DNA of 64,000 nt. It comes from Candidatus Omnitrophota bacterium. Lineage in GTDB: Bacteria; Omnitrophota; Gorgyraeia; Zapsychrales; Zapsychraceae. Under the pieces are notes generated by a model. It made no database searches. It saw nothing but the letters and a program-made list of their open reading frames with translations, and was not told the origin of the DNA. Shown here one piece after another: positions 1 to 64,000 of the stretch (within the stretch, counting starts at the first letter, position 1; the number at the start of each line of letters is the position of its first letter). The translations under genes were made by a program, and so were the position numbers. The DNA lies in contig JAJDCA010000018.1 of NCBI GenBank assembly GCA_029261055.1, forward strand, positions 18,197-82,196, in the 5' to 3' direction.

Positions 1-586
1 CTTCCTTTATTTTCCCTTTATGGCGTCCTGCAATAACAATAGCCTCAGGTTCTGGAAAATCATAAGGGTAAGACCTGGCAAAAACACTAATCAACCGTCG
101 ATTTATACATCGAAAACCTGACGTTGGATCCGTGACCTTGCAATCCGTCAAGAAACTAATTAAATGCGCAAAGAAATTAATCCCGATACGTCGAATAAAA
201 GAAGATTGATACCCCAGATGCGGCGGAATAAACCGACTCCCAATAGTCATATCGGCTTCTTTATTAATCACTGGCTCAATAAGAGATTTAAGAAAAATAA
301 CATCATGCTGCCCATCTCCATCTACCTGAACAGCTAAATCAAAACCCTCTTCATAAGCAAACTGAAATCCTGTCTGCACGGCCCCGCCGATTCCCAGATT
401 AAAAGGATGTGTGATTAACTTAACCCCACTCTGCCTTGCCTCTTCGGCAGTAGCATCTTGTGACCCATCATTAACAACAAGAATATCTACCCCTAAAAGA
501 TTCAAAGAACGTATTTCATCAACAACATTTTGAATGTTACCTTGTTCATTGTAAGCTGGAATGATAATAAGAATTTTTTTGTTCAT
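1..586 (-). CDS. Glycosyltransferase family 2, polyprenyl-phosphate sugar transferase-like (DPM1/GtrB-like); C-terminus cut by window edge
   Basis: Reverse-strand translation from the ATG at 586: MNKKILIIIPAYNEQGNI...VVNDGSQD...QVDGDGQHD, the classic GT2 DxD and Q/DGD motifs. Start lies 2 bp from the stop of the next gene. Confidence 0.7.
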   Translation of the reverse strand, partial: MNKKILIIIPAYNEQGNIQNVVDEIRSLNLLGVDILVVNDGSQDATAEEARQSGVKLITHPFNLGIGGAVQTGFQFAYEEGFDLAVQVDGDGQHDVIFLKSLIEPVINKEADMTIGSRFIPPHLGYQSSFIRRIGINFFAHLISFLTDCKVTDPTSGFRCINRRLISVFARSYPYDFPEPEAIVIAGRHKGKIKE

Positions 587-587
587 A

Positions 588-1859
588 TCAATTCAACCCT
601 TTGATATTCACATAATAAAGATACTTCATGGCATAATCGATTAAATCAATATTTTCCTCTTTAATAATACGATCCGGCTCTACACCGCTAAAACTAAAAA
701 CAGTCCCATCCGGATGATACCCACGGCCTGTAATAAGTAACGCCATAGTGCCATCACTAAAATTGAACATACTCTTAAGCATCACCTGACCAGCCGTATT
801 GACGCCCATCACAATGGCCCTTTCACGACGTTGCATAGCCCCAGAAAATAACTCCGATGCACTCCCACTGCCTTTATTAACCAAAATCACCATGGGCCCT
901 TCATAATGAACCTTATCAAACATCTTCGGCACATCAAGCTCTGCTTTGGGCTGATTTTTTCTTTTAAAATAGACAAAATCTTCTCCAGCTGTCAAAAAAA
1001 ATGCAGACATCTCACGCGCCGCTAAAGGAGGCCCACCAGGATTACCTCGCAAATCCAAAACAAGTCCTTTAATGTCCCCACTATCATAAAAAAGCTTCAA
1101 ATGACGATAAAAATCCTCAGCCGTTTTACGGTTAAATTTAGGAATTTCAAGACAGTACAAACCAGGCCGTTGTGTAGGACACATAAAGACGGTTTGCTTA
1201 AAATACTCCTTAGGCTCTACCACTATTTTTTCAGTTCTGCCCTCTTCTTCTCTTAAATATTCAATCGTAACTGTTGTCCCCATAAGAGGCGTAAGCATGT
1301 CCTTAACATTATTTTCCTCAAGAGCTGTAACCTCTTGATAATCAATGGTTAATATAATATCGTCATTCCGTAATCCTTTCGCATAAGCATCTGCGCGCGG
1401 TTCTACATGAGTTACCTTATATCCCCTCTCTACAACCTCACCATCAATCCCCAAATCCTTACGCACCCCAAGGGCAGTCTGCTTGTATTTCTGCGCGGGT
1501 TTTGGCGGATAAAATTCGGAAAAAATATCTTCTTCAGACTTAAGATGCTCAATCAAAAAGGACGCACTTCGCCAGCGTACAAAGTCATTCGACTTTCCTT
1601 TTTCCTTTAATTGAGCGTAAATTTTCGTATTAAATTTTTCAATAAATTGATCATATTTAGCCCGCGGAACCGGCTTATAATAATGCTGATCCATGGTTTC
1701 ATAAACCTCTTCAAAAAAATCAAGGTATTGCTGATAATTTTTTTGCTCTCTGGTTTTGCGGAAAGATTCAATATGTTGGCAGGATGTGAGAATAACTAGA
1801 CAGGTCAAAACAAACATACCCTGAATAAAAGAAAATGTTTTACGCTTCATCTCAAACAT
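588..1859 (-). CDS. S41 family C-terminal processing peptidase (CtpA/tail-specific protease-like)
   Basis: ORF-track protein carries LVLDLRGNPGG (S41 signature) and PDZ-like region; N-terminal hydrophobic signal. Confidence 0.8.
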   Translation of the reverse strand: MFEMKRKTFSFIQGMFVLTCLVILTSCQHIESFRKTREQKNYQQYLDFFEEVYETMDQHYYKPVPRAKYDQFIEKFNTKIYAQLKEKGKSNDFVRWRSASFLIEHLKSEEDIFSEFYPPKPAQKYKQTALGVRKDLGIDGEVVERGYKVTHVEPRADAYAKGLRNDDIILTIDYQEVTALEENNVKDMLTPLMGTTVTIEYLREEEGRTEKIVVEPKEYFKQTVFMCPTQRPGLYCLEIPKFNRKTAEDFYRHLKLFYDSGDIKGLVLDLRGNPGGPPLAAREMSAFFLTAGEDFVYFKRKNQPKAELDVPKMFDKVHYEGPMVILVNKGSGSASELFSGAMQRRERAIVMGVNTAGQVMLKSMFNFSDGTMALLITGRGYHPDGTVFSFSGVEPDRIIKEENIDLIDYAMKYLYYVNIKGLN

Positions 1860-1900
1860 GGATGCATTATAACGAAATTATTAATAATTAATAATATTAT

Positions 1901-2647
1901 TTATGAATATACTACATTCAACAATGCCAATCCTTGTGGTTTAGCCGTAGGACCAGCATAAATACGATTTTTTTTGGATAAAATTTGTTTGATACTTCCT
2001 TTAGATAATTTTCCACTGCCGATTTCCAAAAGCGTCCCTACAATATTACGCACCATTTTGTACAAAAAGCCGTTCGCTTCAACTTCAATAAAAATATATT
2101 CTCCTCGTTTCTTGATATCGACACGCTTAATGGTGCGGACTGTCTCCGTAGGGTTAGATTTATTAGCACTTTGAAAAGATTTAAAATCTTTGCACCCGAC
2201 AAACACCTTCGCCTCTCCCCTCATTTTCTGAAAATTCAACTTATTCCGATAAAACAAACAAAAATGACGCTGCTGTGCCGGACGGACTTCACGATAAAGG
2301 ATTGTGTACCGATAAGCCTTAGATTTTACACTATATTGGGAATGAAACTCTAAAGGAACTTCTTCGACTTTTAATATGGCAACATCTGGTGGCAGGTTGG
2401 CATTAAGGGCATTGCGTATTTCCCGTAGAGACATAAGAGATTTTGTATGAAAATTGGCCACCTGGCCTAAGGCATGAACTCCGGCGTCTGTCCTTCCGGA
2501 ACCGATCAAACGAGTTTTTTCTTTAAAAATCGTGGTAAGGGCTTTTGTGATTTCGCCTTGAATCGTACGCACACCTTTAGGTTGAATTTGCCACCCATTA
2601 AAATCTGTTCCGTCATATTCAATAGTGAGTCTGATGTTACGCGGCAT
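1901..2647 (-). CDS. truA: tRNA pseudouridine(38-40) synthase
   Basis: GSGRTDAGVHALGQV catalytic-Asp motif of TruA; length 248 aa. Confidence 0.85.
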   Translation of the reverse strand: MPRNIRLTIEYDGTDFNGWQIQPKGVRTIQGEITKALTTIFKEKTRLIGSGRTDAGVHALGQVANFHTKSLMSLREIRNALNANLPPDVAILKVEEVPLEFHSQYSVKSKAYRYTILYREVRPAQQRHFCLFYRNKLNFQKMRGEAKVFVGCKDFKSFQSANKSNPTETVRTIKRVDIKKRGEYIFIEVEANGFLYKMVRNIVGTLLEIGSGKLSKGSIKQILSKKNRIYAGPTAKPQGLALLNVVYS

Positions 2648-3638
2648 CTTGCTTGATCAATTCTTCAGCAATTTGAATCGCATTTAAGGCAGCGCCTTTG
2701 CGGAGGTTGTCAGCCACAATCCAAAGGTTAAGACCATTATCAATAGTCTCATCTTCTCGAATACGGCCAACGAAGGTATCATCCTTGCCTTCAGCATCTA
2801 AAGGTACGGGATATTTATTTTGAGATAAATCATCAATCACGGTTACACCCGGCGCTTGACTTAATAATTCAAGAGCTTTTTCTCGGGTAATCTTTTTAGT
2901 CGTTTCAATATTAACTGATTCCGAATGCGCCTTTAACACAGGGACACGCACGCATGTCGCTGTGACTTTAACATTATCATCTTTCATAATCTTGCAGGTT
3001 TCTTGAACCATTTTGACTTCTTCTTTGGTATAAAAATTATCCTGAGGCACATCAATATGAGGAATTACGTTAAAGGCAATGGGATATTGAAATTTATCCG
3101 GTGGAAATGATCTATCTGCGGTTTGCTTTTCTAATTCAGCTATAGCTGGAGCCCCAGCTCCGGAAACAGACTGATAAGTCGAAACAACAACACGTTTGAT
3201 GGGCGCATAATCATGCAACGGTTTTAAAGCCACCACCATTTGAATCGTAGAACAATTTGGATTAGCAATAATCCCTTTATGTGACTTAATATCTTCCGGA
3301 TTAACTTCAGGAACAACCAAAGGCACATCAGGATCCATACGGAATTGGCTTGTATTATCAATCACCACACACCCATCTTTAACGGCATGCGGAACAAATT
3401 CTTTACTTATTGATGCTCCTGGAGAAAATAAACCGATATCAATACCTTTAAAAGCATCATGCGCCAGCTTTGTCGCTTTAATTTCCCGGCCTTGAAAATG
3501 ATACACCGGGCATTCATCAGGATTAGAAGACATTACACGTAATTCACCGACAGGAAAATTTCTTTCTTGAAGAATTTCTAACATGCACTGTCCAACAGCC
3601 CCTCTGATACCAACAATAGCTACATTATATTTTTTCAT
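2637..3638 (-). CDS. asd: Aspartate-semialdehyde dehydrogenase
   Basis: MKKYNVAIVGIRGAVGQ Rossmann N-terminus, NPNCSTI active-site Cys region. Start refined to the internal ATG at 3638, which abuts the upstream gene stop. Confidence 0.85.
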   Translation of the reverse strand: MKKYNVAIVGIRGAVGQCMLEILQERNFPVGELRVMSSNPDECPVYHFQGREIKATKLAHDAFKGIDIGLFSPGASISKEFVPHAVKDGCVVIDNTSQFRMDPDVPLVVPEVNPEDIKSHKGIIANPNCSTIQMVVALKPLHDYAPIKRVVVSTYQSVSGAGAPAIAELEKQTADRSFPPDKFQYPIAFNVIPHIDVPQDNFYTKEEVKMVQETCKIMKDDNVKVTATCVRVPVLKAHSESVNIETTKKITREKALELLSQAPGVTVIDDLSQNKYPVPLDAEGKDDTFVGRIREDETIDNGLNLWIVADNLRKGAALNAIQIAEELIKQDAA

Positions 3639-3639
3639 T

Positions 3640-4740
3640 TTATAAACCTGCCACGACCATATCGCCAATTTCTGAAGTCGAATATCCCATTTGCTCGACC
3701 AGCATAGATTTCATTTTCTTAATTGTCTCCCGCATAGCCGCTTCAACATTTTCAGCTGCTTTTACTTCTCCTAAACGTGCCAACATCATGTGAACCGTTG
3801 CAATCGCGGCAATAGGATTAATCACATTTTTTCCAGTAAACTGAGGCGCACTCCCATGAACCGGCTCAAACATACTCACACCTTCAGGATTAATGTTTCC
3901 ACTCGGCGCCACACCCATACCTCCTTGTGTCACCGCAGCCAAATCTGTAATGATATCCCCGAACATATTGCCTGTTACAATATAATTAAACCGTTCCGGA
4001 GACTCAATCATGTAAATACACATGGCATCCACATGCACATAATCTGTTTTAATATTTGAATATTCTTTAGCTACTTCGTTTAACGTTCTCTCCCATAAAT
4101 CATACACATACGTCAAAACATTCGTTTTCCCACAAAGCGTAAGCTTACCAATAAAACCCTGATCTATTTCTTCACGTGTTAACCCCGACCAAGGATTATC
4201 TTGATGCGCTGTCGTTATCGCCTGAAATGCAAACCGAATACATCGCTCTACCTGCTTACGGGAATAAATCATTTTCTGCACAGCAACCTCGTCCAAAGTT
4301 CCTTTATGCTCAAAGCTGCCTTCTCCCGTATAAAGCCCACCGGTATTCTCACGAACAACAACATAATTAATATCTTCCGGTTTTTTATTCTTGATCGGCG
4401 TGGCTATATTCTCATAAAGTTTCACGGGTCTCAAATTGATGTATTGCTCTAAATCAAACCTAAGCTTCAATAAAATTCCTTTTTCCAGAATACCAGGCTT
4501 TACATCCGGATGCCCGACCGCACCTAAATAAATCGCATCAAATTTCTTAAAATTTTCAACAGCTGAATCAGGAAGCACTTCGCCTGTTTTAAGATAATGC
4601 GCTCCACCAAAATCAAATGTTGTGGTTTCAACTTTAAACTGATACTTTTGTGAAACGGCATCCAACACCTTCAAACCTTCACGAACCACTTCTGGCCCTA
4701 TGCCATCCCCAGGAATTATTGCTATTTTGTAATTATTCAT
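3640..4740 (-). CDS. Isopropylmalate/isocitrate/tartrate dehydrogenase family protein (LeuB-like)
   Basis: N-terminal IAIIPGDGIGPEV; GSAPQFTGKNVINPIAAI and NLRP motifs typical of the beta-decarboxylating dehydrogenase family; 366 aa. The exact member (LeuB, IDH or tartrate DH) cannot be decided from sequence alone. Confidence 0.6.
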   Translation of the reverse strand: MNNYKIAIIPGDGIGPEVVREGLKVLDAVSQKYQFKVETTTFDFGGAHYLKTGEVLPDSAVENFKKFDAIYLGAVGHPDVKPGILEKGILLKLRFDLEQYINLRPVKLYENIATPIKNKKPEDINYVVVRENTGGLYTGEGSFEHKGTLDEVAVQKMIYSRKQVERCIRFAFQAITTAHQDNPWSGLTREEIDQGFIGKLTLCGKTNVLTYVYDLWERTLNEVAKEYSNIKTDYVHVDAMCIYMIESPERFNYIVTGNMFGDIITDLAAVTQGGMGVAPSGNINPEGVSMFEPVHGSAPQFTGKNVINPIAAIATVHMMLARLGEVKAAENVEAAMRETIKKMKSMLVEQMGYSTSEIGDMVVAGL

Positions 4741-4748
4741 ATTTATTT

Positions 4749-5993
4749 TTATTCTTGAAATTTCTTAACGATAACACTCGCATTATGCCCACCAAAACCA
4801 AGCGAATTGGACATCGCCGATGCAACCTCTACCTTTCTGGCTACATTTGGAACATAATCTAAATCACAATCAGGATCAGGATTATCACAATTAATCGTTG
4901 GCGGTATCATACTGTCCCGCATGGCCAAAACACAAGCAGCAAATTCAATACCTCCTGCCGCACCCAATAAATGTCCCGTCATAGATTTAATAGAACTAAT
5001 AGGAACTTTAGAAGCGTAATCTTTAAATACACTTTTAATCGCCATGGTTTCTACTTTATCATTAAGCTTTGTTGATGTCCCATGCGCATTAATGTAAGAA
5101 ATATCCTGCGGTTGCAATCCGGAATCCTGCAAAGCAAGACTCATAGCTCTCGAAGCTCCTTCTCCCGTAGATTCCGGAGCTGTAATGTGATACGCATCTG
5201 AGGTTCGTCCATATCCTACCAATTCAGCCAAAATAGGAGCTTTACGTTGTTTGGCATGTTCAAGTGTTTCCAATATAACAACGCCAGCGCCTTCCGCCAT
5301 AACAAAGCCATCACGATTTACATCAAAGGGGCGTGAAGCTTTTTGCGGTTCATCATTACGCTTTGATAAAGCTTTTAAGGCACAAAATCCGCCAACAGCT
5401 AAAGCTGTTGTCGCACTTTCCGTACCACCCGCAATCATAACATCTGCATCACCGTATTGAATACATCGAAAGGCATCGCCAATCGCATTCGTCGCTGTCG
5501 AACACGCGGTCGCCACACAAGTGGCCGGTCCTTTAGCGCCTGTTTCAATAGATACTTGCCCTGCCGCTTCATTAATAATAATTCGAGGAATAAAATGTGG
5601 AGCAATTCGCTTAGGCCCTTTTTCTAAATATTTAGAATACTCCTTTTCAAGCGTTCCAATACTCCCAATCCCTGATCCAATAAGAACCCCTACACGATTA
5701 GCATCAACCGCTTTCATATCTAACTGAGCTTTACTTACGGCTTCACGACTGGCAACAGAGGCAAATTGAACAAATCTTGCTAAATGACGAGCATGTTTGG
5801 AAGAAAAATAGTCTAACGGATCATAATCATTCACTTGACCTGCGATGCGGGAATCAAAGGCTGCCGCATCAAAACGCGTTATCGGACCAATCCCACTTTT
5901 TCCTTCTAAAAGAGAAGCCCAAAACTTCTCTACACCTATGCCAACAGGAGATATAACTCCCATCCCTGTAACAACAACCCTTCGCTTTTCCAT
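4749..5993 (-). CDS. fabF: 3-oxoacyl-ACP synthase II
   Basis: RRVVVTGMGVISPVG N-terminus, active-site Cys region ATACSTAT, HGTST and GHLLGAAG motifs. Start set at MEKRR (ATG 5993), preceded by AAGAGG. Confidence 0.85.
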   Translation of the reverse strand: MEKRRVVVTGMGVISPVGIGVEKFWASLLEGKSGIGPITRFDAAAFDSRIAGQVNDYDPLDYFSSKHARHLARFVQFASVASREAVSKAQLDMKAVDANRVGVLIGSGIGSIGTLEKEYSKYLEKGPKRIAPHFIPRIIINEAAGQVSIETGAKGPATCVATACSTATNAIGDAFRCIQYGDADVMIAGGTESATTALAVGGFCALKALSKRNDEPQKASRPFDVNRDGFVMAEGAGVVILETLEHAKQRKAPILAELVGYGRTSDAYHITAPESTGEGASRAMSLALQDSGLQPQDISYINAHGTSTKLNDKVETMAIKSVFKDYASKVPISSIKSMTGHLLGAAGGIEFAACVLAMRDSMIPPTINCDNPDPDCDLDYVPNVARKVEVASAMSNSLGFGGHNASVIVKKFQE

Positions 5994-6098
5994 AAAATAA
6001 CCTCTTGAATTAAGCCTCGCTTTGCTCGGCAATTTTAGTGGTAAGTAAAAGTTTTTCTTACAACTTACCTCTTATCACTTAACACTTTATAATACAAC

Positions 6099-6119
6099 GC
6101 CCCGATGTATTATCGGGGC
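6099..6119. terminator. Hairpin in the acpP-fabF spacer (possible partial terminator/attenuator)
   Basis: gccccgatgtattatcggggc sits directly after the acpP stop on the minus strand; the U-tract is weak. Confidence 0.3.
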
Positions 6120-6150
6120 ATAATAATAAAATTCATAAAAGAAAAAAACT

Positions 6151-6393
6151 TTACTCTTCTTTAGGCGCTTTTTCAGAAACATACTTCATTGCATCACCAA
6201 CTGTAGTCATTTTTTCAGCATCTTCATCAGGAATTTCAACATTAAACTCTTCTTCCAATGCCATAATAAGCTCAACAGTGTCTAATGAATCTGCACCGAG
6301 ATCATCGATAAAAGATGCTTCAGGTGTAACTTCGTCTGCTTTGACGCCTAATTGTTCTGCAATGATGGACTTGATTTTTTCTTCAACTGCCAT
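6151..6393 (-). CDS. acpP: Acyl carrier protein
   Basis: 80 aa; [20 protein letters not shown] phosphopantetheine-attachment motif; AGGAGG RBS upstream. Confidence 0.9.
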
Positions 6394-6486
6394 GGATTAT
6401 CCTCCTTAATTAAATACGACCTCGCAAAAAATGCTCGGTATTTATGTGTCGCGTCACGCGCGACGAGCCACTTTAAAATTAACTCA

Positions 6487-7227
6487 TTATATCGCCATAC
6501 CGCCATCTACGACGATTGTTTGTCCAGTAATGTAGCTGGCTTCTTCTGAAGCAAGAAACAAACATACATTAGAAATATCATCTGTCTTCCCTAAACGTCT
6601 CAATGGAATATTTTTAAGAATGCCATCTCGTGCGGCATCCTTTAACTGGGCTGTCATGTCGGTTTCAATATAGCCTGGGGCTACAGCATTAACCGTAATA
6701 CCTCGTGAAGCCATTTCAATGGCGACAGATTTCGTAAAACCAATCACGCCGGCCTTACTTGCGGCATAATTAGATTGACCAGTATTTCCTGTTATTCCAA
6801 TGATCGAGGATATATTAACTATCCTGCCTTTTTTGGCTCTCAGCATCACCTTTGTTACAACTTTTGTACAGTTAAAAACTCCTCGAAGATTCACATTCAT
6901 GACGTCATCCCAGTCACTTTCGCTCATCCGAAGGAGTAAATTATCCTTTGTGATGCCCGCATTGTTAATTAATATATCAATGGTCTTATATTTGTCAAGA
7001 ATTTTGTTGACGATTTCTTGTACTTTTTTAAGGTCGGTCACGTCGCAATCAAAGCTTTCAGCCCGATGCCCTGCAGAAATAATTTCATCGCGTATTTTGT
7101 CAGTCGATTCTTTATTCCGACCAACAACAATCACAATAGCCCCTTCTTTAGCAAAAGTTACGGCAATCGCCTTCCCTATGCCACGTGATGCTCCCGTGAC
7201 TAAAACAACTTGATCTTTAAATCTCAT
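6487..7227 (-). CDS. fabG: 3-oxoacyl-ACP reductase (SDR)
   Basis: VTGASRGIGKAIA Rossmann motif, NNAGI, YAASKAG catalytic motif; 246 aa; in a fabG-acpP-fabF arrangement. Confidence 0.8.
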   Translation of the reverse strand: MRFKDQVVLVTGASRGIGKAIAVTFAKEGAIVIVVGRNKESTDKIRDEIISAGHRAESFDCDVTDLKKVQEIVNKILDKYKTIDILINNAGITKDNLLLRMSESDWDDVMNVNLRGVFNCTKVVTKVMLRAKKGRIVNISSIIGITGNTGQSNYAASKAGVIGFTKSVAIEMASRGITVNAVAPGYIETDMTAQLKDAARDGILKNIPLRRLGKTDDISNVCLFLASEEASYITGQTIVVDGGMAI

Positions 7228-7655
7228 ATATCAATATCCTCATATTTCTGATTATTTTGATGAAAACCAGGGGCATTAACGACTTGTCCCTTTCTAACCA
7301 TAGATTCAAATTTTTTCTGCACAAAAAGTTTAATCGCCGCTCTTGTCAAAGGAATCAATAATAAAAACCCTAAAGCATCAGTCACAAATCCCGGTGTTAA
7401 TAATACAATCCCACCCACCAAAATCATTAATCCATCCAAAAGCTGAGCACTGGGCATCGCCCCACGATTAAGCTCAGATTGAATTTTACGTAAAATAAGA
7501 AAACCTTGCAAACGTGCAAGATAAGCACCTAAAACGCCGGTAAAAATAATTAAAAGCAGAGTATTCCCTGCGCCAATGTGTCCACCGACTTTAATTAGGA
7601 GAACGAGTTCTAAGGCAGGCAAAACTGTAAAAAGAATAACTAGGTAAGCAAACAT
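7224..7655 (-). CDS. fxsA: FxsA family inner-membrane protein
   Basis: 143 aa; hydrophobic N-terminus LELVLLIKVGGHIGAGNTLLLII and PGFVTDALGFLLLIP typical of FxsA. Confidence 0.55.
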   Translation of the reverse strand: MFAYLVILFTVLPALELVLLIKVGGHIGAGNTLLLIIFTGVLGAYLARLQGFLILRKIQSELNRGAMPSAQLLDGLMILVGGIVLLTPGFVTDALGFLLLIPLTRAAIKLFVQKKFESMVRKGQVVNAPGFHQNNQKYEDIDI

Positions 7656-7667
7656 CTCTCGAGAGCC

Positions 7668-9317
7668 TTAATAAAAATCCAAATCTTCATCTTCATCGAT
7701 AGCCATAAGGTCGGCCATATCTAATAAAGGCTGCTCCTGATGCAACATGCCTTCCCCTGTGACAATTTTCGGTTTTATAAAAATAACCAATTCACTTTTA
7801 TCATACAATTTATGAACATTACCAAAGGCTCGGCCCACAACAGGAACCTTACTTAAGAAAGGCAATCTTTTTTGTGTTTTTTCGTTTCTATCCTTAATCA
7901 ATCCCCCAATAACTATCGTCGCTCCGTCTTTAACGACAACGACAGTTTCCGCCTCTGAAGTTTCTACAACCGGAATTTTATTTACGTTGCCCACGCGATC
8001 TGTAACCGCACTAACTTCCGGTTTTATTTTCATAGTAATAAAATTGTCAGGATGAATAGTTGGTGTGACGTATAATTTAACTCCAACTTCAACAAAATTT
8101 ACAGTTTCAGAAGTTGTGGGTGCTCCTGCTGCTGGCGTTATTGTTGTTTCTGTAATATACGGTTCCGTAGAACCAACCAAAATTTTGGCATCCTGATTAT
8201 TGAGAACAGTAATCCTTGGATTAGAAAGAATATTTGTTTTACCTGCAGTCTCAATCGCTTCTATAAAAGCAGTATACCCTGAAGTATCTCCGTCACTTAA
8301 CGTACCGACGCTGATTTTACCTCTTTTATCACCGTCATCTAAATCATTAAAATCACTTGTAAGCCTCAGACTGTTTGTTTTTGAAATAATAGCTTCCCAG
8401 TCTATGCCCATTTTATATTCATCTTTAAGCAAAACCTGAATAATTTTTGCTTCGATAAGGACTTCTTTTTCTTTAACATCCAAAGCCATAATCAATCTTT
8501 CAATCTTCGACATTTTTCTAGGAATATCGGTTACGATCAATTTATTGGTACGCTCATCAACCTCAACCCTGCCTATATTCTTTGTTAAAGATTCCGCAAT
8601 CCTCTCTGACACATCTGCGGCTTTCGCGTAATAAAGTTCAAAAATTCTAGTCCTTCGCGGGACATCAACTTGACTGATAATTCCCTCTAATAAATCTACC
8701 TGTCCCAGTGTATCTTTAATGATAATCGAATTGGAACTCTTGTCGACGATAATTCGCCCTACAATACTTTTCATTTGATTAAGAATCCCGTTAATCTCTA
8801 CCGCGTCCGCATAAACCAATTGCACAATACGTGTTTCCAGATTTTCTCCGAATTTATATCCATACTTTAACTGAAAATCCTTTGCTGTCATAACACGAAT
8901 GCTACCGTTCTCCTCAACAAACGTTAAGTTATGCGATTCTAAAATCATACCTAACGCTTCTCGTACCTCAACCTCGTTAAGATAAATGCTCACCTTACCT
9001 TTCACATCTCGACCCGCCACAATATTCAAACCACTTTTCTTGGCAACCAACTTTAAGACATCAATGATATCCATATTTTTCAAATCCAACACATCTATCA
9101 TGATATCTTCTTGCGAAGGAGTACGCCTAAAACTAGAATGCCTCCCCTGCAAAGAATGCCCATTATCAATATTCCTTAACGCTGTGTTACTTTCAAAATA
9201 ATCTAAAGGGGAGTCTGCAGACAATCCATAACTACCTGCGGCATAGAGAGGGGGCGCTCCAAGAAAAAGACTACAAATACTTATTATCAATAAAAAAAAT
9301 ATTCTATTAATTGACAT
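7668..9317 (-). CDS. Secretin (type IV pilus PilQ / type II secretion GspD family)
   Basis: C-terminal secretin domain with VVVVKDGATIVIGGLIKDR...RLPFLSKVPVVGRAFG; N-terminal signal peptide. Confidence 0.75.
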   Translation of the reverse strand: MSINRIFFLLIISICSLFLGAPPLYAAGSYGLSADSPLDYFESNTALRNIDNGHSLQGRHSSFRRTPSQEDIMIDVLDLKNMDIIDVLKLVAKKSGLNIVAGRDVKGKVSIYLNEVEVREALGMILESHNLTFVEENGSIRVMTAKDFQLKYGYKFGENLETRIVQLVYADAVEINGILNQMKSIVGRIIVDKSSNSIIIKDTLGQVDLLEGIISQVDVPRRTRIFELYYAKAADVSERIAESLTKNIGRVEVDERTNKLIVTDIPRKMSKIERLIMALDVKEKEVLIEAKIIQVLLKDEYKMGIDWEAIISKTNSLRLTSDFNDLDDGDKRGKISVGTLSDGDTSGYTAFIEAIETAGKTNILSNPRITVLNNQDAKILVGSTEPYITETTITPAAGAPTTSETVNFVEVGVKLYVTPTIHPDNFITMKIKPEVSAVTDRVGNVNKIPVVETSEAETVVVVKDGATIVIGGLIKDRNEKTQKRLPFLSKVPVVGRAFGNVHKLYDKSELVIFIKPKIVTGEGMLHQEQPLLDMADLMAIDEDEDLDFY

Positions 9318-9331
9318 TATTCTTCTCGATA

Positions 9332-9856
9332 CTAATTTTTTAAAACAACCTGCTGCCCGTTATAATTAAAAATAACTTGACCTTCTCGAATATCTTCCAC
9401 AACAGCTTCTTTATATCGATCACCTACACGCAAAAAAAGCGTTTGTTTTGATGCTATATCTTCAACAATAGCCTCAGGATTATTATCTAAGACTATGCCC
9501 ACTAATTTTAAAGTTTGATTTAACTTTAGCACATTTTTTGGGGTTTTTATCACGTTTTTTTGAATTTTTTTCCGTGGAGGTGGCTTCGGAGGTGGAATTT
9601 GTTTCTTGGCAGGCAATAAAAACATATCTTTTGTCTGCAATTGTTGAGCGTAATCGCGATAAGATTTTGATACCCCGGAAGTTAATCGACTAACCGTTGA
9701 ATCCGTCTGCATCTCTTCATCTGTTTCTATCGAAGGATTTACCATAGGCTTATGCGTGTAAAAAATTTTGTACCCGAAATAAATGGACAGCCCAATAATC
9801 AAAAAAATAAAAAATTTATTAATACGCGACAATATGAAATTTTTATTATTTGTCAT
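9332..9856 (-). CDS. Membrane-anchored Pro-rich protein, possibly a PilP/GspC-like secretin partner
   Basis: One N-terminal TM helix, PPPKPPPRKK linker, C-terminal beta-rich domain; sits immediately upstream of the secretin gene. Homology is not verifiable here. Confidence 0.3.
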   Translation of the reverse strand: MTNNKNFILSRINKFFIFLIIGLSIYFGYKIFYTHKPMVNPSIETDEEMQTDSTVSRLTSGVSKSYRDYAQQLQTKDMFLLPAKKQIPPPKPPPRKKIQKNVIKTPKNVLKLNQTLKLVGIVLDNNPEAIVEDIASKQTLFLRVGDRYKEAVVEDIREGQVIFNYNGQQVVLKN

Positions 9857-9857
9857 A

Positions 9858-12032
9858 CTATTTTATCAATCTATTAATATACCCTTGATCAACATTATAC
9901 CCAAAAGATTTAGCTTTTAGGGCATCTTGCAAGGCTTTTTCTCTCTGATTTTTTGCTTTATAAATCAAAGATCTTTTATAATATACCAAACCGTTTTGAG
10001 AATTCAACTTTATTATATTATTATAATCTTTTAATACATCTTCCATCCGATTCATTGCTAAATAAATATTGGCTCTTTGCCAATAGGCCCCTTCAAACCT
10101 GGGATTCATTTGAATGACTTTATCATAATCCGCTAACGCGAGCTGATATTTCCTTGTATTAAAATACGCAATGCCCCTATTGTAATACGCCTCCCAAAAA
10201 TGGGGGTTTAACTTTAAGGCATTTTTATAATCCTCTAAAGCGAGGGCATATTTTTTCATTTCAACATAGGCCGTACCTCTATTGCTGTAGGCCTTGATAT
10301 ACGTCGGGTTGATTTCCAGGGCTTTATTGTAATCGGCTAAAGCCGCATCATACTGTCCTTGTATTTTGTAAATGACACCTCTATTGCTGTAAGCGTCCTC
10401 TAAACGTGGATTGATTTCAATCGCTTTGTCATAGTCCGCCAAAGCCAAATTATTTTGTCCCATATGCCGATAGGCATTGCCTCTATTATTGTAGGCCTCA
10501 TCAAAATCAGGATTAAGCATTAACGCTTGATTAAAATTTTCTAAAGCGGTGTTGTATTGTTTTTTTGCACCGTAAGCCACACCCCGATTATTGTAAGCCT
10601 TAGCATGTTGCGAATCGATCGTAAGCGCTTTTGTGAAATACTCAATCGCTTGATTAAAATTACCATGCCTCAAAAAAGCCCCGCCCAAATTCATATGCGG
10701 CCTCAGCCTATGAGGTGATTTTTTCAATACGTCCTGCCAAAGAGTTACGCCATCCTGCCAAACGCTATTTCTCTGAAATGTTAAAAATGAACATGTCCCT
10801 ACAATCAAACTCAATACAATGACATATTTTTTGTAATCTTTCATCACATGCCGTAATCCCACCACCAACGCTATGGCAAAACCAACCATCGGTAAATAAA
10901 GCTTGTGTTCAAATATAACGTGACGTCGGGGAATAAAATTAGGTGCCAGCGTGAAAACAAACCAAAACATACCAAAAGCCATAAGTGTATTATATTTTTT
11001 AAACCTGATCGCAGCGACTAAAACACCTATCCAAGTGATCAAACTCAAACTCGTTGATAAGTCAAAAATATTTTGCGATAAAGAAAAATCATAATCGGGA
11101 TTCAAACCTATGGGGAAAAAAGAAATCCGCAAAAAAACCATCATCACGCGAAATTGCGTAAGAACATATTTTCCAAAAGTAATAACGTCTCCTACATGAG
11201 ATTCGGACATCTTCTGCGCGAACAACATACTCTTAACATTAAATGAAAATACTGCAGGAATGATAAGACAAAATAATAGTATCGTCCCCCAACCATACAC
11301 AGACCTCCGAGGTCTGTGTGCGGTTTCAGATGGCCGCAAAAACATAAACTCAATTAACAAAATCATCAACGGCAATGTAATCACAATCTCTTTCGTAAAC
11401 ATGCCAAGCACACCTGCAACAACGGCCCCGATAAAAAAATAATATTTGTACAGACGTGCCGATGCATCCTCCCTACCTTTCATGTACAAACACACGGCAA
11501 GAAGATAGAACATCGTCGCTAATGAAGCAAAACGTTGTGTAACATACGTCACCGCTTGCGTCTGCACTGGATGAGCGACGAAGATCAAAGCGACAAACAA
11601 TGCGACGGTCGAACCGTAAACAGACCTCGGGGGTCTGTTTGTAATTTTTTGTTGCAAACAGACCCCCGAGGTCTGTTTACGGCTTAAATTCCCCACAAGC
11701 ATCCCCACCAGCCACCACACCAACACCCCGCTCATTAAGTGAATCACCACGTTCGTCACATGATATCCGAAAACATCCAATTGATGAAAATGATAATTAA
11801 GGGCAAAAGAATAAAATGCCACAAAACGGGACGGTTGACTGAGCATACCCCATATCGAATCAAGGTGTGTAACATCACGAATGGCAGGATTACTGACGAT
11901 AAATATCAAGTCGTCAAAAACAAACTCATTTCGAAAAGTATTTGAATAAAGACCGATACCTAAAAAACATATCAGTAAAATAGGAAGAATTCTTGAGATA
12001 AAAATATTACTTATTTGGGGTGACTTCATCAA
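9858..12032 (-). CDS. Paralog 1 of 12: polytopic membrane PMT/TMTC-like (DUF1736-type, putative GT-C glycosyltransferase) protein with C-terminal TPR repeats
   Basis: N-terminal FVFDD...SQPSRFVAFYSFALNYHFH followed by more than 8 hydrophobic helices, then tandem 34-aa TPR units (AYNNRG..Y...G.Y..AL.DY.KAL.INP). Start uncertain; the ORF overlaps the next paralog. Confidence 0.6.
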   Translation of the reverse strand: MMKSPQISNIFISRILPILLICFLGIGLYSNTFRNEFVFDDLIFIVSNPAIRDVTHLDSIWGMLSQPSRFVAFYSFALNYHFHQLDVFGYHVTNVVIHLMSGVLVWWLVGMLVGNLSRKQTSGVCLQQKITNRPPRSVYGSTVALFVALIFVAHPVQTQAVTYVTQRFASLATMFYLLAVCLYMKGREDASARLYKYYFFIGAVVAGVLGMFTKEIVITLPLMILLIEFMFLRPSETAHRPRRSVYGWGTILLFCLIIPAVFSFNVKSMLFAQKMSESHVGDVITFGKYVLTQFRVMMVFLRISFFPIGLNPDYDFSLSQNIFDLSTSLSLITWIGVLVAAIRFKKYNTLMAFGMFWFVFTLAPNFIPRRHVIFEHKLYLPMVGFAIALVVGLRHVMKDYKKYVIVLSLIVGTCSFLTFQRNSVWQDGVTLWQDVLKKSPHRLRPHMNLGGAFLRHGNFNQAIEYFTKALTIDSQHAKAYNNRGVAYGAKKQYNTALENFNQALMLNPDFDEAYNNRGNAYRHMGQNNLALADYDKAIEINPRLEDAYSNRGVIYKIQGQYDAALADYNKALEINPTYIKAYSNRGTAYVEMKKYALALEDYKNALKLNPHFWEAYYNRGIAYFNTRKYQLALADYDKVIQMNPRFEGAYWQRANIYLAMNRMEDVLKDYNNIIKLNSQNGLVYYKRSLIYKAKNQREKALQDALKAKSFGYNVDQGYINRLIK
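11297..11319. repeat. 23-bp perfect palindrome, site 2 of paralog 1
   Basis: acacagacctc c gaggtctgtgt; encodes HRPRRSVYG. Confidence 0.8.
11614..11682. repeat. In-frame hairpin cassette, site 1 of paralog 1 (27-bp perfect stem, 15-nt loop)
   Basis: ccgtaaacagacctcgggggtctgttt / gtaattttttgttgc / aaacagacccccgaggtctgtttacgg; encodes NRPPRSVYGS loop. Confidence 0.85.
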
Positions 12033-14616
12033 AATATCGTTGATTAACTTGATAACCTAAAGATTGTGCCATAAGGGCATCCTCAAGAGCTTTTTCATTA
12101 TCACCTTTACTCTTATACGCAAGCGACCGTGCAAAATACCCCATACCTATCGTAGGGTTGATCTTTAAAAATTGCGTAAATTCTTCAATCGCCAGGTCAA
12201 ACTCCCCTCTTTCCCCATAAATGTTCCCCTTATTAAGATAGGTCACATAATTATTAGGATCAATATCCACCGCCTTATTAAATTCTTCTAAGGCCAAATC
12301 ATACTGTTTTTGCATTTTATAAATAACACCGCGGTTATTATAGGCCATCGCGTATTGTGGATTTAGTTCAACCGCTTTTGTGTAATCCTGCAAAGCCTTA
12401 TCCAGCATACCTTTTGATTTGTACACGACACCACGATTATTGTAAATTTCGCTGGCGTTTGGATCTATTTCCAAAGCCTTATCACAATTGGCCAAGGCCA
12501 AATCATACTGTTTCGTAGACTCAAACAAAACACACCGATTACTGTAAGACTCCATATATGTAGGATCAATCTCCAAAGCCTTGTCAAAATCATTCAAGGC
12601 GTCTTCATACTGACCTCTCATTTTATAAATAACACCACGATTATTGTAGGCCATAACATACTGAGAATCAATCTGGATGGCTTTATTGTAGTCCAAAAGA
12701 GCCAAATCATATTCTCCCTTTTTCTCATAAATAACGCCGCGGTTATAATACGCCTCTGTAAACCTAGGGTTAATACTCAAGGCCTTCTTGTAATCTTCAA
12801 GGATCAAATCATACTGGCCGGTTTCTTCATAAAGATTACTGCGGTTGCTGTACGCTTCTTCAAAATCAGGGTCGATCGCTAATGCTTTGTTAAAATCTTT
12901 AAGAGCCAACCCATGATTACCTTTTTTTTGATACACAATTCCCCGATTATTGTATGTTTTCACATAACTTCCATTAAACTCCAACGCCTTATTGTAATCA
13001 TCTAATGCCAAATCATCCTTATCCAAAGCTTCATAAACCACACCCCGGTCATTGTAAATTTCCGCAATGCTTGAATCCAAAGACATAGCTTTATTCAAAT
13101 CGGCAAGTGCAAGGTCATATTGTTTTTTATGACGATACGCATTCCCTCGATGATTGTAGGCCATGGTGTATTGACCATCCATTTCAATCACTTGGGTAAA
13201 ATGATCAATGGCATCGTCATATCGATCATATTCCAAATAAGCACTGCCTAAATTAATTTTCGGCCGTAACCGATTCGGCGATTTCTTCAAGGCATCCTCC
13301 CATAATGTAATGGGTGTCTGCCAAACCTTATTTCTTTGATAAGTCAAATAAGACAATATGATAAGAAAAATGCTCATACCTACGACAAATTTTTTAACGT
13401 CGCGAACATACTGAAAAAAACCAACACTTAAAACTAAAGAAAACCCAACCATAGGCAAATAAAGCTTGTGTTCAAAAATAACATGCCGCCGGGGAATAAA
13501 ATTTGGCGCTAAAGCCAGAAAAAACCAAAAAATCCCAAAAGCAATTAATAAACGCCGGGCCTTTATCTTCACGGCAAAGAGGAGACTGCCCATTACTAAA
13601 AGAAAACTTAACAACGTAGGCCATTCAAAAAAACTTTGGGACAATGGAAAATCATAATCGATATTCTGCCCCATCGGGAAAACGGCAAGCCGCAGAAAGG
13701 TTACCATCACACGAAACTGTGTCATCACATATTTCCCAAACGTAATCGTATCTCCTATGTGCGATTCCGACATTCGAGATGCAAACAAAGCATCTGAAAT
13801 ATTAAAAGAAAATACCGCGGGGATAATAAGCAAAAAAACCAAAACAACACTTATCAAAATTTTATTAACATGCTTCTTCTTGCTTTGGGCATCATAAAAA
13901 AACAAACCCTCAATTAAAAGAATCATCAAAGGCAAAGTAATGACAATTTCCTTAGAAAACATACCTAAAACAGCCGCCACAGCCGCTCCGAAAAAATAAA
14001 ATACAGACCTGCGACGCTTAGCCACCAATCGTCCGCTATCAGGCGTCAATATTTTAACTTTTTCTGAAGGCTGATGCCTGATGCCTGATATCTGACGCAT
14101 ACGCCCACTCACATACAAACAGACCGCTAATAAATAAAACAAGGTCGCTAAAGAAGCAAATCGTTGCGTAATATACGTCACCGCCTGCGTCTGCACCGGA
14201 TGGGCTACGAATATCAAGGCCGCAAACAACGGAATACTCGAACCGCCTCCGAACCTCGGGGGTTCGGATTTCCGAACCCCCGAGGTTCGTTTACGGTTAA
14301 GCGTCTCCATAAGCATCTTCACAAACCACCACACAAGCGTGGCCGTTATTAAATGAATCAGCAAATTTGTCAAATGATACGCAAATGCATCCAATTTATG
14401 AAAATGATAATTCAACGCAAATGAATAAAAAGCAACAAAACGGGACGGCTGACTGAGAAGATTCCAAATTTCTTTAACATTGCCTAAATTCTGAATAGGC
14501 TTATTGTTAACAATAAAAGGAATGTCATCAAATTGAAATGTGCTATGCAGCGTATTAGAGTAAAGAACGGCTCCTAAAAGCCATATGAGAAGAATAGGCC
14601 AATATTTTTTAATCAT
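12007..14616 (-). CDS. Paralog 2: PMT/TMTC-like membrane domain + TPR repeats
   Basis: Same architecture; TFQFDD, SQPSRFVAFYSFALNYHFH; about 14 TPR units. Confidence 0.6.
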   Translation of the reverse strand: MIKKYWPILLIWLLGAVLYSNTLHSTFQFDDIPFIVNNKPIQNLGNVKEIWNLLSQPSRFVAFYSFALNYHFHKLDAFAYHLTNLLIHLITATLVWWFVKMLMETLNRKRTSGVRKSEPPRFGGGSSIPLFAALIFVAHPVQTQAVTYITQRFASLATLFYLLAVCLYVSGRMRQISGIRHQPSEKVKILTPDSGRLVAKRRRSVFYFFGAAVAAVLGMFSKEIVITLPLMILLIEGLFFYDAQSKKKHVNKILISVVLVFLLIIPAVFSFNISDALFASRMSESHIGDTITFGKYVMTQFRVMVTFLRLAVFPMGQNIDYDFPLSQSFFEWPTLLSFLLVMGSLLFAVKIKARRLLIAFGIFWFFLALAPNFIPRRHVIFEHKLYLPMVGFSLVLSVGFFQYVRDVKKFVVGMSIFLIILSYLTYQRNKVWQTPITLWEDALKKSPNRLRPKINLGSAYLEYDRYDDAIDHFTQVIEMDGQYTMAYNHRGNAYRHKKQYDLALADLNKAMSLDSSIAEIYNDRGVVYEALDKDDLALDDYNKALEFNGSYVKTYNNRGIVYQKKGNHGLALKDFNKALAIDPDFEEAYSNRSNLYEETGQYDLILEDYKKALSINPRFTEAYYNRGVIYEKKGEYDLALLDYNKAIQIDSQYVMAYNNRGVIYKMRGQYEDALNDFDKALEIDPTYMESYSNRCVLFESTKQYDLALANCDKALEIDPNASEIYNNRGVVYKSKGMLDKALQDYTKAVELNPQYAMAYNNRGVIYKMQKQYDLALEEFNKAVDIDPNNYVTYLNKGNIYGERGEFDLAIEEFTQFLKINPTIGMGYFARSLAYKSKGDNEKALEDALMAQSLGYQVNQRYFDEVTPNK
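14038..14098. repeat. Heptamer (ctgaNNN) repeat / inverted-repeat cassette, site 0 of paralog 2
   Basis: ctgatgc ctgatgc ctgatat ctgacgc preceded by an inverted copy (cgctatcaggcgtca); encodes PSEKVKILTPDSGRL. Confidence 0.55.
14249..14289. repeat. In-frame hairpin cassette, site 1 of paralog 2
   Basis: ccgaacctcgggggttcgga tt tccgaacccccgaggttcg; encodes SEPPRFGG. Confidence 0.8.
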
Positions 14617-16981
14617 GCATTAACTCCCAAATCTTTAAACGTTGTTGTTCGGCAGGAACAAAACCTGGTTTAAGCTCCAAAACTTTTTCAAAACTTTTTA
14701 AAGCCTCTGGATATTTCTCTAAATTTATAAAAACAATGCCCTTATTGTAATACACTTCCAGGAAATCAGGATTAATTTCTAAAGCCTTCGCATAATCCGC
14801 CAGCGCAGCCTCATATTCTTTTTTCTCCACATAAGCCGTGCCCCGATTACTGTACGCCTGCGCATAGTTAGGATTAAGCGCTATGGCTTGTGTGTAATCC
14901 GCCAGGGCTAAATCATATTGCCTCTTCTTTCCGTAAACAATGCCGCGGTTATAATAAACGGTTTCAAATCCAGAATCAAGCTCTAAGGCTTTATTGTAAT
15001 CTGCTAAGGCTAAATCAAGTTGGCCCATTTTTTCATACACAAGCCCACGATTACTGTAAGAACTTTTATCATCCGGATCAAACGCCAAAGCTTTTTGATA
15101 ATCCGTTAGCGCCTTATCAAACTTTCCCTGTTTTCCGTACACAATTCCCCTGTTCCCATAGGCTTTAGCATAGTTCGGATTAATCGCCAACGTCTTTTCA
15201 TACTCCTGTAAAGCTAAATCAAATCGGCCTTTTTTTTCATAAATAATCCCGATGTTATTGTACACTTCTTCCAGGCCGGAACGCGATGCCAGGGCTTTTT
15301 GATAATCCTTAAGGGCCAAATCATATTGGCCTCGCTGCCTAAAAATATTCCCACGATTATTAAAAATTTTGATGGAATCCGGTGTAAGCTCAAGCGCATG
15401 ATTAAAATCTGCCAGCGCCAAATCATACTGACCCATTTGATCGTACACAACGCCTCGATTACTGTAGGCCTCAGCATAATTGGGCTTAAGCTTTAAAGCC
15501 TGATTATGGTCGACGAGCGCAAGATCATACCGCCGCTTTTTTTCATGAACAACACCCCGATTTGTGTAGGCCTGCGCATAATATGGATTAAGACTTAAGG
15601 CCCGATCATAATGTTTAAACGCCAAAGAATATTCATTACCTTGAAAATACGCACTCCCCAAATTATTATGCGCCCTGGCTTTATTCGGCGATTTATGGAC
15701 GACGTCTTCCCACAAATTTATTTCATTACGCCAAACTTGATTTCTCTGAAACGTCAGATAAGACAATGTCACAATAATAAGACTAATCGTAACCATGCAC
15801 TTTTTAGGATTTTTAAAAATCTGAAACATCCCCCCACACATGAACAAGGCCGCCCCCACCATCGCCAAATAAAGTTTATGTTCAAAAATAACATGCCGCC
15901 GAGGAATAAAGTTTGGTGCCAAGGCAATAAAAAACCAAAACAGCCCAAAGGCCGCTAACATATTACGTTTGCGCAACCAGAATATCAACCACCCCATGAT
16001 GCCCAAAAGAAATACAAAACTCAAAAACGTCGATCCTTCAAAAAAAGTTTGAGACAACGGAAAATCATAATCTGCATTCTGCCCGATAGGAAAAAGGGTA
16101 AGTTTGATAAATGTCGTCATCACCCTAAACTGCGTCATCACATATTTACCAAATGTAATGACATCGCCGTAATGCGATTCCGACATCTTTTGTCCAAACA
16201 CTACGCCCTTAATGTTAAAAGAAAATACGGCCGGGACAATAAGACAGAATAATAAAATCGGAATCACATACCGTCGTTTTGCTTTTAGAAAAAAATACTC
16301 AATCAAGAGAATCATCAATGGCAAAGTGATAACGATTTCTTTGGTAAACATCCCTAATACCGCAGCAATCGCAGCACCTAAAAAATGTACAGACGCGATT
16401 AATCCTGCCTTGCCGGCAGGCAGGCGCGTCTCTACGCCTCGCCCTTTAATGTAAAAACACAACGAAAGCAAATAAAACATCGTTGCCAAAGAAGCAAACC
16501 GCTGTGTAATGTACGTCACCGCCTGCGTCTGCAACGGGTGCGCCACAAAAATCAACGCAACAAAAAGAGCAACACTCGAACCGTACACAAACCTCGGGGG
16601 TTTGTATGGGTTTAAACCCATACAAACCCCCGAGGTTTGTGTACGGTTACCGCGCTTCACAAGCATCCCCACCAACCACCACACCAACACCGCCGTGGTC
16701 AAATGAATCACCAAATTCGTCACGTGATACCAAAAAGCATCGTACTGATGCACATGATAATTCAGCGCAAACGAATAAAACGCTACAAACCGTGACGGCT
16801 GACTCAGCATATTCCAAAGACCAGAAACATTACTGATGTCTCGAATCGCCGGATTCCCCAGAATAAACTGATGATCATCAAAATGAAAAGCCTCGTGCAA
16901 CGTATTCGCATACACCACCGCACCTAAAAGGCAGATCAAAACCACCGGAAACCAATTTTTAATTTTTTGGGATATTACCAT
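14609..16981 (-). CDS. Paralog 3: PMT/TMTC-like membrane domain + TPR repeats
   Basis: AFHFDD, SQPSRFVAFYSFALNYHVH; TPR array. Confidence 0.6.
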   Translation of the reverse strand: MVISQKIKNWFPVVLICLLGAVVYANTLHEAFHFDDHQFILGNPAIRDISNVSGLWNMLSQPSRFVAFYSFALNYHVHQYDAFWYHVTNLVIHLTTAVLVWWLVGMLVKRGNRTQTSGVCMGLNPYKPPRFVYGSSVALFVALIFVAHPLQTQAVTYITQRFASLATMFYLLSLCFYIKGRGVETRLPAGKAGLIASVHFLGAAIAAVLGMFTKEIVITLPLMILLIEYFFLKAKRRYVIPILLFCLIVPAVFSFNIKGVVFGQKMSESHYGDVITFGKYVMTQFRVMTTFIKLTLFPIGQNADYDFPLSQTFFEGSTFLSFVFLLGIMGWLIFWLRKRNMLAAFGLFWFFIALAPNFIPRRHVIFEHKLYLAMVGAALFMCGGMFQIFKNPKKCMVTISLIIVTLSYLTFQRNQVWRNEINLWEDVVHKSPNKARAHNNLGSAYFQGNEYSLAFKHYDRALSLNPYYAQAYTNRGVVHEKKRRYDLALVDHNQALKLKPNYAEAYSNRGVVYDQMGQYDLALADFNHALELTPDSIKIFNNRGNIFRQRGQYDLALKDYQKALASRSGLEEVYNNIGIIYEKKGRFDLALQEYEKTLAINPNYAKAYGNRGIVYGKQGKFDKALTDYQKALAFDPDDKSSYSNRGLVYEKMGQLDLALADYNKALELDSGFETVYYNRGIVYGKKRQYDLALADYTQAIALNPNYAQAYSNRGTAYVEKKEYEAALADYAKALEINPDFLEVYYNKGIVFINLEKYPEALKSFEKVLELKPGFVPAEQQRLKIWELMHD
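16391..16432. repeat. ATTAAT-centred palindrome interrupted by a nested palindrome, site 0 of paralog 3
   Basis: agacgcgattaatc [ctgccttgccggcaggcagg] cgcgtct; encodes ETRL-PAGKAG-LIASV. Confidence 0.7.
16581..16646. repeat. 66-bp perfect palindrome, site 1 of paralog 3
   Basis: ccgtacacaaacctcgggggtttgtatgggttt|aaacccatacaaacccccgaggtttgtgtacgg; encodes GLNPYKPPRFVYG. Confidence 0.85.
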
Positions 16982-19499
16982 CTAATAATGCATTATCTAT
17001 TTTCTTACCCAACATTTTAAATTTTTGCAAATCTGCCTTTGCTTCTGACTCTCGGTTCTTTTGCTGATAAATACTCGCCCTGTTTTTGTACGCCATGGCA
17101 TAGTTGGGATTAATGGCCAGGGCCTTATTAAAATCTTCAAGGGCGCGCGCATATTTACCTTGTGACTTATAAATAGTCCCCCGATTATTATACGCGACAT
17201 AAAGCTGAGGATTAATTTCAACAGCCCGTGTAAAATCAGCCAAGGCTAAATCATCCTTGCCTTGCCTTTCATACACAGCGCCCCGATTAGTGTATGCCTT
17301 ATCATATTGCGGATTAATCACGATGGCCTGCGTTAAGTTTTCAAGCGCTAAATCATATTGCTGCTTTCGAATGTAAATAAGCCCACGATTATAATAGGCC
17401 TTATCGAGCTCCGGATTAATGGCCAAAGCTTTATTCAAGTCTTTCATCGCTAAATCATACTGTCCTTTCTTTCCATAAATAATGCCACGATTACTGTACG
17501 CCTCATCCAGTCGCGCATCAATTTCAATCGCCCTACTGTAATCAGCCAGCGCCATATCATCTTGATTTTGCACGGCATGCACGGCACCCCGGTTATTAAA
17601 CGCCATGGCATACTGCGGGTTCAACTCAACAGCTTTGCTGTAATCCTTCATCGCCAAATCATATTGCCCCTTCGCCTTGTACACAACCCCTCGATTATTG
17701 TAAACCTCTCCAATGCCCGGATTAATTTCTAAAGCCTTATTAAAATCTGCCAAGGCCAAATCATATCGCCCTGTCGCCTCATACACCATGCCCCTATTAC
17801 CGTAGACTTTGGCATACAATGGATTCAACGCAAGCGCCTTATTGTAATCATCCAAGGCCAAATCATACGACCCCTTCTTCTTATGAATAATGCCACGGTT
17901 GTGATACGCTTTATAAAAATACGGATTAATCTCTAACGCCTTATTAAAATCTTCCAAAGCCAAATCACTTTTATCGTCGGTACGATACACCGCCCCACGA
18001 TTGCTTCGCGCCCCATCCAAATCAGGATCAATTGCTAAGGCACGATTAAAATCTTTCAGCGCCAGCTCTTTTTGATTCGTTGCCCCATACACCGCCCCAC
18101 GATTATTGTAGGCATTCGCATCATCCGGCTCCATGGACACCGCTTTATCTAAATACACCATAGCCTTATCATACTGTCCCTGTTCAAAATACGCTCGTCC
18201 TAAATTAATTTGCGGACGCAATTTGTGGGGGGATTTCTGAACAACATCTTCCCAAAGCGTCACTTCATTCGTCCAAACTTTATTTCGTTGAAATGTTAAA
18301 TATGCCAACACACACACAATAATACTCAACACAACCGCACCTTTCTTAACATTTTTCATCAAACGAAATATGCCCATGCTCAACATTAAAGAAAAACCAA
18401 TCATCGGCAAATACAATTTATGTTCAAAAATAATATTTCTTCTTGGAATAAAATTAGGCAACAATGTAAGAAAAAACCAAAATATGCCAAAAGTAATCAA
18501 TGTGTAACGGGCCCGAATCTTAAAAGCAATGCCAAGCATAGCCCCTAATGCCAAAAAACTTAACAGTGTAGGAATTTCAAAGAAATGCTGTGACAAAGCA
18601 AAATCATATTCCACATTCTGCCCAATGGGAAAAAAAGAAAGTTTTACAAACGTCATCAACACCCTAAACTGCGTCATCACATATGTTCCAAACGTAATCA
18701 CATCCCCTGCATGCGATTCTGAAATCTTTGGAGCAAACAACATATCGGAAATATTAAATGAAAACAGCGCGGGGATAATCAATACAAATAGTAAAGCCGC
18801 GATTAATCGCGGCTCCTTAATTTTGCGTACCCCACCTAAAAACATACATTCAATCAAAAGGACCGTTAAAGGCAATGTAATCACGATTTCTTTGGTGAAC
18901 ATGCCGAGGATAGCAGAAACAGCAGCGCCAAGAAAGTATACAGACGAGATTAATCGCGTCTCTACGATCCTACCTTTAATGTAAAGACACACCGAGAGCA
19001 AATAAAACAACGTCGCCAACGACGCGAACCGCTGCGCGATGTACGTCACCGCCTGCGTCTGTACCGGATGCGCCACGAAAATCAGTGCGGTAAAAAGAGC
19101 AATAGTCGAACCGTAAACACACCCCGGGGGTGTGTATTTGGTATTTAACCTCATACACACCCCCGGGGTGTGTTTACGGTTACAAAGCCCCACAAGCATC
19201 CCCACAAACCACCACACAAGCATGGCCGTGATCAAATGAATCACGAAATTCGTCACATGATACCCAAACACATCCAACTGATGAAAATGATAATTCAGCG
19301 CGAATGAATAAAACGCCACAAAACGCGATGGCTGACTCAATAATTCCCCAATGCCCTTAATATTACCCAAATCTCGAATCGCAAAATTATCGATAATAAA
19401 AATATTATCATCAAACTGAAAATCACTATGGAAGGTATTAGAATAACTGATGATCCCTACCAGAATAATAATCGCCCACGCAAAAATTGGATACTTCAT
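16959..19499 (-). CDS. Paralog 4: PMT/TMTC-like membrane domain + TPR repeats
   Basis: DFQFDD, SQPSRFVAFYSFALNYHFH; TPR array. Start placed at MKYPIFAW (19499) to avoid a 44-bp overlap; the ORF-track start is 19547. Confidence 0.55.
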   Translation of the reverse strand: MKYPIFAWAIIILVGIISYSNTFHSDFQFDDNIFIIDNFAIRDLGNIKGIGELLSQPSRFVAFYSFALNYHFHQLDVFGYHVTNFVIHLITAMLVWWFVGMLVGLCNRKHTPGVCMRLNTKYTPPGCVYGSTIALFTALIFVAHPVQTQAVTYIAQRFASLATLFYLLSVCLYIKGRIVETRLISSVYFLGAAVSAILGMFTKEIVITLPLTVLLIECMFLGGVRKIKEPRLIAALLFVLIIPALFSFNISDMLFAPKISESHAGDVITFGTYVMTQFRVLMTFVKLSFFPIGQNVEYDFALSQHFFEIPTLLSFLALGAMLGIAFKIRARYTLITFGIFWFFLTLLPNFIPRRNIIFEHKLYLPMIGFSLMLSMGIFRLMKNVKKGAVVLSIIVCVLAYLTFQRNKVWTNEVTLWEDVVQKSPHKLRPQINLGRAYFEQGQYDKAMVYLDKAVSMEPDDANAYNNRGAVYGATNQKELALKDFNRALAIDPDLDGARSNRGAVYRTDDKSDLALEDFNKALEINPYFYKAYHNRGIIHKKKGSYDLALDDYNKALALNPLYAKVYGNRGMVYEATGRYDLALADFNKALEINPGIGEVYNNRGVVYKAKGQYDLAMKDYSKAVELNPQYAMAFNNRGAVHAVQNQDDMALADYSRAIEIDARLDEAYSNRGIIYGKKGQYDLAMKDLNKALAINPELDKAYYNRGLIYIRKQQYDLALENLTQAIVINPQYDKAYTNRGAVYERQGKDDLALADFTRAVEINPQLYVAYNNRGTIYKSQGKYARALEDFNKALAINPNYAMAYKNRASIYQQKNRESEAKADLQKFKMLGKKIDNALLDGNIPKN
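18942..18961. repeat. 20-bp ATTAAT palindrome (1 mismatch), site 0 of paralog 4
   Basis: agacgagattaatcgcgtct; encodes ETRLISSV. Confidence 0.6.
19111..19179. repeat. In-frame hairpin cassette, site 1 of paralog 4 (27-bp perfect stem)
   Basis: ccgtaaacacaccccgggggtgtgtat / 15-nt loop / atacacacccccggggtgtgtttacgg. Confidence 0.85.
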
Positions 19500-19503
19500 T
19501 AAA

Positions 19504-22026
19504 TTATTTAGATTGAATATTTTCAAGGTAAGTCTCATCCATAACAAAACCTAAGGCCTTTGCCGTACGGGCATCTTCTAAAGCCTTTTGCCGATCCCCT
19601 TTGGCTAAATAAATACGCGACCGCACATAATACCCCGCCCCAAAAGTAGGGTTAGCCTGTAAAAACACATCCACATCCTCAATCGCACGTTGATACTGCT
19701 TCAACTTCTCATACACGGTGGCTCTATTAAAAAGATAACTGTAATTCTGAGCATCAAATAACATAGCCTTTTGAAAATCTGCCAGGGCCAAATTCCATTG
19801 CTTTTTTACCTTGTAAACAGCCCCGCGGTTATTGTAAATTTCATGCAATTGCGGATTAATTTCCAACGCCTTCGTAAAATCAGCAATAGCCAAATCATAT
19901 TTTCCCTGCTCCTTGTAAACCACCCCACGATTACTGTAAGCTTCCACAAGATTAGGATTAACTTCTAAAGCTTTGCCATAATCTACAAGCGCACGATCAT
20001 ATTGCTTTTGCCGTTTGTACACAATACCCCGATTATTGTACGCCGTCGCATATTCAGGATTAATACGCAAAGCATGATTGTAATCGGCCAGAGCCAAATC
20101 CCATTGCCCTTTCATCTCATACACAATCCCCCGATTGTAATACCCATCCGCCATCTCCGCATTCAATGCCAAGGCCCTGCTGTAATCTGCCAAAGCTTCA
20201 TCCAGCTGCCCTTTAAGTTTATTAATCACCCCACGGTTACCATAAGCCTCAGCAAGATTTGGATTAATTTCAATCGCCTTATCATAATCAGCCAGAGCCT
20301 TATCATACTGCCCATTCATTTTATAAATAATGCCGCGATTGCTGTACACTTTGGCATATTTAGGATCAATATCCACGGCCTTATTCATATCCTTTAAAGC
20401 CAAATCATACCGACCTGTCTTTTCATAAATCACACCGCGATTGTAGTATGCCTCCTTGTAATTCGGATTAATCGATAGAGCCTTTTCATAATCGGCCAGG
20501 GCCAAATCCCATTGCCCGGCCTTCTCATAAATCACGCCACGATTGCTGTACACATCCTCTAAATAAGGATCGAGCTGCGTCGCCTTTTCATAATCCACCA
20601 AGGCCAAGTCATACAATCCCTTAGCCTCATACGCCACCCCTCGAGCACTGTACCCTTCGGCATAATCCGTATCAATATCCAATACCTTTTCAAAATGCTG
20701 CAAAGCCGTATCATACTGTTCATGCTTTAAATAGGCCGCCCCCAAATTTAAATGCGGACGCAATTTATGCGGTGATTTCTTAACGACATCCTCCCACAAT
20801 GTCACCTCATTCAGCCAAACCTTATTACGTTGATATGTCAAAAAAGATAAAACACAGACGATCAGACTTAAAGCCGCCACACATTTTCTAAAATTTTTAA
20901 AAAGACTAAAAAACCATGCCACTAAAAAAAGCGCCCCGCCCGCCATAGACAAATACAGTTTATGTTCAAATATCACATGCTGGCGCGGCACAAAATTCGG
21001 TGACAAAGTCAACAAAAACCAAAATATCCCAAACGAAATCCAAATATTACGCTGCTTAAATTTGAAAGCAGCCCCGATGACACCTAAGAGGACAATAAAA
21101 CTTACAAATACCGGCACCTCAAAGAAATTGTGCGACAGTGGAAAGTCATAATCCAGATTCTGTCCAATCGGGAAAAAAGACAATTTCAAAAATGTCGCCA
21201 TAACGCGAAACTGCGTAATAATGTATTTGCCAAATGTAATCACATCCCCTTGATGCGATAGCGAAGTTTTTTCCCCCAATAACATTCCTGAAATATCAAA
21301 CGAAAATATGGCAGGAACAATAAGAAAAAACAATAAAATCGGAATCACATACAGCTTTTTTGTCTTTAAAAAAAAATGCTCAATCAAAAGAATCATCAAC
21401 GGCAAGGTGATCACAATTTCTTTCGTGAACATGCCTAGGACAGCAGCAACTGCGGCTCCAAAAAAATGTACAAACGTAATTAATCGCGTCCCACCATAGC
21501 GGCCCTTTACGTAAAAGCACAACGAAAGCAAATAAAACAACGTCGCCAAAGACGCCATCCTCTGCGTAATGTACGTCACGGCTTGCGTCTGCACCGGATG
21601 CACCACAAAAATCAATGCGGCGAACAACGCGACGGTCGAACCGTAACCGTCTCCGAACCTCGGGGGTTCGGATTTCCGAACCCCCGAGGTTCGGAGACGG
21701 TTAAGCATCCTAACCAACCACCACACTAAACACGCCGTGATCAAATGAATCAAAAGATTCACGACATGATACCCCACCACATTCAACTCATGAAAATGAT
21801 GATTTAACGCAAAAGAATAAAACCCCACAAACCGCGACGGCTGACTCAGCATATCCCAAATAGGACCAATGCCTGCAATATTCTTTATGGCTGAATTCTG
21901 AACAATAAAAAGCTTATCATCAAACTGAAAAGGAACCTGAAATGTGTTGGAATAGACAACGATGCCTAAAAGGCATATCGCTAACAACGGAAGCACAATT
22001 TTTTTAAAATTTTTCTTTAATACCAT
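19504..22026 (-). CDS. Paralog 5: PMT/TMTC-like membrane domain + TPR repeats
   Basis: PFQFDD, SQPSRFVGFYSFALNHHFH; about 14 TPR units. Confidence 0.6.
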   Translation of the reverse strand: MVLKKNFKKIVLPLLAICLLGIVVYSNTFQVPFQFDDKLFIVQNSAIKNIAGIGPIWDMLSQPSRFVGFYSFALNHHFHELNVVGYHVVNLLIHLITACLVWWLVRMLNRLRTSGVRKSEPPRFGDGYGSTVALFAALIFVVHPVQTQAVTYITQRMASLATLFYLLSLCFYVKGRYGGTRLITFVHFFGAAVAAVLGMFTKEIVITLPLMILLIEHFFLKTKKLYVIPILLFFLIVPAIFSFDISGMLLGEKTSLSHQGDVITFGKYIITQFRVMATFLKLSFFPIGQNLDYDFPLSHNFFEVPVFVSFIVLLGVIGAAFKFKQRNIWISFGIFWFLLTLSPNFVPRQHVIFEHKLYLSMAGGALFLVAWFFSLFKNFRKCVAALSLIVCVLSFLTYQRNKVWLNEVTLWEDVVKKSPHKLRPHLNLGAAYLKHEQYDTALQHFEKVLDIDTDYAEGYSARGVAYEAKGLYDLALVDYEKATQLDPYLEDVYSNRGVIYEKAGQWDLALADYEKALSINPNYKEAYYNRGVIYEKTGRYDLALKDMNKAVDIDPKYAKVYSNRGIIYKMNGQYDKALADYDKAIEINPNLAEAYGNRGVINKLKGQLDEALADYSRALALNAEMADGYYNRGIVYEMKGQWDLALADYNHALRINPEYATAYNNRGIVYKRQKQYDRALVDYGKALEVNPNLVEAYSNRGVVYKEQGKYDLAIADFTKALEINPQLHEIYNNRGAVYKVKKQWNLALADFQKAMLFDAQNYSYLFNRATVYEKLKQYQRAIEDVDVFLQANPTFGAGYYVRSRIYLAKGDRQKALEDARTAKALGFVMDETYLENIQSK
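21647..21700. repeat. In-frame hairpin cassette, site 1 of paralog 5 (26-bp perfect stem, tt loop)
   Basis: ccgtctccgaacctcgggggttcgga tt tccgaacccccgaggttcggagacgg. Confidence 0.85.
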
Positions 22027-23989
22027 TTAAATACCCATCTTTAACCGGATAATCTAAAGACTTTGCCTTTTGCGCGTCACGATAGGCCCTGCGAAAATTC
22101 CCCTGCGATTTATAAAACAAAGACCGGTTAAAATACACCTCTTTTAAACTCGGGTCAATAGATAAGGCCTTGTCATAATCAGCCAACGCTTGGGCATATT
22201 GTTTTTTCTGGCTGTAAGCAATGCCTCTATTTCCATACACCTCAGCATACTGAGGATCAATATTTAAGGCCTCCCTGTAATCAGACAGAGCTGCATCATA
22301 TTGCCCTTTCTTTTCATAAAAAATACCTCTGTTATTGTAAGCCTCTTTAAGGTTCACATTGACTTTACGATAATCTTCAAATGCCAGATCATACCGCCCC
22401 TGCCGGTCATAAATACCAGCGCGGCTTACGTAAGCCTTGGTGTAATTCGATTTAATCTTTAATGTTTTATTAAATTCCTCCAGGGCTAAATCATATTGCC
22501 CTCTTCTCTCATACACAAGCCCCCGCCCGTAATAGGCCTTGAAATAATATTCAGGCAGCCTTTCCCGTTTTAAATCTTCATTCATATTATGCCGTAAAAA
22601 ATAGGCACAACGGTCTAAGACTTTATTCAAATGTTTCTCAGCGGCATCATATTTGCCTTCTCTTAAATACCCAATACCCAAATTCAAATGCCCACGTAAC
22701 TTATCCGGAGACTTTTTGACCACATCCCCCCAAAGCGTTACCCCGTTTTTCCACACCTGATTCCGCTTGTACGCCAGAAAAGAAAACAACACAACAATAA
22801 TACTCAAAGCGGCCATACATTTTCTTTTATCTTTAAATACACTGAACATCCCCATACATAAAGCCAGCGAAAGCCCCACAAGGGGCAAATAAAGTTTATG
22901 TTCAAAAATCACATGTCTTCGGGGAACAAAATTAGGCGTTAATGTCAGCAAAAACCATAATAAGCCAAAAGCGATTAACCTATGCCGGCGCTTGAGTTTT
23001 AAAGCCAACAAAAATACACTCAACAAAGCCATAAAACTCAACAATACTGGCCATTCAAAAAGATGATGCGATAAGGGAAAATCATAATCAAAGTTCTGCC
23101 CCAACGGCACAAAAAATAATCTAAAAAATGTGGCCAACACCCGAAACTGCGTCAAAATATACGGACCAAAAGTGATCATCTCAATATCATGCGAAGCCGA
23201 AGACCTTACCCCTGATAATATTCCCAAAAACCGAAATGAAAACACAGCGGGAATAATCAAAAAAAACAAACCTACCGGTGCAACAATAAATTTCCGAAAC
23301 CTCTTCTGCCCCTCAAAAAAGAAAACCTCCACCAAAAGAATCATCAACGGCAGAGTAATCACAATCTCCTTGCAAAACATACCAAGGACAGATGCAATGG
23401 CAGCCCCAATAAAACACAACACCGTCCCTTGCCTTCCCAGCCTTCCCTTAATGTAAAAGCACAACGAAAGCAAATAAAACAACGTTGCGAGCGACGCAAA
23501 CCTCTGCGTAATGTACGTCACCGCCTGCGTCTGCACCGGATGCGCCACAAAAATCAACGCGGCGAACAGCGCGACGATCGAACCGTAAACGAACCTCGGG
23601 GGTTCGGATTTCCGAACCCCCGAGGTTCGGAGACGGTTAAGCATCCTAACCAACCACCACACCAATACAGCCGTGACCAAATGAATCACAAAATTCGTCA
23701 GATGATACCCAAACACATCCATCCCATGAACATGATGATTCAACGCGAACGAATAAAACACCACAAACCGCGATGGCTGACTCAACATATCCCACATCGC
23801 CCGCAAATTCGTAATATCCCTTATCGCAGGATTACTTGTAATAAAAAACTCATCATCAAATTGAAAAAAATGCTGGAAGGTGTCTGAATAGACAAAAAAA
23901 CCTAAAAGGCAGATCAATAATACAGAAAAAATCTTGCCAACACTGCTTCGCCAGGAACAGATCGGTACCATAATGTCGAAGTATACCAT
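22004..23989 (-). CDS. Paralog 6: PMT/TMTC-like membrane domain + shorter TPR array
   Basis: FFQFDD, SQPSRFVVFYSFALNHHVH; 661 aa. Confidence 0.6.
   Translation of the reverse strand: MVYFDIMVPICSWRSSVGKIFSVLLICLLGFFVYSDTFQHFFQFDDEFFITSNPAIRDITNLRAMWDMLSQPSRFVVFYSFALNHHVHGMDVFGYHLTNFVIHLVTAVLVWWLVRMLNRLRTSGVRKSEPPRFVYGSIVALFAALIFVAHPVQTQAVTYITQRFASLATLFYLLSLCFYIKGRLGRQGTVLCFIGAAIASVLGMFCKEIVITLPLMILLVEVFFFEGQKRFRKFIVAPVGLFFLIIPAVFSFRFLGILSGVRSSASHDIEMITFGPYILTQFRVLATFFRLFFVPLGQNFDYDFPLSHHLFEWPVLLSFMALLSVFLLALKLKRRHRLIAFGLLWFLLTLTPNFVPRRHVIFEHKLYLPLVGLSLALCMGMFSVFKDKRKCMAALSIIVVLFSFLAYKRNQVWKNGVTLWGDVVKKSPDKLRGHLNLGIGYLREGKYDAAEKHLNKVLDRCAYFLRHNMNEDLKRERLPEYYFKAYYGRGLVYERRGQYDLALEEFNKTLKIKSNYTKAYVSRAGIYDRQGRYDLAFEDYRKVNVNLKEAYNNRGIFYEKKGQYDAALSDYREALNIDPQYAEVYGNRGIAYSQKKQYAQALADYDKALSIDPSLKEVYFNRSLFYKSQGNFRRAYRDAQKAKSLDYPVKDGYLNGIKEKF
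23590..23629. repeat. In-frame hairpin cassette, site 1 of paralog 6
   Basis: cgaacctcgggggttcgga tt tccgaacccccgaggttcg. Confidence 0.8.
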
Positions 23990-24105
23990 GCAGCTAAAAC
24001 ATAAAATAGAAAAATTTCAGAAGCTGTTAGGATAGAACAAACTCGTGTTTAGCATCGGGGAATTTCATGCTACAGCCCTCTTCCTTCAATAGCATCTCTC
24101 CGCTC

Positions 24106-26655
24106 TCAATGATAATCTGCTTCCACCGGGTACCCCAGAGACTTAGCTTTTTGAAGATCGGCGAGGGCTTGTTTTTTGTGGCCTAAGATAGAATGAGTTA
24201 GGGAACGTTGGTAATAAATCTTTGAAAAATTTGGGTTAATCGATAAAGCTTTATTGTAATCCGCCAAGGCCAATCGATACTGTTTGCGTCGCATGTACAC
24301 GACGCCCCGGTTACTGTAGGTGCCGGTGTAATAGGGGTTAATTTTGAGCGCCCGATTAAAATCGACAAGCGCTAAATCTTCTTCCCCTTTAATGCCATAC
24401 ACAATGCCGCGATTATTGTACGCTTCGGCGTAATTAGGATGCACCGCAATGGCTTTAGTGTAATGGGTGATGGCCACATCATATTGTTCGACTTGCCTAA
24501 ATACATTGCCGATATTGTAATACGCCTCCGCAAAGTTTGGACTAATGGACAATGCCATTTGAAAATCATTTAAGGCTAACTGAAACTGACCTAATTTCTT
24601 GTACACAAGTCCGCGATTGCTGTAGGCCTTTACGTACCGTGGATTAAGCGCCAGGGCTTTGTTGTAATCCGCTAAAGCCAATTCATGACTCCCCTGCATT
24701 TCGTACAGGATGCCGCGGTTATTGTAAAGCCCGGCCTCCTTGGGAGCGATCGACAATCCTTTATTGTAATCAATCAAGGCTAAATCATATTTACGCTGTG
24801 TCCTGTAAATATTGCCCCGATTATTGTACAGCTGTATTTTGTGAGGATTAATTTCCAGGGCCTTATTAAAATCAGCCAGGGCTAAATCATATTTACGCTG
24901 TTTGTCATAAATCACACCGCGATTACCTAAAGCCGCCACAAATCCAGGATTAATTTCCAGGGCCTTATTGTAATCTGCAATCGCTAAATCCGGCATCCCC
25001 TTGGCGTCATAACACAGCGCGCGGGAATTGTACGCTTCCAGATAAGTCGAATTCATACGTAAGGCCTTGCTTAAATCTTTAATCGCCAAATCATATTGCC
25101 CTTTAACCTTGTACACTAGCCCGCGATTAATGTAACCTTCAATGTAATTCTTATTGTACTTAACGGCATTGTTGTAACTTTGAAACGCCAAATCATACAT
25201 CTCCGCCTGATAATAGGCATTACCCATATTATTGTGCGACCGCGGCTTTCGGGGAGATTTACTAATAATGTCTCTCCACAATTTTACGGGTGTTTCCCAA
25301 ATTTTATTGCGTTGGACCGTTAAGTACGACAAAGTAAGGAAAATAATACTCATAACCGTTAAGAATTTCTTAAAGTTTTTCATGAGGTGATGCAGACCAA
25401 CGGACACCGCCAGAGAAAAACCCACCATTGGAAGATACATTTTATGTTCAAAAATAATATGCCGCCGTGGTACAAAATTTGGCGACAGTGTGAGAAAAAA
25501 CCAAAATATTCCGAAAGCACTTAATCCATACAGTATCTTTTTTTCTCTTTGTGTTGCGATCTGCGCACGCGTTAAATGATATCCACTTTTCGGTTTACCT
25601 GATCGTGAAAAAAGGTTACCCACTACCGCCAGCTTGACAGCACCTAAGAAAATCGCCAACAATAGGCTAAAACTAAAAAACACCGCTGGCTCAAAAAAGC
25701 TCTTTGACAAAGCGTAATCGTAGTCGACATTTTGGCCAATGGGTAAAATACACAATTTCAAAAATGTCATCATCACCCTAAACTGCGTAATAAAATAATT
25801 TCCAAACGTAATCACATCACCGGCATGGGAAGCCGAATATTTTATGCCAAACAGTTGGCCCATAAAATTAAATGAAAATATGAACGGAATAATCGCCATA
25901 AAAATGACAATGGGACTAAAATACAACAACTTCATCATGCCACGTGCCGTCTTTTTATTTTTCTTAGGCTTTTGAAGAAAAGCCCATTCCACAAGGATAA
26001 TCGTCAATGGCAGCGTAATCACAATTTCCTTGGTAAACATGCCGAGAACAGCGGCAATGGCTGCACCGACAAAATACAATACTGACCACGGATCACTGAC
26101 CACTGACCACTTATTACGCCCCTTAATGTAAAGACACAGGGACAACAAATAAAACAAGGTCGCCAAAGACGCCATCCGCTGCGTAATGTACGTCACCGCC
26201 TGCGTCTGCGCCGGGTGACACACAAAAATTAACGCCGCACACAGCGCAACGATCGAACCGTGTACAAACCCCCGAGGTTTGTATGCGGTTTTGTACCGCA
26301 TACAAACCTCGGGGGTTTGTACACGGTTAAGACTCTCCACTAACATCCCCACCAACCACCACACCAACACGGCATTCATCAAATGAATCACCATATTCGT
26401 GACATGATATCCAAAAGTATCCAACTGATGGAAATGGTAATTGACAGCAAAAGAAAAGAATCCAATAAACCGTGATGGCTGACTCAACATATCCCACATC
26501 GGCTTAATATCCATCACATCTTTAATGGTAGGATTATTGATAATAAAAATAAAATCATCAAACTGAAAGGAATGATGGAAGGTCTGCGAATACACCGTAA
26601 GGCCTACGAGGCAAATGAGCAATACGGGCAAGAATCGTGATAATTTTTTAATCAT
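24106..26655 (-). CDS. Paralog 7: PMT/TMTC-like membrane domain + TPR repeats
   Basis: SFQFDD, SQPSRFIGFFSFAVNYHFH; TPR array. Confidence 0.6.
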   Translation of the reverse strand: MIKKLSRFLPVLLICLVGLTVYSQTFHHSFQFDDFIFIINNPTIKDVMDIKPMWDMLSQPSRFIGFFSFAVNYHFHQLDTFGYHVTNMVIHLMNAVLVWWLVGMLVESLNRVQTPEVCMRYKTAYKPRGFVHGSIVALCAALIFVCHPAQTQAVTYITQRMASLATLFYLLSLCLYIKGRNKWSVVSDPWSVLYFVGAAIAAVLGMFTKEIVITLPLTIILVEWAFLQKPKKNKKTARGMMKLLYFSPIVIFMAIIPFIFSFNFMGQLFGIKYSASHAGDVITFGNYFITQFRVMMTFLKLCILPIGQNVDYDYALSKSFFEPAVFFSFSLLLAIFLGAVKLAVVGNLFSRSGKPKSGYHLTRAQIATQREKKILYGLSAFGIFWFFLTLSPNFVPRRHIIFEHKMYLPMVGFSLAVSVGLHHLMKNFKKFLTVMSIIFLTLSYLTVQRNKIWETPVKLWRDIISKSPRKPRSHNNMGNAYYQAEMYDLAFQSYNNAVKYNKNYIEGYINRGLVYKVKGQYDLAIKDLSKALRMNSTYLEAYNSRALCYDAKGMPDLAIADYNKALEINPGFVAALGNRGVIYDKQRKYDLALADFNKALEINPHKIQLYNNRGNIYRTQRKYDLALIDYNKGLSIAPKEAGLYNNRGILYEMQGSHELALADYNKALALNPRYVKAYSNRGLVYKKLGQFQLALNDFQMALSISPNFAEAYYNIGNVFRQVEQYDVAITHYTKAIAVHPNYAEAYNNRGIVYGIKGEEDLALVDFNRALKINPYYTGTYSNRGVVYMRRKQYRLALADYNKALSINPNFSKIYYQRSLTHSILGHKKQALADLQKAKSLGYPVEADYH
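26082..26110. repeat. Direct repeat cactgacca x3, site 0 of paralog 7
   Basis: actgaccacggatcactgaccactgaccac; encodes WSVVSDPWSV. Confidence 0.55.
26258..26326. repeat. In-frame hairpin cassette, site 1 of paralog 7 (32-bp perfect stem)
   Basis: ccgtgtacaaacccccgaggtttgtatgcggt tttgt accgcatacaaacctcgggggtttgtacacgg. Confidence 0.85.
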
Positions 26656-26690
26656 GCTTTATACCAATTCCAATAAATAATTACCAAAAA

Positions 26691-26766
26691 TTACTCTCGG
26701 TTTTCTCGAACGCTTTTACGAAAGAGACAACTCTGGTAGGATTGTCTCCTAGAATGCCGAGAGTAA
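26691..26766. promoter_or_regulatory. Compound hairpin in the 121-bp spacer between paralogs 8 and 7
   Basis: Outer arms ttactctcgg / ccgagagtaa flank an inner hairpin gagacaactctggtaggattgtctc. Confidence 0.35.
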
Positions 26767-26776
26767 ATCAGAAAAA

Positions 26777-28585
26777 TTATTTGTTGGATTTGGTTTCACT
26801 AAATATACCATTATTTAATGGCTTTGGTATTAACTGCTTGAGCACAAGCTTCCGATTGTAATGGGCCGCTGAAAATTGTGGATCAATTTGAATCGCTTTA
26901 TCAAAATCCTGCAAAGCCTTTTCCGCCTGATTCTGCATAAAAAATACAACCCCTCGACTGACATATGCCTCGGTTAAATAAACATCTAATTCCAAAGCCT
27001 TATTTAAATCGAACAATGCTTTGCCGAGCTGCCCTTGATCTTTGTAAACAATACCCCGATTGGCATACCCTTGAGCATAACTGGGATTAAGTTTAAGACC
27101 ATTGGAGTAATACATCAATGCCTTATCATAGTCTTTTTTACGTGCATACACCTGCCCCAGACTTGTATGCGCTTTAAAATATTTTGGGTTCAATTTTAAG
27201 GATTGCGTAAAATACTCAATAGCGACATCGTCTTCTCCTTTAAGCATGTACGCATATCCCAAATTATGATGCGCTCTTGATTTGTGCGGTGACTTTTGGA
27301 TTACATCCGTCCACAAAGTAATATCGTCCTTCCAAACTTTATTACGTTGAATTGTTAAATAAGAAAATAAACCAAGAATAATCAACATCGTTACGATAAA
27401 TTGCTTTCGATTCTTGATTAAATGATGCAAACCTACACTTACGACAATAGCAAACCCGACCATCGCCAAATAAAGTTTATGTTCATAAATAATATGCCGC
27501 CGGGGAATTAAGTTTGGCGCGAGTGTCAGAAAAAACCAAAATAGGCCAAACGCCACAAGCGAATACCGCCGCCGTATCTTTACCGCCACACCCAATAGGA
27601 CTGCAAGCAGCGCAAAACTTAATAATGTCGCCCGTTCAAACAAACTCTGAGACAAAGCAAAATCATAATCAAAATTCTGTCCAATGGGAAATACGGCTAA
27701 TTTCAAAAACGTTACAAATACACGTGCTTGAGTGAAAAAATATTTCCCAAATGTAATCACCTCCCCTTCGTGCGAGGCCGATATTTTGGGCGCAAATAAT
27801 AAACCTGAAAAATTGAATGAAAACAGGGCGGGGATGATCAAACAGAACAGTAATAAAACCGTAAACGAACCTCGTAGGTTCGGATTTCCGAACCTACGAG
27901 GTTCGTTTACGGTTAACTCCACCAAAATAATAGCTAAAGGCAACGTGATCACAATTTCTTTCGTGAACATGCCGAGGACGGCAGCCAACGCAGCTCCAAA
28001 GAAATGTACAGACGCGATTAATCGCGTCTCTACTCCTCGCCCCTTAATGTAAAGACACACCGAAAGCAAATAAAACAACGTCGCCAACGACGCCATCCGC
28101 TGCGCAATGTACGTCACCGCCTGCGTCTGCACCGGGTGACACACAAAAATCAACGCAGCACACAAAGCGACCGTCGAACCATGTACAAACCCCCGAGGTT
28201 TGTATGCGGTTTTGTACCGCATACAAACCTCGGGGGTTTGTACACGGTTAAGACTCCTCACAATCATCCCCACCAACCACCACACGAGCAAGGCATTCAT
28301 CAAATGGATCACCAAATTCGTGACATGATACCCCAACACATCCAACTGATGAAAATGATAATTCACGGCAAACGAAAGGAATCCCACAAACCGTGACGGC
28401 TGGCTCAACATATCCCACATCAACCCCACACGCGACACATCCTTAATCGCTGGGTTATTCACAATAAATGCGTAATCATCAAAATGGAAAGAATGCTGGA
28501 AGGTTTGAGAATAGACAACAATGCCTAAGAGGAAAATACATAAAATAGAAAAAAATTTACTGACCTTAATAGAAAAGAATCTCAT
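26777..28585 (-). CDS. Paralog 8: PMT/TMTC-like membrane domain + short TPR array
   Basis: SFHFDD, SQPSRFVGFLSFAVNYHFH; 602 aa. Confidence 0.6.
   Translation of the reverse strand: MRFFSIKVSKFFSILCIFLLGIVVYSQTFQHSFHFDDYAFIVNNPAIKDVSRVGLMWDMLSQPSRFVGFLSFAVNYHFHQLDVLGYHVTNLVIHLMNALLVWWLVGMIVRSLNRVQTPEVCMRYKTAYKPRGFVHGSTVALCAALIFVCHPVQTQAVTYIAQRMASLATLFYLLSVCLYIKGRGVETRLIASVHFFGAALAAVLGMFTKEIVITLPLAIILVELTVNEPRRFGNPNLRGSFTVLLLFCLIIPALFSFNFSGLLFAPKISASHEGEVITFGKYFFTQARVFVTFLKLAVFPIGQNFDYDFALSQSLFERATLLSFALLAVLLGVAVKIRRRYSLVAFGLFWFFLTLAPNLIPRRHIIYEHKLYLAMVGFAIVVSVGLHHLIKNRKQFIVTMLIILGLFSYLTIQRNKVWKDDITLWTDVIQKSPHKSRAHHNLGYAYMLKGEDDVAIEYFTQSLKLNPKYFKAHTSLGQVYARKKDYDKALMYYSNGLKLNPSYAQGYANRGIVYKDQGQLGKALFDLNKALELDVYLTEAYVSRGVVFFMQNQAEKALQDFDKAIQIDPQFSAAHYNRKLVLKQLIPKPLNNGIFSETKSNK
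27857..27914. repeat. In-frame hairpin cassette, site 2 of paralog 8 (28-bp perfect stem)
   Basis: aaccgtaaacgaacctcgtaggttcgga tt tccgaacctacgaggttcgtttacggtt; encodes NEPRRFGNPNLRGSF. Confidence 0.85.
28010..28029. repeat. 20-bp perfect ATTAAT palindrome, site 0 of paralog 8
   Basis: agacgcgattaatcgcgtct; encodes ETRLIASV. Confidence 0.75.
28183..28243. repeat. In-frame hairpin cassette, site 1 of paralog 8 (same type as paralog 7)
   Basis: gtacaaacccccgaggtttgtatgcggt tttgt accgcatacaaacctcgggggtttgtac. Confidence 0.85.
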
Positions 28586-28688
28586 TGTTTAAAGTTTAGA
28601 GATTCTGCTTATGATGTCAAGAAGAAATACGGCCAGAACTCCCCGAAAGCCCTAAAATAAACGGCAGTTGCGTGATAGGCAAATAGAA

Positions 28689-30611
28689 TTAATTTTGTGC
28701 TGCCACCGCTTTTTCGCGATTATCTTTAGCTTCTTGATTGGTAGGGTCGATTTGCAGGGCTTTATCAAAATCTTCAATAGCTAAATCAAGGCGGCCGCTG
28801 AGGCCGTGGGTCGCGCCGCGGTTGTTGTACGCCTGCAGGTAATTCGGCTTAATGGCTAAAGCTTGCGTGTAATCTTTAATGGCTAAATCGTATTTTTCCT
28901 TTAATCTTAATGTGTTTGCTCTATTGTAATAAGCTTCAGCGTAGTTGGGCTTAATCCTGATGGCACGGCTAAAATCAGCAATGGCCAGATTGTGGCGCGC
29001 CTGCAATCCATACACAAAACCGCGGTTATTAAATGCCTCATAATAATCACGATTAATTGTCACCGCCTTTGTAAAATCCGTAACGGCTTGATCGTAATCA
29101 TGCAGCTGATGATGCACATTGCCTCTATTATTGTAGGCCTCAGAATATTCGGGGTTAATGATGAGCGCCTGATCCAAATAATGCTTCGCCTGGGCATAGG
29201 CCCCGCGACTTAAATACGCGCAACCCAAATTAAAATGCGGTCGCGCTTTTTGGGGCGACTTCGCTACGACATCTGCCCACAAGGCCACTGGATCAGCCCA
29301 AATTTTATTACGTTGCACCGTCAAATAGGCAAAGACGGCAATGATCACGCAACATACTGCTACGTACTTTTTAATATTCTTCATCACCGCAAAAAGCCCT
29401 GCGCTTAGCGCAATAGAAAACCCGACTAACGGCAAATAAAGTTTGTGCTCAAAAATAATATTACGCCGCGGAATAAAATTGGGTGTCAGTGTCAGAAGAA
29501 ACCAAAATAGGCCAAAAGCCACCAGAGGATGCCGTTTGCGTATTTTCCAGGCAGCCACCAGGAGGCTGAAAATCAGGACGATGCTCAACAGAACCGACCA
29601 TTCAAAAATACTTTGCGACAAAGCAAAATCATAATCCAAATTTTGCCCGATGGGAAAAAGCGTTAGGCGAATAAACGTCGCCAACACACGAAACTGCGTT
29701 AGGACGTAAGGCCAAAACGTAATCACATCCCCAACGTGCGACTCCGACATTTTTGCTCCAAATAATAATCCGGAAATATTAAAAGAAAATACGGCGGGAA
29801 TGATTAGACAAAACAACAGTAGACAAACCGTAAACGAACCTCGTAGGTTCGGAAATCCGAACCTACGAGGTTCGTTTAGGGTTAACTCCACCCAAATAAT
29901 AGTCAACGGCAACGTAATCACAATTTCTTTAGTAAACATACCCAGAATAGCGGCAACGGCAGCTCCAAGAAAATAAGGAATACGTCTCCAAGTTTTAGTC
30001 ATCCGTCGTTTGTCATCAGTCGCCAGTATTTTGGCTTTTTCTGAAAGCTGAAGACTGACGTCTGATAGCTGATGGCTAACACGTCCCTTCATGTAAAGAC
30101 ACACCACCAACAAATAAAACATCGTCGCCAAAGATGCAAATCGCTGCGTAATGTACGCTACGGCTTGAGTCTGTACAGGATGACACAAAAAAATCAACGC
30201 GGCAAACAACGCGACGGTCGAACCGTAAACACACCCCGGGGGTCTGTTTACGGTACAAGACCTCAAACAGACCCCCGGGGTGTGTTTACGGTTACTAGCC
30301 CCAACAAGCATCCCCCCCAACCACCAGACCAACAGAGCATTAATCACATGAATCACGACATTCGTCATATGGTACCCAAACACATCCAGCCCATGAAAAT
30401 AATAATTCAACGCAAACGAATAAAAGGCCACAAACCTCGACGGCTGCTCCAAATATGTCGCAATCGATTTGACATTCCCTAAACTCCGAATACTTTCATT
30501 AGTGACAATAAAAACTTGATCATCAAATTGGAAAGGCGCCTGCAATGTATTGGCATACATCCATCCCCCTATGATCACAATAAGGGCGATGGCTAAAAAT
30601 TTCTTAATCAT
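28689..30611 (-). CDS. Paralog 9: PMT/TMTC-like membrane domain + TPR repeats
   Basis: PFQFDD, EQPSRFVAFYSFALNYYFH. Start refined to MIKKF (ATG 30611), preceded by GGAGG. Confidence 0.6.
   Translation of the reverse strand: MIKKFLAIALIVIIGGWMYANTLQAPFQFDDQVFIVTNESIRSLGNVKSIATYLEQPSRFVAFYSFALNYYFHGLDVFGYHMTNVVIHVINALLVWWLGGMLVGASNRKHTPGVCLRSCTVNRPPGCVYGSTVALFAALIFLCHPVQTQAVAYITQRFASLATMFYLLVVCLYMKGRVSHQLSDVSLQLSEKAKILATDDKRRMTKTWRRIPYFLGAAVAAILGMFTKEIVITLPLTIIWVELTLNEPRRFGFPNLRGSFTVCLLLFCLIIPAVFSFNISGLLFGAKMSESHVGDVITFWPYVLTQFRVLATFIRLTLFPIGQNLDYDFALSQSIFEWSVLLSIVLIFSLLVAAWKIRKRHPLVAFGLFWFLLTLTPNFIPRRNIIFEHKLYLPLVGFSIALSAGLFAVMKNIKKYVAVCCVIIAVFAYLTVQRNKIWADPVALWADVVAKSPQKARPHFNLGCAYLSRGAYAQAKHYLDQALIINPEYSEAYNNRGNVHHQLHDYDQAVTDFTKAVTINRDYYEAFNNRGFVYGLQARHNLAIADFSRAIRIKPNYAEAYYNRANTLRLKEKYDLAIKDYTQALAIKPNYLQAYNNRGATHGLSGRLDLAIEDFDKALQIDPTNQEAKDNREKAVAAQN
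29826..29883. repeat. In-frame hairpin cassette, site 2 of paralog 9 (same type as paralog 8 site 2; 1 mismatch)
   Basis: aaccgtaaacgaacctcgtaggttcgga aa tccgaacctacgaggttcgtttagggtt. Confidence 0.8.
30005..30083. repeat. Heptamer ctgaNNN repeat / inverted-repeat cassette, site 0 of paralog 9
   Basis: ...tcatcagtcgccag tattttggcttttt ctgaaag ctgaaga ctgacgt ctgatag ctgatgg...; encodes SEKAKILATDDKRR. Confidence 0.55.
30223..30291. repeat. In-frame hairpin cassette, site 1 of paralog 9 (27-bp stem, loop acggtacaagacctc)
   Basis: ccgtaaacacaccccgggggtctgttt ... aaacagacccccggggtgtgtttacgg. Confidence 0.85.
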
Positions 30612-32631
30612 TCGGTAAAACCTCCATGGCCTTACGCACCCAAGCACGTTGTTGCTGAGCTTTAGCGTAACCGGGATCAATCGCTAAAGCACGGTTGTAA
30701 TCTTCCAAGGCCAAGGCGTATTGTTTTTGGTGTGCATAAATATTACCCCGGTTAAAATACGCTTCTTTAAAATTCAGATTAATCGCAATCGCCTTATTGT
30801 AATCCCACAAAGCTAAATCCTGCAACTGTTGCGCCGCAAAAATACCACCACGATTGCTGTAAGCTTGCGCGTTACGCGGATCTATTTTAATCGCAGCACC
30901 ATAATCTTTAAGGGCCTTTTCATATTGCCCTAAAGAAAAATACACATTCGCCCGGTTAACGTATCGACTGGCATTCGCCGGATTCAAAACAATCGCCGCA
31001 TCAAAATCGACCAAAGCCAAATCATATTTCTTTTGTATCTGATAAATGACCCCCCGGTTATTATGTGCAATAGCCGATTCCGAATCAATCAAAAGCGCCT
31101 GCGTAAAATCAGCCAAAGCTAAATCATAACGTCGTTCCATTTGATAAACAGATCCCCGATTATTGTAGGCCGACACATTATTGGGATTAAGCATCAAAGC
31201 TTGATTGAGATGCGTCAAAGCCAAACCCGTATCCCTCCTCTGCAAATAATACACCTTCCCTAAATTATTATGCGGCCGCGATTTGTGCGGCGACTTTTGT
31301 ACCACATCTTCCCACAACGTAATTTCATTGTTCCAAACTTTATTTCGCTGAAACGTCAAACACGAAAAAATAATAATCACACCAGACACAACGGAAACAA
31401 ACATTCTGGAATTTCTAATTAAAGAATACATCCCTGCTGTCAACGCCAAACACAGCCCAACGCTTGGCAAATACATGCGATGTTCAAATATGACATCCGC
31501 AATCGGAATAAAACTGGACTCCACCGACAGCGTAAGGAAAAACCAAATAATGCCTAGTGTCACAAGCTTATTACGTGTACGCATCCAAATCGCAAATCCA
31601 AATAACACAATACATGTCAGCATACTTAACAAAGTCGGCCATTCAAAAATACTGTACGCCAAAGGAAAGTCATAATCAAGATTCTGTCCAACTGGAAACA
31701 GGAATAATTTTAAATACGTTACCAGCACTTTAAACTGCGTCAAAAAGTACACCGATCGTGTCATTGTCGCCACGCCACTGGCTTCAGACATACTTTCCTG
31801 AGCCAACACTCCCGACAAATTAAACGAATACAAACAAGGAATAATTACAGCAAATGACAATATCAAAACAATGTAATACCATGGGACATCAATAATTCTT
31901 TTCGATCCTTCCCTCCTAAAAAAATAAAACTCCAACACAAGAATCATAAACGGCAGCGTAAACACAATTTCCTTACTGAACATACCCAGCACAGCCGCGA
32001 TCGCAGCTCCCACAAAACGTACAGACGCGATTAATCGCGTCTCTGCACATCGTCCTTTCATGTAAAGACACACCGAAAGCAAATAAAACATCGTTCCCAA
32101 CAGCGTAAACCGCTGCGCAATGTACGTCACCGCCTGCGTCTGCACGGGGTGACACAAAAAAATAAACGTTGCACACAGAGCGACGGTCGAACCGTAAACA
32201 CACCTCGGGGGTGTGTTTTTGATTTTTCGCCGTAAACACACCCCCGAGGTGTGTTTACGGTTAATGCTCCGAACACCCATCCCCACCAACCACCACACAA
32301 GCAAAGCATTAATCACATGAATCCCCACATTCACCACATGATACCCAAACACATCCAACTTATGAAAATGGTAATTCACCGCAAAACTCAAATACGGAAT
32401 CAAGCGTCGCGCCGACACCCCGAGTGTATGATCCATCAAATGCTTCGTCGTATTGGTCCATGCAATTGCAATATTAAAAACATCCCTGATCTGCGGATTT
32501 TCCACAATGACACGCGTATCATCAAAATGGAAAGAACTATGAAAAGTGTTAGCGTAAATAGCTCCGCCTAAAATACAAATAATGAATACAAAAAATAATT
32601 TGTTAATTCTCATATTTAAATATTTAATCAT
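30604..32631 (-). CDS. Paralog 10: PMT/TMTC-like membrane domain + TPR repeats (divergent N-terminal motif SFHFDDTRVIVENPQIRD)
   Basis: Same architecture; shares long near-identical stretches with paralog 11 (SVESSFIPIADVIFEHRMYLPSVGLCLA). Start uncertain: 32631, 32613 or 32685. Confidence 0.55.
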   Translation of the reverse strand: MIKYLNMRINKLFFVFIICILGGAIYANTFHSSFHFDDTRVIVENPQIRDVFNIAIAWTNTTKHLMDHTLGVSARRLIPYLSFAVNYHFHKLDVFGYHVVNVGIHVINALLVWWLVGMGVRSINRKHTSGVCLRRKIKNTPPRCVYGSTVALCATFIFLCHPVQTQAVTYIAQRFTLLGTMFYLLSVCLYMKGRCAETRLIASVRFVGAAIAAVLGMFSKEIVFTLPFMILVLEFYFFRREGSKRIIDVPWYYIVLILSFAVIIPCLYSFNLSGVLAQESMSEASGVATMTRSVYFLTQFKVLVTYLKLFLFPVGQNLDYDFPLAYSIFEWPTLLSMLTCIVLFGFAIWMRTRNKLVTLGIIWFFLTLSVESSFIPIADVIFEHRMYLPSVGLCLALTAGMYSLIRNSRMFVSVVSGVIIIFSCLTFQRNKVWNNEITLWEDVVQKSPHKSRPHNNLGKVYYLQRRDTGLALTHLNQALMLNPNNVSAYNNRGSVYQMERRYDLALADFTQALLIDSESAIAHNNRGVIYQIQKKYDLALVDFDAAIVLNPANASRYVNRANVYFSLGQYEKALKDYGAAIKIDPRNAQAYSNRGGIFAAQQLQDLALWDYNKAIAINLNFKEAYFNRGNIYAHQKQYALALEDYNRALAIDPGYAKAQQQRAWVRKAMEVLPND
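32023..32042. repeat. 20-bp perfect ATTAAT palindrome, site 0 of paralog 10
   Basis: agacgcgattaatcgcgtct. Confidence 0.75.
32192..32260. repeat. In-frame hairpin cassette, site 1 of paralog 10 (27-bp perfect stem)
   Basis: ccgtaaacacacctcgggggtgtgttt / 15-nt loop / aaacacacccccgaggtgtgtttacgg. Confidence 0.85.
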
Positions 32632-34516
32632 ATCCACCCATACAATCTGCGTACATACTTTCAAGCATTTTACCCTTACGATCAATCTCTTTGACTTTAA
32701 CAGTGTTACCCAACGCTTGACAAGTATTCACAAGATGAAGATAAGATTTCTTGAAATCAGGATTTATTTTTAAAGCCTTTTTGTAATATTTCATTGCCAA
32801 TGCATGTTGATGTTTGGCGCCATAAATTAACCCAATATTATCGTAAGTCGTCGTCAAATTGGGATTTAACTTAACCGCCATTTCGTAATCAGCCAAGGCT
32901 TTGTCATACTGCTGCGTAAGATGATATGCCGTCCCTCGATTATTGTACGTTACGGCAGATGTTGGGTTTAAAACCAATGCCCGATCATAATCTCTAATGG
33001 CCAAACCATACCTCCCCTTTTTCTCAAAAAAATGCCCTCTATTGGTGTATGCTTTAACATGGTAAGGATCAATATGTAAGGCCTTATTGAAATGCGCTAG
33101 TGCTAAATCATATTTACTTTCTTTCAAATACGCGGCCCCTAAAATACCGTGACCTCTTGCTTTATTTGGCGATTTTTTCACCACATCTTCCCACAACGTC
33201 ATTTCATTGTTCCAAACTTTGTTTCGCTGAAACGTTAAATAAGAAAAAACAATCACAATCACACACGCAACCGTTACAAGCGCTCTGGAATTTTTTATGA
33301 AAACTAACAGCCCAGCTGTAAACGCCAAACACAGCCCAACGCTTGGCAAATACATGCGATGTTCAAATATGACATCCGCGATCGGAATAAAACTGGACTC
33401 CACCGACAACGTCAGAAAAAACCAAATAATGCCCAACGAAACAAGGCGATGACGTGAAAACAATTTTACGGCTGCACCTAACAATACAACGCACATCATC
33501 ATACTCAAAAAAGTCGACCATTCAAAAATACTTTGCGCCAAAGGAAAATCATAATCAAGATTTTGCCCGACTGGAAACAGGAATAACTTTAAATAAGCCA
33601 ACACCACTTTAAACTGCGTCAAAAAATAAACCGACCGCGTCATCGCCGCCACGCCACTGGATTCAGACACACTTTCCTGAGCCAACACTCCCGACAAATT
33701 AAACGAATACAAACAAGGAACAATTACAGCAAATGACAATATCAAAACAATGTAATACCACGGAACATCAATAATTCTTTTCGATCCTTCCTTTCTAAAA
33801 AAATAAAACTCCAACACAAGAATCATAAACGGCAGCGTAAACACAATTTCCTTACTGAACATACCCAGCACAGCCGCGACAGCAGCCCCCACAAAACGTA
33901 CAGACGCGATTAATCGCGTCTCTGCACATCGTCCTTTCATGTAAAGACACACCGAAAGCAAATAAAACATCGCCCCCAACAACGTAAACCGCTGCGCAAT
34001 GTACGTCACCGCCTGCGTCTGCAGAGGATGACACAGAAAAATCAAGGCTGCACACAAAGCGACTGTCGAACCGTAAACGAACCTCGGGGGTTCGGATTTC
34101 GGGAATTCAGATTTCCGAACCCCCGAGGTTCGTTTACGGTTAAAAATCTTCACCACCATCCCCACCAACCACCACACAAGCAAAGCATTCACCACATGAA
34201 TCCCTACATTCACCACATGATACCCAAACACATCCAACTTATGAAAATGGTAATTCACCGCAAACGTCAAAAACGGAATAAGCCGTCGTGCAGACAACCC
34301 CTGCGTATGCTCAAGCAAATGCTTGGTGGTATCCATCCACACAACCTTAATATTTTGAATATTTCTAATCTGCGGATTCTCCACAATGACACGCGTGTCG
34401 TCAAAATGAAAAGTGCTGTGGAAGGTGTTGGCGTAAATAATAATGCCGAGGCAAACAAGAAAAATAGCAGGAAAAAACTTTTTAATCCCCTGACATAATG
34501 TTAGATGGACTTTCAT
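32624..34516 (-). CDS. Paralog 11: PMT/TMTC-like membrane domain + TPR repeats
   Basis: TFHFDDTRVIVENPQIRN; close duplicate of paralog 10 in the membrane domain. Start uncertain: 34516, 34555 or 34576. Confidence 0.55.
   Translation of the reverse strand: MKVHLTLCQGIKKFFPAIFLVCLGIIIYANTFHSTFHFDDTRVIVENPQIRNIQNIKVVWMDTTKHLLEHTQGLSARRLIPFLTFAVNYHFHKLDVFGYHVVNVGIHVVNALLVWWLVGMVVKIFNRKRTSGVRKSEFPKSEPPRFVYGSTVALCAALIFLCHPLQTQAVTYIAQRFTLLGAMFYLLSVCLYMKGRCAETRLIASVRFVGAAVAAVLGMFSKEIVFTLPFMILVLEFYFFRKEGSKRIIDVPWYYIVLILSFAVIVPCLYSFNLSGVLAQESVSESSGVAAMTRSVYFLTQFKVVLAYLKLFLFPVGQNLDYDFPLAQSIFEWSTFLSMMMCVVLLGAAVKLFSRHRLVSLGIIWFFLTLSVESSFIPIADVIFEHRMYLPSVGLCLAFTAGLLVFIKNSRALVTVACVIVIVFSYLTFQRNKVWNNEMTLWEDVVKKSPNKARGHGILGAAYLKESKYDLALAHFNKALHIDPYHVKAYTNRGHFFEKKGRYGLAIRDYDRALVLNPTSAVTYNNRGTAYHLTQQYDKALADYEMAVKLNPNLTTTYDNIGLIYGAKHQHALAMKYYKKALKINPDFKKSYLHLVNTCQALGNTVKVKEIDRKGKMLESMYADCMGGYD
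33902..33921. repeat. 20-bp perfect ATTAAT palindrome, site 0 of paralog 11
   Basis: agacgcgattaatcgcgtct. Confidence 0.75.
34069..34141. repeat. In-frame hairpin cassette with internal partial duplication, site 1 of paralog 11
   Basis: aaccgtaaacgaacctcgggggttcgga tttcgggaattcagattt tccgaacccccgaggttcgtttacggtt; encodes KSEFPKSEPP (duplicated KSEP). Confidence 0.8.
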
Positions 34517-36935
34517 TATTGATTTGATATCCCAAAGATTGCGCCTTAAAAGCATTTTGCTGGGCCTGGGAAGCATTCCCCATTGCTTTGTAAATTAAGG
34601 CACGCTGGTAATAGGCCCCAGCATATTTCGGATTGATCGTTAAAACTTTACCATAATCAGCCAAGGCAAGACGGTATTTTTTCAACTGAGTGTACACAAC
34701 GGCACGGTTGTAATACGCCTCCCAAAAATCCGGATTAATTTTAATCGCTTTATGAAAATCTTTCAAGGCCGCAGCATGCTGCTTCAAGGCCAACTGAACC
34801 AATCCTCTATTATTGTACGCTCTCAAATACGATGAATTAATTTTAATAGCCTGGCTGTAATTTTCCAAAGCCGCGGCGTAATCTTTTTTTAATGTGTACA
34901 CAAGCCCACGATTACTCAAAAATTCTTCCTTTTTATTAGGAGACTGCCTTAATGCCTGGGTGTAATCAACCAAAGCTAAATCATATTGCCCTTGCGCTTT
35001 GTACATATTGCCCCGGTTACTGTAAAACTGGGGCATGTCCGGATTAATCGTAATCGCCTGCTTAAAATCCGCCGTCGCCAAATCATATTGACGTTTAACT
35101 TTGCGAATAATCCCGCGATTACTGTACGCCGACGCTAACAAAGGATCATTTTTAATCGCTTTATTGTAATCACTCAACGCCTGATCATACCGCCTTTGAT
35201 CCTTGTAAAAATTCCCGCGATTATTGTACGACTCAGCATTGTTGGGATCCAATTGAATACTTTGATTAAAATCTGCCAAAGCCAAATCATGCAGCCCCTT
35301 CTTTTGATACACAACGCCACGATTGTCATACCCTTTAACATTGCCAGCATCCATTTCAATGGACTTCGTCAAATATTCAAGAGCCAAATCATATTCACCT
35401 CTGGCAAAATAGGAATATCCTAAATTAAGATACGGCCGCATCTTACCGGGAGATTTCCGAACAACATCACTCCACAAAGAAACTGCATTTTGCCACACCC
35501 TGTTTCTTTGAATCGTTAAAGAAGAATAGACACTCAAAATAATCAACATGCTAACCACACATTTCTTTTTATTATTAAAACTTAAATACAATAAACACGG
35601 TAATATCATACAAAACCCGATGGATGCTAAATACAATTTATGCTCAAAAATAATATGCCGCCTTGGCACCAAATTGGCTGCCATCGTCAGGAAAAACCAA
35701 AATATCCCAAAAGAAATCACCGCATGCCGATGCCTTAATCTCATTGCTAACATTACCAACCCCGTCAAAAAAACAAAACTCAACACAACCGGCCATTCAA
35801 AGATTCCTTGCGACAATGGAAAATCATAATCAAGATTTTGCCCGATGGGAAAAACCAATAAACGAATAAAAACCACAAAAACACGTGCTTGCGTTAAAAA
35901 ATATTTCCCAAACGTAATCACATCCCCCGCATGCGACGCCGACATCTTTGGCCCGAACAATATCCCGAAAACATTAAACGAAAAAACGGCGGGGATGATC
36001 AAACAAAACAATAATAAAAATACCCAACCGTAAACCGTAAACACACCCCGGGGGTCTGTTTGAGGTCTTGTACCGTAAACAGACCCCCGGGGTGTGTTTA
36101 CGGTTCCAGTCGATCGCAAAAACATAAACTCAACAAGTAAAATCATCAAAGGCAACGTAATCACAATTTCTTTGGTGAACATCCCAAGGACAGCAGCCAC
36201 CGCAGCTCCGAAGAAATAAAAAATGGGCCGCCAATTCTTAGACGTCAGTCGTCTGCTATCAGCTGTCAGTATTTTGTTTTTTTCTGAAGACTGATGACTG
36301 ATGGCTGATGACTGATAGCTAATACGTCCCTTTATGTAAAAACACAACGAAAGTAAATAAAACAATGTCGCCAAAGACGCAAACCGCTGACTAATGTACG
36401 TCACCGCCTGAGTCTGAACAGGATGGGCCACAAAAAGCAATGCGGCAAACAAACCGTAAACGAACCCAGAAAGTTTGCGTTCGCAAACTCTCACGGTTCG
36501 TTTACGGTTAAAAGTCTTCACCAACATCCCCACCAACCACCACACCAACAAAGAATTAACCACATGAATCACAAGATTCGTCACATGATACCCAAAAACA
36601 TTTAACCCATGAAAATGATAATTTAACGCAAAGGTGAGAAAAGCGACATAACGTGAAGGCTGGCCGAGAATACTGCCAAACGTAGTAATATTTTTGAAAT
36701 CTTTAATGTAAGAATTACCAGCAACAAATTTTACATCATCAAATTGAAAAGGACTGTGGAGGGTATTTGCATAAAGGGCAACACCAAGAAGGCCTATGAC
36801 AAAAAAATAGTGACAGAAACCGTTTTTTAAAAAACCTTCACTTATTTTCTTAAAAAAGGGTCTGTCACTATTTTTTTGGCTGAACAATTTTTTGGGCCAA
36901 TCTCTTAATTCAAATAATTTTTTAACTCTGTCCAA
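34482..36935 (-). CDS. Paralog 12: PMT/TMTC-like membrane domain + TPR repeats
   Basis: PFQFDD, GQPSRYVAFLTFALNYHFH; about 12 TPR units; long N-terminal extension. Confidence 0.6.
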   Translation of the reverse strand: MDRVKKLFELRDWPKKLFSQKNSDRPFFKKISEGFLKNGFCHYFFVIGLLGVALYANTLHSPFQFDDVKFVAGNSYIKDFKNITTFGSILGQPSRYVAFLTFALNYHFHGLNVFGYHVTNLVIHVVNSLLVWWLVGMLVKTFNRKRTVRVCERKLSGFVYGLFAALLFVAHPVQTQAVTYISQRFASLATLFYLLSLCFYIKGRISYQSSAISHQSSEKNKILTADSRRLTSKNWRPIFYFFGAAVAAVLGMFTKEIVITLPLMILLVEFMFLRSTGTVNTPRGSVYGTRPQTDPRGVFTVYGWVFLLLFCLIIPAVFSFNVFGILFGPKMSASHAGDVITFGKYFLTQARVFVVFIRLLVFPIGQNLDYDFPLSQGIFEWPVVLSFVFLTGLVMLAMRLRHRHAVISFGIFWFFLTMAANLVPRRHIIFEHKLYLASIGFCMILPCLLYLSFNNKKKCVVSMLIILSVYSSLTIQRNRVWQNAVSLWSDVVRKSPGKMRPYLNLGYSYFARGEYDLALEYLTKSIEMDAGNVKGYDNRGVVYQKKGLHDLALADFNQSIQLDPNNAESYNNRGNFYKDQRRYDQALSDYNKAIKNDPLLASAYSNRGIIRKVKRQYDLATADFKQAITINPDMPQFYSNRGNMYKAQGQYDLALVDYTQALRQSPNKKEEFLSNRGLVYTLKKDYAAALENYSQAIKINSSYLRAYNNRGLVQLALKQHAAALKDFHKAIKINPDFWEAYYNRAVVYTQLKKYRLALADYGKVLTINPKYAGAYYQRALIYKAMGNASQAQQNAFKAQSLGYQINNESPSNIMSGD
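36035..36103. repeat. In-frame hairpin cassette, site 2 of paralog 12 (the paralog 9 site-1 element in inverted orientation)
   Basis: ccgtaaacacaccccgggggtctgttt gaggtcttgtaccgt aaacagacccccggggtgtgtttacgg; the loop is the reverse complement of the loop at 30250..30264. Confidence 0.85.
36241..36325. repeat. Heptamer ctgaNNN repeat with inverted copy, site 0 of paralog 12
   Basis: gtcagtcgtctgctatcagctgtcag tattttgttttttt ctgaaga ctgatga ctgatgg ctgatga ctgatag; encodes SEKNKILTADSRRL. Confidence 0.6.
36452..36509. repeat. Nested-palindrome cassette, site 1 of paralog 12
   Basis: aaccgtaaacgaacc cagaaagtttgcgttcgcaaactctca cggttcgtttacggtt. Confidence 0.75.
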
Positions 36936-37402
36936 GTTTTTTTGCCAATAATACCATCGGCCTTAAGTTCATGCTCTTTCTGAAATTTCTTAATAGCTCC
37001 ACGGGATTTACTCCCAAGTTTACCATCAATTGACCCCTCATAATACCCAGCATTTTTCAAAGCCGCCTGAACTTTTTTGGCACTCACAGCCACGCGAATA
37101 ATACGCAAACCATCTTTTTGGGCTTGTAATTTCGAAGGAGTCATTTTTAATCCTCTCCCTTCATAACTAGCCTCTTCAATCGGCTCAATAATCGGACCTG
37201 AATCCATACCTTCCACCTGACCAGCCAATTCCCGGACTTCATATCTCAATTCTTCAATCACCCGATCACGTTCGTCCACCTTCCGTTCTAACTGAGCAAC
37301 CTTAACCTGTACATTATTTGGTCCTACAGGCGGCATTGCTGTTGAACACCCCGCCGCTAATACCCCTACAATCATAACTCCGAATAATAATTTCCACTTC
37401 AT
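36905..37402 (-). CDS. Lipoprotein with coiled-coil and C-terminal peptidoglycan-binding (PG_binding_1-like) domain
   Basis: Signal and lipobox LAAGC; C-terminus GYYEGSIDGKLGSKSRGAIKKFQKEHELKADGIIGKKTW. Start ATG 37402 is preceded by an AAGGAG RBS. Confidence 0.6.
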   Translation of the reverse strand: MKWKLLFGVMIVGVLAAGCSTAMPPVGPNNVQVKVAQLERKVDERDRVIEELRYEVRELAGQVEGMDSGPIIEPIEEASYEGRGLKMTPSKLQAQKDGLRIIRVAVSAKKVQAALKNAGYYEGSIDGKLGSKSRGAIKKFQKEHELKADGIIGKKTWTELKNYLN

Positions 37403-37463
37403 ATCATTTCTCCTTTTTGTTTTCATTAATCTGAGGCGTATTTTTGGTGCCGACAGGAAAGGT

Positions 37464-39278
37464 TTATCCTTTCTTGTACGGCGAAAAAGCATCGCTCCAG
37501 TTGTAATCTGTTTCTAAAAGTAACGCCGATTGAATAAAAGCTAAATGAGAATACCCTTGAGGAAAATTCCCCGTTAACCGTCGGGTAGAAATTTCCACAT
37601 CTTCAGAAAATAATTTCAAATGATTCGCACAACTGCGAATATTGTCAAACATCTCTCGCGCTTTTTGCTCTTCTCCAATCAAATACAAAGCATTGATCAT
37701 CCAAAACGTACACACAATAAATGCATTCTCAGGCGCTCCAAATTCATCTTCGGCCACGTAACGAAATGTAAAATTATTCTTTACCAAATGCTTGTAATAC
37801 TCTTTTACCGTGCTAATCATGCGTGGATCCGTCGATGGCAAAAAACCGTAATGAAACATCAGCAAATTCGAAGCATCATAAATATCCGAACCGTAATACA
37901 TAGTAAAGGCTTGTAATTTTTCATTCCACCCATTTTTTAGAATATCCACTTTGATATCTTCGGCCATCTGCGTCCATTCCTTTACATATTGCGTTTTATT
38001 TACAAATTTTGCAATTTTCACCGCTCGGTCAATGGCCACCCAATTCATCATCTTTGAATGCACGTAATGCTGCATGGCCTCGCGCCGCTCCCAAATACCA
38101 CTGTCCTTTTCTTGCCAAATATCTCGCACACGATTAACGAGTGAACGTGTCATCGTCCAAATTTCTTCATTCACCTGAAAACTTGCGCGTTTGTTAATAA
38201 CAAAATACGTGTAAATGGTCTCAATAAGTTCCCCGTAAAGATCATTTTGTTTTTGCAGGTACGCTTCATTTCCAATGCGCACAGGAGCAGAATTTTTATA
38301 TCCGGGAAGATGGTCTAAAATACGTTCCGTCAAATCTTCTTCGCCATTAATGCCATACATGACACGAATATCTTCATGCTTTAATTGCATACGATTCAAA
38401 ATAAATTCAATAAACCCATCCGCCGACTGAATATGCCCGATGCGCACGTACAAATCAATGATCATCGCTGCATCCCGAATCCAACAATACCGGTAATCCC
38501 AATTACGATCCTTACCGATGATCTCCGGCAACGACGTGGTGACCGCCGCCAGGACAGCCCCTGTTCTTTGATACATCAATAGTTTTAATGTAACCGCAGA
38601 ACGCAAAACCTCTTCTTTGTATTTTTTAGGATACCGCGTCTTTTGTACCCAATCTAACCAATAAGACTTTGTTTTTTCATATTCCAAAAATAATTTATCA
38701 TTTTCCACAGGTTCCAATTTTTCGTGATACGAAAGCAAAAAATAAGAATATTCTTCCAACTCAATAGGCTCGCCATCCAAAACTTTTTGATAATCCAAAT
38801 TGCTGTACACGTAAAAACTATTGTAATGGCCCTTCCCTTCCTGAGACATTATTTTAATGTAATCATTTTGAATTTTACATATCGCATCGCTAAGGGCATA
38901 ATTGGGCTTCGGAATTAATTCCACTTTGATTTTTGGTTTCCCAGAAATCACTTTCAATTTCCGGTGAAGCTCCGATGGACAATAATAATTTCCACGGCTC
39001 GTTTCAAAGCGGGGCATGTAATCATTCACCTCAAAAATACCATCTTTAGTTGTAAAAATTGTTTTTAAAATAGCCGTGTGAATAATGTAATCTTGCTTCA
39101 CGGCTACCGTATCTACACCCGTTATTTTAAAATACCCCCCATTATTTTCATCAAGGATCCGCCCAAAAACAGAAGCCGAATCAAAATAAGGCAGACATAA
39201 CCATTCAACGCTACATTCAGAATTCACCAAAGCGGCACTGGAACAGTTGCCGATAATACCGTAATCATAATTATTCAT
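37464..39278 (-). CDS. Glycoside hydrolase family 15 (glucoamylase/trehalase-like)
   Basis: N-terminus MNNYDYGIIGNCSSAALV...EWLCLPYFDSASVFGRIL typical of GH15-related proteins; 604 aa. Confidence 0.65.
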   Translation of the reverse strand: MNNYDYGIIGNCSSAALVNSECSVEWLCLPYFDSASVFGRILDENNGGYFKITGVDTVAVKQDYIIHTAILKTIFTTKDGIFEVNDYMPRFETSRGNYYCPSELHRKLKVISGKPKIKVELIPKPNYALSDAICKIQNDYIKIMSQEGKGHYNSFYVYSNLDYQKVLDGEPIELEEYSYFLLSYHEKLEPVENDKLFLEYEKTKSYWLDWVQKTRYPKKYKEEVLRSAVTLKLLMYQRTGAVLAAVTTSLPEIIGKDRNWDYRYCWIRDAAMIIDLYVRIGHIQSADGFIEFILNRMQLKHEDIRVMYGINGEEDLTERILDHLPGYKNSAPVRIGNEAYLQKQNDLYGELIETIYTYFVINKRASFQVNEEIWTMTRSLVNRVRDIWQEKDSGIWERREAMQHYVHSKMMNWVAIDRAVKIAKFVNKTQYVKEWTQMAEDIKVDILKNGWNEKLQAFTMYYGSDIYDASNLLMFHYGFLPSTDPRMISTVKEYYKHLVKNNFTFRYVAEDEFGAPENAFIVCTFWMINALYLIGEEQKAREMFDNIRSCANHLKLFSEDVEISTRRLTGNFPQGYSHLAFIQSALLLETDYNWSDAFSPYKKG

Positions 39279-39283
39279 AACGA

Positions 39284-39360
39284 CCCCTTAATGGGCATGA
39301 TAAATCATGCCCCTACAAACGACACTCCTCGTACGGGCATGATTTATCATGCCCCTAAAA
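39284..39360. repeat. Two intergenic REP-like hairpins (gggcatgat NN atcatgccc) between GH15 and the BatC-like gene
   Basis: ccccttaatGGGCATGATaaATCATGCCCctac ... cgtacGGGCATGATttATCATGCCCctaaaa. Confidence 0.75.
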
Positions 39361-39371
39361 TAATTTTCTAT

Positions 39372-40346
39372 TTACCAATCCTTTAAAACCCGTTGCGCCT
39401 TTCCTTTTCGACGATAAAAGTTTAATAATCCTTTGGGTTCTTCACTCTGTTGATACCCATTTAATAACATTTGAGCTTCTTTTTCTGTCAATCCTTCGAT
39501 AATCTCAGGACTCTGTCCTTCTTTAGAGTCAGAACTTTGTTCTTCGGCAGACTCAGAACCCTGCTCTTTGTCTCCTTCATTTTCAGAGCCTTCTTCTCCT
39601 TGACTCTTTTGAGATTCTTCCTGCTCTGATTCTTGCTGTCCCGATTCTTGCTCTTGCTGCTTTTCGCCGTCTTGACTTTCTTGAGATTGTGGAGAGTTTT
39701 CTTCTTGCTCTTTTTTCTCTTGTTGAGAAGACTGATCTTGCTGGGACTTATTCTCTTGACCTTCTTTGTCTTCTTGCTGATCTTCTTGCGATTGTTTGTT
39801 TTGTTTTTGTCCTTGCTGTTGCTTTTGTTGTTGCTGTTTAACCTTTAAACGCTCAATTTCTTCTAAAACAAAATCATAATTCGATTTGGCATCTTCATCT
39901 TGAGGATCAATTTTTAAGGCATTGTCATACTGTGTTGTCGCATCTTCTAATAACGAAATGGCATTTTCAATCTTGTCATTTTCTTGTGAAGCGCCTAATT
40001 TGTAAAGTGCATTCCCTAAATTGTAATGCCCTTTTTCTTTTAGAATCTTATCTTCGGAAAGAAGAGATTTTTGCAGACGATAAATGGCCCTTTGATATTC
40101 TCCCTGCTTGTACAAAGCCGTTCCAAGGTCGAAGTTAATAATATCAGATTCCGAATCTTTTTCTACAGCTTGCTGATATTTTTCAAATGCCCCTGCGTAG
40201 TCCCCTTTTTCATACAATACATTACCTTCTTTAACGTTTTTCGCAGGCGAAGCAAATCCTAGGGTTGGAAAAAGAAATAAAAAACAAAGATGCAAGATGC
40301 AAGATGCAAGATACAACCAAATTTGACTATTATTTTTTTCTCTCAT
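39372..40346 (-). CDS. BatC-like TPR protein with acidic Q/E/K-rich C-terminal tail
   Basis: Signal peptide; TPR units (GDYAGAFEKYQQAVEKD...); low-complexity QQQKQQQGQKQNKQSQEDQQEDKEGQE tail; sits at the end of the MoxR-vWA operon. Confidence 0.55.
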   Translation of the reverse strand: MREKNNSQIWLYLASCILHLCFLFLFPTLGFASPAKNVKEGNVLYEKGDYAGAFEKYQQAVEKDSESDIINFDLGTALYKQGEYQRAIYRLQKSLLSEDKILKEKGHYNLGNALYKLGASQENDKIENAISLLEDATTQYDNALKIDPQDEDAKSNYDFVLEEIERLKVKQQQQKQQQGQKQNKQSQEDQQEDKEGQENKSQQDQSSQQEKKEQEENSPQSQESQDGEKQQEQESGQQESEQEESQKSQGEEGSENEGDKEQGSESAEEQSSDSKEGQSPEIIEGLTEKEAQMLLNGYQQSEEPKGLLNFYRRKGKAQRVLKDW

Positions 40347-40361
40347 TTTTTCTCTTATCTC

Positions 40362-41378
40362 TTACTTCTTGCTTCTTGTTTTTTTTGACCGTTCATCTCT
40401 CCTAGCCCCCAAACACGTTTCCCCCACCAACAATAAAAGGGCTAAAGCCAAAGGAATTTGAAACCGTTCGTAATATTTTTTCTCTCGTTTACTTTCAATA
40501 TCCCGTTTCTCCAACTTCGCTAACTCACGCTCGTAAATCAAATCTAAACCAAATTGCGCACCGCCAGCCTTAACGTAAGCACCACCGGTCGTCAAAGCGA
40601 TTTGCTGTAACAACTTTTCATTAAGTCGTGATTTAACGTAATTCCCTTGTTCATCTTTAAGAAATTCGCCATTACCGATTTGAATCAACTCTCCTTCTTG
40701 CGTCCCAATGCCCACCGTGTAAATTTTAATCCCCTCTTCTTTGGCCTTCTGCGCGACCTTCAAAGGTTCACCTTCCAAATTATCGCCGTCCGTCACCACA
40801 ATAATGGCCTTGTATTGATTCGATGTTTTGTCATACCCCTTCATGGCCTCGGTAACCGCCTTAGCAATATTGGTTCCCCCAACCGGAATAATGTCCGGGG
40901 CTAAATCATTAAGGCTTAGCATAAAACCATTGTAATCTACCGTTAACGGGCACAACAAAAAAGCATCTCCGGCAAAGGCCATCAAACCGATGCGATCCCC
41001 TTTCAATTTACGCAACAAATCTTTTACGGCTAATTTCGTTCGCTCCAGCCGATTTGGTTTCACATCCTGCGTCAACATACTTTTCGAAACATCCACCACC
41101 ACCAAAATATCAATCCCCTTACGTTTAACCTCTTCCCATTCAAAACCCCATCGCGGACGGCTTAGAGCCAGAATCGAAAACACAATCACAGCCAACAAAA
41201 GAATATTCTTCCACCGCCATCGTGAAACGTCAAAACCCAAAGCAACATCTTTAATAAGCTTAGTTTCCACAAAGCGTCCCATGATTTTTTTCCGACGGCT
41301 CACAGCCTTAAACAGCAAAAACCCCACCACCGGCACAAACCACAATAAATGTAATAATTGTCCCTGAACAAAATTCAT
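40362..41378 (-). CDS. vWA domain membrane protein (BatB-like)
   Basis: N-terminal TM helices; VVDVSKSM MIDAS-like motif. Confidence 0.7.
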   Translation of the reverse strand: MNFVQGQLLHLLWFVPVVGFLLFKAVSRRKKIMGRFVETKLIKDVALGFDVSRWRWKNILLLAVIVFSILALSRPRWGFEWEEVKRKGIDILVVVDVSKSMLTQDVKPNRLERTKLAVKDLLRKLKGDRIGLMAFAGDAFLLCPLTVDYNGFMLSLNDLAPDIIPVGGTNIAKAVTEAMKGYDKTSNQYKAIIVVTDGDNLEGEPLKVAQKAKEEGIKIYTVGIGTQEGELIQIGNGEFLKDEQGNYVKSRLNEKLLQQIALTTGGAYVKAGGAQFGLDLIYERELAKLEKRDIESKREKKYYERFQIPLALALLLLVGETCLGARRDERSKKTRSKK

Positions 41379-41396
41379 AATTTAAAAACCATTAAC

Positions 41397-41442
41397 GCAC
41401 CTCGTAGGTGTAATCGCACCTACGAGGTGCGTTTATTTACGG
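41397..41442. terminator. Intergenic hairpin between the two vWA genes (17-bp perfect stem)
   Basis: aacgcacctcgtaggtg taatcg cacctacgaggtgcgtt followed by tatttacgg; shares the CCTCGTAGG core with the site-2 cassettes. Confidence 0.4.
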
Positions 41443-42489
41443 TATTTTGAAAAATACTGTATTAACTAAAACAATTTCTAAAACCAACAATATTAACGCT
41501 GCTATTAAAAACATCCCAAACAATTCTTCATACTGAAAGTACCCGTACTCTTCAATCTCAATTTTTTCCATGGCATCAATAGCGTCATAAATCTCACGCA
41601 AAGACTTTTCATCTGTAGCACGAAAATATTGACCATCTGTAATCTGAGCTACTTCTTTAAGCATTTCCTCATCTAATCCAAAACGCGCAGGCTTGTAAAC
41701 CTTACGTCCCTTCCTATCTATCCCAACAGGATAAGGAACTGCCCCGTTAGTTCCGGCTCCGATGGTGTAAATTTTAATATCCAACGCCTTTGCTACACCA
41801 GCCATGGAAATAGGGTCAACTTTTGCTACCGTATTAACCCCATCCGTTAATAAAATAATAATTTTACTTTTAGCATCACTCGTTTTTAATCGTGCTACGG
41901 ATGAAGCAATAGCCGAACCCACAGCCGTACCATCATGAATTTGCCCTAATTCCACACGATCCAAATTTTCAATCAACCAGCTGAAATCTGTTGTCAAAGG
42001 GCACACCGTGTAAGCTAAACTAGCAAAGACAATAAGACCAATACGATCATGTTCCCTATTTCTAATAAATTCTTTAACTACGCTCTTAACAATTTCTAAG
42101 CGATTCACTCGTTCTTTTTTAATAAAAAAATCCTCGGATGCCATACTACTAGAAGAATCAATCGCCAGCACAATATCAACCCCCTCTGCTGTATGAACCG
42201 TCTCCTCCAATACAGACCGCGGCCCAGCCAACGCAACGACAAACAATGCTAAAGCTAGCAAGCGCACCCCAAAAGGAATCCACCCTAACCGAATTTTCCA
42301 TGATGGATCAACCGCCCCCAACAAATCCCCAGATGGAAACCGAAACGTCGAAACCTTCTGCCGTCTACGAAAAATAAAGACGCCTCCTAAAATAATTGGG
42401 AGTAGTAATAACATTAAGGGGCTTTTAAATACCATTGTTTTTCTAGAAGCAAGAGGCAAGAAACAAGAAGCAGAAAAACAAAGGAACAA
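41437..42489 (-). CDS. vWA domain membrane protein (BatA-like)
   Basis: LAIDSSSSM MIDAS motif; N- and C-terminal TM helices. Confidence 0.7.
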   Translation of the reverse strand: MFLCFSASCFLPLASRKTMVFKSPLMLLLLPIILGGVFIFRRRQKVSTFRFPSGDLLGAVDPSWKIRLGWIPFGVRLLALALFVVALAGPRSVLEETVHTAEGVDIVLAIDSSSSMASEDFFIKKERVNRLEIVKSVVKEFIRNREHDRIGLIVFASLAYTVCPLTTDFSWLIENLDRVELGQIHDGTAVGSAIASSVARLKTSDAKSKIIILLTDGVNTVAKVDPISMAGVAKALDIKIYTIGAGTNGAVPYPVGIDRKGRKVYKPARFGLDEEMLKEVAQITDGQYFRATDEKSLREIYDAIDAMEKIEIEEYGYFQYEELFGMFLIAALILLVLEIVLVNTVFFKIP

Positions 42490-42568
42490 GATGTAGAGAA
42501 AAAAACTAATTAACTAATTTCTTTACTTCTCTGACCTCTTACCTCTTTGCTTCTTACTTCTCTGCCTC

Positions 42569-43102
42569 TTACTTCTCAACTTCTCGTCTCTGTTTCGTTT
42601 CCTCTACAAGCTTCTTCGCCAATCCAAACCCCTTCTCCGCCTCTTCCGGTGGCGGGGCGTATTTGGCGAATTTGACCATGTCGCAGCAGGTTAAAAAATC
42701 TTTCAGAGATTCTTTCTGATTTGTATTAAGTTTTGGTGAATATTGCAATGAAAGCAAAAACTCTTCCGTCGTCATCTCTGGCGCGCGAATGGAAAAACGA
42801 TCCTCAATGTAATGGCGTACAATGTCGGACAAACGCTGGTAGTACTCCACCATTTTTCCCTGTGCCAAAAGATTTTCTTTTTGCAACTGGGCTAATAATT
42901 CAAAAGCCTTAATCCACGGAGGCTTGACGTCGACTTGCGGAACTGCAGCAGGTTTATTTTTGTATTTTTTCCACCAATAAAAAACCGCTCCCCCTACGGC
43001 TACCAACAAAAGGAAAATAAACAAATAACCCCAGCCAAATTCTAATGGCAAACCCACCGGGGCTTTTACATCTCTAAGTTCTTGGGCGTAAGCTGTTGTC
43101 AT
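42569..43102 (-). CDS. DUF4381-like small membrane protein of Bat/MoxR operons
   Basis: 177 aa with a single TM helix; lies between the DUF58 and vWA genes as in canonical MoxR-DUF58-DUF4381-vWA operons. Assignment is by context and architecture only. Confidence 0.4.
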   Translation of the reverse strand: MTTAYAQELRDVKAPVGLPLEFGWGYLFIFLLLVAVGGAVFYWWKKYKNKPAAVPQVDVKPPWIKAFELLAQLQKENLLAQGKMVEYYQRLSDIVRHYIEDRFSIRAPEMTTEEFLLSLQYSPKLNTNQKESLKDFLTCCDMVKFAKYAPPPEEAEKGFGLAKKLVEETKQRREVEK

Positions 43103-43109
43103 AAATAGT

Positions 43110-43169
43110 CGCTCGTCGCGCGTGTCGCGTGACTCGTTTTTTACGAGCCACGCGTCACGAGCGACGAGC
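43110..43169. repeat. Imperfect GC-rich hairpin (gtcgcgtgactcg...acgagccacgcg family) in the DUF58-DUF4381 spacer
   Basis: gctcgtcgcgcgtgtcgcgtgactcgt ttttttt acgagccacgcgtcacgagcgacgagc; a related motif (tgtgtcgcgtcacgcgcgacgagcc) sits at 6444..6468 in the fabG-acpP spacer. Confidence 0.5.
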
Positions 43170-43173
43170 CCCT

Positions 43174-44067
43174 TTATCCTTTCCTTTTCCGTCTCTTTAA
43201 AAAGAATTTCACCATCGCATCTACGTACGGCACGTCGGTTGACATGTCCATAAAATCCATGCCGATGGAATTAAATAATTTTTCCCGTTGTGCCAACCGC
43301 CTTTGATTGCTCACCCGGTATTGATTACGCACCCCCGCATCGGATGTATCAATATGAAATAAACTTCCACTTTCCGCATCATGTAATGCCAGAACGCCAC
43401 AATTCGGCAATTCTTTTTCCCGAGGATCATTCAGCGTAACTGCAATCATGTCGTGCCGTTTGTTGGCCGTCGTCAGTCGCTTTTTCAAAACAGGCCATGT
43501 ATTGACGCCGACAAAAAAATCTGAAATCAAAAATGAAATAGTTTTACGTGTGGTCACACGATTGAGATATTCCAAGGCATGCACAATATCGGTACCTTGA
43601 CCTTCTGGCTCAAAATACAATACCTCACGGATGACACGCAAAACATGTTTTAAGCCTTTCCGTGGAGCAATAAATTTCTCAATTTTGTCCGTAAAAATAA
43701 TCAGTCCAACCTTGTCATTATTACGAATCGCTGACGTAGCTAAAACGGCCGACACTTCCGCCGCCAACTGACTCTTCAACGCATGCGTTGAAGCAAACCG
43801 GCTGGACTGCGAAACATCCACCAAAATCATCACAGTCAGTTCCCGCTCCTCAACAAACTTCTTCACAAACGGCCGCCCATGCCGGGCTGTTACGTTCCAA
43901 TCAATCGTACGAATATCATCCCCAGGCTGGTATTCCCGCACCTCATCAAACTCAATTCCCTGCCCCTTAAACACACTGTGATACTGCCCGGCAAACACAT
44001 CCGAAACCATGCGCCCCGTCGTAATCTCAATCTGTTTAACCTTTTGTAATATTTCTTTTGGAATCAT
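43174..44067 (-). CDS. DUF58 domain protein (MoxR-associated)
   Basis: EFDEVREYQPGDDIRTIDWNVTAR motif typical of DUF58. Confidence 0.7.
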   Translation of the reverse strand: MIPKEILQKVKQIEITTGRMVSDVFAGQYHSVFKGQGIEFDEVREYQPGDDIRTIDWNVTARHGRPFVKKFVEERELTVMILVDVSQSSRFASTHALKSQLAAEVSAVLATSAIRNNDKVGLIIFTDKIEKFIAPRKGLKHVLRVIREVLYFEPEGQGTDIVHALEYLNRVTTRKTISFLISDFFVGVNTWPVLKKRLTTANKRHDMIAVTLNDPREKELPNCGVLALHDAESGSLFHIDTSDAGVRNQYRVSNQRRLAQREKLFNSIGMDFMDMSTDVPYVDAMVKFFLKRRKRKG

Positions 44068-45146
44068 TTGTCTAAGAATTCTTTTTCAATTTCTTCAACC
44101 GCAGGTAAAGAGGATTTTAAATTATCTGGTAAAGCACGTGTCAATTCATATTCAGACACTCCTATCGGTTTAGTAAACCCCCTTAATGAATACTCAGCAA
44201 CAATTTTGTTTTTATCCTGACAAAGAATAAGGCCAATAGTCTGGTTGTCTGCCTTCTGCTTTAATTTATCATCAACCACATTACAATAAAAATTCATCTT
44301 ACCGGCATAATCAGGTTTAAATGTCCCCTTTTTTAAATCAATGACAATAAAACATCTTAATGTAAGATGATAAAATAAAAGATCAATGTAAAAATCACTA
44401 TCTCCAATGTCCAAGTGGTACTGCCTGCCGACAAATGAAAATCCTTGCCCAAGTTCAAGTAAAAATTTTTCCAAATGTCGTACAAGACCTGTTTCAAGCT
44501 CCCTTTCATGAAAAGGTTCTTCAAGGGTCAAAAAATCAAATATGTAAGGATCTTTAAGAGTTTGTTTAGCAAGATCAGATTGAAATGCTGGTAAACGTTG
44601 CTCAAAATTTGTAATGGCTTGTCCTCCACGCTCATAGGTTTGATTATCAATCATCAATTGAAGGACATTCCGGCTCCATCCTTCTTTTATGGTCATATTC
44701 ATGTACCATAATCTAGCTGAAAAATTCTTAATCTTAGAAATTAATAATACATTATGCCCCCAAGGCAATTTTGCAACAGCCTGTTGCACTTTTGCAGAAA
44801 TGCTACTCGGATCTAATATTTTTTGTGTTTTCTTAATTTTTGCAACAGGCTGTTGCAAAATTGATAAATCTGGATATTCACGGGCAAATCGTATCATGTA
44901 CCCGATGTTCCTTTCTGAAAATCCCTTAATTTCGGGTAATTCATTTCGAAGATCTTTTGATAAATTTGGAATAATACCCGTGCCCCACCCTTCCATTTTT
45001 TGCCGCTTTTCAATCATCTGCCCAATATCCCAATAAAGATAGATTAATTCCGCATTAACAGACAAGGCCGCTTTGGTCTGCGCTGTTTGAATCCTACTTT
45101 TAATTTGCACTAAAAAACTTTGATATTCTTTTTTTGAAATTTTCAT
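44064..45146 (-). CDS. DUF1016/YhcG-family PD-(D/E)XK nuclease-like protein, embedded inside the MoxR operon
   Basis: N-terminus ...AELIYLYWDIGQMI...GWGTGIIPNLSKDL...GFSERNIGYMIRFAREYP (DUF1016_N pattern); C-terminus D..(E/D)LK-like region DLKKGTFKPDYAGKMNFY. Overlaps the DUF58 start by 4 bp and lies 20 bp from the MoxR stop. Confidence 0.55.
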   Translation of the reverse strand: MKISKKEYQSFLVQIKSRIQTAQTKAALSVNAELIYLYWDIGQMIEKRQKMEGWGTGIIPNLSKDLRNELPEIKGFSERNIGYMIRFAREYPDLSILQQPVAKIKKTQKILDPSSISAKVQQAVAKLPWGHNVLLISKIKNFSARLWYMNMTIKEGWSRNVLQLMIDNQTYERGGQAITNFEQRLPAFQSDLAKQTLKDPYIFDFLTLEEPFHERELETGLVRHLEKFLLELGQGFSFVGRQYHLDIGDSDFYIDLLFYHLTLRCFIVIDLKKGTFKPDYAGKMNFYCNVVDDKLKQKADNQTIGLILCQDKNKIVAEYSLRGFTKPIGVSEYELTRALPDNLKSSLPAVEEIEKEFLDK

Positions 45147-45165
45147 TTACAACAACCTCTTGTTA

Positions 45166-46161
45166 TTACGGCACTTCCACTTCATCTAATATTTTCTTAA
45201 TAATATCTTCCGGCGTCTTTTCCTCAGCTTCGGCTTCGTAGGTGATGATGACACGATGCCGAAGAACATCCATGCCGATGGATTTAACGTCCTGCGGGGT
45301 GACGTAACCTCGCCCCTGCACGAATGCGTAGGCCTTGGCGGCAATCGCTAAATTAATCGTCCCTCGCGGGGAAGCGCCGTATTGGATGAGGTCTTTAATG
45401 TCTTCAAGATTGTATTTCTCCGGATGTCGCGTGGCCTCAACAATGTCGACGATGTATTTTTGCACTTTTTCATCCACATAAATTTCATCGACCACTTCAC
45501 GTGCCCGCAAAATATCTTCCGGCTTAATAATTTTCTGCACATCTGTTTTGGCCTTCGTAAAAGACATGCGCTTGAGAATCTCGAGTTCTTCCTCTTTGGT
45601 CGGATATTCAATTTTGAGTTTAAACATAAATCGATCGACCTGCGCTTCAGGTAAAGGGTATGTCCCTTCCTGTTCAATCGGATTTTGCGTCGCTAAAACC
45701 ATAAACGGTTCATCCAATTTCATCGTCTCCTCCCCAATCGTCACTTGCCGCTCCTGCATGGATTCCAACAAAGCACTTTGCACTTTAGCCGGCGCGCGGT
45801 TAATCTCATCCGCCAAAATAATATTCGCAAAAATAGGCCCTTTTTTTACAGTAAACTCACTCTTCCTCTGATCATAAATCAGCGTCCCTACAATGTCCGC
45901 CGGCAGCATGTCCGGCGTAAACTGCAGGCGTTGAAACTTCGTTTGAATCGTCGACGAAAGCGTCTTGATTGACATCGTTTTAGCCAATCCCGGAACCCCT
46001 TCAAGCAAAATGTGCCCGTCTGCCAGAATACCAACAATCAATCGTTCCAACAAATACCTCTGCCCCACAATCACCTTCTGCGTCTCCAGCAAAAGTCCCT
46101 CAATAAATCCACTCGCCTTCTTCACCTTTTCATTAATCACCGTAATGTCACTGTGTGTCAT
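45166..46161 (-). CDS. MoxR-family AAA+ ATPase
   Basis: ILLEGVPGLAKT Walker A; QNPIEQEGTYPLPEAQVDRF; 331 aa. Confidence 0.85.
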   Translation of the reverse strand: MTHSDITVINEKVKKASGFIEGLLLETQKVIVGQRYLLERLIVGILADGHILLEGVPGLAKTMSIKTLSSTIQTKFQRLQFTPDMLPADIVGTLIYDQRKSEFTVKKGPIFANIILADEINRAPAKVQSALLESMQERQVTIGEETMKLDEPFMVLATQNPIEQEGTYPLPEAQVDRFMFKLKIEYPTKEEELEILKRMSFTKAKTDVQKIIKPEDILRAREVVDEIYVDEKVQKYIVDIVEATRHPEKYNLEDIKDLIQYGASPRGTINLAIAAKAYAFVQGRGYVTPQDVKSIGMDVLRHRVIITYEAEAEEKTPEDIIKKILDEVEVP

Positions 46162-46183
46162 AATTACTCCTCCTTTAAAATAA

Positions 46184-46212
46184 CTGTACGGGCGGTTCGC
46201 GAACCGCCCCTA
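46184..46212. repeat. REP-like GC-core hairpin between the moxR start and the upstream gene stop
   Basis: gtacgggcggttcgcgaaccgcccctac; a sister of the copy at 52722. Confidence 0.7.
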
Positions 46213-46224
46213 CTCCAATTTTTT

Positions 46225-47229
46225 TCATATCTTAAACCCCTGATCCACCAACTCCTGATTCAAAAACCGTCCCTCGGCGGCAACTTTGTGTGCGTCTGTC
46301 TCGCCGGGCAAATAGAAAATGTCAGCTAGCGGGCGATCATATTTGTCGTAGCCGTAGGTTTTGATTACCAAAAATTTAACATTTTTTAGCTGATTTTCTA
46401 CAAATTTTTTTGCTTTTTGCCCCTCTACTGTCTTTAATTCTGGAGCGTAAACATCACGAAGCCTGAGCCGCTGGGTGGACATGTTGTGAAATCCTAAATC
46501 AATATTCACACGAATGGTGTCTCCGTCGGTAATCTTGTCAATAAAGGCTTTGTAGGTGAATGTTTTATTCTTTGCCGTGGTGGTTCGTTTAAAGCGGTAG
46601 CCATCTTCTCCTGTCTTCGTACACACGAGAATATCCTTGGCTTTGGGCTGCGTGATGCCTGTGAGTGACTTGTATGCATAAAACTTAAACCCACAGTCTA
46701 CCTGCAAAACGCCATTAACGATTTTAAGGAAATAATGGTACAACTGCCCGCGAACAAGCTTCAAGGGTTCTGAAGAAATATTTATTTGGGAATGAAAAGA
46801 TCTGGAAGACGCATATTTTTCCGCACGAACAATTTGTCTAAGCTGACGGGTGTTAAGATTTTCTTTGACAATGCGTTCTTCCAACTTCCGGCGCATTTTT
46901 AAATCTTCGACCCTAAGCAAAGTACGGTAGTGATCCCAATTAAAGAGTCGACGCGCGCCGACTTTTGGATACTGCCGGTAAAATTTGAGCGCATTAAACA
47001 GTGTTGCACGGTCAACCTGCGTATCTTGACTCAAGCGATTGACCACAGCCTCCCCGTACCCAGCCCGCACTTTATTCTGCAAAAGATCCCTGGCAATATG
47101 CTGCCCAACCTTCCAATACATTGCCGCCGTCGCCTGCTCTACAGCCTTGCGTCCAACGGCGATCTCATCTTTTACAGACTTCAGAAGCTTATTGTAAGTC
47201 GACAATGCTTTTGACATTTTAAAAAGCAC
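46225..47229 (-). CDS. Fusion protein: DUF1016_N-like domain + staphylococcal-nuclease (SNase/thermonuclease) domain
   Basis: N-terminus ...AAMYWKVGQHIARDL...GYGEAVVNRLSQD...FYRQYPK parallels the DUF1016 N-domain of the 44064..45146 gene; C-terminus DGDTIRVN...LRLRDVYAPE...YDRPLADIF matches SNase catalytic motifs. Confidence 0.5.
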   Translation of the reverse strand: MLFKMSKALSTYNKLLKSVKDEIAVGRKAVEQATAAMYWKVGQHIARDLLQNKVRAGYGEAVVNRLSQDTQVDRATLFNALKFYRQYPKVGARRLFNWDHYRTLLRVEDLKMRRKLEERIVKENLNTRQLRQIVRAEKYASSRSFHSQINISSEPLKLVRGQLYHYFLKIVNGVLQVDCGFKFYAYKSLTGITQPKAKDILVCTKTGEDGYRFKRTTTAKNKTFTYKAFIDKITDGDTIRVNIDLGFHNMSTQRLRLRDVYAPELKTVEGQKAKKFVENQLKNVKFLVIKTYGYDKYDRPLADIFYLPGETDAHKVAAEGRFLNQELVDQGFKI

Positions 47230-47235
47230 CCCAGA

Positions 47236-47263
47236 AAAAAGTACGTACGCGCGTACGTACTTT
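47236..47263. repeat. 28-bp perfect palindrome between the SNase-fusion gene and the MNT gene
   Basis: aaaagtacgtacgcgcgtacgtactttt. Confidence 0.7.
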
Positions 47264-47586
47264 TAAAACACATTTTTATTCTTTTCTTTCACGTAAAATA
47301 TTTTCCCACATTGATCAATATGAGTTTTAAAGGCAGGATTCGTGGTGGTCGCATAATCAACTACGTCAAAAAAATACGGCAAATTTGTTTCTTCCTCTAA
47401 AATGGCTTTAACTTTAGCTGTAACATCAAGATTAATGTCCCCTTTGAGAGCTAGGTCAACGTCCGACCCTTTTTTGTGTGTATTCACAGCCCGAGAACCA
47501 AAAATGAGCACACTTTCTATTTCGTCAAATTGACGAAAAATATTTTTGACCTGAATAATTTCCTGCTCTGTTAAACCAAAATTCAT
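47263..47586 (-). CDS. Nucleotidyltransferase (MntA-like antitoxin, Pol-beta superfamily)
   Basis: IFGSRAVNTHKKGSDVDLAL = GS...D.D nucleotidyltransferase motif; 107 aa. Confidence 0.7.
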   Translation of the reverse strand: MNFGLTEQEIIQVKNIFRQFDEIESVLIFGSRAVNTHKKGSDVDLALKGDINLDVTAKVKAILEEETNLPYFFDVVDYATTTNPAFKTHIDQCGKIFYVKEKNKNVF

Positions 47587-47595
47587 TTTATTGAT

Positions 47596-47997
47596 TCATT
47601 CCGACTTTAAGGATTTAAAAAAACCATGCGTTTCCTGAATCACTTTAAAATATTTTTCCTTAATAAGATCCACGGCCTCCTGCACTCTGGCCTCATCGTA
47701 GGTATGCGTCATCAAATTACGCTTTTCAAGCATCTCAAGCCATGCCGTACCATCTGGAATGTATTGCGCCTGGTACGCTTGCTTAATAGTATCACGCGGA
47801 CTTGTAGCCGTGATACCGTTAAACTCCAAATAATCTTTCAACGTTTTCCAGGCAAGTTCAAAGGTAAATTCAAATGTTTGAATAAGGCCTGCCCGAATAA
47901 GTTTATCATTACCGGCTTCCCGTTCAACAGCCTCACACAATTGCCGAAAAGCCTTGTCAAAATTTACAAATCGTTGTTGCCATCGAAGTTCTGTCAT
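47596..47997 (-). CDS. HEPN-domain protein (HepT / HI0074-family nucleotidyltransferase substrate-binding toxin)
   Basis: 133 aa; R..MTHTYDE HEPN-like motif; located immediately upstream of the MNT gene. Confidence 0.65.
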   Translation of the reverse strand: MTELRWQQRFVNFDKAFRQLCEAVEREAGNDKLIRAGLIQTFEFTFELAWKTLKDYLEFNGITATSPRDTIKQAYQAQYIPDGTAWLEMLEKRNLMTHTYDEARVQEAVDLIKEKYFKVIQETHGFFKSLKSE

Positions 47998-48019
47998 AAA
48001 ATACCTACCTCACTTTTTC

Positions 48020-51000
48020 TCACTCAAAAAACACATCCACCCGCGCGATTTTTTTGCTGCGGACATCTTCGGCATAAGGAGCCGGGATTGATGGTGATGA
48101 AAATACAACTGGCTTTTTGCGGTCTGCATAGTGCAGCTGAATTTCTCTCACTTCCGCTTTATTAGGACCAAATGTGTCTTTGCGATTAGGATTGTGGTAA
48201 ACAACAAGAATGTGACCTAAAAATTTGAAGGCGTACGTATTTTCCGGCAAATCGCCGACAGCCTTGTTTGTAAATAACCATGCCGCTAAAGCCGGTTGAA
48301 AATTCAGAACAAGTTTTTTCTCGGGACTCAACGTAAACGGATTTTTTCCAACATTCATCATCAACCACATGTGCACAAATTCGGCGGTACTTCCGGAAAG
48401 ACGCGCCACAAACCCACGCCCATGCAAAGCCGCATCATCATTGGCACTACTGACAATAAAGGAAGAATTTTCTAACACACTACGCCCGTACGTCTCCGGA
48501 TTCAAAAAGGGAACAAACACATGACGAAAATTTTCATAAAATTCTTCATACAATTCAGAACGCAAAATCTCTAACATAAATTTGTATTCCATGTGCATCC
48601 AAATTGATTCGTTTTCTAACCAACCCCGAGGGAAAATACGCATGCGTCCGATTTCATCGGTTTCGCTGTTCAAATCAGCATTCAATTTGTACATCTTTAA
48701 CTTCTTGTCAAAAAGGTGACTATCCCTCACTTGCCGGTACAACTCTTTAGCCTTGTCATGATTCGTTTCTACTCTTAAGGCATGGACATACCCCTCCAAA
48801 AACAACGGCAGCGCATGTTTTTTAAACTGCGTCGGACGAACATAAACACCTGCGTCCTGATTAGTTTTGTCCAGACTTTGATACTCTGTAATGTCATGAT
48901 AAAAATACGTGGCCATCAAACCGTTGTCGGCCTTGGCCTGATCAACAGCCTTATTAACTCTGTCGATGACTAAACTGAGAAAGTTTTTAATCTCGGTAAC
49001 CTTCATAGCTTTTTCTGCCCCATCAATACCCTGACGGACACATTGGCGGTAACGCTCTTTGACATCATTAGCTTTATTCCAATACGCCTGCGGATCAGCT
49101 TCCAAAGATAAAATATGATTCAACCCGGAAACAAAGGTGGCCAGCTCTTCAAAAACCAAAATTTCCTCATTGTCTTCACAAGAAAGCTGCTTCAATGATT
49201 CGAGCAAAAACACACTAAAACGCTTCACTTCTAATGTTTCAGAAATGGCGGATCCCATGAGCCCCGGCAATCCGTTAAGCGAATCGCACCAGTTTGGCTT
49301 GTCAGCTTCCATCTCAACCCCGACGCCACTTGGATCTAAAGAAGAAATTTTATTTGCAATGAGACAAAGAAGCTTACATGCAAGATGCGTGTAATACACA
49401 GCCCCTTCCCCATTTCTTGTTTTCAACATGTGCCCATTATTTTCATCTGATTTTTCCTTAGACGCACATGCTACCGACTTGTATTGACGCACCCCGTGAT
49501 CTGTTAGCATGTAACGCTGATCACGCGGCAAAACATAATGGTCATTGTGGTAAAAATAAAACGGCTTTTTCTCAAGAAGCAATGACTTTAAATTTTCCGG
49601 ATAAAGCGTGAAATAACTGATGACCATGTCCATGTTGTATTTCCAATGGTCCGACCAAAAACCTTCACCATGATCTGCCAATTCCTGCTTACGGCACACT
49701 TCAAGGATGCGGCTCAGAAATTCCTTTACGCTTCCCTGCACAGAAAAATCATTTTCTGAAATAAAAAGAAGCAAATCTCCCGGAAGAAAAGTTTTTGTTA
49801 AAAATTCTTTCAATTTTGGCTGATCCTCTTCACCAAAATATGTCTGCAAAATACTTTTGCACTTTTCCTGATCCTCCACGGAAAAAGCCGTCCCCTTAAC
49901 CACAAGAGGATTGTACCCATCCGCCTGCACCAAATTCAAAAAACTAATCATATGATTGTCACCTACATCACCGTTAAACCAGACATCGTTGCGCCGATTC
50001 TGATTCACGTCACGGTAATTCCCATTACCCTGTGAATAATACGTCGCGGCAACAAAGAAATAATTGTAATCCCGTTCCAGATCTCCATGTTTTCGACTGT
50101 ACACGTTAAACGCCACATGCCCGTCATTGGTCTTCAACGAAACAGGAAGTCCTCCTCGCAAAATATTATCGAGGAACGTGTGCCCGCAATATTTGTCAAA
50201 CTCAGGCGAAGAACTGTGCGTTAACGCAAAACTTTTGATATCGTCAATGATCTCTTTATTTCTTTGCGCCTTATTCGCCAAAAAATCACCCGCCACAATA
50301 TTGTCCACAACCGCGTTTAACTGCTCAACACTCCGGGCAAACCCCAACACAGAAAAAATATCTTTCTTCGCCTTAGGGGCTACGGTAAAACGTCCGTAAC
50401 TCATGGCTGCCGGCGTACGATTGTCGGTCAATTGTTTGTCTGGTAAAGAAAAATCATCTTTCAGAAAATTAAGCGGAGCAATAAAATCATGGGCTTCGCC
50501 AAATACACGGGAAGCCTCGACAATAGGCTGCAATAATTTATCCCCCGACGCGTCCGGATCAAAACTAAAAAAGAAATTCCCTTCGGCGATCGGTGTTACC
50601 CGAGGCTTGTCAGACACTTCAACGTTCAGCTGAAAATACGGCGCCTTATTCTCAATATTACGCACCTTCACCCAGGCTTCAACCGTACGGGCAATAAATT
50701 TATTAAGCTCATCCGTAAGTCCAAACGGTACAATTAAAGGCAAACCATCGACCAATTCAATATCACGCTGTACAGTCCCTGTATTTTCTACCGTCAAGTG
50801 GCGAACCAGCCCGGCATACGGTTCATCCGGCAGGGTAAAATAATTAACCTTCACGGTTAAGCCTAAATCATGATTCACTTCTGTCAGCGTCAAATCATGC
50901 GCGGTCATGGACATGGTTTGTTTTGTGTCAAAATTTGTCCCGGTTAAATGCCGTTGAAATGGTTCCCAGTAAACAGGGTCACCCTTGCCGGAAGACACCT

Positions 51001-51277
51001 TAATAAAAGTACGAAATCCCTGCAACGCTGTGATCCGGTAAGACTTATTGGCCGGCTGAAATTCCATAATTGCATTATTCTTCGCTTCAATCCCGCAACT
51101 GGCAATACATTGCCCACGATTGACATAAAACGCCCACATCGGAATTCCCCACAATCCGGCAATGCCTGGAAAAAAGTTACTAAACGGTTTGCTCTCATTG
51201 TAATTTTCAATAACAAAACATCCCTTGTCGTCTAATTGATACTGTGCTTCTTGGGATGGTGATTTTTTCTTATTCAT
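48020..51277 (-). CDS. Large (1085 aa) uncharacterized protein, possibly a glycoside hydrolase/phosphorylase-like enzyme
   Basis: Long intact ORF with no signal peptide and no motifs I can place confidently; neighbours are GH15 and CE4 genes. Confidence 0.25.
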   Translation of the reverse strand: MNKKKSPSQEAQYQLDDKGCFVIENYNESKPFSNFFPGIAGLWGIPMWAFYVNRGQCIASCGIEAKNNAIMEFQPANKSYRITALQGFRTFIKVSSGKGDPVYWEPFQRHLTGTNFDTKQTMSMTAHDLTLTEVNHDLGLTVKVNYFTLPDEPYAGLVRHLTVENTGTVQRDIELVDGLPLIVPFGLTDELNKFIARTVEAWVKVRNIENKAPYFQLNVEVSDKPRVTPIAEGNFFFSFDPDASGDKLLQPIVEASRVFGEAHDFIAPLNFLKDDFSLPDKQLTDNRTPAAMSYGRFTVAPKAKKDIFSVLGFARSVEQLNAVVDNIVAGDFLANKAQRNKEIIDDIKSFALTHSSSPEFDKYCGHTFLDNILRGGLPVSLKTNDGHVAFNVYSRKHGDLERDYNYFFVAATYYSQGNGNYRDVNQNRRNDVWFNGDVGDNHMISFLNLVQADGYNPLVVKGTAFSVEDQEKCKSILQTYFGEEDQPKLKEFLTKTFLPGDLLLFISENDFSVQGSVKEFLSRILEVCRKQELADHGEGFWSDHWKYNMDMVISYFTLYPENLKSLLLEKKPFYFYHNDHYVLPRDQRYMLTDHGVRQYKSVACASKEKSDENNGHMLKTRNGEGAVYYTHLACKLLCLIANKISSLDPSGVGVEMEADKPNWCDSLNGLPGLMGSAISETLEVKRFSVFLLESLKQLSCEDNEEILVFEELATFVSGLNHILSLEADPQAYWNKANDVKERYRQCVRQGIDGAEKAMKVTEIKNFLSLVIDRVNKAVDQAKADNGLMATYFYHDITEYQSLDKTNQDAGVYVRPTQFKKHALPLFLEGYVHALRVETNHDKAKELYRQVRDSHLFDKKLKMYKLNADLNSETDEIGRMRIFPRGWLENESIWMHMEYKFMLEILRSELYEEFYENFRHVFVPFLNPETYGRSVLENSSFIVSSANDDAALHGRGFVARLSGSTAEFVHMWLMMNVGKNPFTLSPEKKLVLNFQPALAAWLFTNKAVGDLPENTYAFKFLGHILVVYHNPNRKDTFGPNKAEVREIQLHYADRKKPVVFSSPSIPAPYAEDVRSKKIARVDVFFE

Positions 51278-51323
51278 TTAATTCCCTTTCTAATTAACTA
51301 TTGTAGCCACTATTACTTTTTCT

Positions 51324-52106
51324 CTAATAAGGCTTTTTCGCTTTCCTAAACAAATTGTAATACCCAGAAAATTTAGCCCAAAGTTTGATCGGATGCTGAT
51401 CCCGATCACGCATACTTACACGATTTAACTCAAATACATCTTTATTAAAACGATCATACCCTCGATTCGTTGCACAAGCCCCTTTGTACCCGGCTTCTTT
51501 CAGCAGCCCCTTAACCTCCTCGCTGAATCCACCTATGGGGTAGGCAAAATAATCAATATCCGTCCCCAGCTCCCTTTCTAAAACACGCTTACTTTCAAAA
51601 ATTTCTTCCATTTGTAAAGCAACAGGTTTGTCCGGCAAATACATATGTTCATGCGTATGACTCCCGATGGACACATCATGCACCATCATATGTTTGATTT
51701 GAGCCCATGACATAAACCCTTCGGTATTCACCAGACCGGAAGGAACAAAAATAATCGCAGGAAATTGAAATTTGCGCAACACCCGAAAAGCCTGCATGTA
51801 ATTATCTTCATTTGCATCATCAAATGTAATCACAACGGTCTTTTTGGGTAACGTCTGCCCTGCCGTCGTGGCCGTGACCAACGCATCCAAACTAATCACA
51901 TTGTAATCATGCCGCTTCAAATACGCCATCTGCTTTTCAAAAACTTCCGGCGTCACCGTATTTGCTTCTGCCTGTTCAACGTGGTCAATATGGTGGTACA
52001 TCAAAATAGGAACAACATATTTATCCGAAAGCCAAACGTAAAAACCACCGCTGGCGAGAAGAATAATGACAAGAAATCCTAATAAAACTTTCTTAAAATT
52101 TACCAT
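51324..52106 (-). CDS. Polysaccharide deacetylase (CE4 family)
   Basis: ITFDDANEDNY and HTHEHMYL motifs; N-terminal TM helix. Start moved to ATG 52106 so that the tandem REP-like repeats are intergenic. Confidence 0.7.
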   Translation of the reverse strand: MVNFKKVLLGFLVIILLASGGFYVWLSDKYVVPILMYHHIDHVEQAEANTVTPEVFEKQMAYLKRHDYNVISLDALVTATTAGQTLPKKTVVITFDDANEDNYMQAFRVLRKFQFPAIIFVPSGLVNTEGFMSWAQIKHMMVHDVSIGSHTHEHMYLPDKPVALQMEEIFESKRVLERELGTDIDYFAYPIGGFSEEVKGLLKEAGYKGACATNRGYDRFNKDVFELNRVSMRDRDQHPIKLWAKFSGYYNLFRKAKKPY

Positions 52107-52130
52107 TTTGAATTGGGTTTGATAAATCAA

Positions 52131-52236
52131 ACCCCTACGCCCCATGTAAATTTGCCCTACGTACAGGCATGATTCATCATGCCCCTTATTGTAAACCTGC
52201 CCTACGTACGGGCATGATTCATCATGCCCCTTATTG
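52131..52236. repeat. Tandem (about 45-bp period) REP-like hairpin repeats between the CE4 deacetylase and YqeY genes
   Basis: gccctacgtacaggcatgattcatcatgccccttattg then gccctacgtacgggcatgattcatcatgccccttattg, preceded by a partial cccctacg. Confidence 0.75.
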
Positions 52237-52695
52237 ATTCAAAGCTGCCTTAACCAACCCACTAACAACCTTATTATCTGCACTACCGGCGGCTTTCGCC
52301 AAAACTACCTTCATCACCGTCCCCATGTCTTTCATCGAACCGGCACTGGTTTCTTTAATCGCTTCATCGACCAAGGCTTTTAGAGCATCCTCCGACATTT
52401 CTTCAGGCAAATACGACTTTAAAACAACGAGCTCTGCAGCTTCTTTTTCAACCAAATCCTTGCGTCCACCCTTTTCAAATTGTTCAATAGAATCCTGACG
52501 CTGCTTGATCTGTTTTTTAATCACAACAATCACATCGGCATCTTCCAATTTCGGCGGCTGCTCAGCCCCTGCTGTTCTTTTCTCAATAAGAATATTCTTG
52601 AGCTGTGCCCGTAAAAAACTCAACGTCCCCGACTTCACCGCATCCTTAGCCTTCATCGCCTGAATGTAATCCTTATTAATCTGTTCTTCTAACAT
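52231..52695 (-). CDS. GatB/YqeY domain protein
   Basis: MLEEQINKDYIQAMKAKD...LSFLRAQL is the typical YqeY start. Confidence 0.7.
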   Translation of the reverse strand: MLEEQINKDYIQAMKAKDAVKSGTLSFLRAQLKNILIEKRTAGAEQPPKLEDADVIVVIKKQIKQRQDSIEQFEKGGRKDLVEKEAAELVVLKSYLPEEMSEDALKALVDEAIKETSAGSMKDMGTVMKVVLAKAAGSADNKVVSGLVKAALNQ

Positions 52696-52721
52696 TTCAT
52701 CTCCTATGTTTACTGTACGGG

Positions 52722-52750
52722 CGGCTCGCGAGCCGCCCCTACGTTAAAGG
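52722..52750. repeat. REP-like GC-core hairpin (gggcggctcgcgagccgccc) with tacgg/cctacg flanks
   Basis: ctgtacGGGCGGCTCGCGAGCCGCCCctacg lies between the YqeY and DUF167 genes; a near-identical copy occurs at 46184..46212 (gtacgggcggttcgcgaaccgcccctac). Confidence 0.7.
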
Positions 52751-52963
52751 ACGTATCTTAATCACTTTTTCCCTAGATTTCAACCCCTTTGTAATCGTCA
52801 CCTGACGCTTACGCACATCGAAATGTTCGGCCAAAACCTTGATCAAAGCCTTATTCGCCTTACCATCCACCGCCGGCGCAGTCAAATAAACCTTCAACAC
52901 CTTATCTTCAACCTTAACTAAATCCCTCTTAGCTTGGGGGATAACTTTAATAGAATATTGCAT
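52739..52963 (-). CDS. DUF167 (YggU-like) protein
   Basis: 74 aa; KVYLTAPAVDGKANKALIKVLAEHF pattern. Confidence 0.65.
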   Translation of the reverse strand: MQYSIKVIPQAKRDLVKVEDKVLKVYLTAPAVDGKANKALIKVLAEHFDVRKRQVTITKGLKSREKVIKIRPLT

Positions 52964-52990
52964 GTTGGAAGGGTTTCAAAAGGAATCGTA

Positions 52991-53428
52991 TTATGGCGAA
53001 ATAATAAATTCTTCGTTCTCAGGCAAAATACGCACAAAATCTTTCACATTAAAAGTCAAAATTTGATCTACCTTTGCCTTCTGTGCAGCTGTCACAATAA
53101 GGGCATCATACATAACAGCGCCTGACAGGTTAAGATCAACCATTCTTTTCATTGCTGATTTGTAATCAGATAATGATAAATTAACGATTTTCGCGACACT
53201 TTCAATATTATCCCCAATAAGACGCTGTGCCATACCGGGTGATATTTTAGGACTCAATGGCATGGCTGTTAATACAGCAAATAACTCTGCCAAACTATGA
53301 TTGGAAAGCATAAGAGTAAACTCTTTCGCCTTTGCACGCTTGAACCACGGAAAAGCAAGATTGTGTTTTGGATGAGCCTTAACCATGGCCGCCACCATAA
53401 CAGAAGTGTCGAAACAAATCGTTTTCAT
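52991..53428 (-). CDS. PIN-domain toxin (VapC-like)
   Basis: ICFDTSVMV acidic start, 145 aa; 4-bp overlap with the upstream antitoxin gene. Confidence 0.65.
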   Translation of the reverse strand: MKTICFDTSVMVAAMVKAHPKHNLAFPWFKRAKAKEFTLMLSNHSLAELFAVLTAMPLSPKISPGMAQRLIGDNIESVAKIVNLSLSDYKSAMKRMVDLNLSGAVMYDALIVTAAQKAKVDQILTFNVKDFVRILPENEEFIISP

Positions 53429-53676
53429 AATCTTGTATCTTTCAAACGTGTTTTACGTAAAGACCCTACGGCATCTTCCAAATCTCCCGTTGCTTCTCCT
53501 TTAAATATAAGAACACCCTCTCTGCTACTCAAAGAATTTCCTGACTCAACACGCTTAATAATCACTTGATCCTCATGCTCCTCAATACCGACTCGTACAC
53601 CAGGCGCCAACCCAAGATCTTTGCGGATGTTCTGCGGAATAACAATCCTGCCAAATTTATCAATCACTGTGACCAT
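53425..53676 (-). CDS. AbrB/SpoVT-MazE-type antitoxin (VapB-like)
   Basis: FGRIVIPQNIRKDLGL swapped-hairpin motif; 83 aa. Confidence 0.65.
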   Translation of the reverse strand: MVTVIDKFGRIVIPQNIRKDLGLAPGVRVGIEEHEDQVIIKRVESGNSLSSREGVLIFKGEATGDLEDAVGSLRKTRLKDTRL

Positions 53677-53744
53677 GATTTCCCCTCCCCTCTAACTAGA
53701 AGTATAACATGCCAATTGGCAATATTCAATGGCAATTTTTAAAC

Positions 53745-56700
53745 TTAATTATCTCTACCTAATATAATCGGAAGCTCAGCCGCCGGGACAGGAGTTATTT
53801 GAAAAATGAACGGTGTCAGGCCGTTGAGAGGCTGCTGCAGATCAATGTTCGGCGTACAGCCGGCATCATCTTCGTCAAGGCAAGGAACAAATCCCTCAGG
53901 CCAATCAAACCCCACCGCATCCCCACTCGTCTGCAAATCCAGCCCAGCCGGGTTAAAATCAATCCCACCAGTCTTATTGGTAATCATGGAATCATCCTCC
54001 GATAACTCGACGGATTTGGGGATATCCAAATATTTAAAAACTTGGGGGATATCATCTTCATCTAACAGATGCTCATGCCACTCTCTGATAATTACTCTTT
54101 TTATTTTATCGAAATCATTTATTAAACCTGTTAACTTCTCTGACGCCTCAGAAACTTTTGTTAAGAGTTCTTCAGTTAAATCTGCATGAGCTTCAATTAC
54201 ATTTAATAACCAACTCAAAGATACAATAGGATTCACGAAATCCGACGCAATATTTTCTGGATTATCTGCCGTGTTAAAGACAGCCAATGCATTGTAAACT
54301 GGGTCAAAATCTTCGAAACCTTTTTCTAACTGCTTATTCTTTAAAATAACCCTAAATTGTTCGAACTGATCCCCTAGCGTCGTAGCCCTTTCTTTTACTG
54401 TTTTATTGTTTTCTTTTTTTTCATACGCTGCCCTTAATTGATGAACCGACAGCTCGATATTTTTCACCAAATCACGCATACCACCATTTAACCATTCGTT
54501 CATAACCTTAAAAAAATCACGACGTTTCTGCCCAGTGAACTCCCAATATTCACCTTTTTCATCTTTCTTTTTTACCATCATTAAAAAATTAGCGGATGTT
54601 TCTGCTTCCGATGACAATTTAAGAGAAGCCGGAATATTCCAATATGCTACATTACCCGCATCGCTGCTTTTAATTACACCTAAAACAATTTTTTTTATTT
54701 TATTAATATCGTTAAGCGGCTGCCTCAACTTGGGTAATCCTCGTTTAAAATTATTGATATTATCTATTAATATTTTTTTATTCTTCTTTTCTTTATCCTT
54801 TTGCTCCTCTATGTCTAACTTTACCATCACAAACCATGAAATTATCGACTCTTTTCTCCTTGGCAATATGCGCACAAAAGTATTTTGCAAGGCATTAAAA
54901 TCTTCACCCTGAGCACTAAGACCGTACCAGCGTTTTGGTACTATTCCCATCACCTTAACTATCTGATCTATTTGGTATGATATCTCCGGACCATCAACAT
55001 CCGAAGTCTCCAGCATCTCCTCTAAGCCAAGCATCAACACATTCACTTTTTTTAAATCATCCTTCATGCCCTTAACCCACTTTTTCTTGTAATCTATTTT
55101 TTGTGCCGATAACTTTGTCGTTTGCGCAGCCTCTTCCTTTTGTTTATTTACCATCATTGAAGGATTAACAGATGCTTTAACAGATCCTTCAATGTCAAGC
55201 TCTCGATAATTCTCAAGCACCGCCTTCATCTCATCAACATGCTCTTTTAGTTTCCCTGTTTCATACTTCTTTAACTGCTGCTCAATTTCCTCCTTTGACT
55301 TTTTCTTAAGTATCACCTTTTTTATTTTCTGAAGAGAGTCCGTCAAGAGCGATATCTTTTGAGATGTCTCGGAAAGAACGTCCCATGTAGATTGCTGTAA
55401 ACTTCCTGTTTGTTGAGAAACCCCCATTGCAAAAGCCAGCCCTGTAACAGCTTGCATTTCGTTATTATTTATTGCGTTAAATAACGGAACCAAAACGTTA
55501 TCTTTTTGAATACTTGTAGCGATATACATAAGCTTTTGCAACAAAATAGTTTGCGCACCTGCCATGCTTTTTATTTTTCCTTTCTTACTTTTCACTTCTC
55601 CATTTCTCAAAACTTCCTCAAGCTGATTTGTATTTTTTTGAATATCGCTAACCACAGGTGCAACTTTCTCTAGCCAGTCATCTTTAGCTGTGAGAAAGGT
55701 CTCTAATCTATCTCCTTCCAATTCAACAATGTTGCTTGCCATTGACAAATCATTCTCAACCATAGCAACTTCTACACCTTTTGACGAAATCACAGCCGCT
55801 TCTACTTTGTCCATATCATGATTAATAGACTCGGTCAATTTAGCTAAATCCACGAATGTTTCATTATATTGCATCATCGAAAAACCTGTCAGAGCCATTC
55901 CCCCCGAAAAATATTTCCGTGGGACGATTGTTTGGGTAACGGGGTCGTAGTCTTCGCGGATGGTGTCGTAGACGCCTTTTTTGAAGGCGTCGAGGTATTG
56001 TTGGTAAATTTTTTCGTTGGCGTTTTTGTCAGCAATGTCTACACCGTTGACTTTGTTTTGGCCGACGTAGTTTTTTCCCAGGAAACTCTCTTTGAGGTTG
56101 CGCTTGTACCATGTGGCGAGGATGAGGGAATGGTAAATTTGGCGGAGCTGGGTGAAGTTGGCGCCTTCGTTGACTTCTTGTTCGATTTCGGGGAGGATGA
56201 TATCGCGAATGATTGATGTTGTAATATTGGAATACGTAGGGGCAGCCCCCTGTGGCTGCCCTTTCACCGGGCGGGCACGGGGGCCCGCCCCTACGTTATT
56301 TGACATGGCGACATAATCCTCCTCCAACATGACCTTCAACCGCGACGCCACCACAAACGCCACATTGTCATACACGTAAACTTCTGCGGTCTCCGGCACG
56401 ATCCAAACCTTGTTAAAAGTGTCGACCGGCACATCAGTTATCCCGTACTTTGCATACGCCTCTTCGTGCACACGATCCCAAAATTCTCCCCCTAACGCAT
56501 CCTCCGGATACATCAACGTGGCGGTCAACTGCTTAAGCAAATAATCCTGAGCCAGAAGGTCCCGCCCCATTTCCGTATGTCCGAATTTCTCAGGAATAAC
56601 GCGATCAGCTTCATACGGTGAAAGGTTCACCCACAAATCTTCTTCAGGCACGGTCAATGCTGCCAAAAAATATTTAATCAGCTTATTGTATTCATCCTTC

Positions 56701-56963
56701 ACGGCCTCCCCGGCTAATCCCGCCTCGCCTTGCTCCATAAAAAAGTTAAACCGAAACGGATTCTCCGGAAATACCTTTACCCCCTTCATCATCGCAGGCG
56801 CAAACATTTCACTTGGCCGCACCATGGTCCCCGGCACCGGCATCATACTCTCTTGAGCCTGCACCTTTGGTAAAGGCCCCATCGTACCGAATGCAAATAC
56901 AAAAATTACACCCCACACGATGGCCCGAGAAAAACGCGCACATTTTATCCTAGGACTGTTCAC
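53745..56963 (-). CDS. Giant secreted protein A (paralog of 60561..64000), function unknown
   Basis: Signal peptide; shares long identical blocks with paralog B (LSPYEAD..IPE.FG.TEMGRDLLAQDYLLKQLTA.LMYPE); coiled-coil-rich centre; carries an in-frame REP-like insert at 56233..56295. Confidence 0.5.
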   Translation of the reverse strand: MNSPRIKCARFSRAIVWGVIFVFAFGTMGPLPKVQAQESMMPVPGTMVRPSEMFAPAMMKGVKVFPENPFRFNFFMEQGEAGLAGEAVKDEYNKLIKYFLAALTVPEEDLWVNLSPYEADRVIPEKFGHTEMGRDLLAQDYLLKQLTATLMYPEDALGGEFWDRVHEEAYAKYGITDVPVDTFNKVWIVPETAEVYVYDNVAFVVASRLKVMLEEDYVAMSNNVGAGPRARPVKGQPQGAAPTYSNITTSIIRDIILPEIEQEVNEGANFTQLRQIYHSLILATWYKRNLKESFLGKNYVGQNKVNGVDIADKNANEKIYQQYLDAFKKGVYDTIREDYDPVTQTIVPRKYFSGGMALTGFSMMQYNETFVDLAKLTESINHDMDKVEAAVISSKGVEVAMVENDLSMASNIVELEGDRLETFLTAKDDWLEKVAPVVSDIQKNTNQLEEVLRNGEVKSKKGKIKSMAGAQTILLQKLMYIATSIQKDNVLVPLFNAINNNEMQAVTGLAFAMGVSQQTGSLQQSTWDVLSETSQKISLLTDSLQKIKKVILKKKSKEEIEQQLKKYETGKLKEHVDEMKAVLENYRELDIEGSVKASVNPSMMVNKQKEEAAQTTKLSAQKIDYKKKWVKGMKDDLKKVNVLMLGLEEMLETSDVDGPEISYQIDQIVKVMGIVPKRWYGLSAQGEDFNALQNTFVRILPRRKESIISWFVMVKLDIEEQKDKEKKNKKILIDNINNFKRGLPKLRQPLNDINKIKKIVLGVIKSSDAGNVAYWNIPASLKLSSEAETSANFLMMVKKKDEKGEYWEFTGQKRRDFFKVMNEWLNGGMRDLVKNIELSVHQLRAAYEKKENNKTVKERATTLGDQFEQFRVILKNKQLEKGFEDFDPVYNALAVFNTADNPENIASDFVNPIVSLSWLLNVIEAHADLTEELLTKVSEASEKLTGLINDFDKIKRVIIREWHEHLLDEDDIPQVFKYLDIPKSVELSEDDSMITNKTGGIDFNPAGLDLQTSGDAVGFDWPEGFVPCLDEDDAGCTPNIDLQQPLNGLTPFIFQITPVPAAELPIILGRDN
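56233..56295. repeat. 63-bp REP-like double hairpin inserted in-frame inside giant protein A
   Basis: tacgtaGGGGCAGCCccctgtGGCTGCCCtttcaccGGGCGGGCacgggGGCCCGCCCctacg has the same tacg/ctacg flanks as the intergenic REP-like family; it encodes GAGPRARPVKGQPQGAAPTY, which is absent at the equivalent position of paralog B. Confidence 0.7.
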
Positions 56964-56989
56964 ACGGTAAGTATAACATTTAATATTAC

Positions 56990-57871
56990 TTATTGACGTG
57001 GATTTCCCGCCAACTCTGAAACAGCAGGGGGCATCTGTAGATGAATATCCCGCTGCGGGAATGGGATGGTGATGTCGGCTTTGCGGAATGCGGCATCAAT
57101 GGCGTAGTTCATTTCACTGTGAACCGTGGGTTTGCGCGCAGGATCATTGATCCAGGCTAAGAGGTCAAAATCTAATGAGGAATCCCCAAACGCACAAAAT
57201 TTAACTTGCGGGGCAGGATCCTTTAATACTTCCGGATGTTCTGCCGCCACGGAAAGGAGCACTTCTTTTACTTTCGGAACATCTGATCCGTACGCCACAC
57301 CGACCGGACAATGGATGCGCAGGCGAGTGTCTTCACGCGACCAGTTCACGACCTGACTTTCAATCAGTTGAGAATTGGGGACAATAATCGTGACATTATC
57401 CATGGTCATCACAATGGTGGCCCGCATGCTAATTTTCAAAACCCGCCCGAAGCGGCCCTCGACCTCGATCAAGTCTCCGACAGAAACCGGCCTTTCCACC
57501 AACAAAATTAAACCGGAAATAAAATTAGATGTAATATTTTTTAGTCCAAAACCGATGCCCACGCTTAAAAACCCAAAAACAACCGCCAGACTGCCCAGAT
57601 TAAGCCCTATCGTCTGCGCCGCCACAATAACTCCCAGGGCAATAACAGTGTAATGGACAAAACGTTTCACCGTGTAAATCAGACCGGTTTCCATCTGAAA
57701 TTTTTTCGTCAGATTCACCTCGACCGCCCGCTGAAGAATACGCGAAATAACCAGGGCAACCCACACAATGCCCAATGATACAAAAAGCCCACTGAGCGTA
57801 ACAGGCGATTCGCCTACTTGCAGAATAGGATAATTAATCCATTTAATCATCATTTCCCAATTAAATTCCAT
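56990..57871 (-). CDS. Mechanosensitive ion channel, MscS family
   Basis: Three TM helices followed by a beta domain; GDLIEVEGRFGRVLKISMRATIV. Confidence 0.75.
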   Translation of the reverse strand: MEFNWEMMIKWINYPILQVGESPVTLSGLFVSLGIVWVALVISRILQRAVEVNLTKKFQMETGLIYTVKRFVHYTVIALGVIVAAQTIGLNLGSLAVVFGFLSVGIGFGLKNITSNFISGLILLVERPVSVGDLIEVEGRFGRVLKISMRATIVMTMDNVTIIVPNSQLIESQVVNWSREDTRLRIHCPVGVAYGSDVPKVKEVLLSVAAEHPEVLKDPAPQVKFCAFGDSSLDFDLLAWINDPARKPTVHSEMNYAIDAAFRKADITIPFPQRDIHLQMPPAVSELAGNPRQ

Positions 57872-57913
57872 AATGGTGGCTCCTTTTTAAATTTAAGGCA
57901 GGATCAGTTGTAA

Positions 57914-59053
57914 TTATTTTATAAACTTTCCATCCCACAGCTGGAGAAAAAAATCTTTCCAAGGAAGGATATGGATATTATTAACAACACGCGGACGCTG
58001 TTCCAAAGAAACGATGACATAATGTGACAGTTTATGCTCTTCCTGCAACGCTTTGATACCGCGCATATCTTTAGGTGTAATATTTTGCTTGGCCTTGACT
58101 TCCACAGCCAGAGCGTCATTGACAATAAAGTCTACTTCAAACCCTGATTTCGACCTCCAATAGCAAAGCTCTCCGAAAGAGTGATAATCAATAAAAGATT
58201 TTAATTCATGCGCCATGTATGTTTCAAAAGCATCCCCGAATTCAGGAGATTTTTCTTTAAAAGGAGATTTATTTTGTAAAAATCGGACAACCCCGCCGTC
58301 AAAAAAATAAAATTTTGAAGTACTGATCGGCTTTCGCTTGATACTTTTTTTCCACGCAGGAACGTCAAAACCAATCAAGGTGTCGCGTAGAATTTGAAAA
58401 TATTCCTGAACGGTGCTGCTGGGGACTTGTGCATCATTGGCAATGCTGGTGTAATTGATTAATAAACCGTTGCACAAAGCAGCCACTTGTAAAAAACGAC
58501 TGAAAGCAGGAACATTACGTGTTAGCCCTTCTGTGGCTATCTCTTCTTTTAAATAATCTCCGGCGTACGCCTGCAAATCTTCTTCAGGAGCATCAGAAAA
58601 ATAAATAGATGGAAGTAACCCATAATTGAGCGCCTTTAATAAATCAAAATGCTCCTTAAGTTCATTAAAAATAAACGGATGCAAATGGCACGAACGCGCC
58701 CTTCCCCCCAGTAAATTCACTCCTCCTCTGCGTAATTTTCGCGCACTCGATCCGGTCAATAAAAAATGGATGCCATGTAGCTCAATCAATCGATGCACTT
58801 CATCCAAAAGCGAGGGCAGTTTCTGAATTTCATCAATAACAATGATCTTGTCTTGTGACTGAATTTCCTGCTCTAATCTTTTCGGGTTTTGGTTCAATAA
58901 AAGGTAGGTTTCGCTGTCTAAAAGGTCATAAATTCTGCAATCATGAAAATGCTTTCTAATCAGCCAGGACTTTCCGGTCTGCCTAGGTCCAAACAAAAAT
59001 AATGATTTCTTATTAAGCGATTTGCGAAGATCAACACATCTTTGAATATCCAT
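57914..59053 (-). CDS. AAA ATPase with DUF4143-type C-terminal domain
   Basis: LFLFGPRQTGKSW Walker A; start placed at MDIQ (ATG 59053), which has GGAGG 5 nt upstream. Confidence 0.65.
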   Translation of the reverse strand: MDIQRCVDLRKSLNKKSLFLFGPRQTGKSWLIRKHFHDCRIYDLLDSETYLLLNQNPKRLEQEIQSQDKIIVIDEIQKLPSLLDEVHRLIELHGIHFLLTGSSARKLRRGGVNLLGGRARSCHLHPFIFNELKEHFDLLKALNYGLLPSIYFSDAPEEDLQAYAGDYLKEEIATEGLTRNVPAFSRFLQVAALCNGLLINYTSIANDAQVPSSTVQEYFQILRDTLIGFDVPAWKKSIKRKPISTSKFYFFDGGVVRFLQNKSPFKEKSPEFGDAFETYMAHELKSFIDYHSFGELCYWRSKSGFEVDFIVNDALAVEVKAKQNITPKDMRGIKALQEEHKLSHYVIVSLEQRPRVVNNIHILPWKDFFLQLWDGKFIK

Positions 59054-59254
59054 AAATGCCTCCAATCAGCAACTAATCCGGTGATTATCCTAACAATCAC
59101 CGGGTTAATTGTCAATTAAATATTTTATTATTTCATTATTACGCCTTTTCACTTACTTTGGTACACGTTTTATTAAATTTATGATTGACTTTATGGCACG
59201 TTTAGTATATTTTATGGTTGACTATTGACGACTTTAAATAAAGAAAGAAACAAC

Positions 59255-60622
59255 ATGTTTAATAGAGCGATAATTAAGGAATTAGAGTCTTGGGCAAAGA
59301 AAGTATCCCGAAAACCTCTTATTTTACGTGGAGCTCGCCAAGTCGGCAAAACAACCGCCGTAGAAATATTTGCCAAACAGTTTAAGCAGTACATTTATTT
59401 AAATCTTGATCTGGCCGCCGACCGTGATTTATTTGAAAAAGGCTACCCTATTGAAGAACTGATTCAGGCCATATTCTTTCAAAAAGATAAAAAATACGGC
59501 ATAAAGAATACATTAATATTTATTGATGAAATACAAAATTCTCCCCAGGCCGTTTCCTCATTGCGATATTTTTATGAGCACACAAACGATCTGTTTATTA
59601 TCGCAGCCGGGTCATTGTTAGAGTCATTAATAGACACTCACATAAGCTTTCCGGTCGGACGTGTAGAATATCTTTACATGAAACCATTAACATTTTATGA
59701 ATATCTCGAGGCTATTGAAGATAACGCCTGCCTCAAAGCCGTAAAAGAAATCCCCTGCCCACGCATTGCTCAGGAAAAACTAATAAAAAAGTTTTATCAA
59801 TACACCCTCATAGGTGGAATGCCTGAGGTAGTGCGCACTTATGTTGAAACCGGAGGGTTGCAAGAGTTAAAATCTATCTATGAATCCTTATTGCGATCAT
59901 ATCTTGACGATGTCGAAAAGTACGCGCGTAGCAAATCCATCGCACCGCTCATCCGACACGCCATCGAAAGTTCTTTTTATGAAGCCGGCAGCAGAATACG
60001 ATTTGAAGGATTTGGAAAATCATCTTACAAATCACGCGAGATGTCCGAAGCCCTTAAAACACTCGAAAAAGCCATGTTGATTCATTTAATGTATCCATCA
60101 ACCGCTGTAAAGCTTCCCATTATTGCTGATCATAAAAAATCCCCAAGACTGCATATCCTCGATACAGGTCTGGTTAATTATTTTGTTGGTTTACAAAAAG
60201 AGATTTTCGGCACACAGGATTTACACAGTATTTATGCCGGAAAAATTGCTGAACACATCGTAGGGCAAGAGCTTTTGGCTCATTGTCAAAATCTTAATGA
60301 AAAAGTACAATTCTGGGTCAGAGAAAAAAAGCAGTCCAATGCCCAAGTAGATTACATTATTTCATTTGAAAAATATGTGATACCTATTGAAGTAAAACTG
60401 GGAAGCTCCGGACGTTTGCGTTCTTTGCACGAATTTATCGACCGGGCCCCGCATAATTATGCGGTAAGGGTGTATGCAGGAGAGTTAAAAATTGATGCTG
60501 TAAAAACCCTTAAAGGAAAACCTTTCTTTCTCCTAAATCTTCCTTTTTATTTGGTAGGATCTATCCGACAGTATCTAGCCTGGTTCTTAGAAAATACTCC
60601 CGCTCATCCATCCAAAAACTGA
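59255..60622 (+). CDS. AAA ATPase with DUF4143-type C-terminal domain
   Basis: LILRGARQVGKTT Walker A, IFIDEIQ Walker B; the ORF track begins at a TTG (59225), so the first ATG (59255) is taken as start. Confidence 0.65.
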   Translation: MFNRAIIKELESWAKKVSRKPLILRGARQVGKTTAVEIFAKQFKQYIYLNLDLAADRDLFEKGYPIEELIQAIFFQKDKKYGIKNTLIFIDEIQNSPQAVSSLRYFYEHTNDLFIIAAGSLLESLIDTHISFPVGRVEYLYMKPLTFYEYLEAIEDNACLKAVKEIPCPRIAQEKLIKKFYQYTLIGGMPEVVRTYVETGGLQELKSIYESLLRSYLDDVEKYARSKSIAPLIRHAIESSFYEAGSRIRFEGFGKSSYKSREMSEALKTLEKAMLIHLMYPSTAVKLPIIADHKKSPRLHILDTGLVNYFVGLQKEIFGTQDLHSIYAGKIAEHIVGQELLAHCQNLNEKVQFWVREKKQSNAQVDYIISFEKYVIPIEVKLGSSGRLRSLHEFIDRAPHNYAVRVYAGELKIDAVKTLKGKPFFLLNLPFYLVGSIRQYLAWFLENTPAHPSKN

Positions 60623-63600
60623 TATCGTGCGAGAAGGTGTTGCTATTGTCAAGAGGTAAGGTATCCGCAAAACCAAGAAGCTGGGGTAAATTAACAGGTA
60701 ACACGCGAAGAATAATCGGCAAGAATCCCAACACCCTCATACTCAAATCCACATCCTGATCCATCATCGGCAACGGCACCCCATTCCCATCGCGCTTAAT
60801 CTCCAAATCCAACATCGCCGAATCAAGATTAATCCCCCCGACGACCTCAGCTTTGTCAATGGGTTCGGCGTCGGCAAGAACGGCCAAATCATCCTTCTTA
60901 CCGTCAAAAAGCTTAAGAATATCATTTAAATCCTGGACGCTCAGTCCTGACGGCGTTAAAACATTCTTAAATGTTGCAATAATATTGCTAATTGTTTTCT
61001 GATCATAAAATTTAAAATTAGGTTTCTTGAGCCCCGCTGATATTATTTCATTCTCAAATATTTTCAGCATTTCAGAATACGAGAGACTATTCACTATTGA
61101 GCGCCCCCTTCTCACGTCATTTTCCAGTTCACTTGTTAAATCTTTCATCACACCCCATACATCCTCCGCCTTTTTTTTCTTATCCCCCGACAACTCATTA
61201 ATATGTCGCTCAATTTTCTCTGCTTCCTCCACCGCCATGGATGAATCAAAACGAGATTTAAAATCCTTTATTTCTTTCAAACTATCCTCAGTAAGCGTTC
61301 CTTGAGACTGAAGTTCGTTTTCAACGTCCTGAACTAATTTCTTATTTTCCTCCTTATTATCCTCCCCCAAATTAATTTCTTTCTTACCAATGCTAAGAAA
61401 GCCATCTCCTTTTTTAACAACCATTTTCACCTTTTCAGAGAAAACCTTCTTAGGCCCTTGATAATTGACATCTCTAGAACCTCTCCTTTGAGAAGAAGTA
61501 TCTCTATCTCTTATCGATCCTAAATGACGCTCAACGTTAACGGTAATGAAAAACGGAGTCTCTGTTAAAAAAGTCACAGTCTCTTCCTGGGAAATCATGG
61601 CATCATCAGCTGCAAGCATTTCAATCCCTGCAAAGACAACAAATAAAGTTTTATCGAAGCGATCTGGAACGTATGTAATTTTAACCTGCATGGATCTCGT
61701 AATATCCTTAATGAACTTTACCATGAACTCATCCCTAGACCTTACATCCATGTCTAACTTACCCATATCGTGACTTTCAGATTGTGTAATAATATCACCT
61801 TTTGCATCTTTAAAAAAATGTTGTACTCTACCCGTCTCTTTATTAACCTGCTTTTCTATTGACCATATTAAGTTTTTACCTTTAAAAATTTCAAATTTAT
61901 ACCCTTCACTTTCATTCATTGGCACTTTCTTTGCTACAGCGATCCTCTCATTATTTTTATTGAGATAAATAATTTCACCATTTTCCTCCATAACCACACC
62001 CTTTTTCGTGCCATTATCAGTAAGATTAAAGCCGTACTTTTCACCTCTAAATACTGGATTATTCAATGAAAAATTTCTTCCTAACTCAGGAGCACTTGCA
62101 TTTTCGACTATTTTAACCTCTGGCACATGATGATAATAACTTGCCGAATTCACACCCACCAATATCACTCCTGCAGCAATCCCAACAATTGCAACTATAT
62201 TCATCAAACTCAGCATGGCTAAATCATAGTTCTCATCTAAACTTTCAGGCATCTCGTCTAATGCCTGCTCAGCGAGCGTTTTTACATCCGATTTTTTACT
62301 CTTATTCTTAATGGACGTAAACGTAAACTCAAACCGAGCTTGAACAAAGTCATTTGATTGTTCTTTAAATTGACCATAAATATTGATCAATTCCTGCAGA
62401 TCATTTAGCGTAAAAGTCCCGTTCTCCAAACCGTCCAAAACAATCGAAGATATGGAGGCTGCCGTTGTTTCAACATCTTCAAATCTTAAGGCCTTATGCA
62501 TCCGTTGCACGACAGTAAGCCCCTTAAGCTTTGGCCTGGTACCCTTTAAATTAAAGTAGTCAATAATCGTCGAGGGCGCTTTCGTGTAAAGACCCTCTTC
62601 TGCATATTTTGCCCCCTTGTCTGTAAACTGTATGGTTTCCAGTGTTTTCTGATTTATAACCATAATAATATCTTCTGCTATTGAATCCCGCCCCATATTT
62701 GTACTCAAAACGGACCTTGCGCGTGAAAACACTTCATACTCACTCCCATTGAACGAAAATTCCTCCTTCTTCTTATTAGCCACCGCCTTCAACAAAGGCT
62801 CCGCTAATTGTTCATGACTTAATCCTTGCTCCTTCACATATTCCGTATGTTTGTCTAAAACATCCTGTAAATTTTCGCCATACTTTACAAGACCTTTTCG
62901 CCGTGCATACGTTTCAAGCTCTTCCCTGGAAACCATAGAGTCGTCTTGATCCTCCGTTAAAAATGGAGCTCTTTTTACTTCTTCTACCAAATAAGCATTG
63001 TCACTAGAAATTCCCGAAAGTCTAACTTCCACTACAAGCGCGTCGTCTTTTGCTGATGTAATCGCAGCCTTATTTGCAAAACTTAACATGCTAGGATTAA
63101 AAATATTGCTGCCAAGAGCTACACTCATTCCTCCCGAGAAATATTTGCGTGGGACGATTTGCTGGCTGGTTGGATCGTAGTCTTCCTTAATGTAGTCGTA
63201 CACGCCTTTTTTGAAGGATTCGACGTACTGATTGTAAATTTTTTGATTAATTTGTTTGTCTTGTGTATCTACGCCTTTGGTTTTATTTTGATCAACGTAC
63301 ACTTGTCCCAATAAAGTCCGAGAATTTTCAACTCCTACGGTTAATTTTTTCTTGTACCAGGTAGCTAAAATGACGGAATGATAAATTTGACGGAGGATGG
63401 CAAATGTCTCACCTTCATTGACTTCACGTTCGATTTCAGGAATGAGAATTTCACGAATTACGTCCGAAGAAACGCCACTGATAATTTCTGTATTATTCTG
63501 ATTTAAATAATCCAAACCATATTGTTCGCTGCCTAAATTTTTCTCCATGGCCACGTAGTCTTCTTCCAACATGACCTTAAGATGACTATCCACCAAATAC

Positions 63601-64000
63601 GCCGTTGCACTTTCTTCGTGTTCATACACCGCTGCTTTTTCAGGTACAATCCAAATTTTATTAAACGTGTTCATCGGGATGTCGGTGGTGCCAAATTTTG
63701 CGTATGCTTTTTCATGCACACGCGTCCAAAATGTTTCGCCTAATTCTTCTTCGGGATACATCAAACTGGCAGTCAATTGTTTAAGCAAATAATCTTGCGC
63801 AAGAAGGTCTCGGCCCATTTCGGTATCTCCAAAACCTTCGGGAATAATGCGGTCGGCTTCATACGGACTAAGGTTGACCCACATCTCTTTTTCCGGCACA
63901 GTTAATCCGGCCATGAAATATTTAATCAGCGTATTCGCCTCCGCCTTTAAAGCATCGCCTTCTAAATGGGTATCCCCTTTATTAATAATAAAATCAAACA
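60561..64000 (-). CDS. Giant secreted protein B (paralog of A); N-terminus lies beyond the window
   Basis: The reading frame stays open from 63914 to 64000 and the translation (..EANTLIKYFMAGLTVPEKEMWVNLSPYEAD) aligns to residues about 65-100 of paralog A. Confidence 0.5.
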   Translation of the reverse strand, partial: FDFIINKGDTHLEGDALKAEANTLIKYFMAGLTVPEKEMWVNLSPYEADRIIPEGFGDTEMGRDLLAQDYLLKQLTASLMYPEEELGETFWTRVHEKAYAKFGTTDIPMNTFNKIWIVPEKAAVYEHEESATAYLVDSHLKVMLEEDYVAMEKNLGSEQYGLDYLNQNNTEIISGVSSDVIREILIPEIEREVNEGETFAILRQIYHSVILATWYKKKLTVGVENSRTLLGQVYVDQNKTKGVDTQDKQINQKIYNQYVESFKKGVYDYIKEDYDPTSQQIVPRKYFSGGMSVALGSNIFNPSMLSFANKAAITSAKDDALVVEVRLSGISSDNAYLVEEVKRAPFLTEDQDDSMVSREELETYARRKGLVKYGENLQDVLDKHTEYVKEQGLSHEQLAEPLLKAVANKKKEEFSFNGSEYEVFSRARSVLSTNMGRDSIAEDIIMVINQKTLETIQFTDKGAKYAEEGLYTKAPSTIIDYFNLKGTRPKLKGLTVVQRMHKALRFEDVETTAASISSIVLDGLENGTFTLNDLQELINIYGQFKEQSNDFVQARFEFTFTSIKNKSKKSDVKTLAEQALDEMPESLDENYDLAMLSLMNIVAIVGIAAGVILVGVNSASYYHHVPEVKIVENASAPELGRNFSLNNPVFRGEKYGFNLTDNGTKKGVVMEENGEIIYLNKNNERIAVAKKVPMNESEGYKFEIFKGKNLIWSIEKQVNKETGRVQHFFKDAKGDIITQSESHDMGKLDMDVRSRDEFMVKFIKDITRSMQVKITYVPDRFDKTLFVVFAGIEMLAADDAMISQEETVTFLTETPFFITVNVERHLGSIRDRDTSSQRRGSRDVNYQGPKKVFSEKVKMVVKKGDGFLSIGKKEINLGEDNKEENKKLVQDVENELQSQGTLTEDSLKEIKDFKSRFDSSMAVEEAEKIERHINELSGDKKKKAEDVWGVMKDLTSELENDVRRGRSIVNSLSYSEMLKIFENEIISAGLKKPNFKFYDQKTISNIIATFKNVLTPSGLSVQDLNDILKLFDGKKDDLAVLADAEPIDKAEVVGGINLDSAMLDLEIKRDGNGVPLPMMDQDVDLSMRVLGFLPIILRVLPVNLPQLLGFADTLPLDNSNTFSHDISFWMDEREYFLRTRLDTVG

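Follow-up and report, generated by a model that had tools for sequence, protein, structure and literature searches.

How did one short palindrome come to lie, in frame, inside another in a single member of a tandem gene family? The preliminary description of this locus had taken an ATTAAT-centred palindrome, split by a second palindromic segment, for the nested insertion of one hairpin element into another. Little is known of the way in which REP-like and other very small repeats move, and the usual view of them is that they are species-specific and extragenic; a nested site such as this one fixes the exact point at which one micro-element entered another. Here we analyse the outer palindrome (Y) and the inner palindrome (X) in the 64-kb stretch of DNA that contains the site (hereafter the window), together with their relatives in other genomes.

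Precise insertion of X into Y in paralog 3

The site lies in paralog 3 of 12 tandem genes (14609-16981, minus strand, 790 a.a.; assigned from the open reading frame, its translation and the paralog alignment). The encoded protein combines an N-terminal multi-pass membrane domain, on which no Pfam family was found, with C-terminal TPR repeats (TPR families in Pfam), and the nested palindromes are located in the short loop after 'CFYIKGR'. The composite, read directly from the sequence, occupies 16387-16435 and runs GTAC-AGACGCGATTAAT-CCTGCCTTGCCGGCAGGCAGG-CGCGTCT-CTAC on the plus strand (GTAG...GTAC on the coding strand). Between the GTAC and CTAC tags, it contains the first 13 nt of the Y core, comprising the left arm and the ATTAAT centre (AGACGCGATTAAT, 16391-16403), the 21-nt X (CCTGCCTTGCCGGCAGGCAGG, 16404-16424), and the last 7 nt of the Y core, the right arm, which abuts X directly (CGCGTCT, 16425-16431). 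The arms of the composite inverted repeat are 16387-16397 and 16425-16435. The outer palindrome of paralog 3, GTAC-AGACGCGATTAATCGCGTCT-CTAC, is split as first described, by 21 nt rather than by 20. X consists of the 20-mer family consensus plus one T, and pairs as CCTGCC-(T)-TGCC|GGCA-GGCAGG, which amounts to 10 bp with one bulged T; it is palindromic in this sense, whereas the 20-mer delimited earlier is not in its own register. The composite DNA folds with -13.6 kcal/mol (plus strand) and -15.4 kcal/mol (minus strand), with z = -3.8 and -4.8, respectively, into a 14-bp coaxial stem with a 6-nt ATTAAT bulge.

In the DNA alignment of this site, which covered paralogs 3, 4, 8, 10 and 11, as originally proposed, and also paralog 5 and a distant homologue, the sole gap was a clean one of 21 nt. 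Its junction has a 1-base ambiguity (coding-strand G, plus-strand C), and the target-site duplication envisaged around the inner palindrome was absent from the alignment beyond this single nucleotide. The coding strand of X is translated as LPAGKAG, giving ETR-LPAGKAG-LIASV, where the preliminary description had drawn ETRL-PAGKAG-LIASV; the net gain is seven residues in frame. Paralogs 4, 5, 8, 10 and 11 and the homologue from another genome have no X at this site, and in the paralog tree paralog 3 falls among paralogs without it. These observations strongly support the earlier view that the inner palindrome is not ancestral, and establish that the event was a precise insertion and not a deletion.

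Y is a tagged stem-loop of a dispersed family

The Y core is a 20-nt perfect palindrome, whose DNA fold has an 8-bp stem and a 4-nt loop (-8.7 kcal/mol, z = -4.4). The window holds six Y copies at one homologous site of the tandem paralogs, in frame within the loop-coding part of 6 of the 12, plus a variant in another loop. In addition to the interrupted copy, these are the uninterrupted GTAC-AGACGCGATTAATCGCGTCT-CTAC of paralog 8 (28006-28033), which served as the empty-site reference, the uninterrupted cores of paralogs 10 (32023-32042) and 11 (33902-33921), a core with one mismatch in paralog 4 (AGACGAGATTAATCGCGTCT, 18942-18961), and a decayed core in paralog 5 (AAACGTAATTAATCGCGTCC, 21472-21491). 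The variant, AGCCGCGATTAATCGCGGCT, lies in a different loop of paralog 4 (18795-18814, peptide EPRLIAA); in it, A>C is compensated by T>G, so that it is still a perfect palindrome. With up to 3 mismatches allowed, the outer 20-mer had 6 matches in the window and none in 100 shuffles. On the coding strand, paralogs 3, 4 and 8 have GTAG as the tag preceding the core; paralogs 10 and 11 have GCAG. Two other hairpins of the window also have a GTAC-N20-CTAC frame (46186-46213 and 52715-52742). A neighbouring loop holds palindromes of 58-70 nt, the core 21-mer of which is absent from viral contigs, so that this comparison did not show them to be shared across genomes.

Outside the window, Y matched at least 120 metagenome contigs and 38 viral stretches. 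Its commonest form there is a perfect, REP-like 28-mer with the GTAG tag (GTAGAGACGCGATTAATCGCGTCTCTAC), and GTA[GC]..[CG]TAC tags were present in 64% of 193 Y copies. Some of the other contigs with several Y hold 4-9 copies per 9-12 kb, and heptamer or octamer arrays hold many copies of both X and Y. In two other contigs (L173 and L233), X and Y lie no more than 8 kb apart. The surroundings of some Y copies appear cyanobacterial.

The proposal that the outer palindrome was itself inserted is thus upheld in part: Y belongs to a dispersed, GTAG-tagged family, and its DNA is conserved far above its coding flanks, but the loop that bears it is not longer than in homologues without Y, and a 45%-identical homologue has a decayed copy at the same site. 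Because of these last two observations, Y may have arrived long ago, or may have replaced other sequence instead of being simply inserted.

X recurs across phyla and phages

X, in its commonest form the 20-mer CCTGCCTGCCGGCAGGCAGG, was found in at least 120 genome contigs and 35 viral stretches. The perfect 20-mer has about 100 copies, against a chance expectation of ~0.06 to 9, according to the G+C taken for the collection as a whole, and the median G+C of the X loci is 0.42. By the record titles of the 80 contigs listed, the carriers fall into about nine phylum-level groups with no cyanobacteria; the hosts include CPR bacteria, Omnitrophota, Bacteroidota, Planctomycetota, Proteobacteria, Chloroflexota and phages. 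The same 80 contigs include three cultured isolates, and the carriers come from assemblies of many independent projects, one of them a complete MAG chromosome. The carriers in culture include Winogradskyella echinorum KCTC 22026, Flagellimonas yonaguniensis 334s03 and Gracilimonas amylolytica LA399. Across >100 unrelated genomes and phages with unrelated flanks, X keeps a length of 20-22 nt, and the 22-nt variants appear to be linked to lineages. The 21-nt form present in paralog 3 occurs identically in other genomes, including four other long reading frames with the same peptide. Long reading frames contain 6 of the 12 copies of this form vs. 12 of 111, an enrichment (p = 0.002), and there the 21-nt form encodes LPAGKAG every time. 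The copy number of X is apparently low in most genomes, with a single stretch even in contigs of 0.9-4.4 Mb; X is therefore unlike ordinary REPs, and proliferation within a genome is hard to reconcile with it. Neither the X and Y 20-mers nor the peptides LPAGRQ and LPAGKAG were found in the searchable full-text literature.

X and Y are thus both members of dispersed families. Since near-identical copies occur in very different bacteria and phages, both look like extremely small mobile elements, and since neither is private to this gene family, the nested insertion of one hairpin element into another, as initially proposed, is supported.

Filled and empty sites of X

The mobility of the inner palindrome is borne out by this spread and by exact filled and empty sites elsewhere. 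Among related phage tRNA-Met loci, one is filled (L146) and two are empty (L344 and L345); the difference is exactly 20 nt, and nothing is duplicated. In the MurB of an Adlerbacteria MAG, alignment with PDB 4jay shows a 7-residue gap exactly at LPAGKAG; in the FtsK of a Saccharibacteria MAG, likewise from the CPR bacteria, X amounts to 7 extra residues that are missing in 120 of the 120 nearest homologues. X is also nested in decayed copies of itself (L022, L052 and L025), and a tandem array of X exists.

We then compared the surroundings of these copies. Flanking stems of at least 7 bp accompany 9.3% of X copies vs. 2.5% of control positions (p = 2e-4), and in 9 of these 11 hairpin hosts one arm adjoins X directly, as it does in the window. 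Around 118 X copies, flank identity resembled that of controls (length 0 in 59%, length 1 in 31%), with no target-site duplication beyond chance. There was no conserved target motif, the sole bias being that T is rare at the base 5' of X, and of 333 flanks, 9 had a GTA[GC] tag no more than 8 nt from X, where about 13 were expected.

Four X copies lie right after a D-loop, where disruption of a tRNA gene was considered and set aside: ARAGORN found no tRNA in them with or without X. These loci are therefore tRNA-like fragments, in which gene disruption is unproven.

The 24 ORFs of the window that were scanned against Pfam contained no Y1 transposase domain (RAYT or IS200-like), and no Rfam family matched anywhere in the window. 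The 68 ORFs of the X-rich phage contigs gave phage structural and packaging families, with nothing recurrent and no shared transposase as a common mobilising gene.

Alternative origins of X

We weighed four other accounts of the inner palindrome against its insertion as a mobile element. The one that survives best, though we consider it unlikely, holds that X is either a scar, composed of two 10-nt termini left after the excision of a larger element, or the core site of a site-specific recombinase. The arrangement of X as two 10-nt inverted half-sites, its low copy number per genome without target duplication, its position at the end of the tRNA similarity in the four tRNA-like fragments, and the rve-type integrases encoded in two X-rich phage contigs would all suit such an origin. 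However, 1.17 Mb of loci contained no larger element with CCTGCCTGCC...GGCAGGCAGG as its ends, X alone separates the filled from the empty tRNA-Met loci, and X nests in its own copies and forms a tandem array. Moreover, scars of cut-and-paste elements normally retain the target duplication.

A local origin, in which X arose de novo, from no pre-existing source, by template switching or snap-back synthesis while a broken outer hairpin tip was being repaired, is highly improbable. The insert does adjoin the hairpin tip, is itself palindromic and lacks a target duplication, and the 21-mer is single-copy in the window. Nevertheless, the local flanks hold neither X half that could have been the template, no k-mer of X of 11 nt or more recurs elsewhere in the window (a 10-mer of X at 431 lies in an unrelated coding region), and both the identical 21-mer and its parent 20-mer recur in the unrelated genomes and phages; the repair alternative raised in the preliminary description is not needed.

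It is scarcely credible that X is ancestral in paralog 3 and was lost from the other paralogs by hairpin-promoted deletion. Palindromes are deletion-prone, and at one phage tRNA locus (L123) a 13-nt deletion adjoins X, but this history would demand at least four independent, base-exact deletions in paralogs scattered over the tree, as well as the same exact deletion in the homologue from the other genome, and 193 copies elsewhere show the uninterrupted form of Y.

Least credible of all is an assembly or library artefact, with X as a technical sequence in the contigs: the identity of X in many unrelated assemblies might suggest it, but the insertions are base-exact with reading frames open on both sides, cultured isolates, independent projects and the complete MAG chromosome carry it, its 22-nt variants seem tied to lineages, decayed and nested copies are present, and the 21-nt form is enriched in coding sequence.

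Comparison with known small repeats

Among known kinds, the GTAG-tagged REPs come closest, together with the Nostoc repeats termed 'very small mobile repeated elements'. GTAG-tagged REPs (Di Nocera et al. 2013, PMC3733652) and the REPIN/RAYT model (Bertels & Rainey 2011, PMC3116915) have been described, some REP families are common to distant species, and some REPs lie inside genes (PMC3733652; PMC3116915). Like a GTAG-tagged REP, Y is a 20-nt stem-loop with GTAG on one side. Unlike such REPs, the window copies of Y are all intragenic and in frame, the tag of Y elsewhere is mostly paired, as in the perfect 28-mer, whereas the classic REP tag is unpaired, and no RAYT accompanies Y among the 24 window ORFs scanned. 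X departs further, with neither a GTAG nor a CGTC tag, an apparently low copy number per genome and a cross-phylum distribution.

These Nostoc elements, the small dispersed repeats (SDRs), are reportedly mobile, ~20-27 nt long and in part palindromic, and are said to lie in other repeats and in heptamer tandem arrays. SDR1-8 of Nostocaceae (Elhai et al. 2008) are cited in passages of PMC5861425, PMC3116915 and PMC2884548, the first of which reports them, in that passage, in Nostocaceae only. By description, not by sequence, X and Y resemble them in small size, palindromy and association with heptamer or octamer arrays. Unlike the SDRs, X extends beyond Nostocaceae, to the nine or so phylum-level groups among the 80 titles listed, none of them cyanobacterial.

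The palindromic elements of Rickettsia are reportedly ~100-150 bp long and confined to Rickettsia. With these elements, also mentioned in PMC1779305, X and Y share the character of palindromic selfish DNA lying in frame in protein-coding genes, where surface loops tolerate it. They differ in size (X 20-22 nt, Y 28 nt), in that X crosses phyla, and in the host, which is Omnitrophota-like. The HUH Y1 transposases of IS200/IS605 and their REP/PATE derivatives recognise single-stranded DNA hairpins and produce no target-site duplication; IS200/IS605 elements have distinct left and right ends and integrate on the 3' side of a fixed tetra- or pentanucleotide. In the context of this transposition (bioRxiv 10.1101/279083), X is similar in its hairpin and its lack of target-site duplication, but has no conserved target and is one symmetric hairpin. 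Finally, the GC-rich palindromic clusters of yeast mitochondria and the palindromic repeats of Volvox organelles (PMC2670323), as well as the coding palindromes of Nematomorpha mitochondria (PMC6649704), are likewise short GC-rich hairpins that spread in AT-richer genomes and enter genes and each other with no known enzyme; unlike X, they occupy organelle genomes, reach greater lengths (30-50 bp or more) and come in families that are each limited to one lineage.

Discussion

We consider it very likely that the locus consists of two very small palindromic repeat elements, X inside Y, and that X was inserted precisely after the paralogs had diverged. The host would be a 28-nt, GTAG-tagged REP-type stem-loop (coding strand GTAG-AGACGCGATTAATCGCGTCT-GTAC), and the guest a 21-nt form of the GC-rich 20-nt palindrome. 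X would have entered the Y core between bases 13 and 14 of the plus strand, at the junction of the ATTAAT centre and the right arm, with zero host bases duplicated or lost. The protein would thereby have gained LPAGKAG in a loop between membrane helices, with the reading frame kept because the inserted form is 21 nt long, and X would stack on the Y stem to form a longer hairpin. We infer that X is non-autonomous and may be moved in trans as a folded single-stranded hairpin, by an enzyme that does not duplicate its target and has a tendency to act at loop-stem junctions; an HUH/RAYT-like or IS200/IS605-like activity would be the best guess.

Several observations count against this explanation, namely the identity of the X 20-mer across phyla, the lack of a mobilising gene among the window ORFs scanned or common to the X-rich phage contigs, the lack of a GTAG tag and of a conserved target sequence for X, and its apparently low copy number in most genomes.

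A broader proposal is more tentative, a serious possibility that falls short of probable: X may be an undescribed 20-nt mobile element, the smallest known, which keeps one sequence across phyla and phages, inserts preferentially at loop-stem junctions without duplication, and persists in genes as the 7-residue LPAGKAG/LPAGRQ inserts. On that reading, the cross-phylum identity would imply either a widespread and perhaps phage-borne insertion machinery of a new kind with a built-in template, or a strong sequence-specific constraint, and the nested copy in the window is a record of its target geometry. A 20-nt palindrome that inserts into proteins, a tRNA gene and other hairpins with no target duplication would, if this is true, bring the lower size limit for mobile DNA to about 20 nt, and would explain the odd 7-residue inserts in conserved proteins. 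X would also become a recognisable marker of recent insertions in uncultured lineages, and what moves hairpin micro-elements would become a testable question, through phylogenetic profiling and through cultured carriers such as the Winogradskyella echinorum strain.

Nested palindromes at site 0 of paralog 3

Paralog 3 (minus strand, 14609-16981) reads GTAC AGACGCGATTAAT CCTGCCTTGCCGGCAGGCAGG CGCGTCT CTAC on the plus strand at 16387-16435, in the short loop between the conserved motifs 'C[LF]Y.KGR' and 'F.GAA', which the preliminary description named site 0. That description saw an outer palindrome, here called Y (28 nt with its tags), split by an inner 20-bp palindrome, here called X. A second palindrome does interrupt Y, but it is 21 nt long (16404-16424) and imperfect, pairing as CCTGCC-(T)-TGCC/GGCA-GGCAGG with 10 bp and one bulged T; the register first proposed for the 20-mer was off by one base and gives no self-pairing. 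When site 0 was aligned at the DNA level across the Y-bearing paralogs, as had been suggested, the only gap was a single clean one of 21 nt, which can be placed in two ways, one base apart; the target-site duplications anticipated around X were absent past this 1-nt ambiguity. The coding strand is GAG ACG CG[C CTG CCT GCC GGC AAG GCA GG]A TTA ATC, and the encoded peptide is therefore ETR-LPAGKAG-LIASV, the same residues as had been read, with seven of them gained and the frame kept. As single-stranded DNA, X and Y would stack into a stem of 14 bp from which ATTAAT bulges out (6 nt), and the predicted folding energies of the composite are -13.6 and -15.4 kcal/mol (two strands), versus -8.7 for uninterrupted Y. 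No second copy of X was found within the window at up to 3 mismatches.

The uninterrupted Y 20-mer (AGACGCGATTAATCGCGTCT) is exact in paralogs 8, 10 and 11, has one mismatch in paralog 4 and is decayed in paralog 5. A neighbour-joining tree built on the membrane domains places paralog 3 with paralogs 5 and 6, and leaves the Y-bearing paralogs (3, 4, 5, 8, 10 and 11) dispersed. The homologous protein P0102, from another assembly (locus L001, outside the window; 45% identical), has ETRLIAS at site 0, encoded by GAA ACA CGA TTA ATC GCA TCG; this is Y in a decayed state, and X is absent from it. A single insertion of X in paralog 3 explains this pattern of filled and empty sites, whereas an ancestral X deleted from the remaining paralogs would require at least four deletions, every one base-exact. 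The original observation is real and, given the X-less paralogs, the X-less P0102 and the dispersal of X elsewhere, its reading as a nested insertion, not ancestral sequence, is right: a 21-nt X-family copy entered a Y-family copy precisely, without duplication and in frame, at the loop-stem junction of Y and after the paralogs had diverged.

Host gene family

The twelve tandem paralogs (minus strand, 9858-36935) are 48-82% identical in pairs, and each combines an N-terminal multi-pass membrane domain, matching no Pfam family at E <= 0.001, with C-terminal TPR repeats. Beyond the window, their closest homologues share about 50% identity with them and bear the source names Candidatus Omnitrophica/Omnitrophota. 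Their loop regions are packed with differing palindromic or repeat elements. In the loop preceding site 0, all 12 paralogs carry a perfect or near-perfect coding palindrome of 58-73 nt (11614-11682, 14241-14298, 16579-16648, 19109-19181, 21644-21703, 23581-23638, 26256-26328, 28177-28249, 30221-30293, 32190-32262, 34069-34141 and 36452-36509), encoding peptides such as NRKRTSGVRKSEPPRF; the sequence varies among paralogs with self-complementarity kept in each, and a small hairpin lies within each arm. Similar palindromes occupy a third loop (27857-27914, 29826-29883 and 36033-36105). A search of viral contigs did not turn up the core 21-mer of the preceding-loop palindromes. The site-0 insert of paralogs 2, 9 and 12 is a different one, about 75 nt long and consisting of TCAGnnn heptamer repeats and then their inverted copies (13981-14121, 29958-30101 and 36201-36344); it resembles the heptamer arrays beside many X or Y copies in other genomes.

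Filled and empty sites of X in other genomes

One comparison came from phage tRNA-Met loci. The filled site at locus L146 reads ...CACGAGG[X]TCGCCGGTTCGAATCC..., and the syntenic empty sites L344 and L345 read ...CACGAGGTCGCCGGTTCGAATCC...; they differ by exactly 20 nt, with nothing duplicated and nothing lost. ARAGORN called a 92-nt tRNA in L146 with X, and a canonical 72-nt tRNA once X was taken out. In proteins, alignment of MurB from an Adlerbacteria MAG (L026) with P. aeruginosa MurB (PDB 4jay) left a 7-residue gap precisely at LPAGKAG. FtsK from a Saccharibacteria MAG (L015) reads SYNA-NLPAGRQA-ADVREPL; the X-encoded residues occur in none of its best 120 homologues (58-81% identical), whose loops are about 7 residues shorter, and after this 20-nt X the frame is regained inside the following 14 nt. 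Among the matches listed, reading frames of at least 250 aa span 6/12 copies of the 21-nt form versus 12/111 of other forms (Fisher p = 0.002), and the 21-nt form translates as LPAGKAG in five independent genes, including that of the window.

Distribution and forms of X

We scanned one genome per species with the pattern CCTGCC-N0-2-TGCCGGCA-N0-2-GGCAGG, which matched in at least 120 contigs. Among the matches listed, about 100 copies were the perfect 20-mer CCTGCCTGCCGGCAGGCAGG, the 21-nt form (with one added T/A, like the window copy) and a 22-nt form were less common, and the loci had unrelated flanks and a median G+C of 0.42. The chance expectation for the perfect 20-mer is 0.06 if the whole collection were at a G+C of 0.42, and about 9 even at 0.65. 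The 80 contig titles listed included Patescibacteria (19), Bacteroidota (20), Planctomycetota (7) and Omnitrophota (6), along with Gamma- and 'delta'-proteobacteria, Nitrospirota, Chloroflexota, Ignavibacteria and Balneolales; three were cultured isolates (Winogradskyella echinorum KCTC 22026, Flagellimonas yonaguniensis 334s03 and Gracilimonas amylolytica LA399). X looks low in copy number in most genomes, with one stretch even in listed contigs of 0.9-4.4 Mb. The exact 20-mer also occurred in 35 viral-contig stretches, several with 2-6 copies, and the X-bearing viral contigs were confirmed by Pfam to be phages.

Decayed and variant copies also belong to the family, as does a tandem array built from a 21-nt variant unit; these are the expected traces of a family with births and deaths. 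The array, of 11 perfect copies, lies in a phage contig (L155) where X-like variants are dense at 1568-4142, some inside ORFs (LPTGKAG, CLPAGR). Two further metagenome contigs contain both X and Y (L173, 2523-2609, 65 nt apart; L233, 1012, 4283 and 5474); 1.17 Mb of X-bearing loci yielded no Y. Perfect 20-mers at L053 2000 (WWE3 MAG) and L057 3381 (Daviesbacteria MAG) lie in apparently homologous genes with a similar peptide context (…GLPAGRQG(N/E)IF…) and diverged flanking protein, which suggests either that X entered one site repeatedly or that it is conserved at the DNA level.

Sequence context of X insertions

Of 118 copies among the matches listed, 59% had no flank identity and 31% had a single identical nucleotide, resembling control positions, with no consistent target duplication. 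Nor did the listed flanks contain a conserved target motif or an adjacent GTAG tag; their sole bias was at the base 5' of X (A in 41%, T in 8%). Perfect flanking stems of at least 7 bp surrounded X in 11/118 listed copies, 3.8 times the control positions (p = 2e-4). In 9/11 of these hairpin hosts, X abuts one stem arm directly, with any loop bases on the other side; the window copy has this geometry (7-bp host stem, offsets 6 and 0). Several of the hosts are themselves older X copies (L022, L052, L025, L126, L144 and L148).

Four copies lie right after a tRNA-like D-loop (GTAGCTCAGTYGGT..A, X, G.GC; L019 4041, L046 2127, L107 67 and L153 515), and the tRNA similarity fades shortly past X. Because ARAGORN called no tRNA at these sites, with or without X, we took them as tRNA-like fragments. 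At L123, a 13-nt deletion adjoins X in a tRNA-Met gene.

The outer palindrome

The Y 20-mer occurs at 6 places in the window at up to 3 mismatches, versus none in 100 shuffles. Metagenome contigs scanned with AGACGCG-N0-30-ATTAATCGCGTCT gave at least 120 matching contigs, and 38 viral stretches carried Y. Of 193 Y copies among the matches listed, 45% were the perfect 28-mer GTAGAGACGCGATTAATCGCGTCTCTAC and 64% had GTA[GC]..[CG]TAC tags, counting the GTAC..CTAC form of the window. Ten listed copies were exactly centred in longer perfect palindromes (5-17 bp per arm), versus only 0.05% of control positions. At L190 759-790, in a metagenome contig, a Y copy of the form GTAG...GTAC makes up the helix 6/V1 hairpin in a 16S rRNA gene of bacterial type (Rfam SSU_rRNA_bacteria, 383 bits).

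Among paralogs 3, 8, 10 and 11, the 28 nt of Y differ at 0-2 positions, versus 8-20 per side in the 60-nt coding flanks, and the proteins are only 50-65% identical; Y has therefore been recently homogenised or is under DNA-level constraint. Y-bearing loops are not longer than homologous loops without Y, which counts against a simple insertion of Y. From this and the decayed Y in P0102, Y may be old in the sub-family and kept perfect, or may have replaced native sequence.

Intergenic REP-like hairpins in the window have this GTAC-N20-CTAC frame too: GGGCGG[TC]TCGCGA[AG]CCGCCC (46186-46213 and 52715-52742), whose two copies differ by a compensatory pair, and GGGCATGAT..ATCATGCCC (39288-39359 and 52100-52230). 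One core of the first kind, GGGCGGTTCGCGAACCGCCC, occurs in 23 unrelated viral stretches, mostly GTAG-tagged, and the core of the second kind in 5. Another loop of paralog 4 has a second Y-type palindrome, AGCCGCGATTAATCGCGGCT (18795-18814; peptide EPRLIAA), with a compensatory A>C / T>G change pair. The Y centre GCGAT-TAAT-CGC (e.g. 28010-28029) corresponds to HIP1, an octamer of cyanobacteria (GCGATCGC), with TAAT in the middle; HIP1 has been put forward as an SDR5 insertion site (PMC5861425), and the likeness may be coincidence.

Possible mechanism and relation to known elements

The mechanism is the weak point of this account. X would be non-autonomous and moved in trans, perhaps by an enzyme acting on folded single-stranded DNA (HUH/RAYT or IS200/IS605-like), since the symmetric hairpin, the lack of duplication and the junction preference would fit such an enzyme. 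These enzymes use a fixed target tetranucleotide, whereas X has none, and no gene of either type was found in the window, nor one common to the X-rich phage contigs. The low copy number of X per genome and its identical sequence across phyla are unexplained. Possibly, X is in origin a scar or recombination site.

The architecture of Y matches the GTAG-tagged REP super-family, in which some families are common to distant species and some copies are intragenic (Di Nocera et al., PMC3733652). Y behaves like these elements, but is intragenic in the window and its tag is usually paired. X works like the SDRs of Nostocaceae ('very small mobile repeated elements') as those are described; SDRs are reported as restricted to Nostocaceae (PMC5861425), a restriction that X does not share. 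The palindromic elements of Rickettsia and the GC clusters of organelles count as analogues, not relatives. A full-text literature search found neither the X or Y 20-mer nor the LPAGRQ and LPAGKAG peptides. The paralog 3 site is one case of a far wider phenomenon, possibly undescribed.

Follow-up and report, generated by a model that had tools for sequence, protein, structure and literature searches.

REP-like palindromic cassettes at two loops of a tandem membrane-protein family in a Candidatus Omnitrophota bacterium

Within the 64,000-nucleotide stretch of a Candidatus Omnitrophota genome analysed here (contig JAJDCA010000018.1, assembly GCA_029261055.1; hereafter the window), the same hairpin-forming cassette is found at different sites of two paralogous genes, apparently in opposite orientations. 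The initial annotation took such cassettes for mobile or invertible units that can land at any permissive site in either orientation, which raises the question of what kind of element they are, how they came to occupy their sites and what sets their orientation. The host genes form a tandem array of 12 membrane glycosyltransferase paralogs (9858..36935, minus strand), whose products are mutually 50-82% identical and combine an N-terminal GT-C-fold membrane domain (PMT-like) with C-terminal TPR repeats. In an AlphaFold2 model with a pLDDT of 84.7, the only low-confidence internal stretches (130-150, 209-222 and 271-293) are the three insert sites. Two of these three loops are occupied by the cassette family, loop 1 in 12 of 12 paralogs and loop 3 in 4 of 12, and the remaining loop carries other palindromes; we infer that the insert-bearing loops are cytoplasmic.

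The cassette shared by paralogs 9 and 12

The pair that raised the question, together with two features that bear on its history, is as follows:

30221..30293, minus strand: paralog 9, loop 1, palindromic doublet of 73 bp; frame AAC CGT AAA..., predicted peptide NRKHTPGVCLRSCTVNRPPGCVYG
36033..36105, minus strand: paralog 12, loop 3, 73 bp; frame shifted on by one base (A ACC GTA...), predicted peptide TVNTPRGSVYGTRPQTDPRGVFTV
36026..36032, minus strand: tandem 7-bp duplicate of the cassette end in paralog 12 (AACCGTA followed by AACCGTA)
11291..11325, minus strand: monomer, a single hairpin unit in loop 3 of paralog 1, with flanks homologous to those of paralog 12

The two cassettes are reverse complements at 73 of 73 bases, from AACCGT to ACGGTT, and the 69-bp core recognised initially (30223-30291 and 36035-36103) sits within this match. 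The stems are indeed identical, each perfectly paired over 29 bp and 94% paired over 34 bp, and the loops are reverse complements as claimed, since the central 15 nt read acggtacaagacctc in one copy and gaggtcttgtaccgt in the other. The edges of the match are sharp, with mismatches beginning at the third flanking base and near-total mismatch from the sixth base outward. Global alignment of the 150-bp flanks gave identities of 0.64 and 0.59, taken by judgement rather than against a control to be about the level of unrelated sequence under that scoring. The same DNA thus lies in non-homologous loops (loop 1 and loop 3) and is read in differing frames of the two paralogs. As RNA, the paralog 9 copy is predicted to fold with -63.7 kcal/mol (z -12.6).

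The “opposite orientation” of a near-perfect palindrome is a flip of its short centre only, and arm-to-arm recombination could be an alternative cause of such a flip. The 30221-30293 copy is open in both orientations in the loop-1 frame, so that the logic of open frames gives no check on the orientation of its loop. Flipping the copy in paralog 12 would introduce two stops. In paralog 12 the 73 bp of the cassette and the 7-bp duplicate add up to 80 bp, 45 bp more than the 35-bp monomer found in paralog 1, and the frame is therefore preserved. The monomer of paralog 1 is likely to represent an earlier state of the loop-3 site of paralog 12, and the 73-mer found there is most simply explained as a recent copy of the paralog 9 loop-1 cassette, laid over the older monomer. 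A Logan contig assembled from run SRR15505515 is 100% identical to 36077-39318 and ends inside the cassette.

Architecture, catalogue and reading frames

As a family, the cassettes are palindromic DNA repeats resembling REPs. Their unit is a hairpin of about 35 bp that runs from AACCGTAAAC through a stem core of 5 variable bp closing with ACC, a loop of 5 nt and the matching strand of the stem to GTTTACGGTT, such that an outer 10-bp clamp (AACCGTAAAC / GTTTACGGTT) encloses a variable inner stem. Most often two units are joined in inverted orientation as a doublet of 58, 70 or 73 bp, corresponding to the architecture of REPINs, in which each half is itself a hairpin and the whole doublet forms one long hairpin. 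Clamp-bearing copies in the window amount to 15 doublets and one monomer, all in frame. Besides those given above they are:

11612..11684, minus strand: paralog 1, loop 1, 73 bp
14241..14298, minus strand: paralog 2, loop 1, 58 bp
16579..16648, minus strand: paralog 3, loop 1, 70-bp perfect palindrome without spacer
19109..19181, minus strand: paralog 4, loop 1, 73 bp
21645..21702, minus strand: paralog 5, loop 1, 58 bp, outer ends CGTC...GACG
23581..23638, minus strand: paralog 6, loop 1, 58 bp
26256..26328, minus strand: paralog 7, loop 1, 73 bp, both inner loops flipped relative to other cassettes (the other dimer arrangement)
28177..28249, minus strand: paralog 8, loop 1, 73 bp, at 99% identity with its counterpart in paralog 7
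27857..27914, minus strand: paralog 8, loop 3, 58 bp, CCTCGTAGG core, closed by a TAG stop in the loop-1 frame but stop-free in its own
29826..29883, minus strand: paralog 9, loop 3, 58 bp, the paralog 8 loop-3 cassette with flipped centre and one mismatch
32190..32262, minus strand: paralog 10, loop 1, 73 bp
34069..34141, minus strand: paralog 11, loop 1, 73 bp, of a type differing from that of its sister paralog 10
36452..36509, minus strand: paralog 12, loop 1, 58 bp, partly decayed (89% complementary)

The family pattern AACCGTNNNCNNACCYCSRGGGT matches 18 times in the window and not once in 100 shuffles. The ends read CCGTA, CCGTG or CCGTC and are base-paired with ACGG of the opposite arm, CGTC being confined to paralogs 5 and 6; in REPs the conserved terminal tetranucleotide, GTAG or CGTC, is unpaired. 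Both dimer arrangements of the asymmetric monomer occur. The doublet arms measure 27-35 nt and are mostly 94-100% complementary, with three copies at 86-89%. In a set of 17 cassettes, 98% of the long hairpin is paired and both sides have changed at 14 of its 26 pairs, a level that none of 500 shuffles attained. For the inner hairpins the pairing amounts to 89%. The predicted RNA folds are very stable, at -50 to -64 kcal/mol (z -10 to -15). Since the arms change together and one sequence is read in different frames, it is the palindrome, as DNA (or RNA), that is under constraint, rather than the encoded peptide. The flanks hold no consistent target-site duplication, the sole direct repeat being the 7-bp duplicate at 36026-36039, and neither Rfam at gathering thresholds nor a tRNA search gave a match.

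To judge from the open frames, the cassettes would be translated as 19-24 additional loop residues, the predicted peptides including NRKHTPGVCLR and TVNTPRGSVYGTRPQTDPR. In the alignment of homologues, loop 1 spans 42 residues in 75 of about 115 homologues and 46 or 55 in the paralogs of the window, homologues without the insert align across the insertion site, and about 100 other homologues are without any such insert. An exact-protein look-up of paralog 9 and of P0008 returned no record, and the cluster look-up gave no names.

All 16 copies are stop-free in the frame used. The 12 loop-1 copies start at codon position 1 and all three loop-3 doublets at codon position 3, and the remaining frame contains a TAA stop in most copies. 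The 73-mer at loop 3 is stop-free in the observed orientation only, the CCTCGTAGG variant contains a TAG in the loop-1 frame and is present at the other loop only, and the loop-1 frame is not open in the TCGTAGG variant. Reading frame thus explains the orientation of the cassettes, and selection for an open frame would then decide which frames, orientations and loop variants survive. Landing in either orientation at any permissive site is therefore too broad a description, given that the loop-3 73-mer is open one way only and the CCTCGTAGG cassette is stopped in the loop-1 frame.

The two loop-3 cassettes with this core, in paralogs 8 and 9, had been described as one mismatch apart. This is true over the 58 bp when one of them is flipped (identity 0.98), while in the same orientation they differ at three positions (0.95). 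The similar-core intergenic hairpin mentioned alongside them is also present, and it shares the cores and differs in its stems and clamps:

41391..41442, minus strand: intergenic hairpin doublet with CCTCGTAGG / CCTACGAGG cores and with stems and clamps unlike those of the cassettes

It begins directly after the stop codon of the gene at 41437-42489 and is followed by a T-run, and by this position and T-run it resembles a terminator. Such a reading is plausible for this intergenic hairpin only; for the intragenic cassettes it was rejected, as the matches there rest on T-rich membrane-helix codons.

Relatives and known systems

Copies of the AACCGT clamp outside the gene family were found neither in the 37 kb of the window beyond the array nor on two further contigs of the same sample. 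A search for a nearby transposase, Y1 TnpA, Cas1 or recombinase, which had been proposed as a check on mobility, turned up no transposase, Cas1, recombinase, integrase or invertase in the 64 kb (ORFs of at least 100 residues on the minus strand and one plus-strand gene), and none of the scanned ORFs of the window encodes a PF01797-type transposase (RAYT/Y1). Among 185,579 species genomes, a set that does not include the source genome, the family pattern gave 43 matches, of which three are real hairpins, each single-copy and in other Omnitrophota. A metagenome scan yielded no match to the full-doublet pattern and one element for the monomer pattern, on two short contigs (L045 and L046), and a scan of viral contigs yielded no match. 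Related hairpins lie in intergenic positions in other Omnitrophota and in a metagenome; in L003 and L038 the hairpin begins at the TAA of the upstream gene. A syntenic relative with 45% protein identity (L047, from an independent ENA assembly) carries perfect palindromes at both loops, read in the third frame, from which the TAA has been lost via clamp changes that are mirrored on the opposite arm. In another Omnitrophota genome a different, GTAG-tagged REP stands in frame at the same loop, and GTAG REP doublets also occur in the 64-kb window. A protein search with the concatenated cassette peptides gave no match and is uninformative on cassettes in other protein families. No paper linking Omnitrophota with REP or palindromic repeats was found in the literature.

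The Omnitrophota cassettes are of a kind of element already known from Rickettsia and other bacteria. Like the Rickettsia palindromic elements (RPEs; Ogata et al., 2000, as summarised in PMC10969869), they are in-frame palindromic repeats in coding genes, predicted to be read through as extra peptide at positions that the fold tolerates, their short forms are REP units or dimers, and no dedicated transposase is known. By contrast, RPEs are spread over many unrelated genes of an obligate intracellular alphaproteobacterium, while the cassettes are seen at fixed loops of one paralogous family, in a candidate phylum whose members are free-living or epibiotic. In length, RPE-1 reaches about 150 bp and the cassettes 35-73 bp; the likeness to RPEs described here is one of anatomy. 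RPE-4 and RPE-6 have been classed as CGTC-type REPs, and intragenic REP dimers encode 20-30 residues (PMC3733652). With these GTAG/CGTC dimers (Di Nocera et al., 2013, PMC3733652) the cassettes share stems of about 8-9 bp, 5-nt loops, inverted dimers that form one long hairpin, a similar number of encoded residues (20-30) and the occurrence of two inserts in some genes; REP ends can also provide stop codons, comparable to the hairpins at the upstream TAA in L003 and L038. They differ in that the terminal motif of the cassettes is CCGT(A/G/C), itself paired by ACGG, with CGTC in two copies only, in that an outer 10-bp clamp surrounds a variable inner stem, and in that abundant extragenic copies are not seen.

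REPINs (Bertels and Rainey, 2011, PMC3116915; PMC3337134) likewise consist of two inverted REP units with a short spacer, predicted to form a single hairpin, and their doublets are better conserved than the singlets, which are remnants, as is also the case for the cassettes. However, REPINs are described as extragenic, as numbering tens to hundreds of copies and as flanking a RAYT gene, none of which was found in the available sequence. PARCELs (PMC2996958), too, are translated intragenic palindromic DNA that can be read in more than one way, but their units are longer, stand in tandem within genes for surface proteins and spread horizontally, whereas here single doublets lie in loops of membrane proteins. 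Among other known elements, an integron attC site was rejected because the clamp misfits the core sites, the elements lie within ORFs and the window has no integrase; a MITE with target duplication because no consistent direct repeat stands in the flanks; and a CRISPR-like array on anatomy.

Age and origin of the cassettes

The cassettes are younger than their host genes. Paralogs 7 and 8 have cassettes that are 0.99 identical and proteins that are 0.70 identical, and for paralogs 2 and 6 the values are 0.95 and 0.61. Conversely, paralogs 10 and 11 agree at 0.82 in their proteins and at 0.89 and 0.92 in the flanks, yet their cassettes agree at only 0.79 and are of different types. That cassettes are often far more alike than the genes that carry them points to renewal or exchange at the DNA level. 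Together with the 73 bp shared between two frames and two loops, the sharp edges and the cassettes of the same kind at both loops of the relative L047, this discordance bears out the view that they are discrete units at the level of DNA and did not evolve locally as codons. Of the proposal that they are mobile or invertible, the part that is supported is their discreteness; free landing in either orientation at any site is too broad. The filling of loop 1 in 12 of 12 paralogs, always in one frame, suggests instead that cassettes were inherited through gene duplication and exchanged from cassette to cassette.

The history that we consider probable has three steps: REP-like elements would first have colonised the loops, would then have been carried along while the gene family duplicated, and would since have been renewed and exchanged by copy-paste between occupied loops. 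The favoured process for the last step would be gene conversion or repair in which the ends shared by the cassettes serve as guides, since these are self-complementary and could pair with a donor in either orientation; alternatively, a RAYT-like transposase that acts on single strands, with its gene in another part of the genome, may be responsible. As the 64 kb contain no transposase and the window no AACCGT-clamp copy outside the family, the mechanism (conversion or transposition) is only inferred. Against the REP-based reading as a whole also speak the rarity of the strict pattern, single-copy in three of the 185,579 species genomes, the lack of a consistent target-site duplication and the base-paired terminal tag.

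Pure transposition, by which every cassette would be an independent REPIN-type insertion mobilised in trans by a RAYT (IS200/IS605-type Y1) and the loops would just be tolerated places, is unlikely, though much of the anatomy fits it. Y1 transposases of the IS200/IS605 type leave no target duplication, and no consistent one is seen here; the edges are sharp, two sites are used in two frames, the relative L047 uses a different frame at the same loop, and both arrangements of the asymmetric monomer were found. In another genome this loop is taken by a REP of a different family, and GTAG-type doublets, associated elsewhere with RAYTs, are present in the window. Ordinary REPs, however, are scattered through extragenic space, whereas the clamp-bearing copies, 16 of 16, are confined to one gene family and absent from the 37 kb flanking it. 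Furthermore, the window has no Y1 transposase, the loop-1 copies agree in frame and position in 12 of 12 cases, as expected for descent by gene duplication, and CGTC-type REPs are without a dedicated transposase (PMC3733652).

It is quite unlikely, if conceivable, that the palindromes are no ordinary scattered selfish repeats but self-renewing and restricted to this family, with hairpin breakage and repair continually copying them between cytoplasmic loops in any register and orientation that remains open, and the host exploiting them, be it for diversification or recombination of the paralogs or for control of expression by very stable mRNA hairpins. Slightly less credit still is given to the idea that the hairpins owe their retention to an effect on the host genes, as ribosome pausing sites after a membrane helix, RNase III or stability sites of the long operon transcript, or DNA cruciforms that promote recombination between paralogs. 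Palindromy maintained with compensatory changes would be expected of such a structural element, but regeneration of each cassette as an inverted duplicate yields compensatory patterns as well. The folds are very stable, though without a match in Rfam. Retention of the loop-1 cassette in 12 of 12 paralogs, the restriction to one family and the perfect palindromes at the same loops of a relative with 45% protein identity also speak for selection, but about 100 homologues do without an insert, the loop-1 copy of paralog 12 is decaying, loop 3 is filled in only 4 of 12 paralogs, and the same loops hold different palindrome families.

Recombinase-dependent invertible or exchangeable cassettes, similar to integron attC sites or shufflons, are suggested by the imperfect palindromes of 58-73 bp with flipped centres, but this explanation is largely refuted and highly improbable: the window encodes neither integrase nor invertase, the elements lie inside reading frames and not between gene cassettes, the clamps by reading of the sequence misfit the attC core sites RYYYAAC / GTTRRRY, and no long inverted repeats surround invertible gene segments. 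An assembly artefact or chance similarity is next to negligible, for although short-read graphs break at repeated arms and the Logan contig ends within the cassette, 18 matches stand against none in shuffles, every copy is in frame and stop-free, and the independent assembly of run SRR15505515 contains identical sequence, as the ENA assembly of the relative contains comparable cassettes.

Rickettsia and scattered intragenic REPs provide the best-known coding palindromes, to which this locus adds a compact and information-rich case in the barely studied Omnitrophota. It amounts to a natural experiment, in which palindromes have been renewed at matching loops of 12 old paralogs and are read in two frames in the window and in the remaining one in a relative, and it indicates that selection on the reading frame alone can dictate which variants and orientations of an intragenic palindromic repeat survive. 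Inserts of this kind lengthen loops in predicted proteins, break short-read assemblies at their arms and could mislead homology-based annotation of Omnitrophota genes. If the restriction to one family holds genome-wide, the locus would be suited to separating transposition from gene conversion guided by palindromes.

Palindromic inserts of the glycosyltransferase array

The cassettes are carried by 12 tandem paralogous genes (P1–P12; 9858-36935, minus strand), in which Pfam recognizes C-terminal TPR repeats only, and the closest named homologues of the encoded proteins carry the annotation Candidatus Omnitrophota or Omnitrophica. Between paralogs, the membrane domains are 50-70% identical (82% for P10/P11). 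Within the protein, palindromic inserts lie at three places, loops 1, 2 and 3, which are the model's only low-confidence internal stretches (residues 130-150, 209-222 and 271-293); all three would be cytoplasmic, as we infer from the parity of the modelled helices, the FDD motif in the first external GT-C loop and the basic residues at each of them. The loop-1 span is 42 residues in 75 of about 115 homologues, but 46 or 55 in the paralogs of the window, indicating that the cassettes are lineage-specific additions.

Each unit is built as a hairpin of some 35 bp, with a clamp on the outside (AACCGTAAAC ... GTTTACGGTT), an inner stem with a core that differs among copies (ACACC, AGACC, CAAACC, CGAACC) and a loop of 5 nt (TCGGG, CCGGG or TCGTA, or their complements). 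At loop 3 of P1 a unit stands alone (11291-11325), and a further one, AACCGTAAACCAACCCCCGGGGTTGGTTTACGGTT, is intergenic on two metagenome contigs. The 15 further window copies are inverted doublets of 58, 70 or 73 bp, with both arrangements of the asymmetric unit present (TCGGG...CCCGA in most copies, CCCGA...TCGGG in P7 and P8). Matches to the family pattern number 18 in the window and 0 in 100 shuffles, and as RNA the doublets fold with -50 to -64 kcal/mol (z -10 to -15).

Pairing and co-variation in an alignment of 17 cassettes, with 500 shuffles as null
Long hairpin: 26 pairs; 98% of cells paired; 14 pairs changed on both sides; reached by 0/500 shuffles
Inner hairpins: 18 pairs; 89% of cells paired; 7 pairs changed on both sides; reached by 182/500 shuffles (percentage paired: 0/500)

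Since the arms pair in both the long and the inner hairpins, a stem variant shows up at four positions simultaneously, as expected if the cassette is formed by inverted copying of its own unit, or if its palindromy is preserved. It is the palindrome that is maintained. At 16579-16648 a perfect, spacer-less palindrome of 70 bp lies inside the coding region; in E. coli with SbcCD, palindromes of comparable length are unstable.

Two other insert types occur in loops 2 and 3:
28009-28030, 32022-32043, 33901-33922, 18941-18962, 16391-16431: second palindrome family GAGACGCGATTAATCGCGTCT, encoding 'ETRLIAS', in frame at loop 2 of P3, P4, P8, P10 and P11
18794-18815: variant GAGCCGCGATTAATCGCGGCT of the second family, loop 3 of P4
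14002-14112, 29979-30092, 36222-36335: third insert type, loop 2 of P2, P9 and P12

The second family has a two-site behaviour like that of the main cassettes, and another small palindrome is nested within its P3 copy. The third type is an imperfect palindrome of ~85 bp, rich in TCAG/CTGA and encoding '...SEKxKIL...' (fold z -2.4 to -4).

Reverse-complement cassettes and the reading frame

30221-30293: cassette at loop 1 of P9
36033-36105: cassette at loop 3 of P12
27857-27914, 29826-29883: CCTCGTAGG-core cassettes at loop 3 of P8 and P9
41391-41442: intergenic hairpin

The initial annotation, whose site 2 is loop 3 here, described the P9 and P12 cassettes as having identical stems and reverse-complement loops. 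Read directly, the two stretches are exact reverse complements over 73/73 bases, from AACCGT to ACGGTT, of which the inner 69 had been annotated. Each copy is itself almost fully palindromic (perfect over 29 bp, 94% over 34 bp), so that the reverse complement amounts to identical stems with a flipped 15-nt centre. Outside the match, mismatches begin at the third flanking base and affect nearly every added position from the sixth; the 150-bp flanks have 0.64 and 0.59 identity in global alignment, which we take to be about the level of unrelated sequence under this scoring. The CCTCGTAGG-core cassettes, reported as one mismatch apart, indeed differ at a single position once one of them is flipped, while the intergenic hairpin, noted for its similar core, has cores in common with the cassettes but different stems.

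All 12 loop-1 cassettes start at codon position 1 (AAC CGT AAA) and all three loop-3 doublets at codon position 3 (A ACC GTA AAC); the third frame reads CCG TAA in most window copies. In the loop-1 frame the 73-mer of P9 and P12 is open in both orientations, whereas in the loop-3 frame the observed orientation is open and flipping introduces two stops. In the loop-1 frame the CCTCGTAGG variant would be interrupted by a TAG, and it occurs at loop 3 only. Frame selection thus accounts for the orientation and for which variant is found where. The proposal of mobile or invertible units landing at any permissive site in either orientation is therefore too strong: the units are discrete at the DNA level, but their orientation and variant are filtered by frame, and no mobilising enzyme was found among the ORFs scanned in the window.

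A Logan contig (SRR15505515_373644) matches 36077-39318 at 100% identity and terminates inside the cassette, right where its first arm ends and the repeated arms break the assembly graph. In k-mer assemblies these palindromes cause breaks, and in many public assemblies the host genes will be cut at them.

Cassette history and proposed modes of copying

Cassette identity compared with that of the host genes
P9 loop 1/P12 loop 3: cassettes 1.00 (flipped); flanks taken as unrelated
P7/P8: cassettes 0.99; proteins 0.70
P5/P6: cassettes 0.95; proteins 0.68
P2/P6: cassettes 0.95 (flipped); proteins 0.61
P10/P11: cassettes 0.79, of different types; proteins 0.82, flanks 0.89 and 0.92

The age of the paralogs and the retained symmetry argue against passive relics of one ancestral insertion, which would have lost symmetry. 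Symmetry is being lost in the P12 loop-1 cassette, with arms 89% complementary; the other cassettes have been renewed or exchanged and are younger than their host genes. The cassettes are discrete DNA units, read in several frames, discordant with host-gene history and ORF-filtered, and the initial annotation was right that they are not locally evolved codons.

A combined explanation, which we regard as fairly probable, is that the cassettes would have originated from a REP-type element, that the family would then have been amplified through gene duplication, and that cassettes would since have been copied between loops already occupied. The P9 loop-1 cassette clusters with those at loop 1 of the related P4 (0.86) and P10 (0.85), suggesting that P9 loop 1 was probably the donor of the 73-bp pair. 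P12 loop 3 has flanks in common with P1, where loop 3 has a monomer, and retains a 7-bp duplicate of the cassette end, giving a net change of 45 bp, exactly 15 codons. A broken cassette could pair with the donor in either orientation, its ends being self-complementary, so that repair-type conversion would account for both orientations without a dedicated enzyme. Alternatively, a RAYT-like (Y1-type) single-strand transposase acting in trans may have copied the cassettes, which is possible, as the window has GTAG-tagged REP doublets of the type accompanying RAYTs elsewhere (PMC3116915). The initial annotation had proposed a search for a transposase, Cas1 or recombinase gene nearby; no transposase, Cas1, integrase or invertase is present among the minus-strand ORFs of at least 100 residues and the one plus-strand gene of the window. 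No consistent target duplication was seen at the cassettes, and there are no clamp-bearing copies in the window's 37 kb outside the array or in an extra 15 kb of the same sample outside the paralogs. For the recent events, the combined explanation favours conversion somewhat over transposition.

Features outside the array:
39288-39359, 52166-52228, 46177-46222, 52709-52748, 56234-56296: GTAG-tagged REP units or inverted doublets (GTAGGGGCATGAT..., GTAGGGGCGG...), intergenic except the doublet 56234-56296, within a 1072-residue ORF (53745-56963)
44064-47229, 47263-47997, 52991-53428: nuclease/MoxR, HepT-like pair and PIN-domain region
48020-51277, 53745-56963, 60561-63914: ORFs of >1000 residues each, with no Pfam match at E <= 0.001

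In a MoxR/DUF58/VWA (Bat-like) operon, the MoxR ATPase gene lies between a gene for a YhcG-type PDDEXK nuclease and one of the DUF1016/SNase type, with a nucleotidyltransferase/HepT-like pair and a PIN-domain gene next to them.

Related inserts and known palindromic elements

An ENA contig (L047, ERZ26222911) carries GH15, PG-binding and GT-C/TPR genes in the same order as window 34482-39278, and its GT-C/TPR protein is 45% identical to P12. Its two cassettes (3253-3310 and 3561-3620) are perfect palindromes, one at each of loops 1 and 3, and both are read in the third frame, which a TAA closes in the copies of the window; with the clamp changed to CCCAAAAC or CCGCAAAC the TAA is lost, and the other arm shows a matching change. 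That one loop has the element in different registers in the two genomes speaks for its having been acquired or replaced repeatedly, and against simple descent. On another contig of the window's sample, a further paralog (L048) carries three clustered units at loop 1, in the usual frame; among them are CACCTACGAGGTG units that resemble those of the 41.4-kb intergenic hairpin. In three other Omnitrophota genomes (L003, ~6210, minus strand; L038, ~4674, minus strand; L016, 2298) related hairpins are intergenic and start at, or beside, the TAA that ends the upstream gene (TAA CCGTAAAC...), a stop that the element may supply or overlap. An Omnitrophota MAG (L049; GCA_035292445.1, DATDQB010000014.1) has a GTAG-tagged 28-bp perfect palindrome, GTAGGGGCGGTTCGCGAACCGCCCCTAC, different from the cassettes, in frame in two homologous GT-C/TPR genes (3337-3364, 4147-4174, 6612-6639), one copy lying at loop 1 and encoding 'GAVREPPL'. 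The loops are thus sites at which REP-type palindromes recur across the phylum.

The strict cassette pattern was multi-copy in none of 185,579 species genomes scanned, and no report of REP or palindromic repeats of this kind in Omnitrophota was found in the literature. Dimers or groups make up more than half of the documented intragenic REPs and code for 20-30 residues; certain genes hold two of them, and REP ends are able to supply stop codons (PMC3733652). Rickettsia palindromic elements (RPEs), whose in-frame, fold-compatible insertions form the classic case in the account that PMC10969869 takes from Ogata et al. (2000, 2002), include RPE-4 and RPE-6, which are CGTC-type REPs, a type with no dedicated transposase (PMC3733652). 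The cassettes have the REPIN architecture of a doublet forming a hairpin (PMC3116915, PMC3337134) and are in frame like RPEs and intragenic REPs, but in the available sequence they lack extragenic dispersal, an unpaired GTAG or CGTC tag and a linked RAYT. In the way they work they would resemble RPEs or intragenic REP dimers, and they are at most putative members of the REPIN-RAYT system in the strict sense. Coding palindromes of this kind are already known, and their occurrence in Omnitrophota is the addition; less usual are the confinement to one tandem gene family, the reading of the element in all three frames when the two genomes are taken together, with clamp changes removing stops, and a 70-bp perfect palindrome without spacer inside a gene.

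Follow-up and report, generated by a model that had tools for sequence, protein, structure and literature searches.

The 64-kb window, by which we mean the whole stretch of DNA analysed, carries on its minus strand an array of 12 tandem paralogs (p1 to p12; 9858..36935). Two of these ORFs are p10 (30604..32685, minus strand) and p11 (32624..34576, minus strand), the latter being the sister of p10 across most of the membrane domain. The p10 product has an N-terminal multi-helix membrane domain and C-terminal TPR repeats, which gave its only Pfam matches. The probable start codon of p10 is the ATG at 32631, leading to a 675-aa form to which the protein P0001 is 100% identical.

When both genes were compared, a gapless nucleotide alignment of 1,111 nt was obtained, in which the offset was 1,879 nt throughout and 151 positions differed, and both SVESSFIPIADVIFEHRMYLPSVGLCLA and VFTLPFMILVLEFYFFR were found in the two translations. 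In the tracts 32284-32400 and 31811-32140, only 17 of 447 positions differed (3.8%). The second of these tracts (minus strand; counterpart 33690-34019 in p11) showed 11/327 differences and a dS of 0.098, contained two exact runs of 85 nt, the longest shared by both genes, and included a perfect 20-nt palindrome, AGACGCGATTAATCGCGTCT, at site 0 (32023..32042; encoding ETRLIAS). Identical copies of this palindrome were found in p11 (33902-33921) and at 28010-28029, and a search allowing up to 3 mismatches revealed six matches against 0 expected, with variants at 18942, 18795 (at another site, in p4) and 16391 (split by a nested hairpin). Along the membrane domain p10 and p11 were each other's nearest neighbours except near site 1. 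Nevertheless, the near-identity over this domain claimed in the original prediction is true of blocks only: the first ~100 codons were 60-80% identical and three divergent islands interrupt the blocks. The TPR halves showed ~50% nucleotide identity.

Island A (32141..32283 in p10, minus strand; 34020-34162 in p11) accumulated 41/143 differences against the background of 17/447. Island B (31541..31630, minus strand) showed 32/87 differences with a dS of 2.0, and island C (31361..31450, minus strand) 26/87, with a dS of 0.41 and a dN of 0.37. Despite a divergence similar to that of island A, islands B and C contained no palindromes; no close donor for island B was detected within the window, and likewise no donor was found for island C. 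Between blocks of this gene pair, dS spans from 0.09 to 2.5.

The palindromic element at site 1 of p10 (32190..32262, minus strand; inverted repeat I9) has 73 nt, with 29-nt arms 100% complementary, a 15-nt spacer, ACACC-type sub-hairpins and the core ACACCTCGGGGGTGTG. That of p11 (34069..34141, minus strand; inverted repeat I12) is also 73 nt long, with 28-nt arms 100% complementary and the core GAACCTCGGGGGTTCGGA, and corresponds to a 58-nt GAACC type plus a central 15-nt duplication. They encode NRKHTSGVCLRRKIKNTPPRCVYG and NRKRTSGVRKSEFPKSEPPRFVYG, and their predicted folds reach -54.5 kcal/mol (z -9.65, as RNA) and -56.1 kcal/mol (z -9.08), respectively. The shared runs, the identical site-0 palindromes and the differing site-1 cores quoted in the original prediction were therefore all found in place.

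Both elements differ at 24/73 positions (Poisson P about 5e-15 vs the 17/447 of the tracts), so that uniform divergence across flanks and cassettes was absent. The arms of p11 match those of p10 at only 22/28 positions but coincide fully with the p2 and p6 arms (28/28), whereas the p10 arms are closest to those of p1, p4 and p9 (26/28), no donor for the p10 cassette being found above 26/28 per arm. If both cassettes had descended vertically from that of the p10/p11 ancestor, changing faster than their flanks through compensatory changes, their common length of 73 nt and the identity of the outer 10 nt on each side would be accounted for, and templated repair in palindromes can fix paired changes. 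However, only 2.8 differences would be expected from the flanking tracts, those found are coordinated at four symmetric positions in such a way that the p2/p6 arm is exactly recreated, and the adjoining non-element codons also show strong synonymous divergence, the 5' flank of the p11 element matching that of p12 in 19/21 positions. Vertical co-divergence, against which the original prediction had argued, is thus largely refuted by the neighbour switching at site 1, the dS mosaic and the arm and flank matches to other paralogs, and we consider it very improbable.

The decoupling of cassette identity from the flanks, as proposed originally, was also apparent over all 66 paralog pairs, for which flank and cassette identity were weakly correlated (Spearman 0.35). 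Flank identity peaks in the p10-p11 pair (0.90), whose cassettes are 0.72 identical, and the reverse was found for p2-p6 (flanks 0.67, cassettes 0.95). In contrast, the abrupt identity breakpoints anticipated at the cassette borders were not detected between p10 and p11. Beyond the element itself, island A takes in ordinary coding sequence on both sides, 21 nt at the 5' side and 49 nt at the 3' side, and these 70 non-element bases hold 17 differences (P about 4e-9), with a dS of 2.5 in the 5' flank and 0.87 in the 3' flank compared to 0.09 in the adjacent tracts. Therefore, the unit exchanged between p10 and p11 looks like a recombination tract including the cassette, not the cassette alone.

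As the window derives from a MAG contig, a chimeric assembly of near-identical tandem paralogs could in principle mimic such a mosaic, and independent Logan contigs from the same run do break at the array, one (L001) ending inside the p12 site-2 element at 36077 and another (L004) stopping before the array. Against this, the longest exact p10/p11 run (85 nt) is below the usual read size, all 12 genes remain in frame through all elements, L001 matches 36077-39318 with 0 mismatches, including the p12 site-1 element, and related elements are present at the same sites in two independent assemblies (L125 and L127). An artefact is consequently a far-fetched explanation.

Regarding anatomy, the elements consist of two inverted small hairpins (stem NNACC, loop TCGGG or CCCGA, stem GGTN'N') flanked by the conserved termini AACCGTAAAC...GTTTACGGTT, and the whole unit can also fold as a single hairpin of 28-35 bp. 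Allowing one mismatch, CCTCGGGGG occurred 32 times (4.9 expected) and AACCGTAAAC 29 times (5.6 expected), counts that were not equalled by any shuffle. Among 15 elements, arm complementarity was 86-100%, each arm being a hairpin in itself, and the predicted folds ranged from -50 to -65 kcal/mol (z about -9 to -12.5). Although 13 of the 28 arm positions vary among copies, perfect 28-nt arms were kept in 9/15. Most copies show the configuration TCGGG...CCCGA, and p7 and p8 the opposite one (CCCGA...TCGGG). The reading frame is AAC CGT AAA at site 1 and A ACC GTA AAC at site 2. No Rfam family matched the element.

Site 1 was occupied in all 12 array members, in order at 11612-11684, 14241-14298, 16579-16648, 19109-19181, 21645-21702, 23581-23638, 26256-26328, 28177-28249, 30221-30293, 32190-32262, 34069-34141 and 36452-36509, the last of these, in p12, being degenerate (arms 89% complementary). 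At site 2, a doublet was found in 3/12 paralogs and a single hairpin in a fourth. The 58-nt element of p8 (27857..27914, minus strand) encodes TVNEPRRFGNPNLRGSFTV and folds at -50.4 kcal/mol (z -11.9); its p9 counterpart (29826-29883) has the centre flipped. The p12 site-2 element (36033..36105, minus strand), followed by a 7-nt TACGGTT duplication, encodes TVNTPRGSVYGTRPQTDPRGVFTV in a frame different from that of p9 site 1. It is the exact reverse complement of the p9 site-1 element (30221..30293, minus strand), matching it at 73/73 positions in reverse orientation and 66/73 in forward orientation. Hybrid arms were seen in p2 and p6, which match best in reverse orientation (55/58), and a 6-nt change with respect to p6 makes the p5 palindrome perfect. 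Of 16 family copies in the window, 15 lie inside the array, and none was found in the 6.8 kb beyond the window start. An intergenic relative of GCACC/TCGTA type (41391..41436; -32.8 kcal/mol, z -8.3) is located directly 3' of the stop codon of a BatA-like gene (41437..42489). A second dimer, of GTAG type, lies in an unrelated ORF (56234-56296).

The exact p9/p12 match shows that, in other parts of the array, elements do travel as separate units, while the tract exchanged between p10 and p11 appears to exceed the cassette. Active transposition would explain the site-1 differences by excision and re-insertion, or by independent insertions into a preferred target, of non-autonomous units that depend on a tyrosine (HUH) transposase acting in trans, a scheme put forward for REPINs and RAYTs. 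The recurrence of one 73-nt element in a second paralog, where site, frame and orientation all differ, the presence of a site-2 element in some paralogs and its absence from others, the opposite orientations at one site in p2 and p6, and the intergenic copies just 3' of stop codons (41391-41436, and 739-807 of L002, from another Omnitrophota MAG) are in agreement with this, as is the absence of target-site duplications, predicted by IS200/IS605-type chemistry. Yet no transposase domain was detected among the ORFs of the window, the copies cluster in one gene family and the elements appear to substitute for loop residues rather than being added to them. Moreover, the p10/p11 divergence extends 21 nt and ~49 nt past the element with high dS, which precise element replacement would not produce. 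Transposition is hence an unlikely source of the differing site-1 cassettes.

At the protein level, the AlphaFold model of p10 had a mean pLDDT of 90.8, and its sole long segment with pLDDT below 50 (residues 128-145) is the element peptide, suggesting that the element encodes a disordered surface loop. A site-1 element was also found in a dispersed 13th paralog of the same sample (L127), and the syntenic homolog of a related genome (L125) has elements at both site 1 and site 2. More distant homologs have no element at site 1, where there is an unrelated loop of ~24 aa, which makes the element lineage-specific.

This general occupancy of site 1, in 12/12 array members, the dispersed paralog and the related homolog, could alternatively mean that the hairpin is a selected cis-element with an RNA- or DNA-level role, such as a processing site for RNase III or another enzyme, a stability element in a 27-kb polycistronic transcript or a hotspot for loop-diversifying recombination, cassette types varying because structure alone is constrained. 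Strong arm covariation, very stable predicted hairpins and retention in the related paralog, ~51-57% identical although the adjoining GH15 is 87% identical, are compatible with such a role. Nonetheless, selfish REPINs typically also show covarying arms and spacers that vary without disrupting the hairpin (PMC3337134), the degenerate p12 copy is tolerated, site 2 is filled only in some paralogs and no Rfam family was matched. Furthermore, identity of the p11 arms with those of p2 and p6 implies copying and not independent compensatory change. We therefore regard a selected cis-element as improbable, even if a dispersed selfish repeat would not usually have 15/16 of its copies in one array, a pattern that could reflect selection.

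The explanation that we consider probable, though by no means certain, invokes mosaic gene conversion, acting both between paralogs and between palindrome copies, the cassettes being REP-dimer/REPIN-like selfish palindromic repeats, presumably without host function, in frame in permissive disordered loops. A site-1 copy would already have been present in the ancestor of the paralog clade, and later shuffling would have occurred by non-reciprocal homologous recombination between paralogs and between element copies, aided by the strong conservation of coding flanks and element termini. Since a near-perfect palindrome retains homology to itself when inverted, copies could be converted in either orientation. 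Arm complementarity would probably be kept by hairpin-templated repair, and purifying selection would eliminate any copy that, through its length or frame, disrupts the ORF. In p10 and p11, most of the membrane domain would have been homogenised recently (dS about 0.09), whereas the ~143-nt cassette-containing tract would have a separate ancestry, p11 resembling p12, p2 and p6, and p10 resembling p1, p4, p9 and p8, which results in near-identical flanks with different cassettes. Conversion of an allelic style is not sufficient for the whole array, as the new site-2 occupancy and the 73/73 p9/p12 copy require real insertion or ectopic copying.

The elements belong to a known kind, that of REP dimers or REPINs, akin to Rickettsia palindromic elements. 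As in REPINs, REP doublets that form hairpins (Bertels and Rainey, 2011; PMC3116915, PMC3337134), two short imperfect palindromes are inverted around a spacer variable in length and sequence, the whole unit gives one long, nearly perfect hairpin that is retained, and both doublet configurations occur (PMC3337134). In contrast to REPINs, of about 89-110 nt, the elements described here have 58-73 nt, 15/16 of the window copies are intragenic and in frame, clustering in a single paralog family, the 64 kb showed no RAYT, and hybrid arms exist (p2, p6), unlike in SBW25, for which hybrid REPINs were not reported. Intragenic GTAG/CGTC-tagged REP dimers, including RPE-4 and RPE-6 of Rickettsia conorii and the GTAG dimers of Opitutus terrae (Di Nocera et al., 2013; PMC3733652), share the stem-loop units with a 5-nt loop, a stem of ~8-9 bp and an adjoining CGTA or CGTC motif. 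In-frame dimers encoding 20-30 aa are known within ORFs of both organisms, some genes having two insertions, and CGTC-type repeats also have no known dedicated transposase (PMC3733652). However, in the present elements CGTN is at the outer ends, a tail-to-tail-like arrangement that is rare for CGTC families, and is often base-paired rather than unpaired, the CCA tail is absent, the host is an Omnitrophota-like genome and one loop site is filled throughout a 12-gene array. With Rickettsia palindromic elements of the RPE-1 type (Ogata et al., 2000, as reviewed in PMC10969869) they share being selfish palindromic repeats in frame in coding genes, whose translation adds a surface segment that the fold can accommodate, but RPE-1 measures about 100-150 bp and occurs in many unrelated genes, whereas our elements are half that size and confined, within the window, to one gene family. 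Unlike pilE/pilS or vlsE, there is no arrangement of expression site and silent cassettes, all copies being full-length ORFs in one co-oriented array for which the direction of transfer is not definable. Finally, mosaic synonymous divergence, neighbour switching and short tracts common to non-sister copies are shared with paralog gene conversion, a process proposed long ago for REP evolution (Higgins et al., 1988, cited in PMC3337134).

The minus strand of 9858..36935 encodes twelve paralogs (p1 to p12) in the same orientation and almost abutting, each with C-terminal TPR repeats and an N-terminal multi-helix membrane domain. Each of the 12 is a full-length ORF with a start codon, and no truncated cassettes were found among them. 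When a paralog was searched against Pfam, NCBIfam, PDB sequences and Foldseek, matches were confined to the TPR half, with none for the membrane domain. Homologs are numerous in Omnitrophota and Latescibacterota MAGs, usually under the name "tetratricopeptide repeat protein", and a few JGI homolog records are named protein O-mannosyl-transferase. The first loop has an invariant DD motif, which presumably resembles that of PMT/TMTC-like GT-C glycosyltransferases.

The paralogs carry palindromic inserts at two loop positions, sites 1 and 2. Inserts at site 1 measure 58, 70 or 73 nt and have termini that are conserved (AACCGTAAAC...GTTTACGGTT). The arms are themselves small hairpins (NNACC, loop TCGGG or CCCGA, GGTN'N'; for example AAACAGACC-TCGGG-GGTCTGTTT, whose reverse complement sits in the partner arm), and an element therefore consists of two such units in inverted orientation and a spacer of 0-17 nt. 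Stems are of 9 bp in p1, 8 bp in p4-p8, 6-7 bp in p2, p3, p11 and the site-2 copies and 13 bp in p10, and loops are of 5 nt (TCGGG or CCCGA), or of 3 nt in the CCCCGGGGG type. The motif preceding each unit is CGTA in most copies, CGTC in p5 and p6 and CGTG in p7 and p8, and this CGTN tag lies inside a 13-bp stem in several copies, such as p10. Folding of whole elements as RNA gave minimum free energies of -50 to -65 kcal/mol (z -9 to -12.5), not matched by any shuffle, and the two cassette motifs were counted 32 and 29 times in the window, against 4.9 and 5.6 expected from shuffles. Across 15 copies 13 of the 28 arm positions are variable, and in nine copies the 28-nt arms are perfectly complementary. 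Rfam at its gathering threshold gave no match in the window.

The order of the loops is TCGGG...CCCGA in most copies and reversed in p7 and p8. An inversion of the element in these two paralogs was considered and rejected, as inverting a perfect palindrome leaves its reading unchanged; the difference lies in the orientation of both sub-hairpin loops and therefore corresponds to the other doublet configuration. Target-site duplications were sought around the elements and none was found, with no direct repeat flanking them consistently. One-sided duplications of an element end were detected in p5 (ACGGTT, 21696-21708) and p12 site 2 (TACGGTT, 36026-36039) alone, both of which maintain or restore the frame.

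All copies are translated in frame as peptides of 19-24 aa, and every element length is 1 mod 3. At site 1 the frame is AAC CGT AAA..., giving NRKxTSGV...PPRFVYGS, whereas at site 2 the same type of element is read one base later (TVNEPRRFG...LRGSFTV); the third frame of GTAAAC-type copies, read directly from the sequence, opens with a TAA stop. In an AlphaFold model of p10 (64-sequence alignment, mean pLDDT 90.8), the sole long low-confidence segment, residues 128-145, is the element peptide, flanked by two confident helices. In homologs elsewhere this position is taken by a loop of some 24 unrelated residues (TPRLK..IS.HK); most of the ancestral loop has therefore been replaced by the element, not extended by it. 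Three homologs from other Omnitrophota (P0040, P0067 and P0049) bear different GC-rich REP-like peptides at this loop (e.g. VGAVREPPL, VRGPVPRPPSEGGWGQPPL), which suggests from sequence that it may accept unrelated repeat families in other lineages.

Other inserts were also observed in the paralogs. One of about 95 nt, in frame and present only in p2, p9 and p12 (14005-14100, 29982-30080 and 36225-36323), consists of heptamer repeats that contain ATCAG and have an inverted counterpart (...CATCAGTCATCAG...CTGACAGCTGATAG...); its translation is HQ.S..S.Q.SEK.KIL..D. In addition, p7 has a unique 31-residue insertion (AVVGNLFSRSGKPKSGYHLTRAQIATQREKK, 25525-25635) with no obvious palindrome. In p3 (16388-16438) a nested 21-nt hairpin splits the palindrome of site 0, AGACGCG[CCTGCCTGCCGGCAAGGCAGG]ATTAATCGCGTCT, adding LPAGKAG in frame, so that a small palindrome is inserted within another. 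Two loops of p4 hold a 20-nt palindrome of the GCGATTAATCGC type, 18795-18814 (site 2) and 18942-18961 (site 0), and therefore this second small palindrome family is also multi-site; P0011 (locus L126), a homolog found in this sample, has a degenerate version with the same ETRLIAS peptide.

The relationship between elements and flanks was analysed in p10 (30604..32685) and p11 (32624..34576), for which the original prediction described near-identical membrane domains with different cassettes and proposed cassette exchange. Two peptides described as common to both are indeed present in both translations, the 20-nt site-0 palindrome AGACGCGATTAATCGCGTCT stands unchanged at both 32023 and 33902, and the site-1 inserts (32190-32262 and 34069-34141) are perfect inverted repeats whose cores differ as described. 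The two genes align without gaps over 1,111 nt at an offset of 1,879, with 151 differences that are strongly clustered. Three divergent islands were detected (p10 coordinates): island A, which holds the site-1 element (32141-32283, 41/143 differences), island B (31541-31630, 32/87) and island C (31361-31450, 26/87), whereas the near-identical tracts 32284-32400 and 31811-32140 differ at only 17 of 447 positions. In these adjacent tracts synonymous divergence was 0.09, compared to 0.9-2.5 in the parts of island A that flank the element, 2.0 for island B and about 0.4 for several other blocks.

In a nearest-neighbour scan, p10 and p11 were mutually closest over the membrane domain except around site 1. 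The site-1 arms of p11 are identical to those of p2 and p6 (28/28) and those of p10 match p1, p4 and p9 at 26/28, compared to 22/28 between p10 and p11. The 21-nt 5' flank of p11 matches p12 at 19/21 and p10 at 13/21, and in the 48-nt 3' flank p10 and p11 are each closer to p8 (41/48) than to one another (39/48). Among the 66 paralog pairs, flank and cassette identities were weakly correlated (rho 0.35), with outliers both ways (0.90/0.72 for p10-p11, 0.67/0.95 for p2-p6). The neighbour switch, the arm and flank matches and the block-wise synonymous divergence therefore refute vertical co-divergence and show that the decoupling of cassette from flanks is real. As to exchange of the cassette itself, this decoupling stands, but the differing tract is of about 143 nt, larger than the cassette, and the abrupt identity breaks expected at the cassette borders are absent: the tract overruns them, and both genes have the same outermost 10 nt in each arm. 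Islands B and C have no palindrome, so mosaicism does not need one.

A mosaic of this kind could be produced by mis-assembly of the array. However, the longest exact run common to p10 and p11 is of 85 nt, every copy is in frame, and an independent Logan assembly (SRR15505515) reproduces 36077..39318 and 1..3636 with 0 mismatches, which makes this explanation unlikely.

An element is present at site 1 of all 12 array members, of a dispersed 13th paralog (L127) and of the syntenic homolog in a related genome (L125). In L127, from the same sample as the window and here a 90%-identity cluster member standing in for P0121, site 1 has three hairpin units. In L125 both sites hold perfect palindromes of the same family with slightly different termini; the neighbouring GH15 is 87% identical to that of the window and the paralog only 51-57%, and therefore occupancy of site 1 is old. 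In a comparison of L125 with 34482..39278 of the window, the PG-binding proteins are 57% identical and the first array paralog shares only about 51% identity with the gene at the corresponding position, the low paralog values indicating that the array probably turns over or reshuffles fast.

The p9 site-1 element (30221-30293) is identical at 73/73 positions to the reverse complement of p12 site 2 (36033-36105), despite the different site, frame and orientation. The best match between the p2 and p6 elements is reverse-oriented (55/58), with hybrid arms in both, and at site 2 the copies of p8 and p9 differ in that the centre is flipped. Only p8, p9 and p12 have a doublet at site 2, where p1 has a single hairpin. 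Judged by their sequences, the elements have clearly been copied around among loci. Transposition by a RAYT-like enzyme may account for this copying, but no transposase (Y1/HUH) domain was found in any ORF of the window.

Fifteen of the 16 window copies are intragenic, within a single gene family, and an intergenic relative (41391-41436) lies directly after a stop codon; another was found in an Omnitrophota MAG (L002). A scan of GTDB-representative contigs with AACCGTAAACNNACCNCGGGGGT, among which the source genome is not included, gave only one Omnitrophota MAG copy at an unrelated locus and one probable chance match. A metagenome contig scan with ACCTCGGGGGTN{14,44}ACCCCCGAGGT gave at least 120 loci, mostly on soil contigs of 65% GC; among the matches listed, most were a different head-to-head AAAACGACCTCGGGGGTCGTTTT-type dimer and none lay within homologs of p1-p12. 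The tip motif is therefore widespread, though direct relatives were not found among the matches listed. Dimers with the GACC-TCGGG-GGTC tip were very common at these loci (L005-L124, at least 120, on soil or rhizosphere contigs of about 65% GC), typically, among the matches listed, as a terminator-like head-to-head AAAACGACCTCGGGGGTCGTTTTACG-N5-CGTAAAACGACCCCCGAGGTCGTTTT with central CGTA. The concatenated element peptides gave no scoring match in a set of 5.8 billion proteins, the segments being too short.

The whole pattern is best accounted for by gene conversion among the tandem paralogs and among the palindrome copies. The strongly conserved coding flanks and element termini would seed conversion, which would be independent of orientation since a palindrome can pair with itself in both directions. 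Repair of one arm templated by the other would maintain a perfect hairpin, and a 6-nt change between p5 and p6, which brings the right arm of p5 into match with its left arm, is exactly what hairpin-templated correction would yield. Purifying selection would keep the frame, and the site-2 copies would require occasional true insertion or ectopic copying. We infer the direction and timing of individual conversion events.

A selected RNA or DNA function of the elements is possible but not needed for this account. In one reading, the site-1 hairpin would be a maintained cis-element and not a mere tolerated parasite, making the loop a recombination hotspot: palindrome-guided, orientation-independent conversion would continually reshuffle the peptide cassette and adjacent codons across 13 or more paralogs of a membrane enzyme that modifies the surface, as a built-in diversification device. 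As a variant, the hairpin would punctuate a polycistronic mRNA of 27 kb and signal its processing or stability. Site 1 is filled in every paralog and in the related genome though the genes turn over fast, and the arms change in sequence while their complementarity stays perfect, both of which are compatible with a maintained cis-element, a reading that we consider very improbable.

Palindromic repeats were also detected outside the array. A different, GTAG-type GC-rich REP dimer (ACGTAGGGGCGGGCCCCCGTGCCCGCCC...GGGCAGCCACAGGGGGCTGCCCCTACGT, 56234-56296) lies in frame within ORF 53745..56963 (minus strand), an unrelated protein of 1,072 aa with no Pfam match, where it encodes NVGAGPRARPVKGQPQGAAPTY; in-frame palindromic repeats here therefore go beyond the paralog family. 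ORFs 48020..51277 and 60561..63914, like 53745..56963 of about 1,100 aa, also had no Pfam match at E <= 1e-5. Intergenic palindromes lie at 39288-39359, 46177-46222, 52719-52738, 43108-43169 and 47237-47264; three resemble GTAG-tagged REPs (GTAGGGGCATGAT...ATCATGCCC, GTAGGGGCGGTTCGCGAACCGCCCGTAC and GGGCGGCTCGCGAGCCGCCC), and the others are a repeat with 27-nt arms after gene 43174..44067 and a perfect 28-nt palindrome, AAAAGTACGTACGCGCGTACGTACTTTT. Gene 44064..45146, for a PDDEXK nuclease of the YhcG type (DUF1016_N plus YhcG_C), lies inside a Bat/MoxR-DUF58-VWA aerotolerance-like operon and holds a perfect pair of 23-nt inverted repeats (44766-44788 and 44841-44863), and a second ORF with DUF1016_N alone (46225..47229) adjoins the MoxR gene.

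These data do not reveal a new biological system. The elements come from a little-studied phylum, and one loop is occupied in every member of a large array, an unusually informative configuration. In-frame REP dimers are already on record (PMC3733652, PMC10969869), and the earlier cases of in-frame REP-dimer or REPIN-like elements, mainly from Rickettsia, Opitutus and a few proteobacteria, are now extended to an Omnitrophota-like lineage among the uncultured candidate phyla. The array is an unusually clean natural experiment, with one kind of palindrome in the same loop of twelve tandem paralogs, so that a single contig can be used directly to follow persistence, arm-to-arm correction, orientation flips, hybrid arms and the copying of elements to further sites. 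In annotation, the elements explain odd low-complexity loops (NRKxTSGV...PPRFVYGS, TVNEPRRFG...) and mirror-image ORFs on the opposite strand, and caution is required as short-read assemblies break at such arrays.

Among known systems, REP dimers and REPINs vary in their spacers without loss of the hairpin and occur in both configurations of the doublet (PMC3337134). The elements resemble REPINs in the inverted sub-hairpins of both arms and in the folding of the whole doublet into one long near-perfect hairpin. However, REPINs are high-copy, dispersed and mostly extragenic, unlike the 15 of 16 window copies inside genes of one family, and have a cognate single-copy RAYT flanked by REPs. No Y1/HUH domain was found in the ORFs of the window, and the elements are therefore not demonstrably REPINs. 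CGTC-tagged REPs have an unpaired terminal CGTC (or TGTC, CCTC) tag, a stem of 8-9 bp starting with A/T pairs, a loop of 4-5 nt and a 3-bp CCA tail, form mainly head-to-head dimers, and encode 20-30 aa when the dimers are intragenic (Di Nocera 2013, Table 1; PMC3733652). The present elements are likewise in-frame intragenic dimers, of 19-24 aa, but they have no CCA tail and their tags are at the outer ends of the dimer and often paired, and therefore they are not typical CGTC REPs. With RPEs they share an in-frame, translated palindromic repeat at a fold-compatible position, here a predicted loop between helices, although RPE-1, of about 100-150 bp, is roughly twice their size (58-73 nt) and occurs in many unrelated Rickettsia genes instead of one gene family of an Omnitrophota-like genome. 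MITEs have terminal inverted repeats and a target-site duplication, whereas here a single inverted repeat makes up the entire element, and silent-cassette systems of antigenic or phase variation rely on promoterless partial donors and one expressed gene, in contrast to the 12 full-length ORFs found here. Membership of any of these classes is not established; the elements behave like REPINs or REP dimers and, in their translation, like RPEs.
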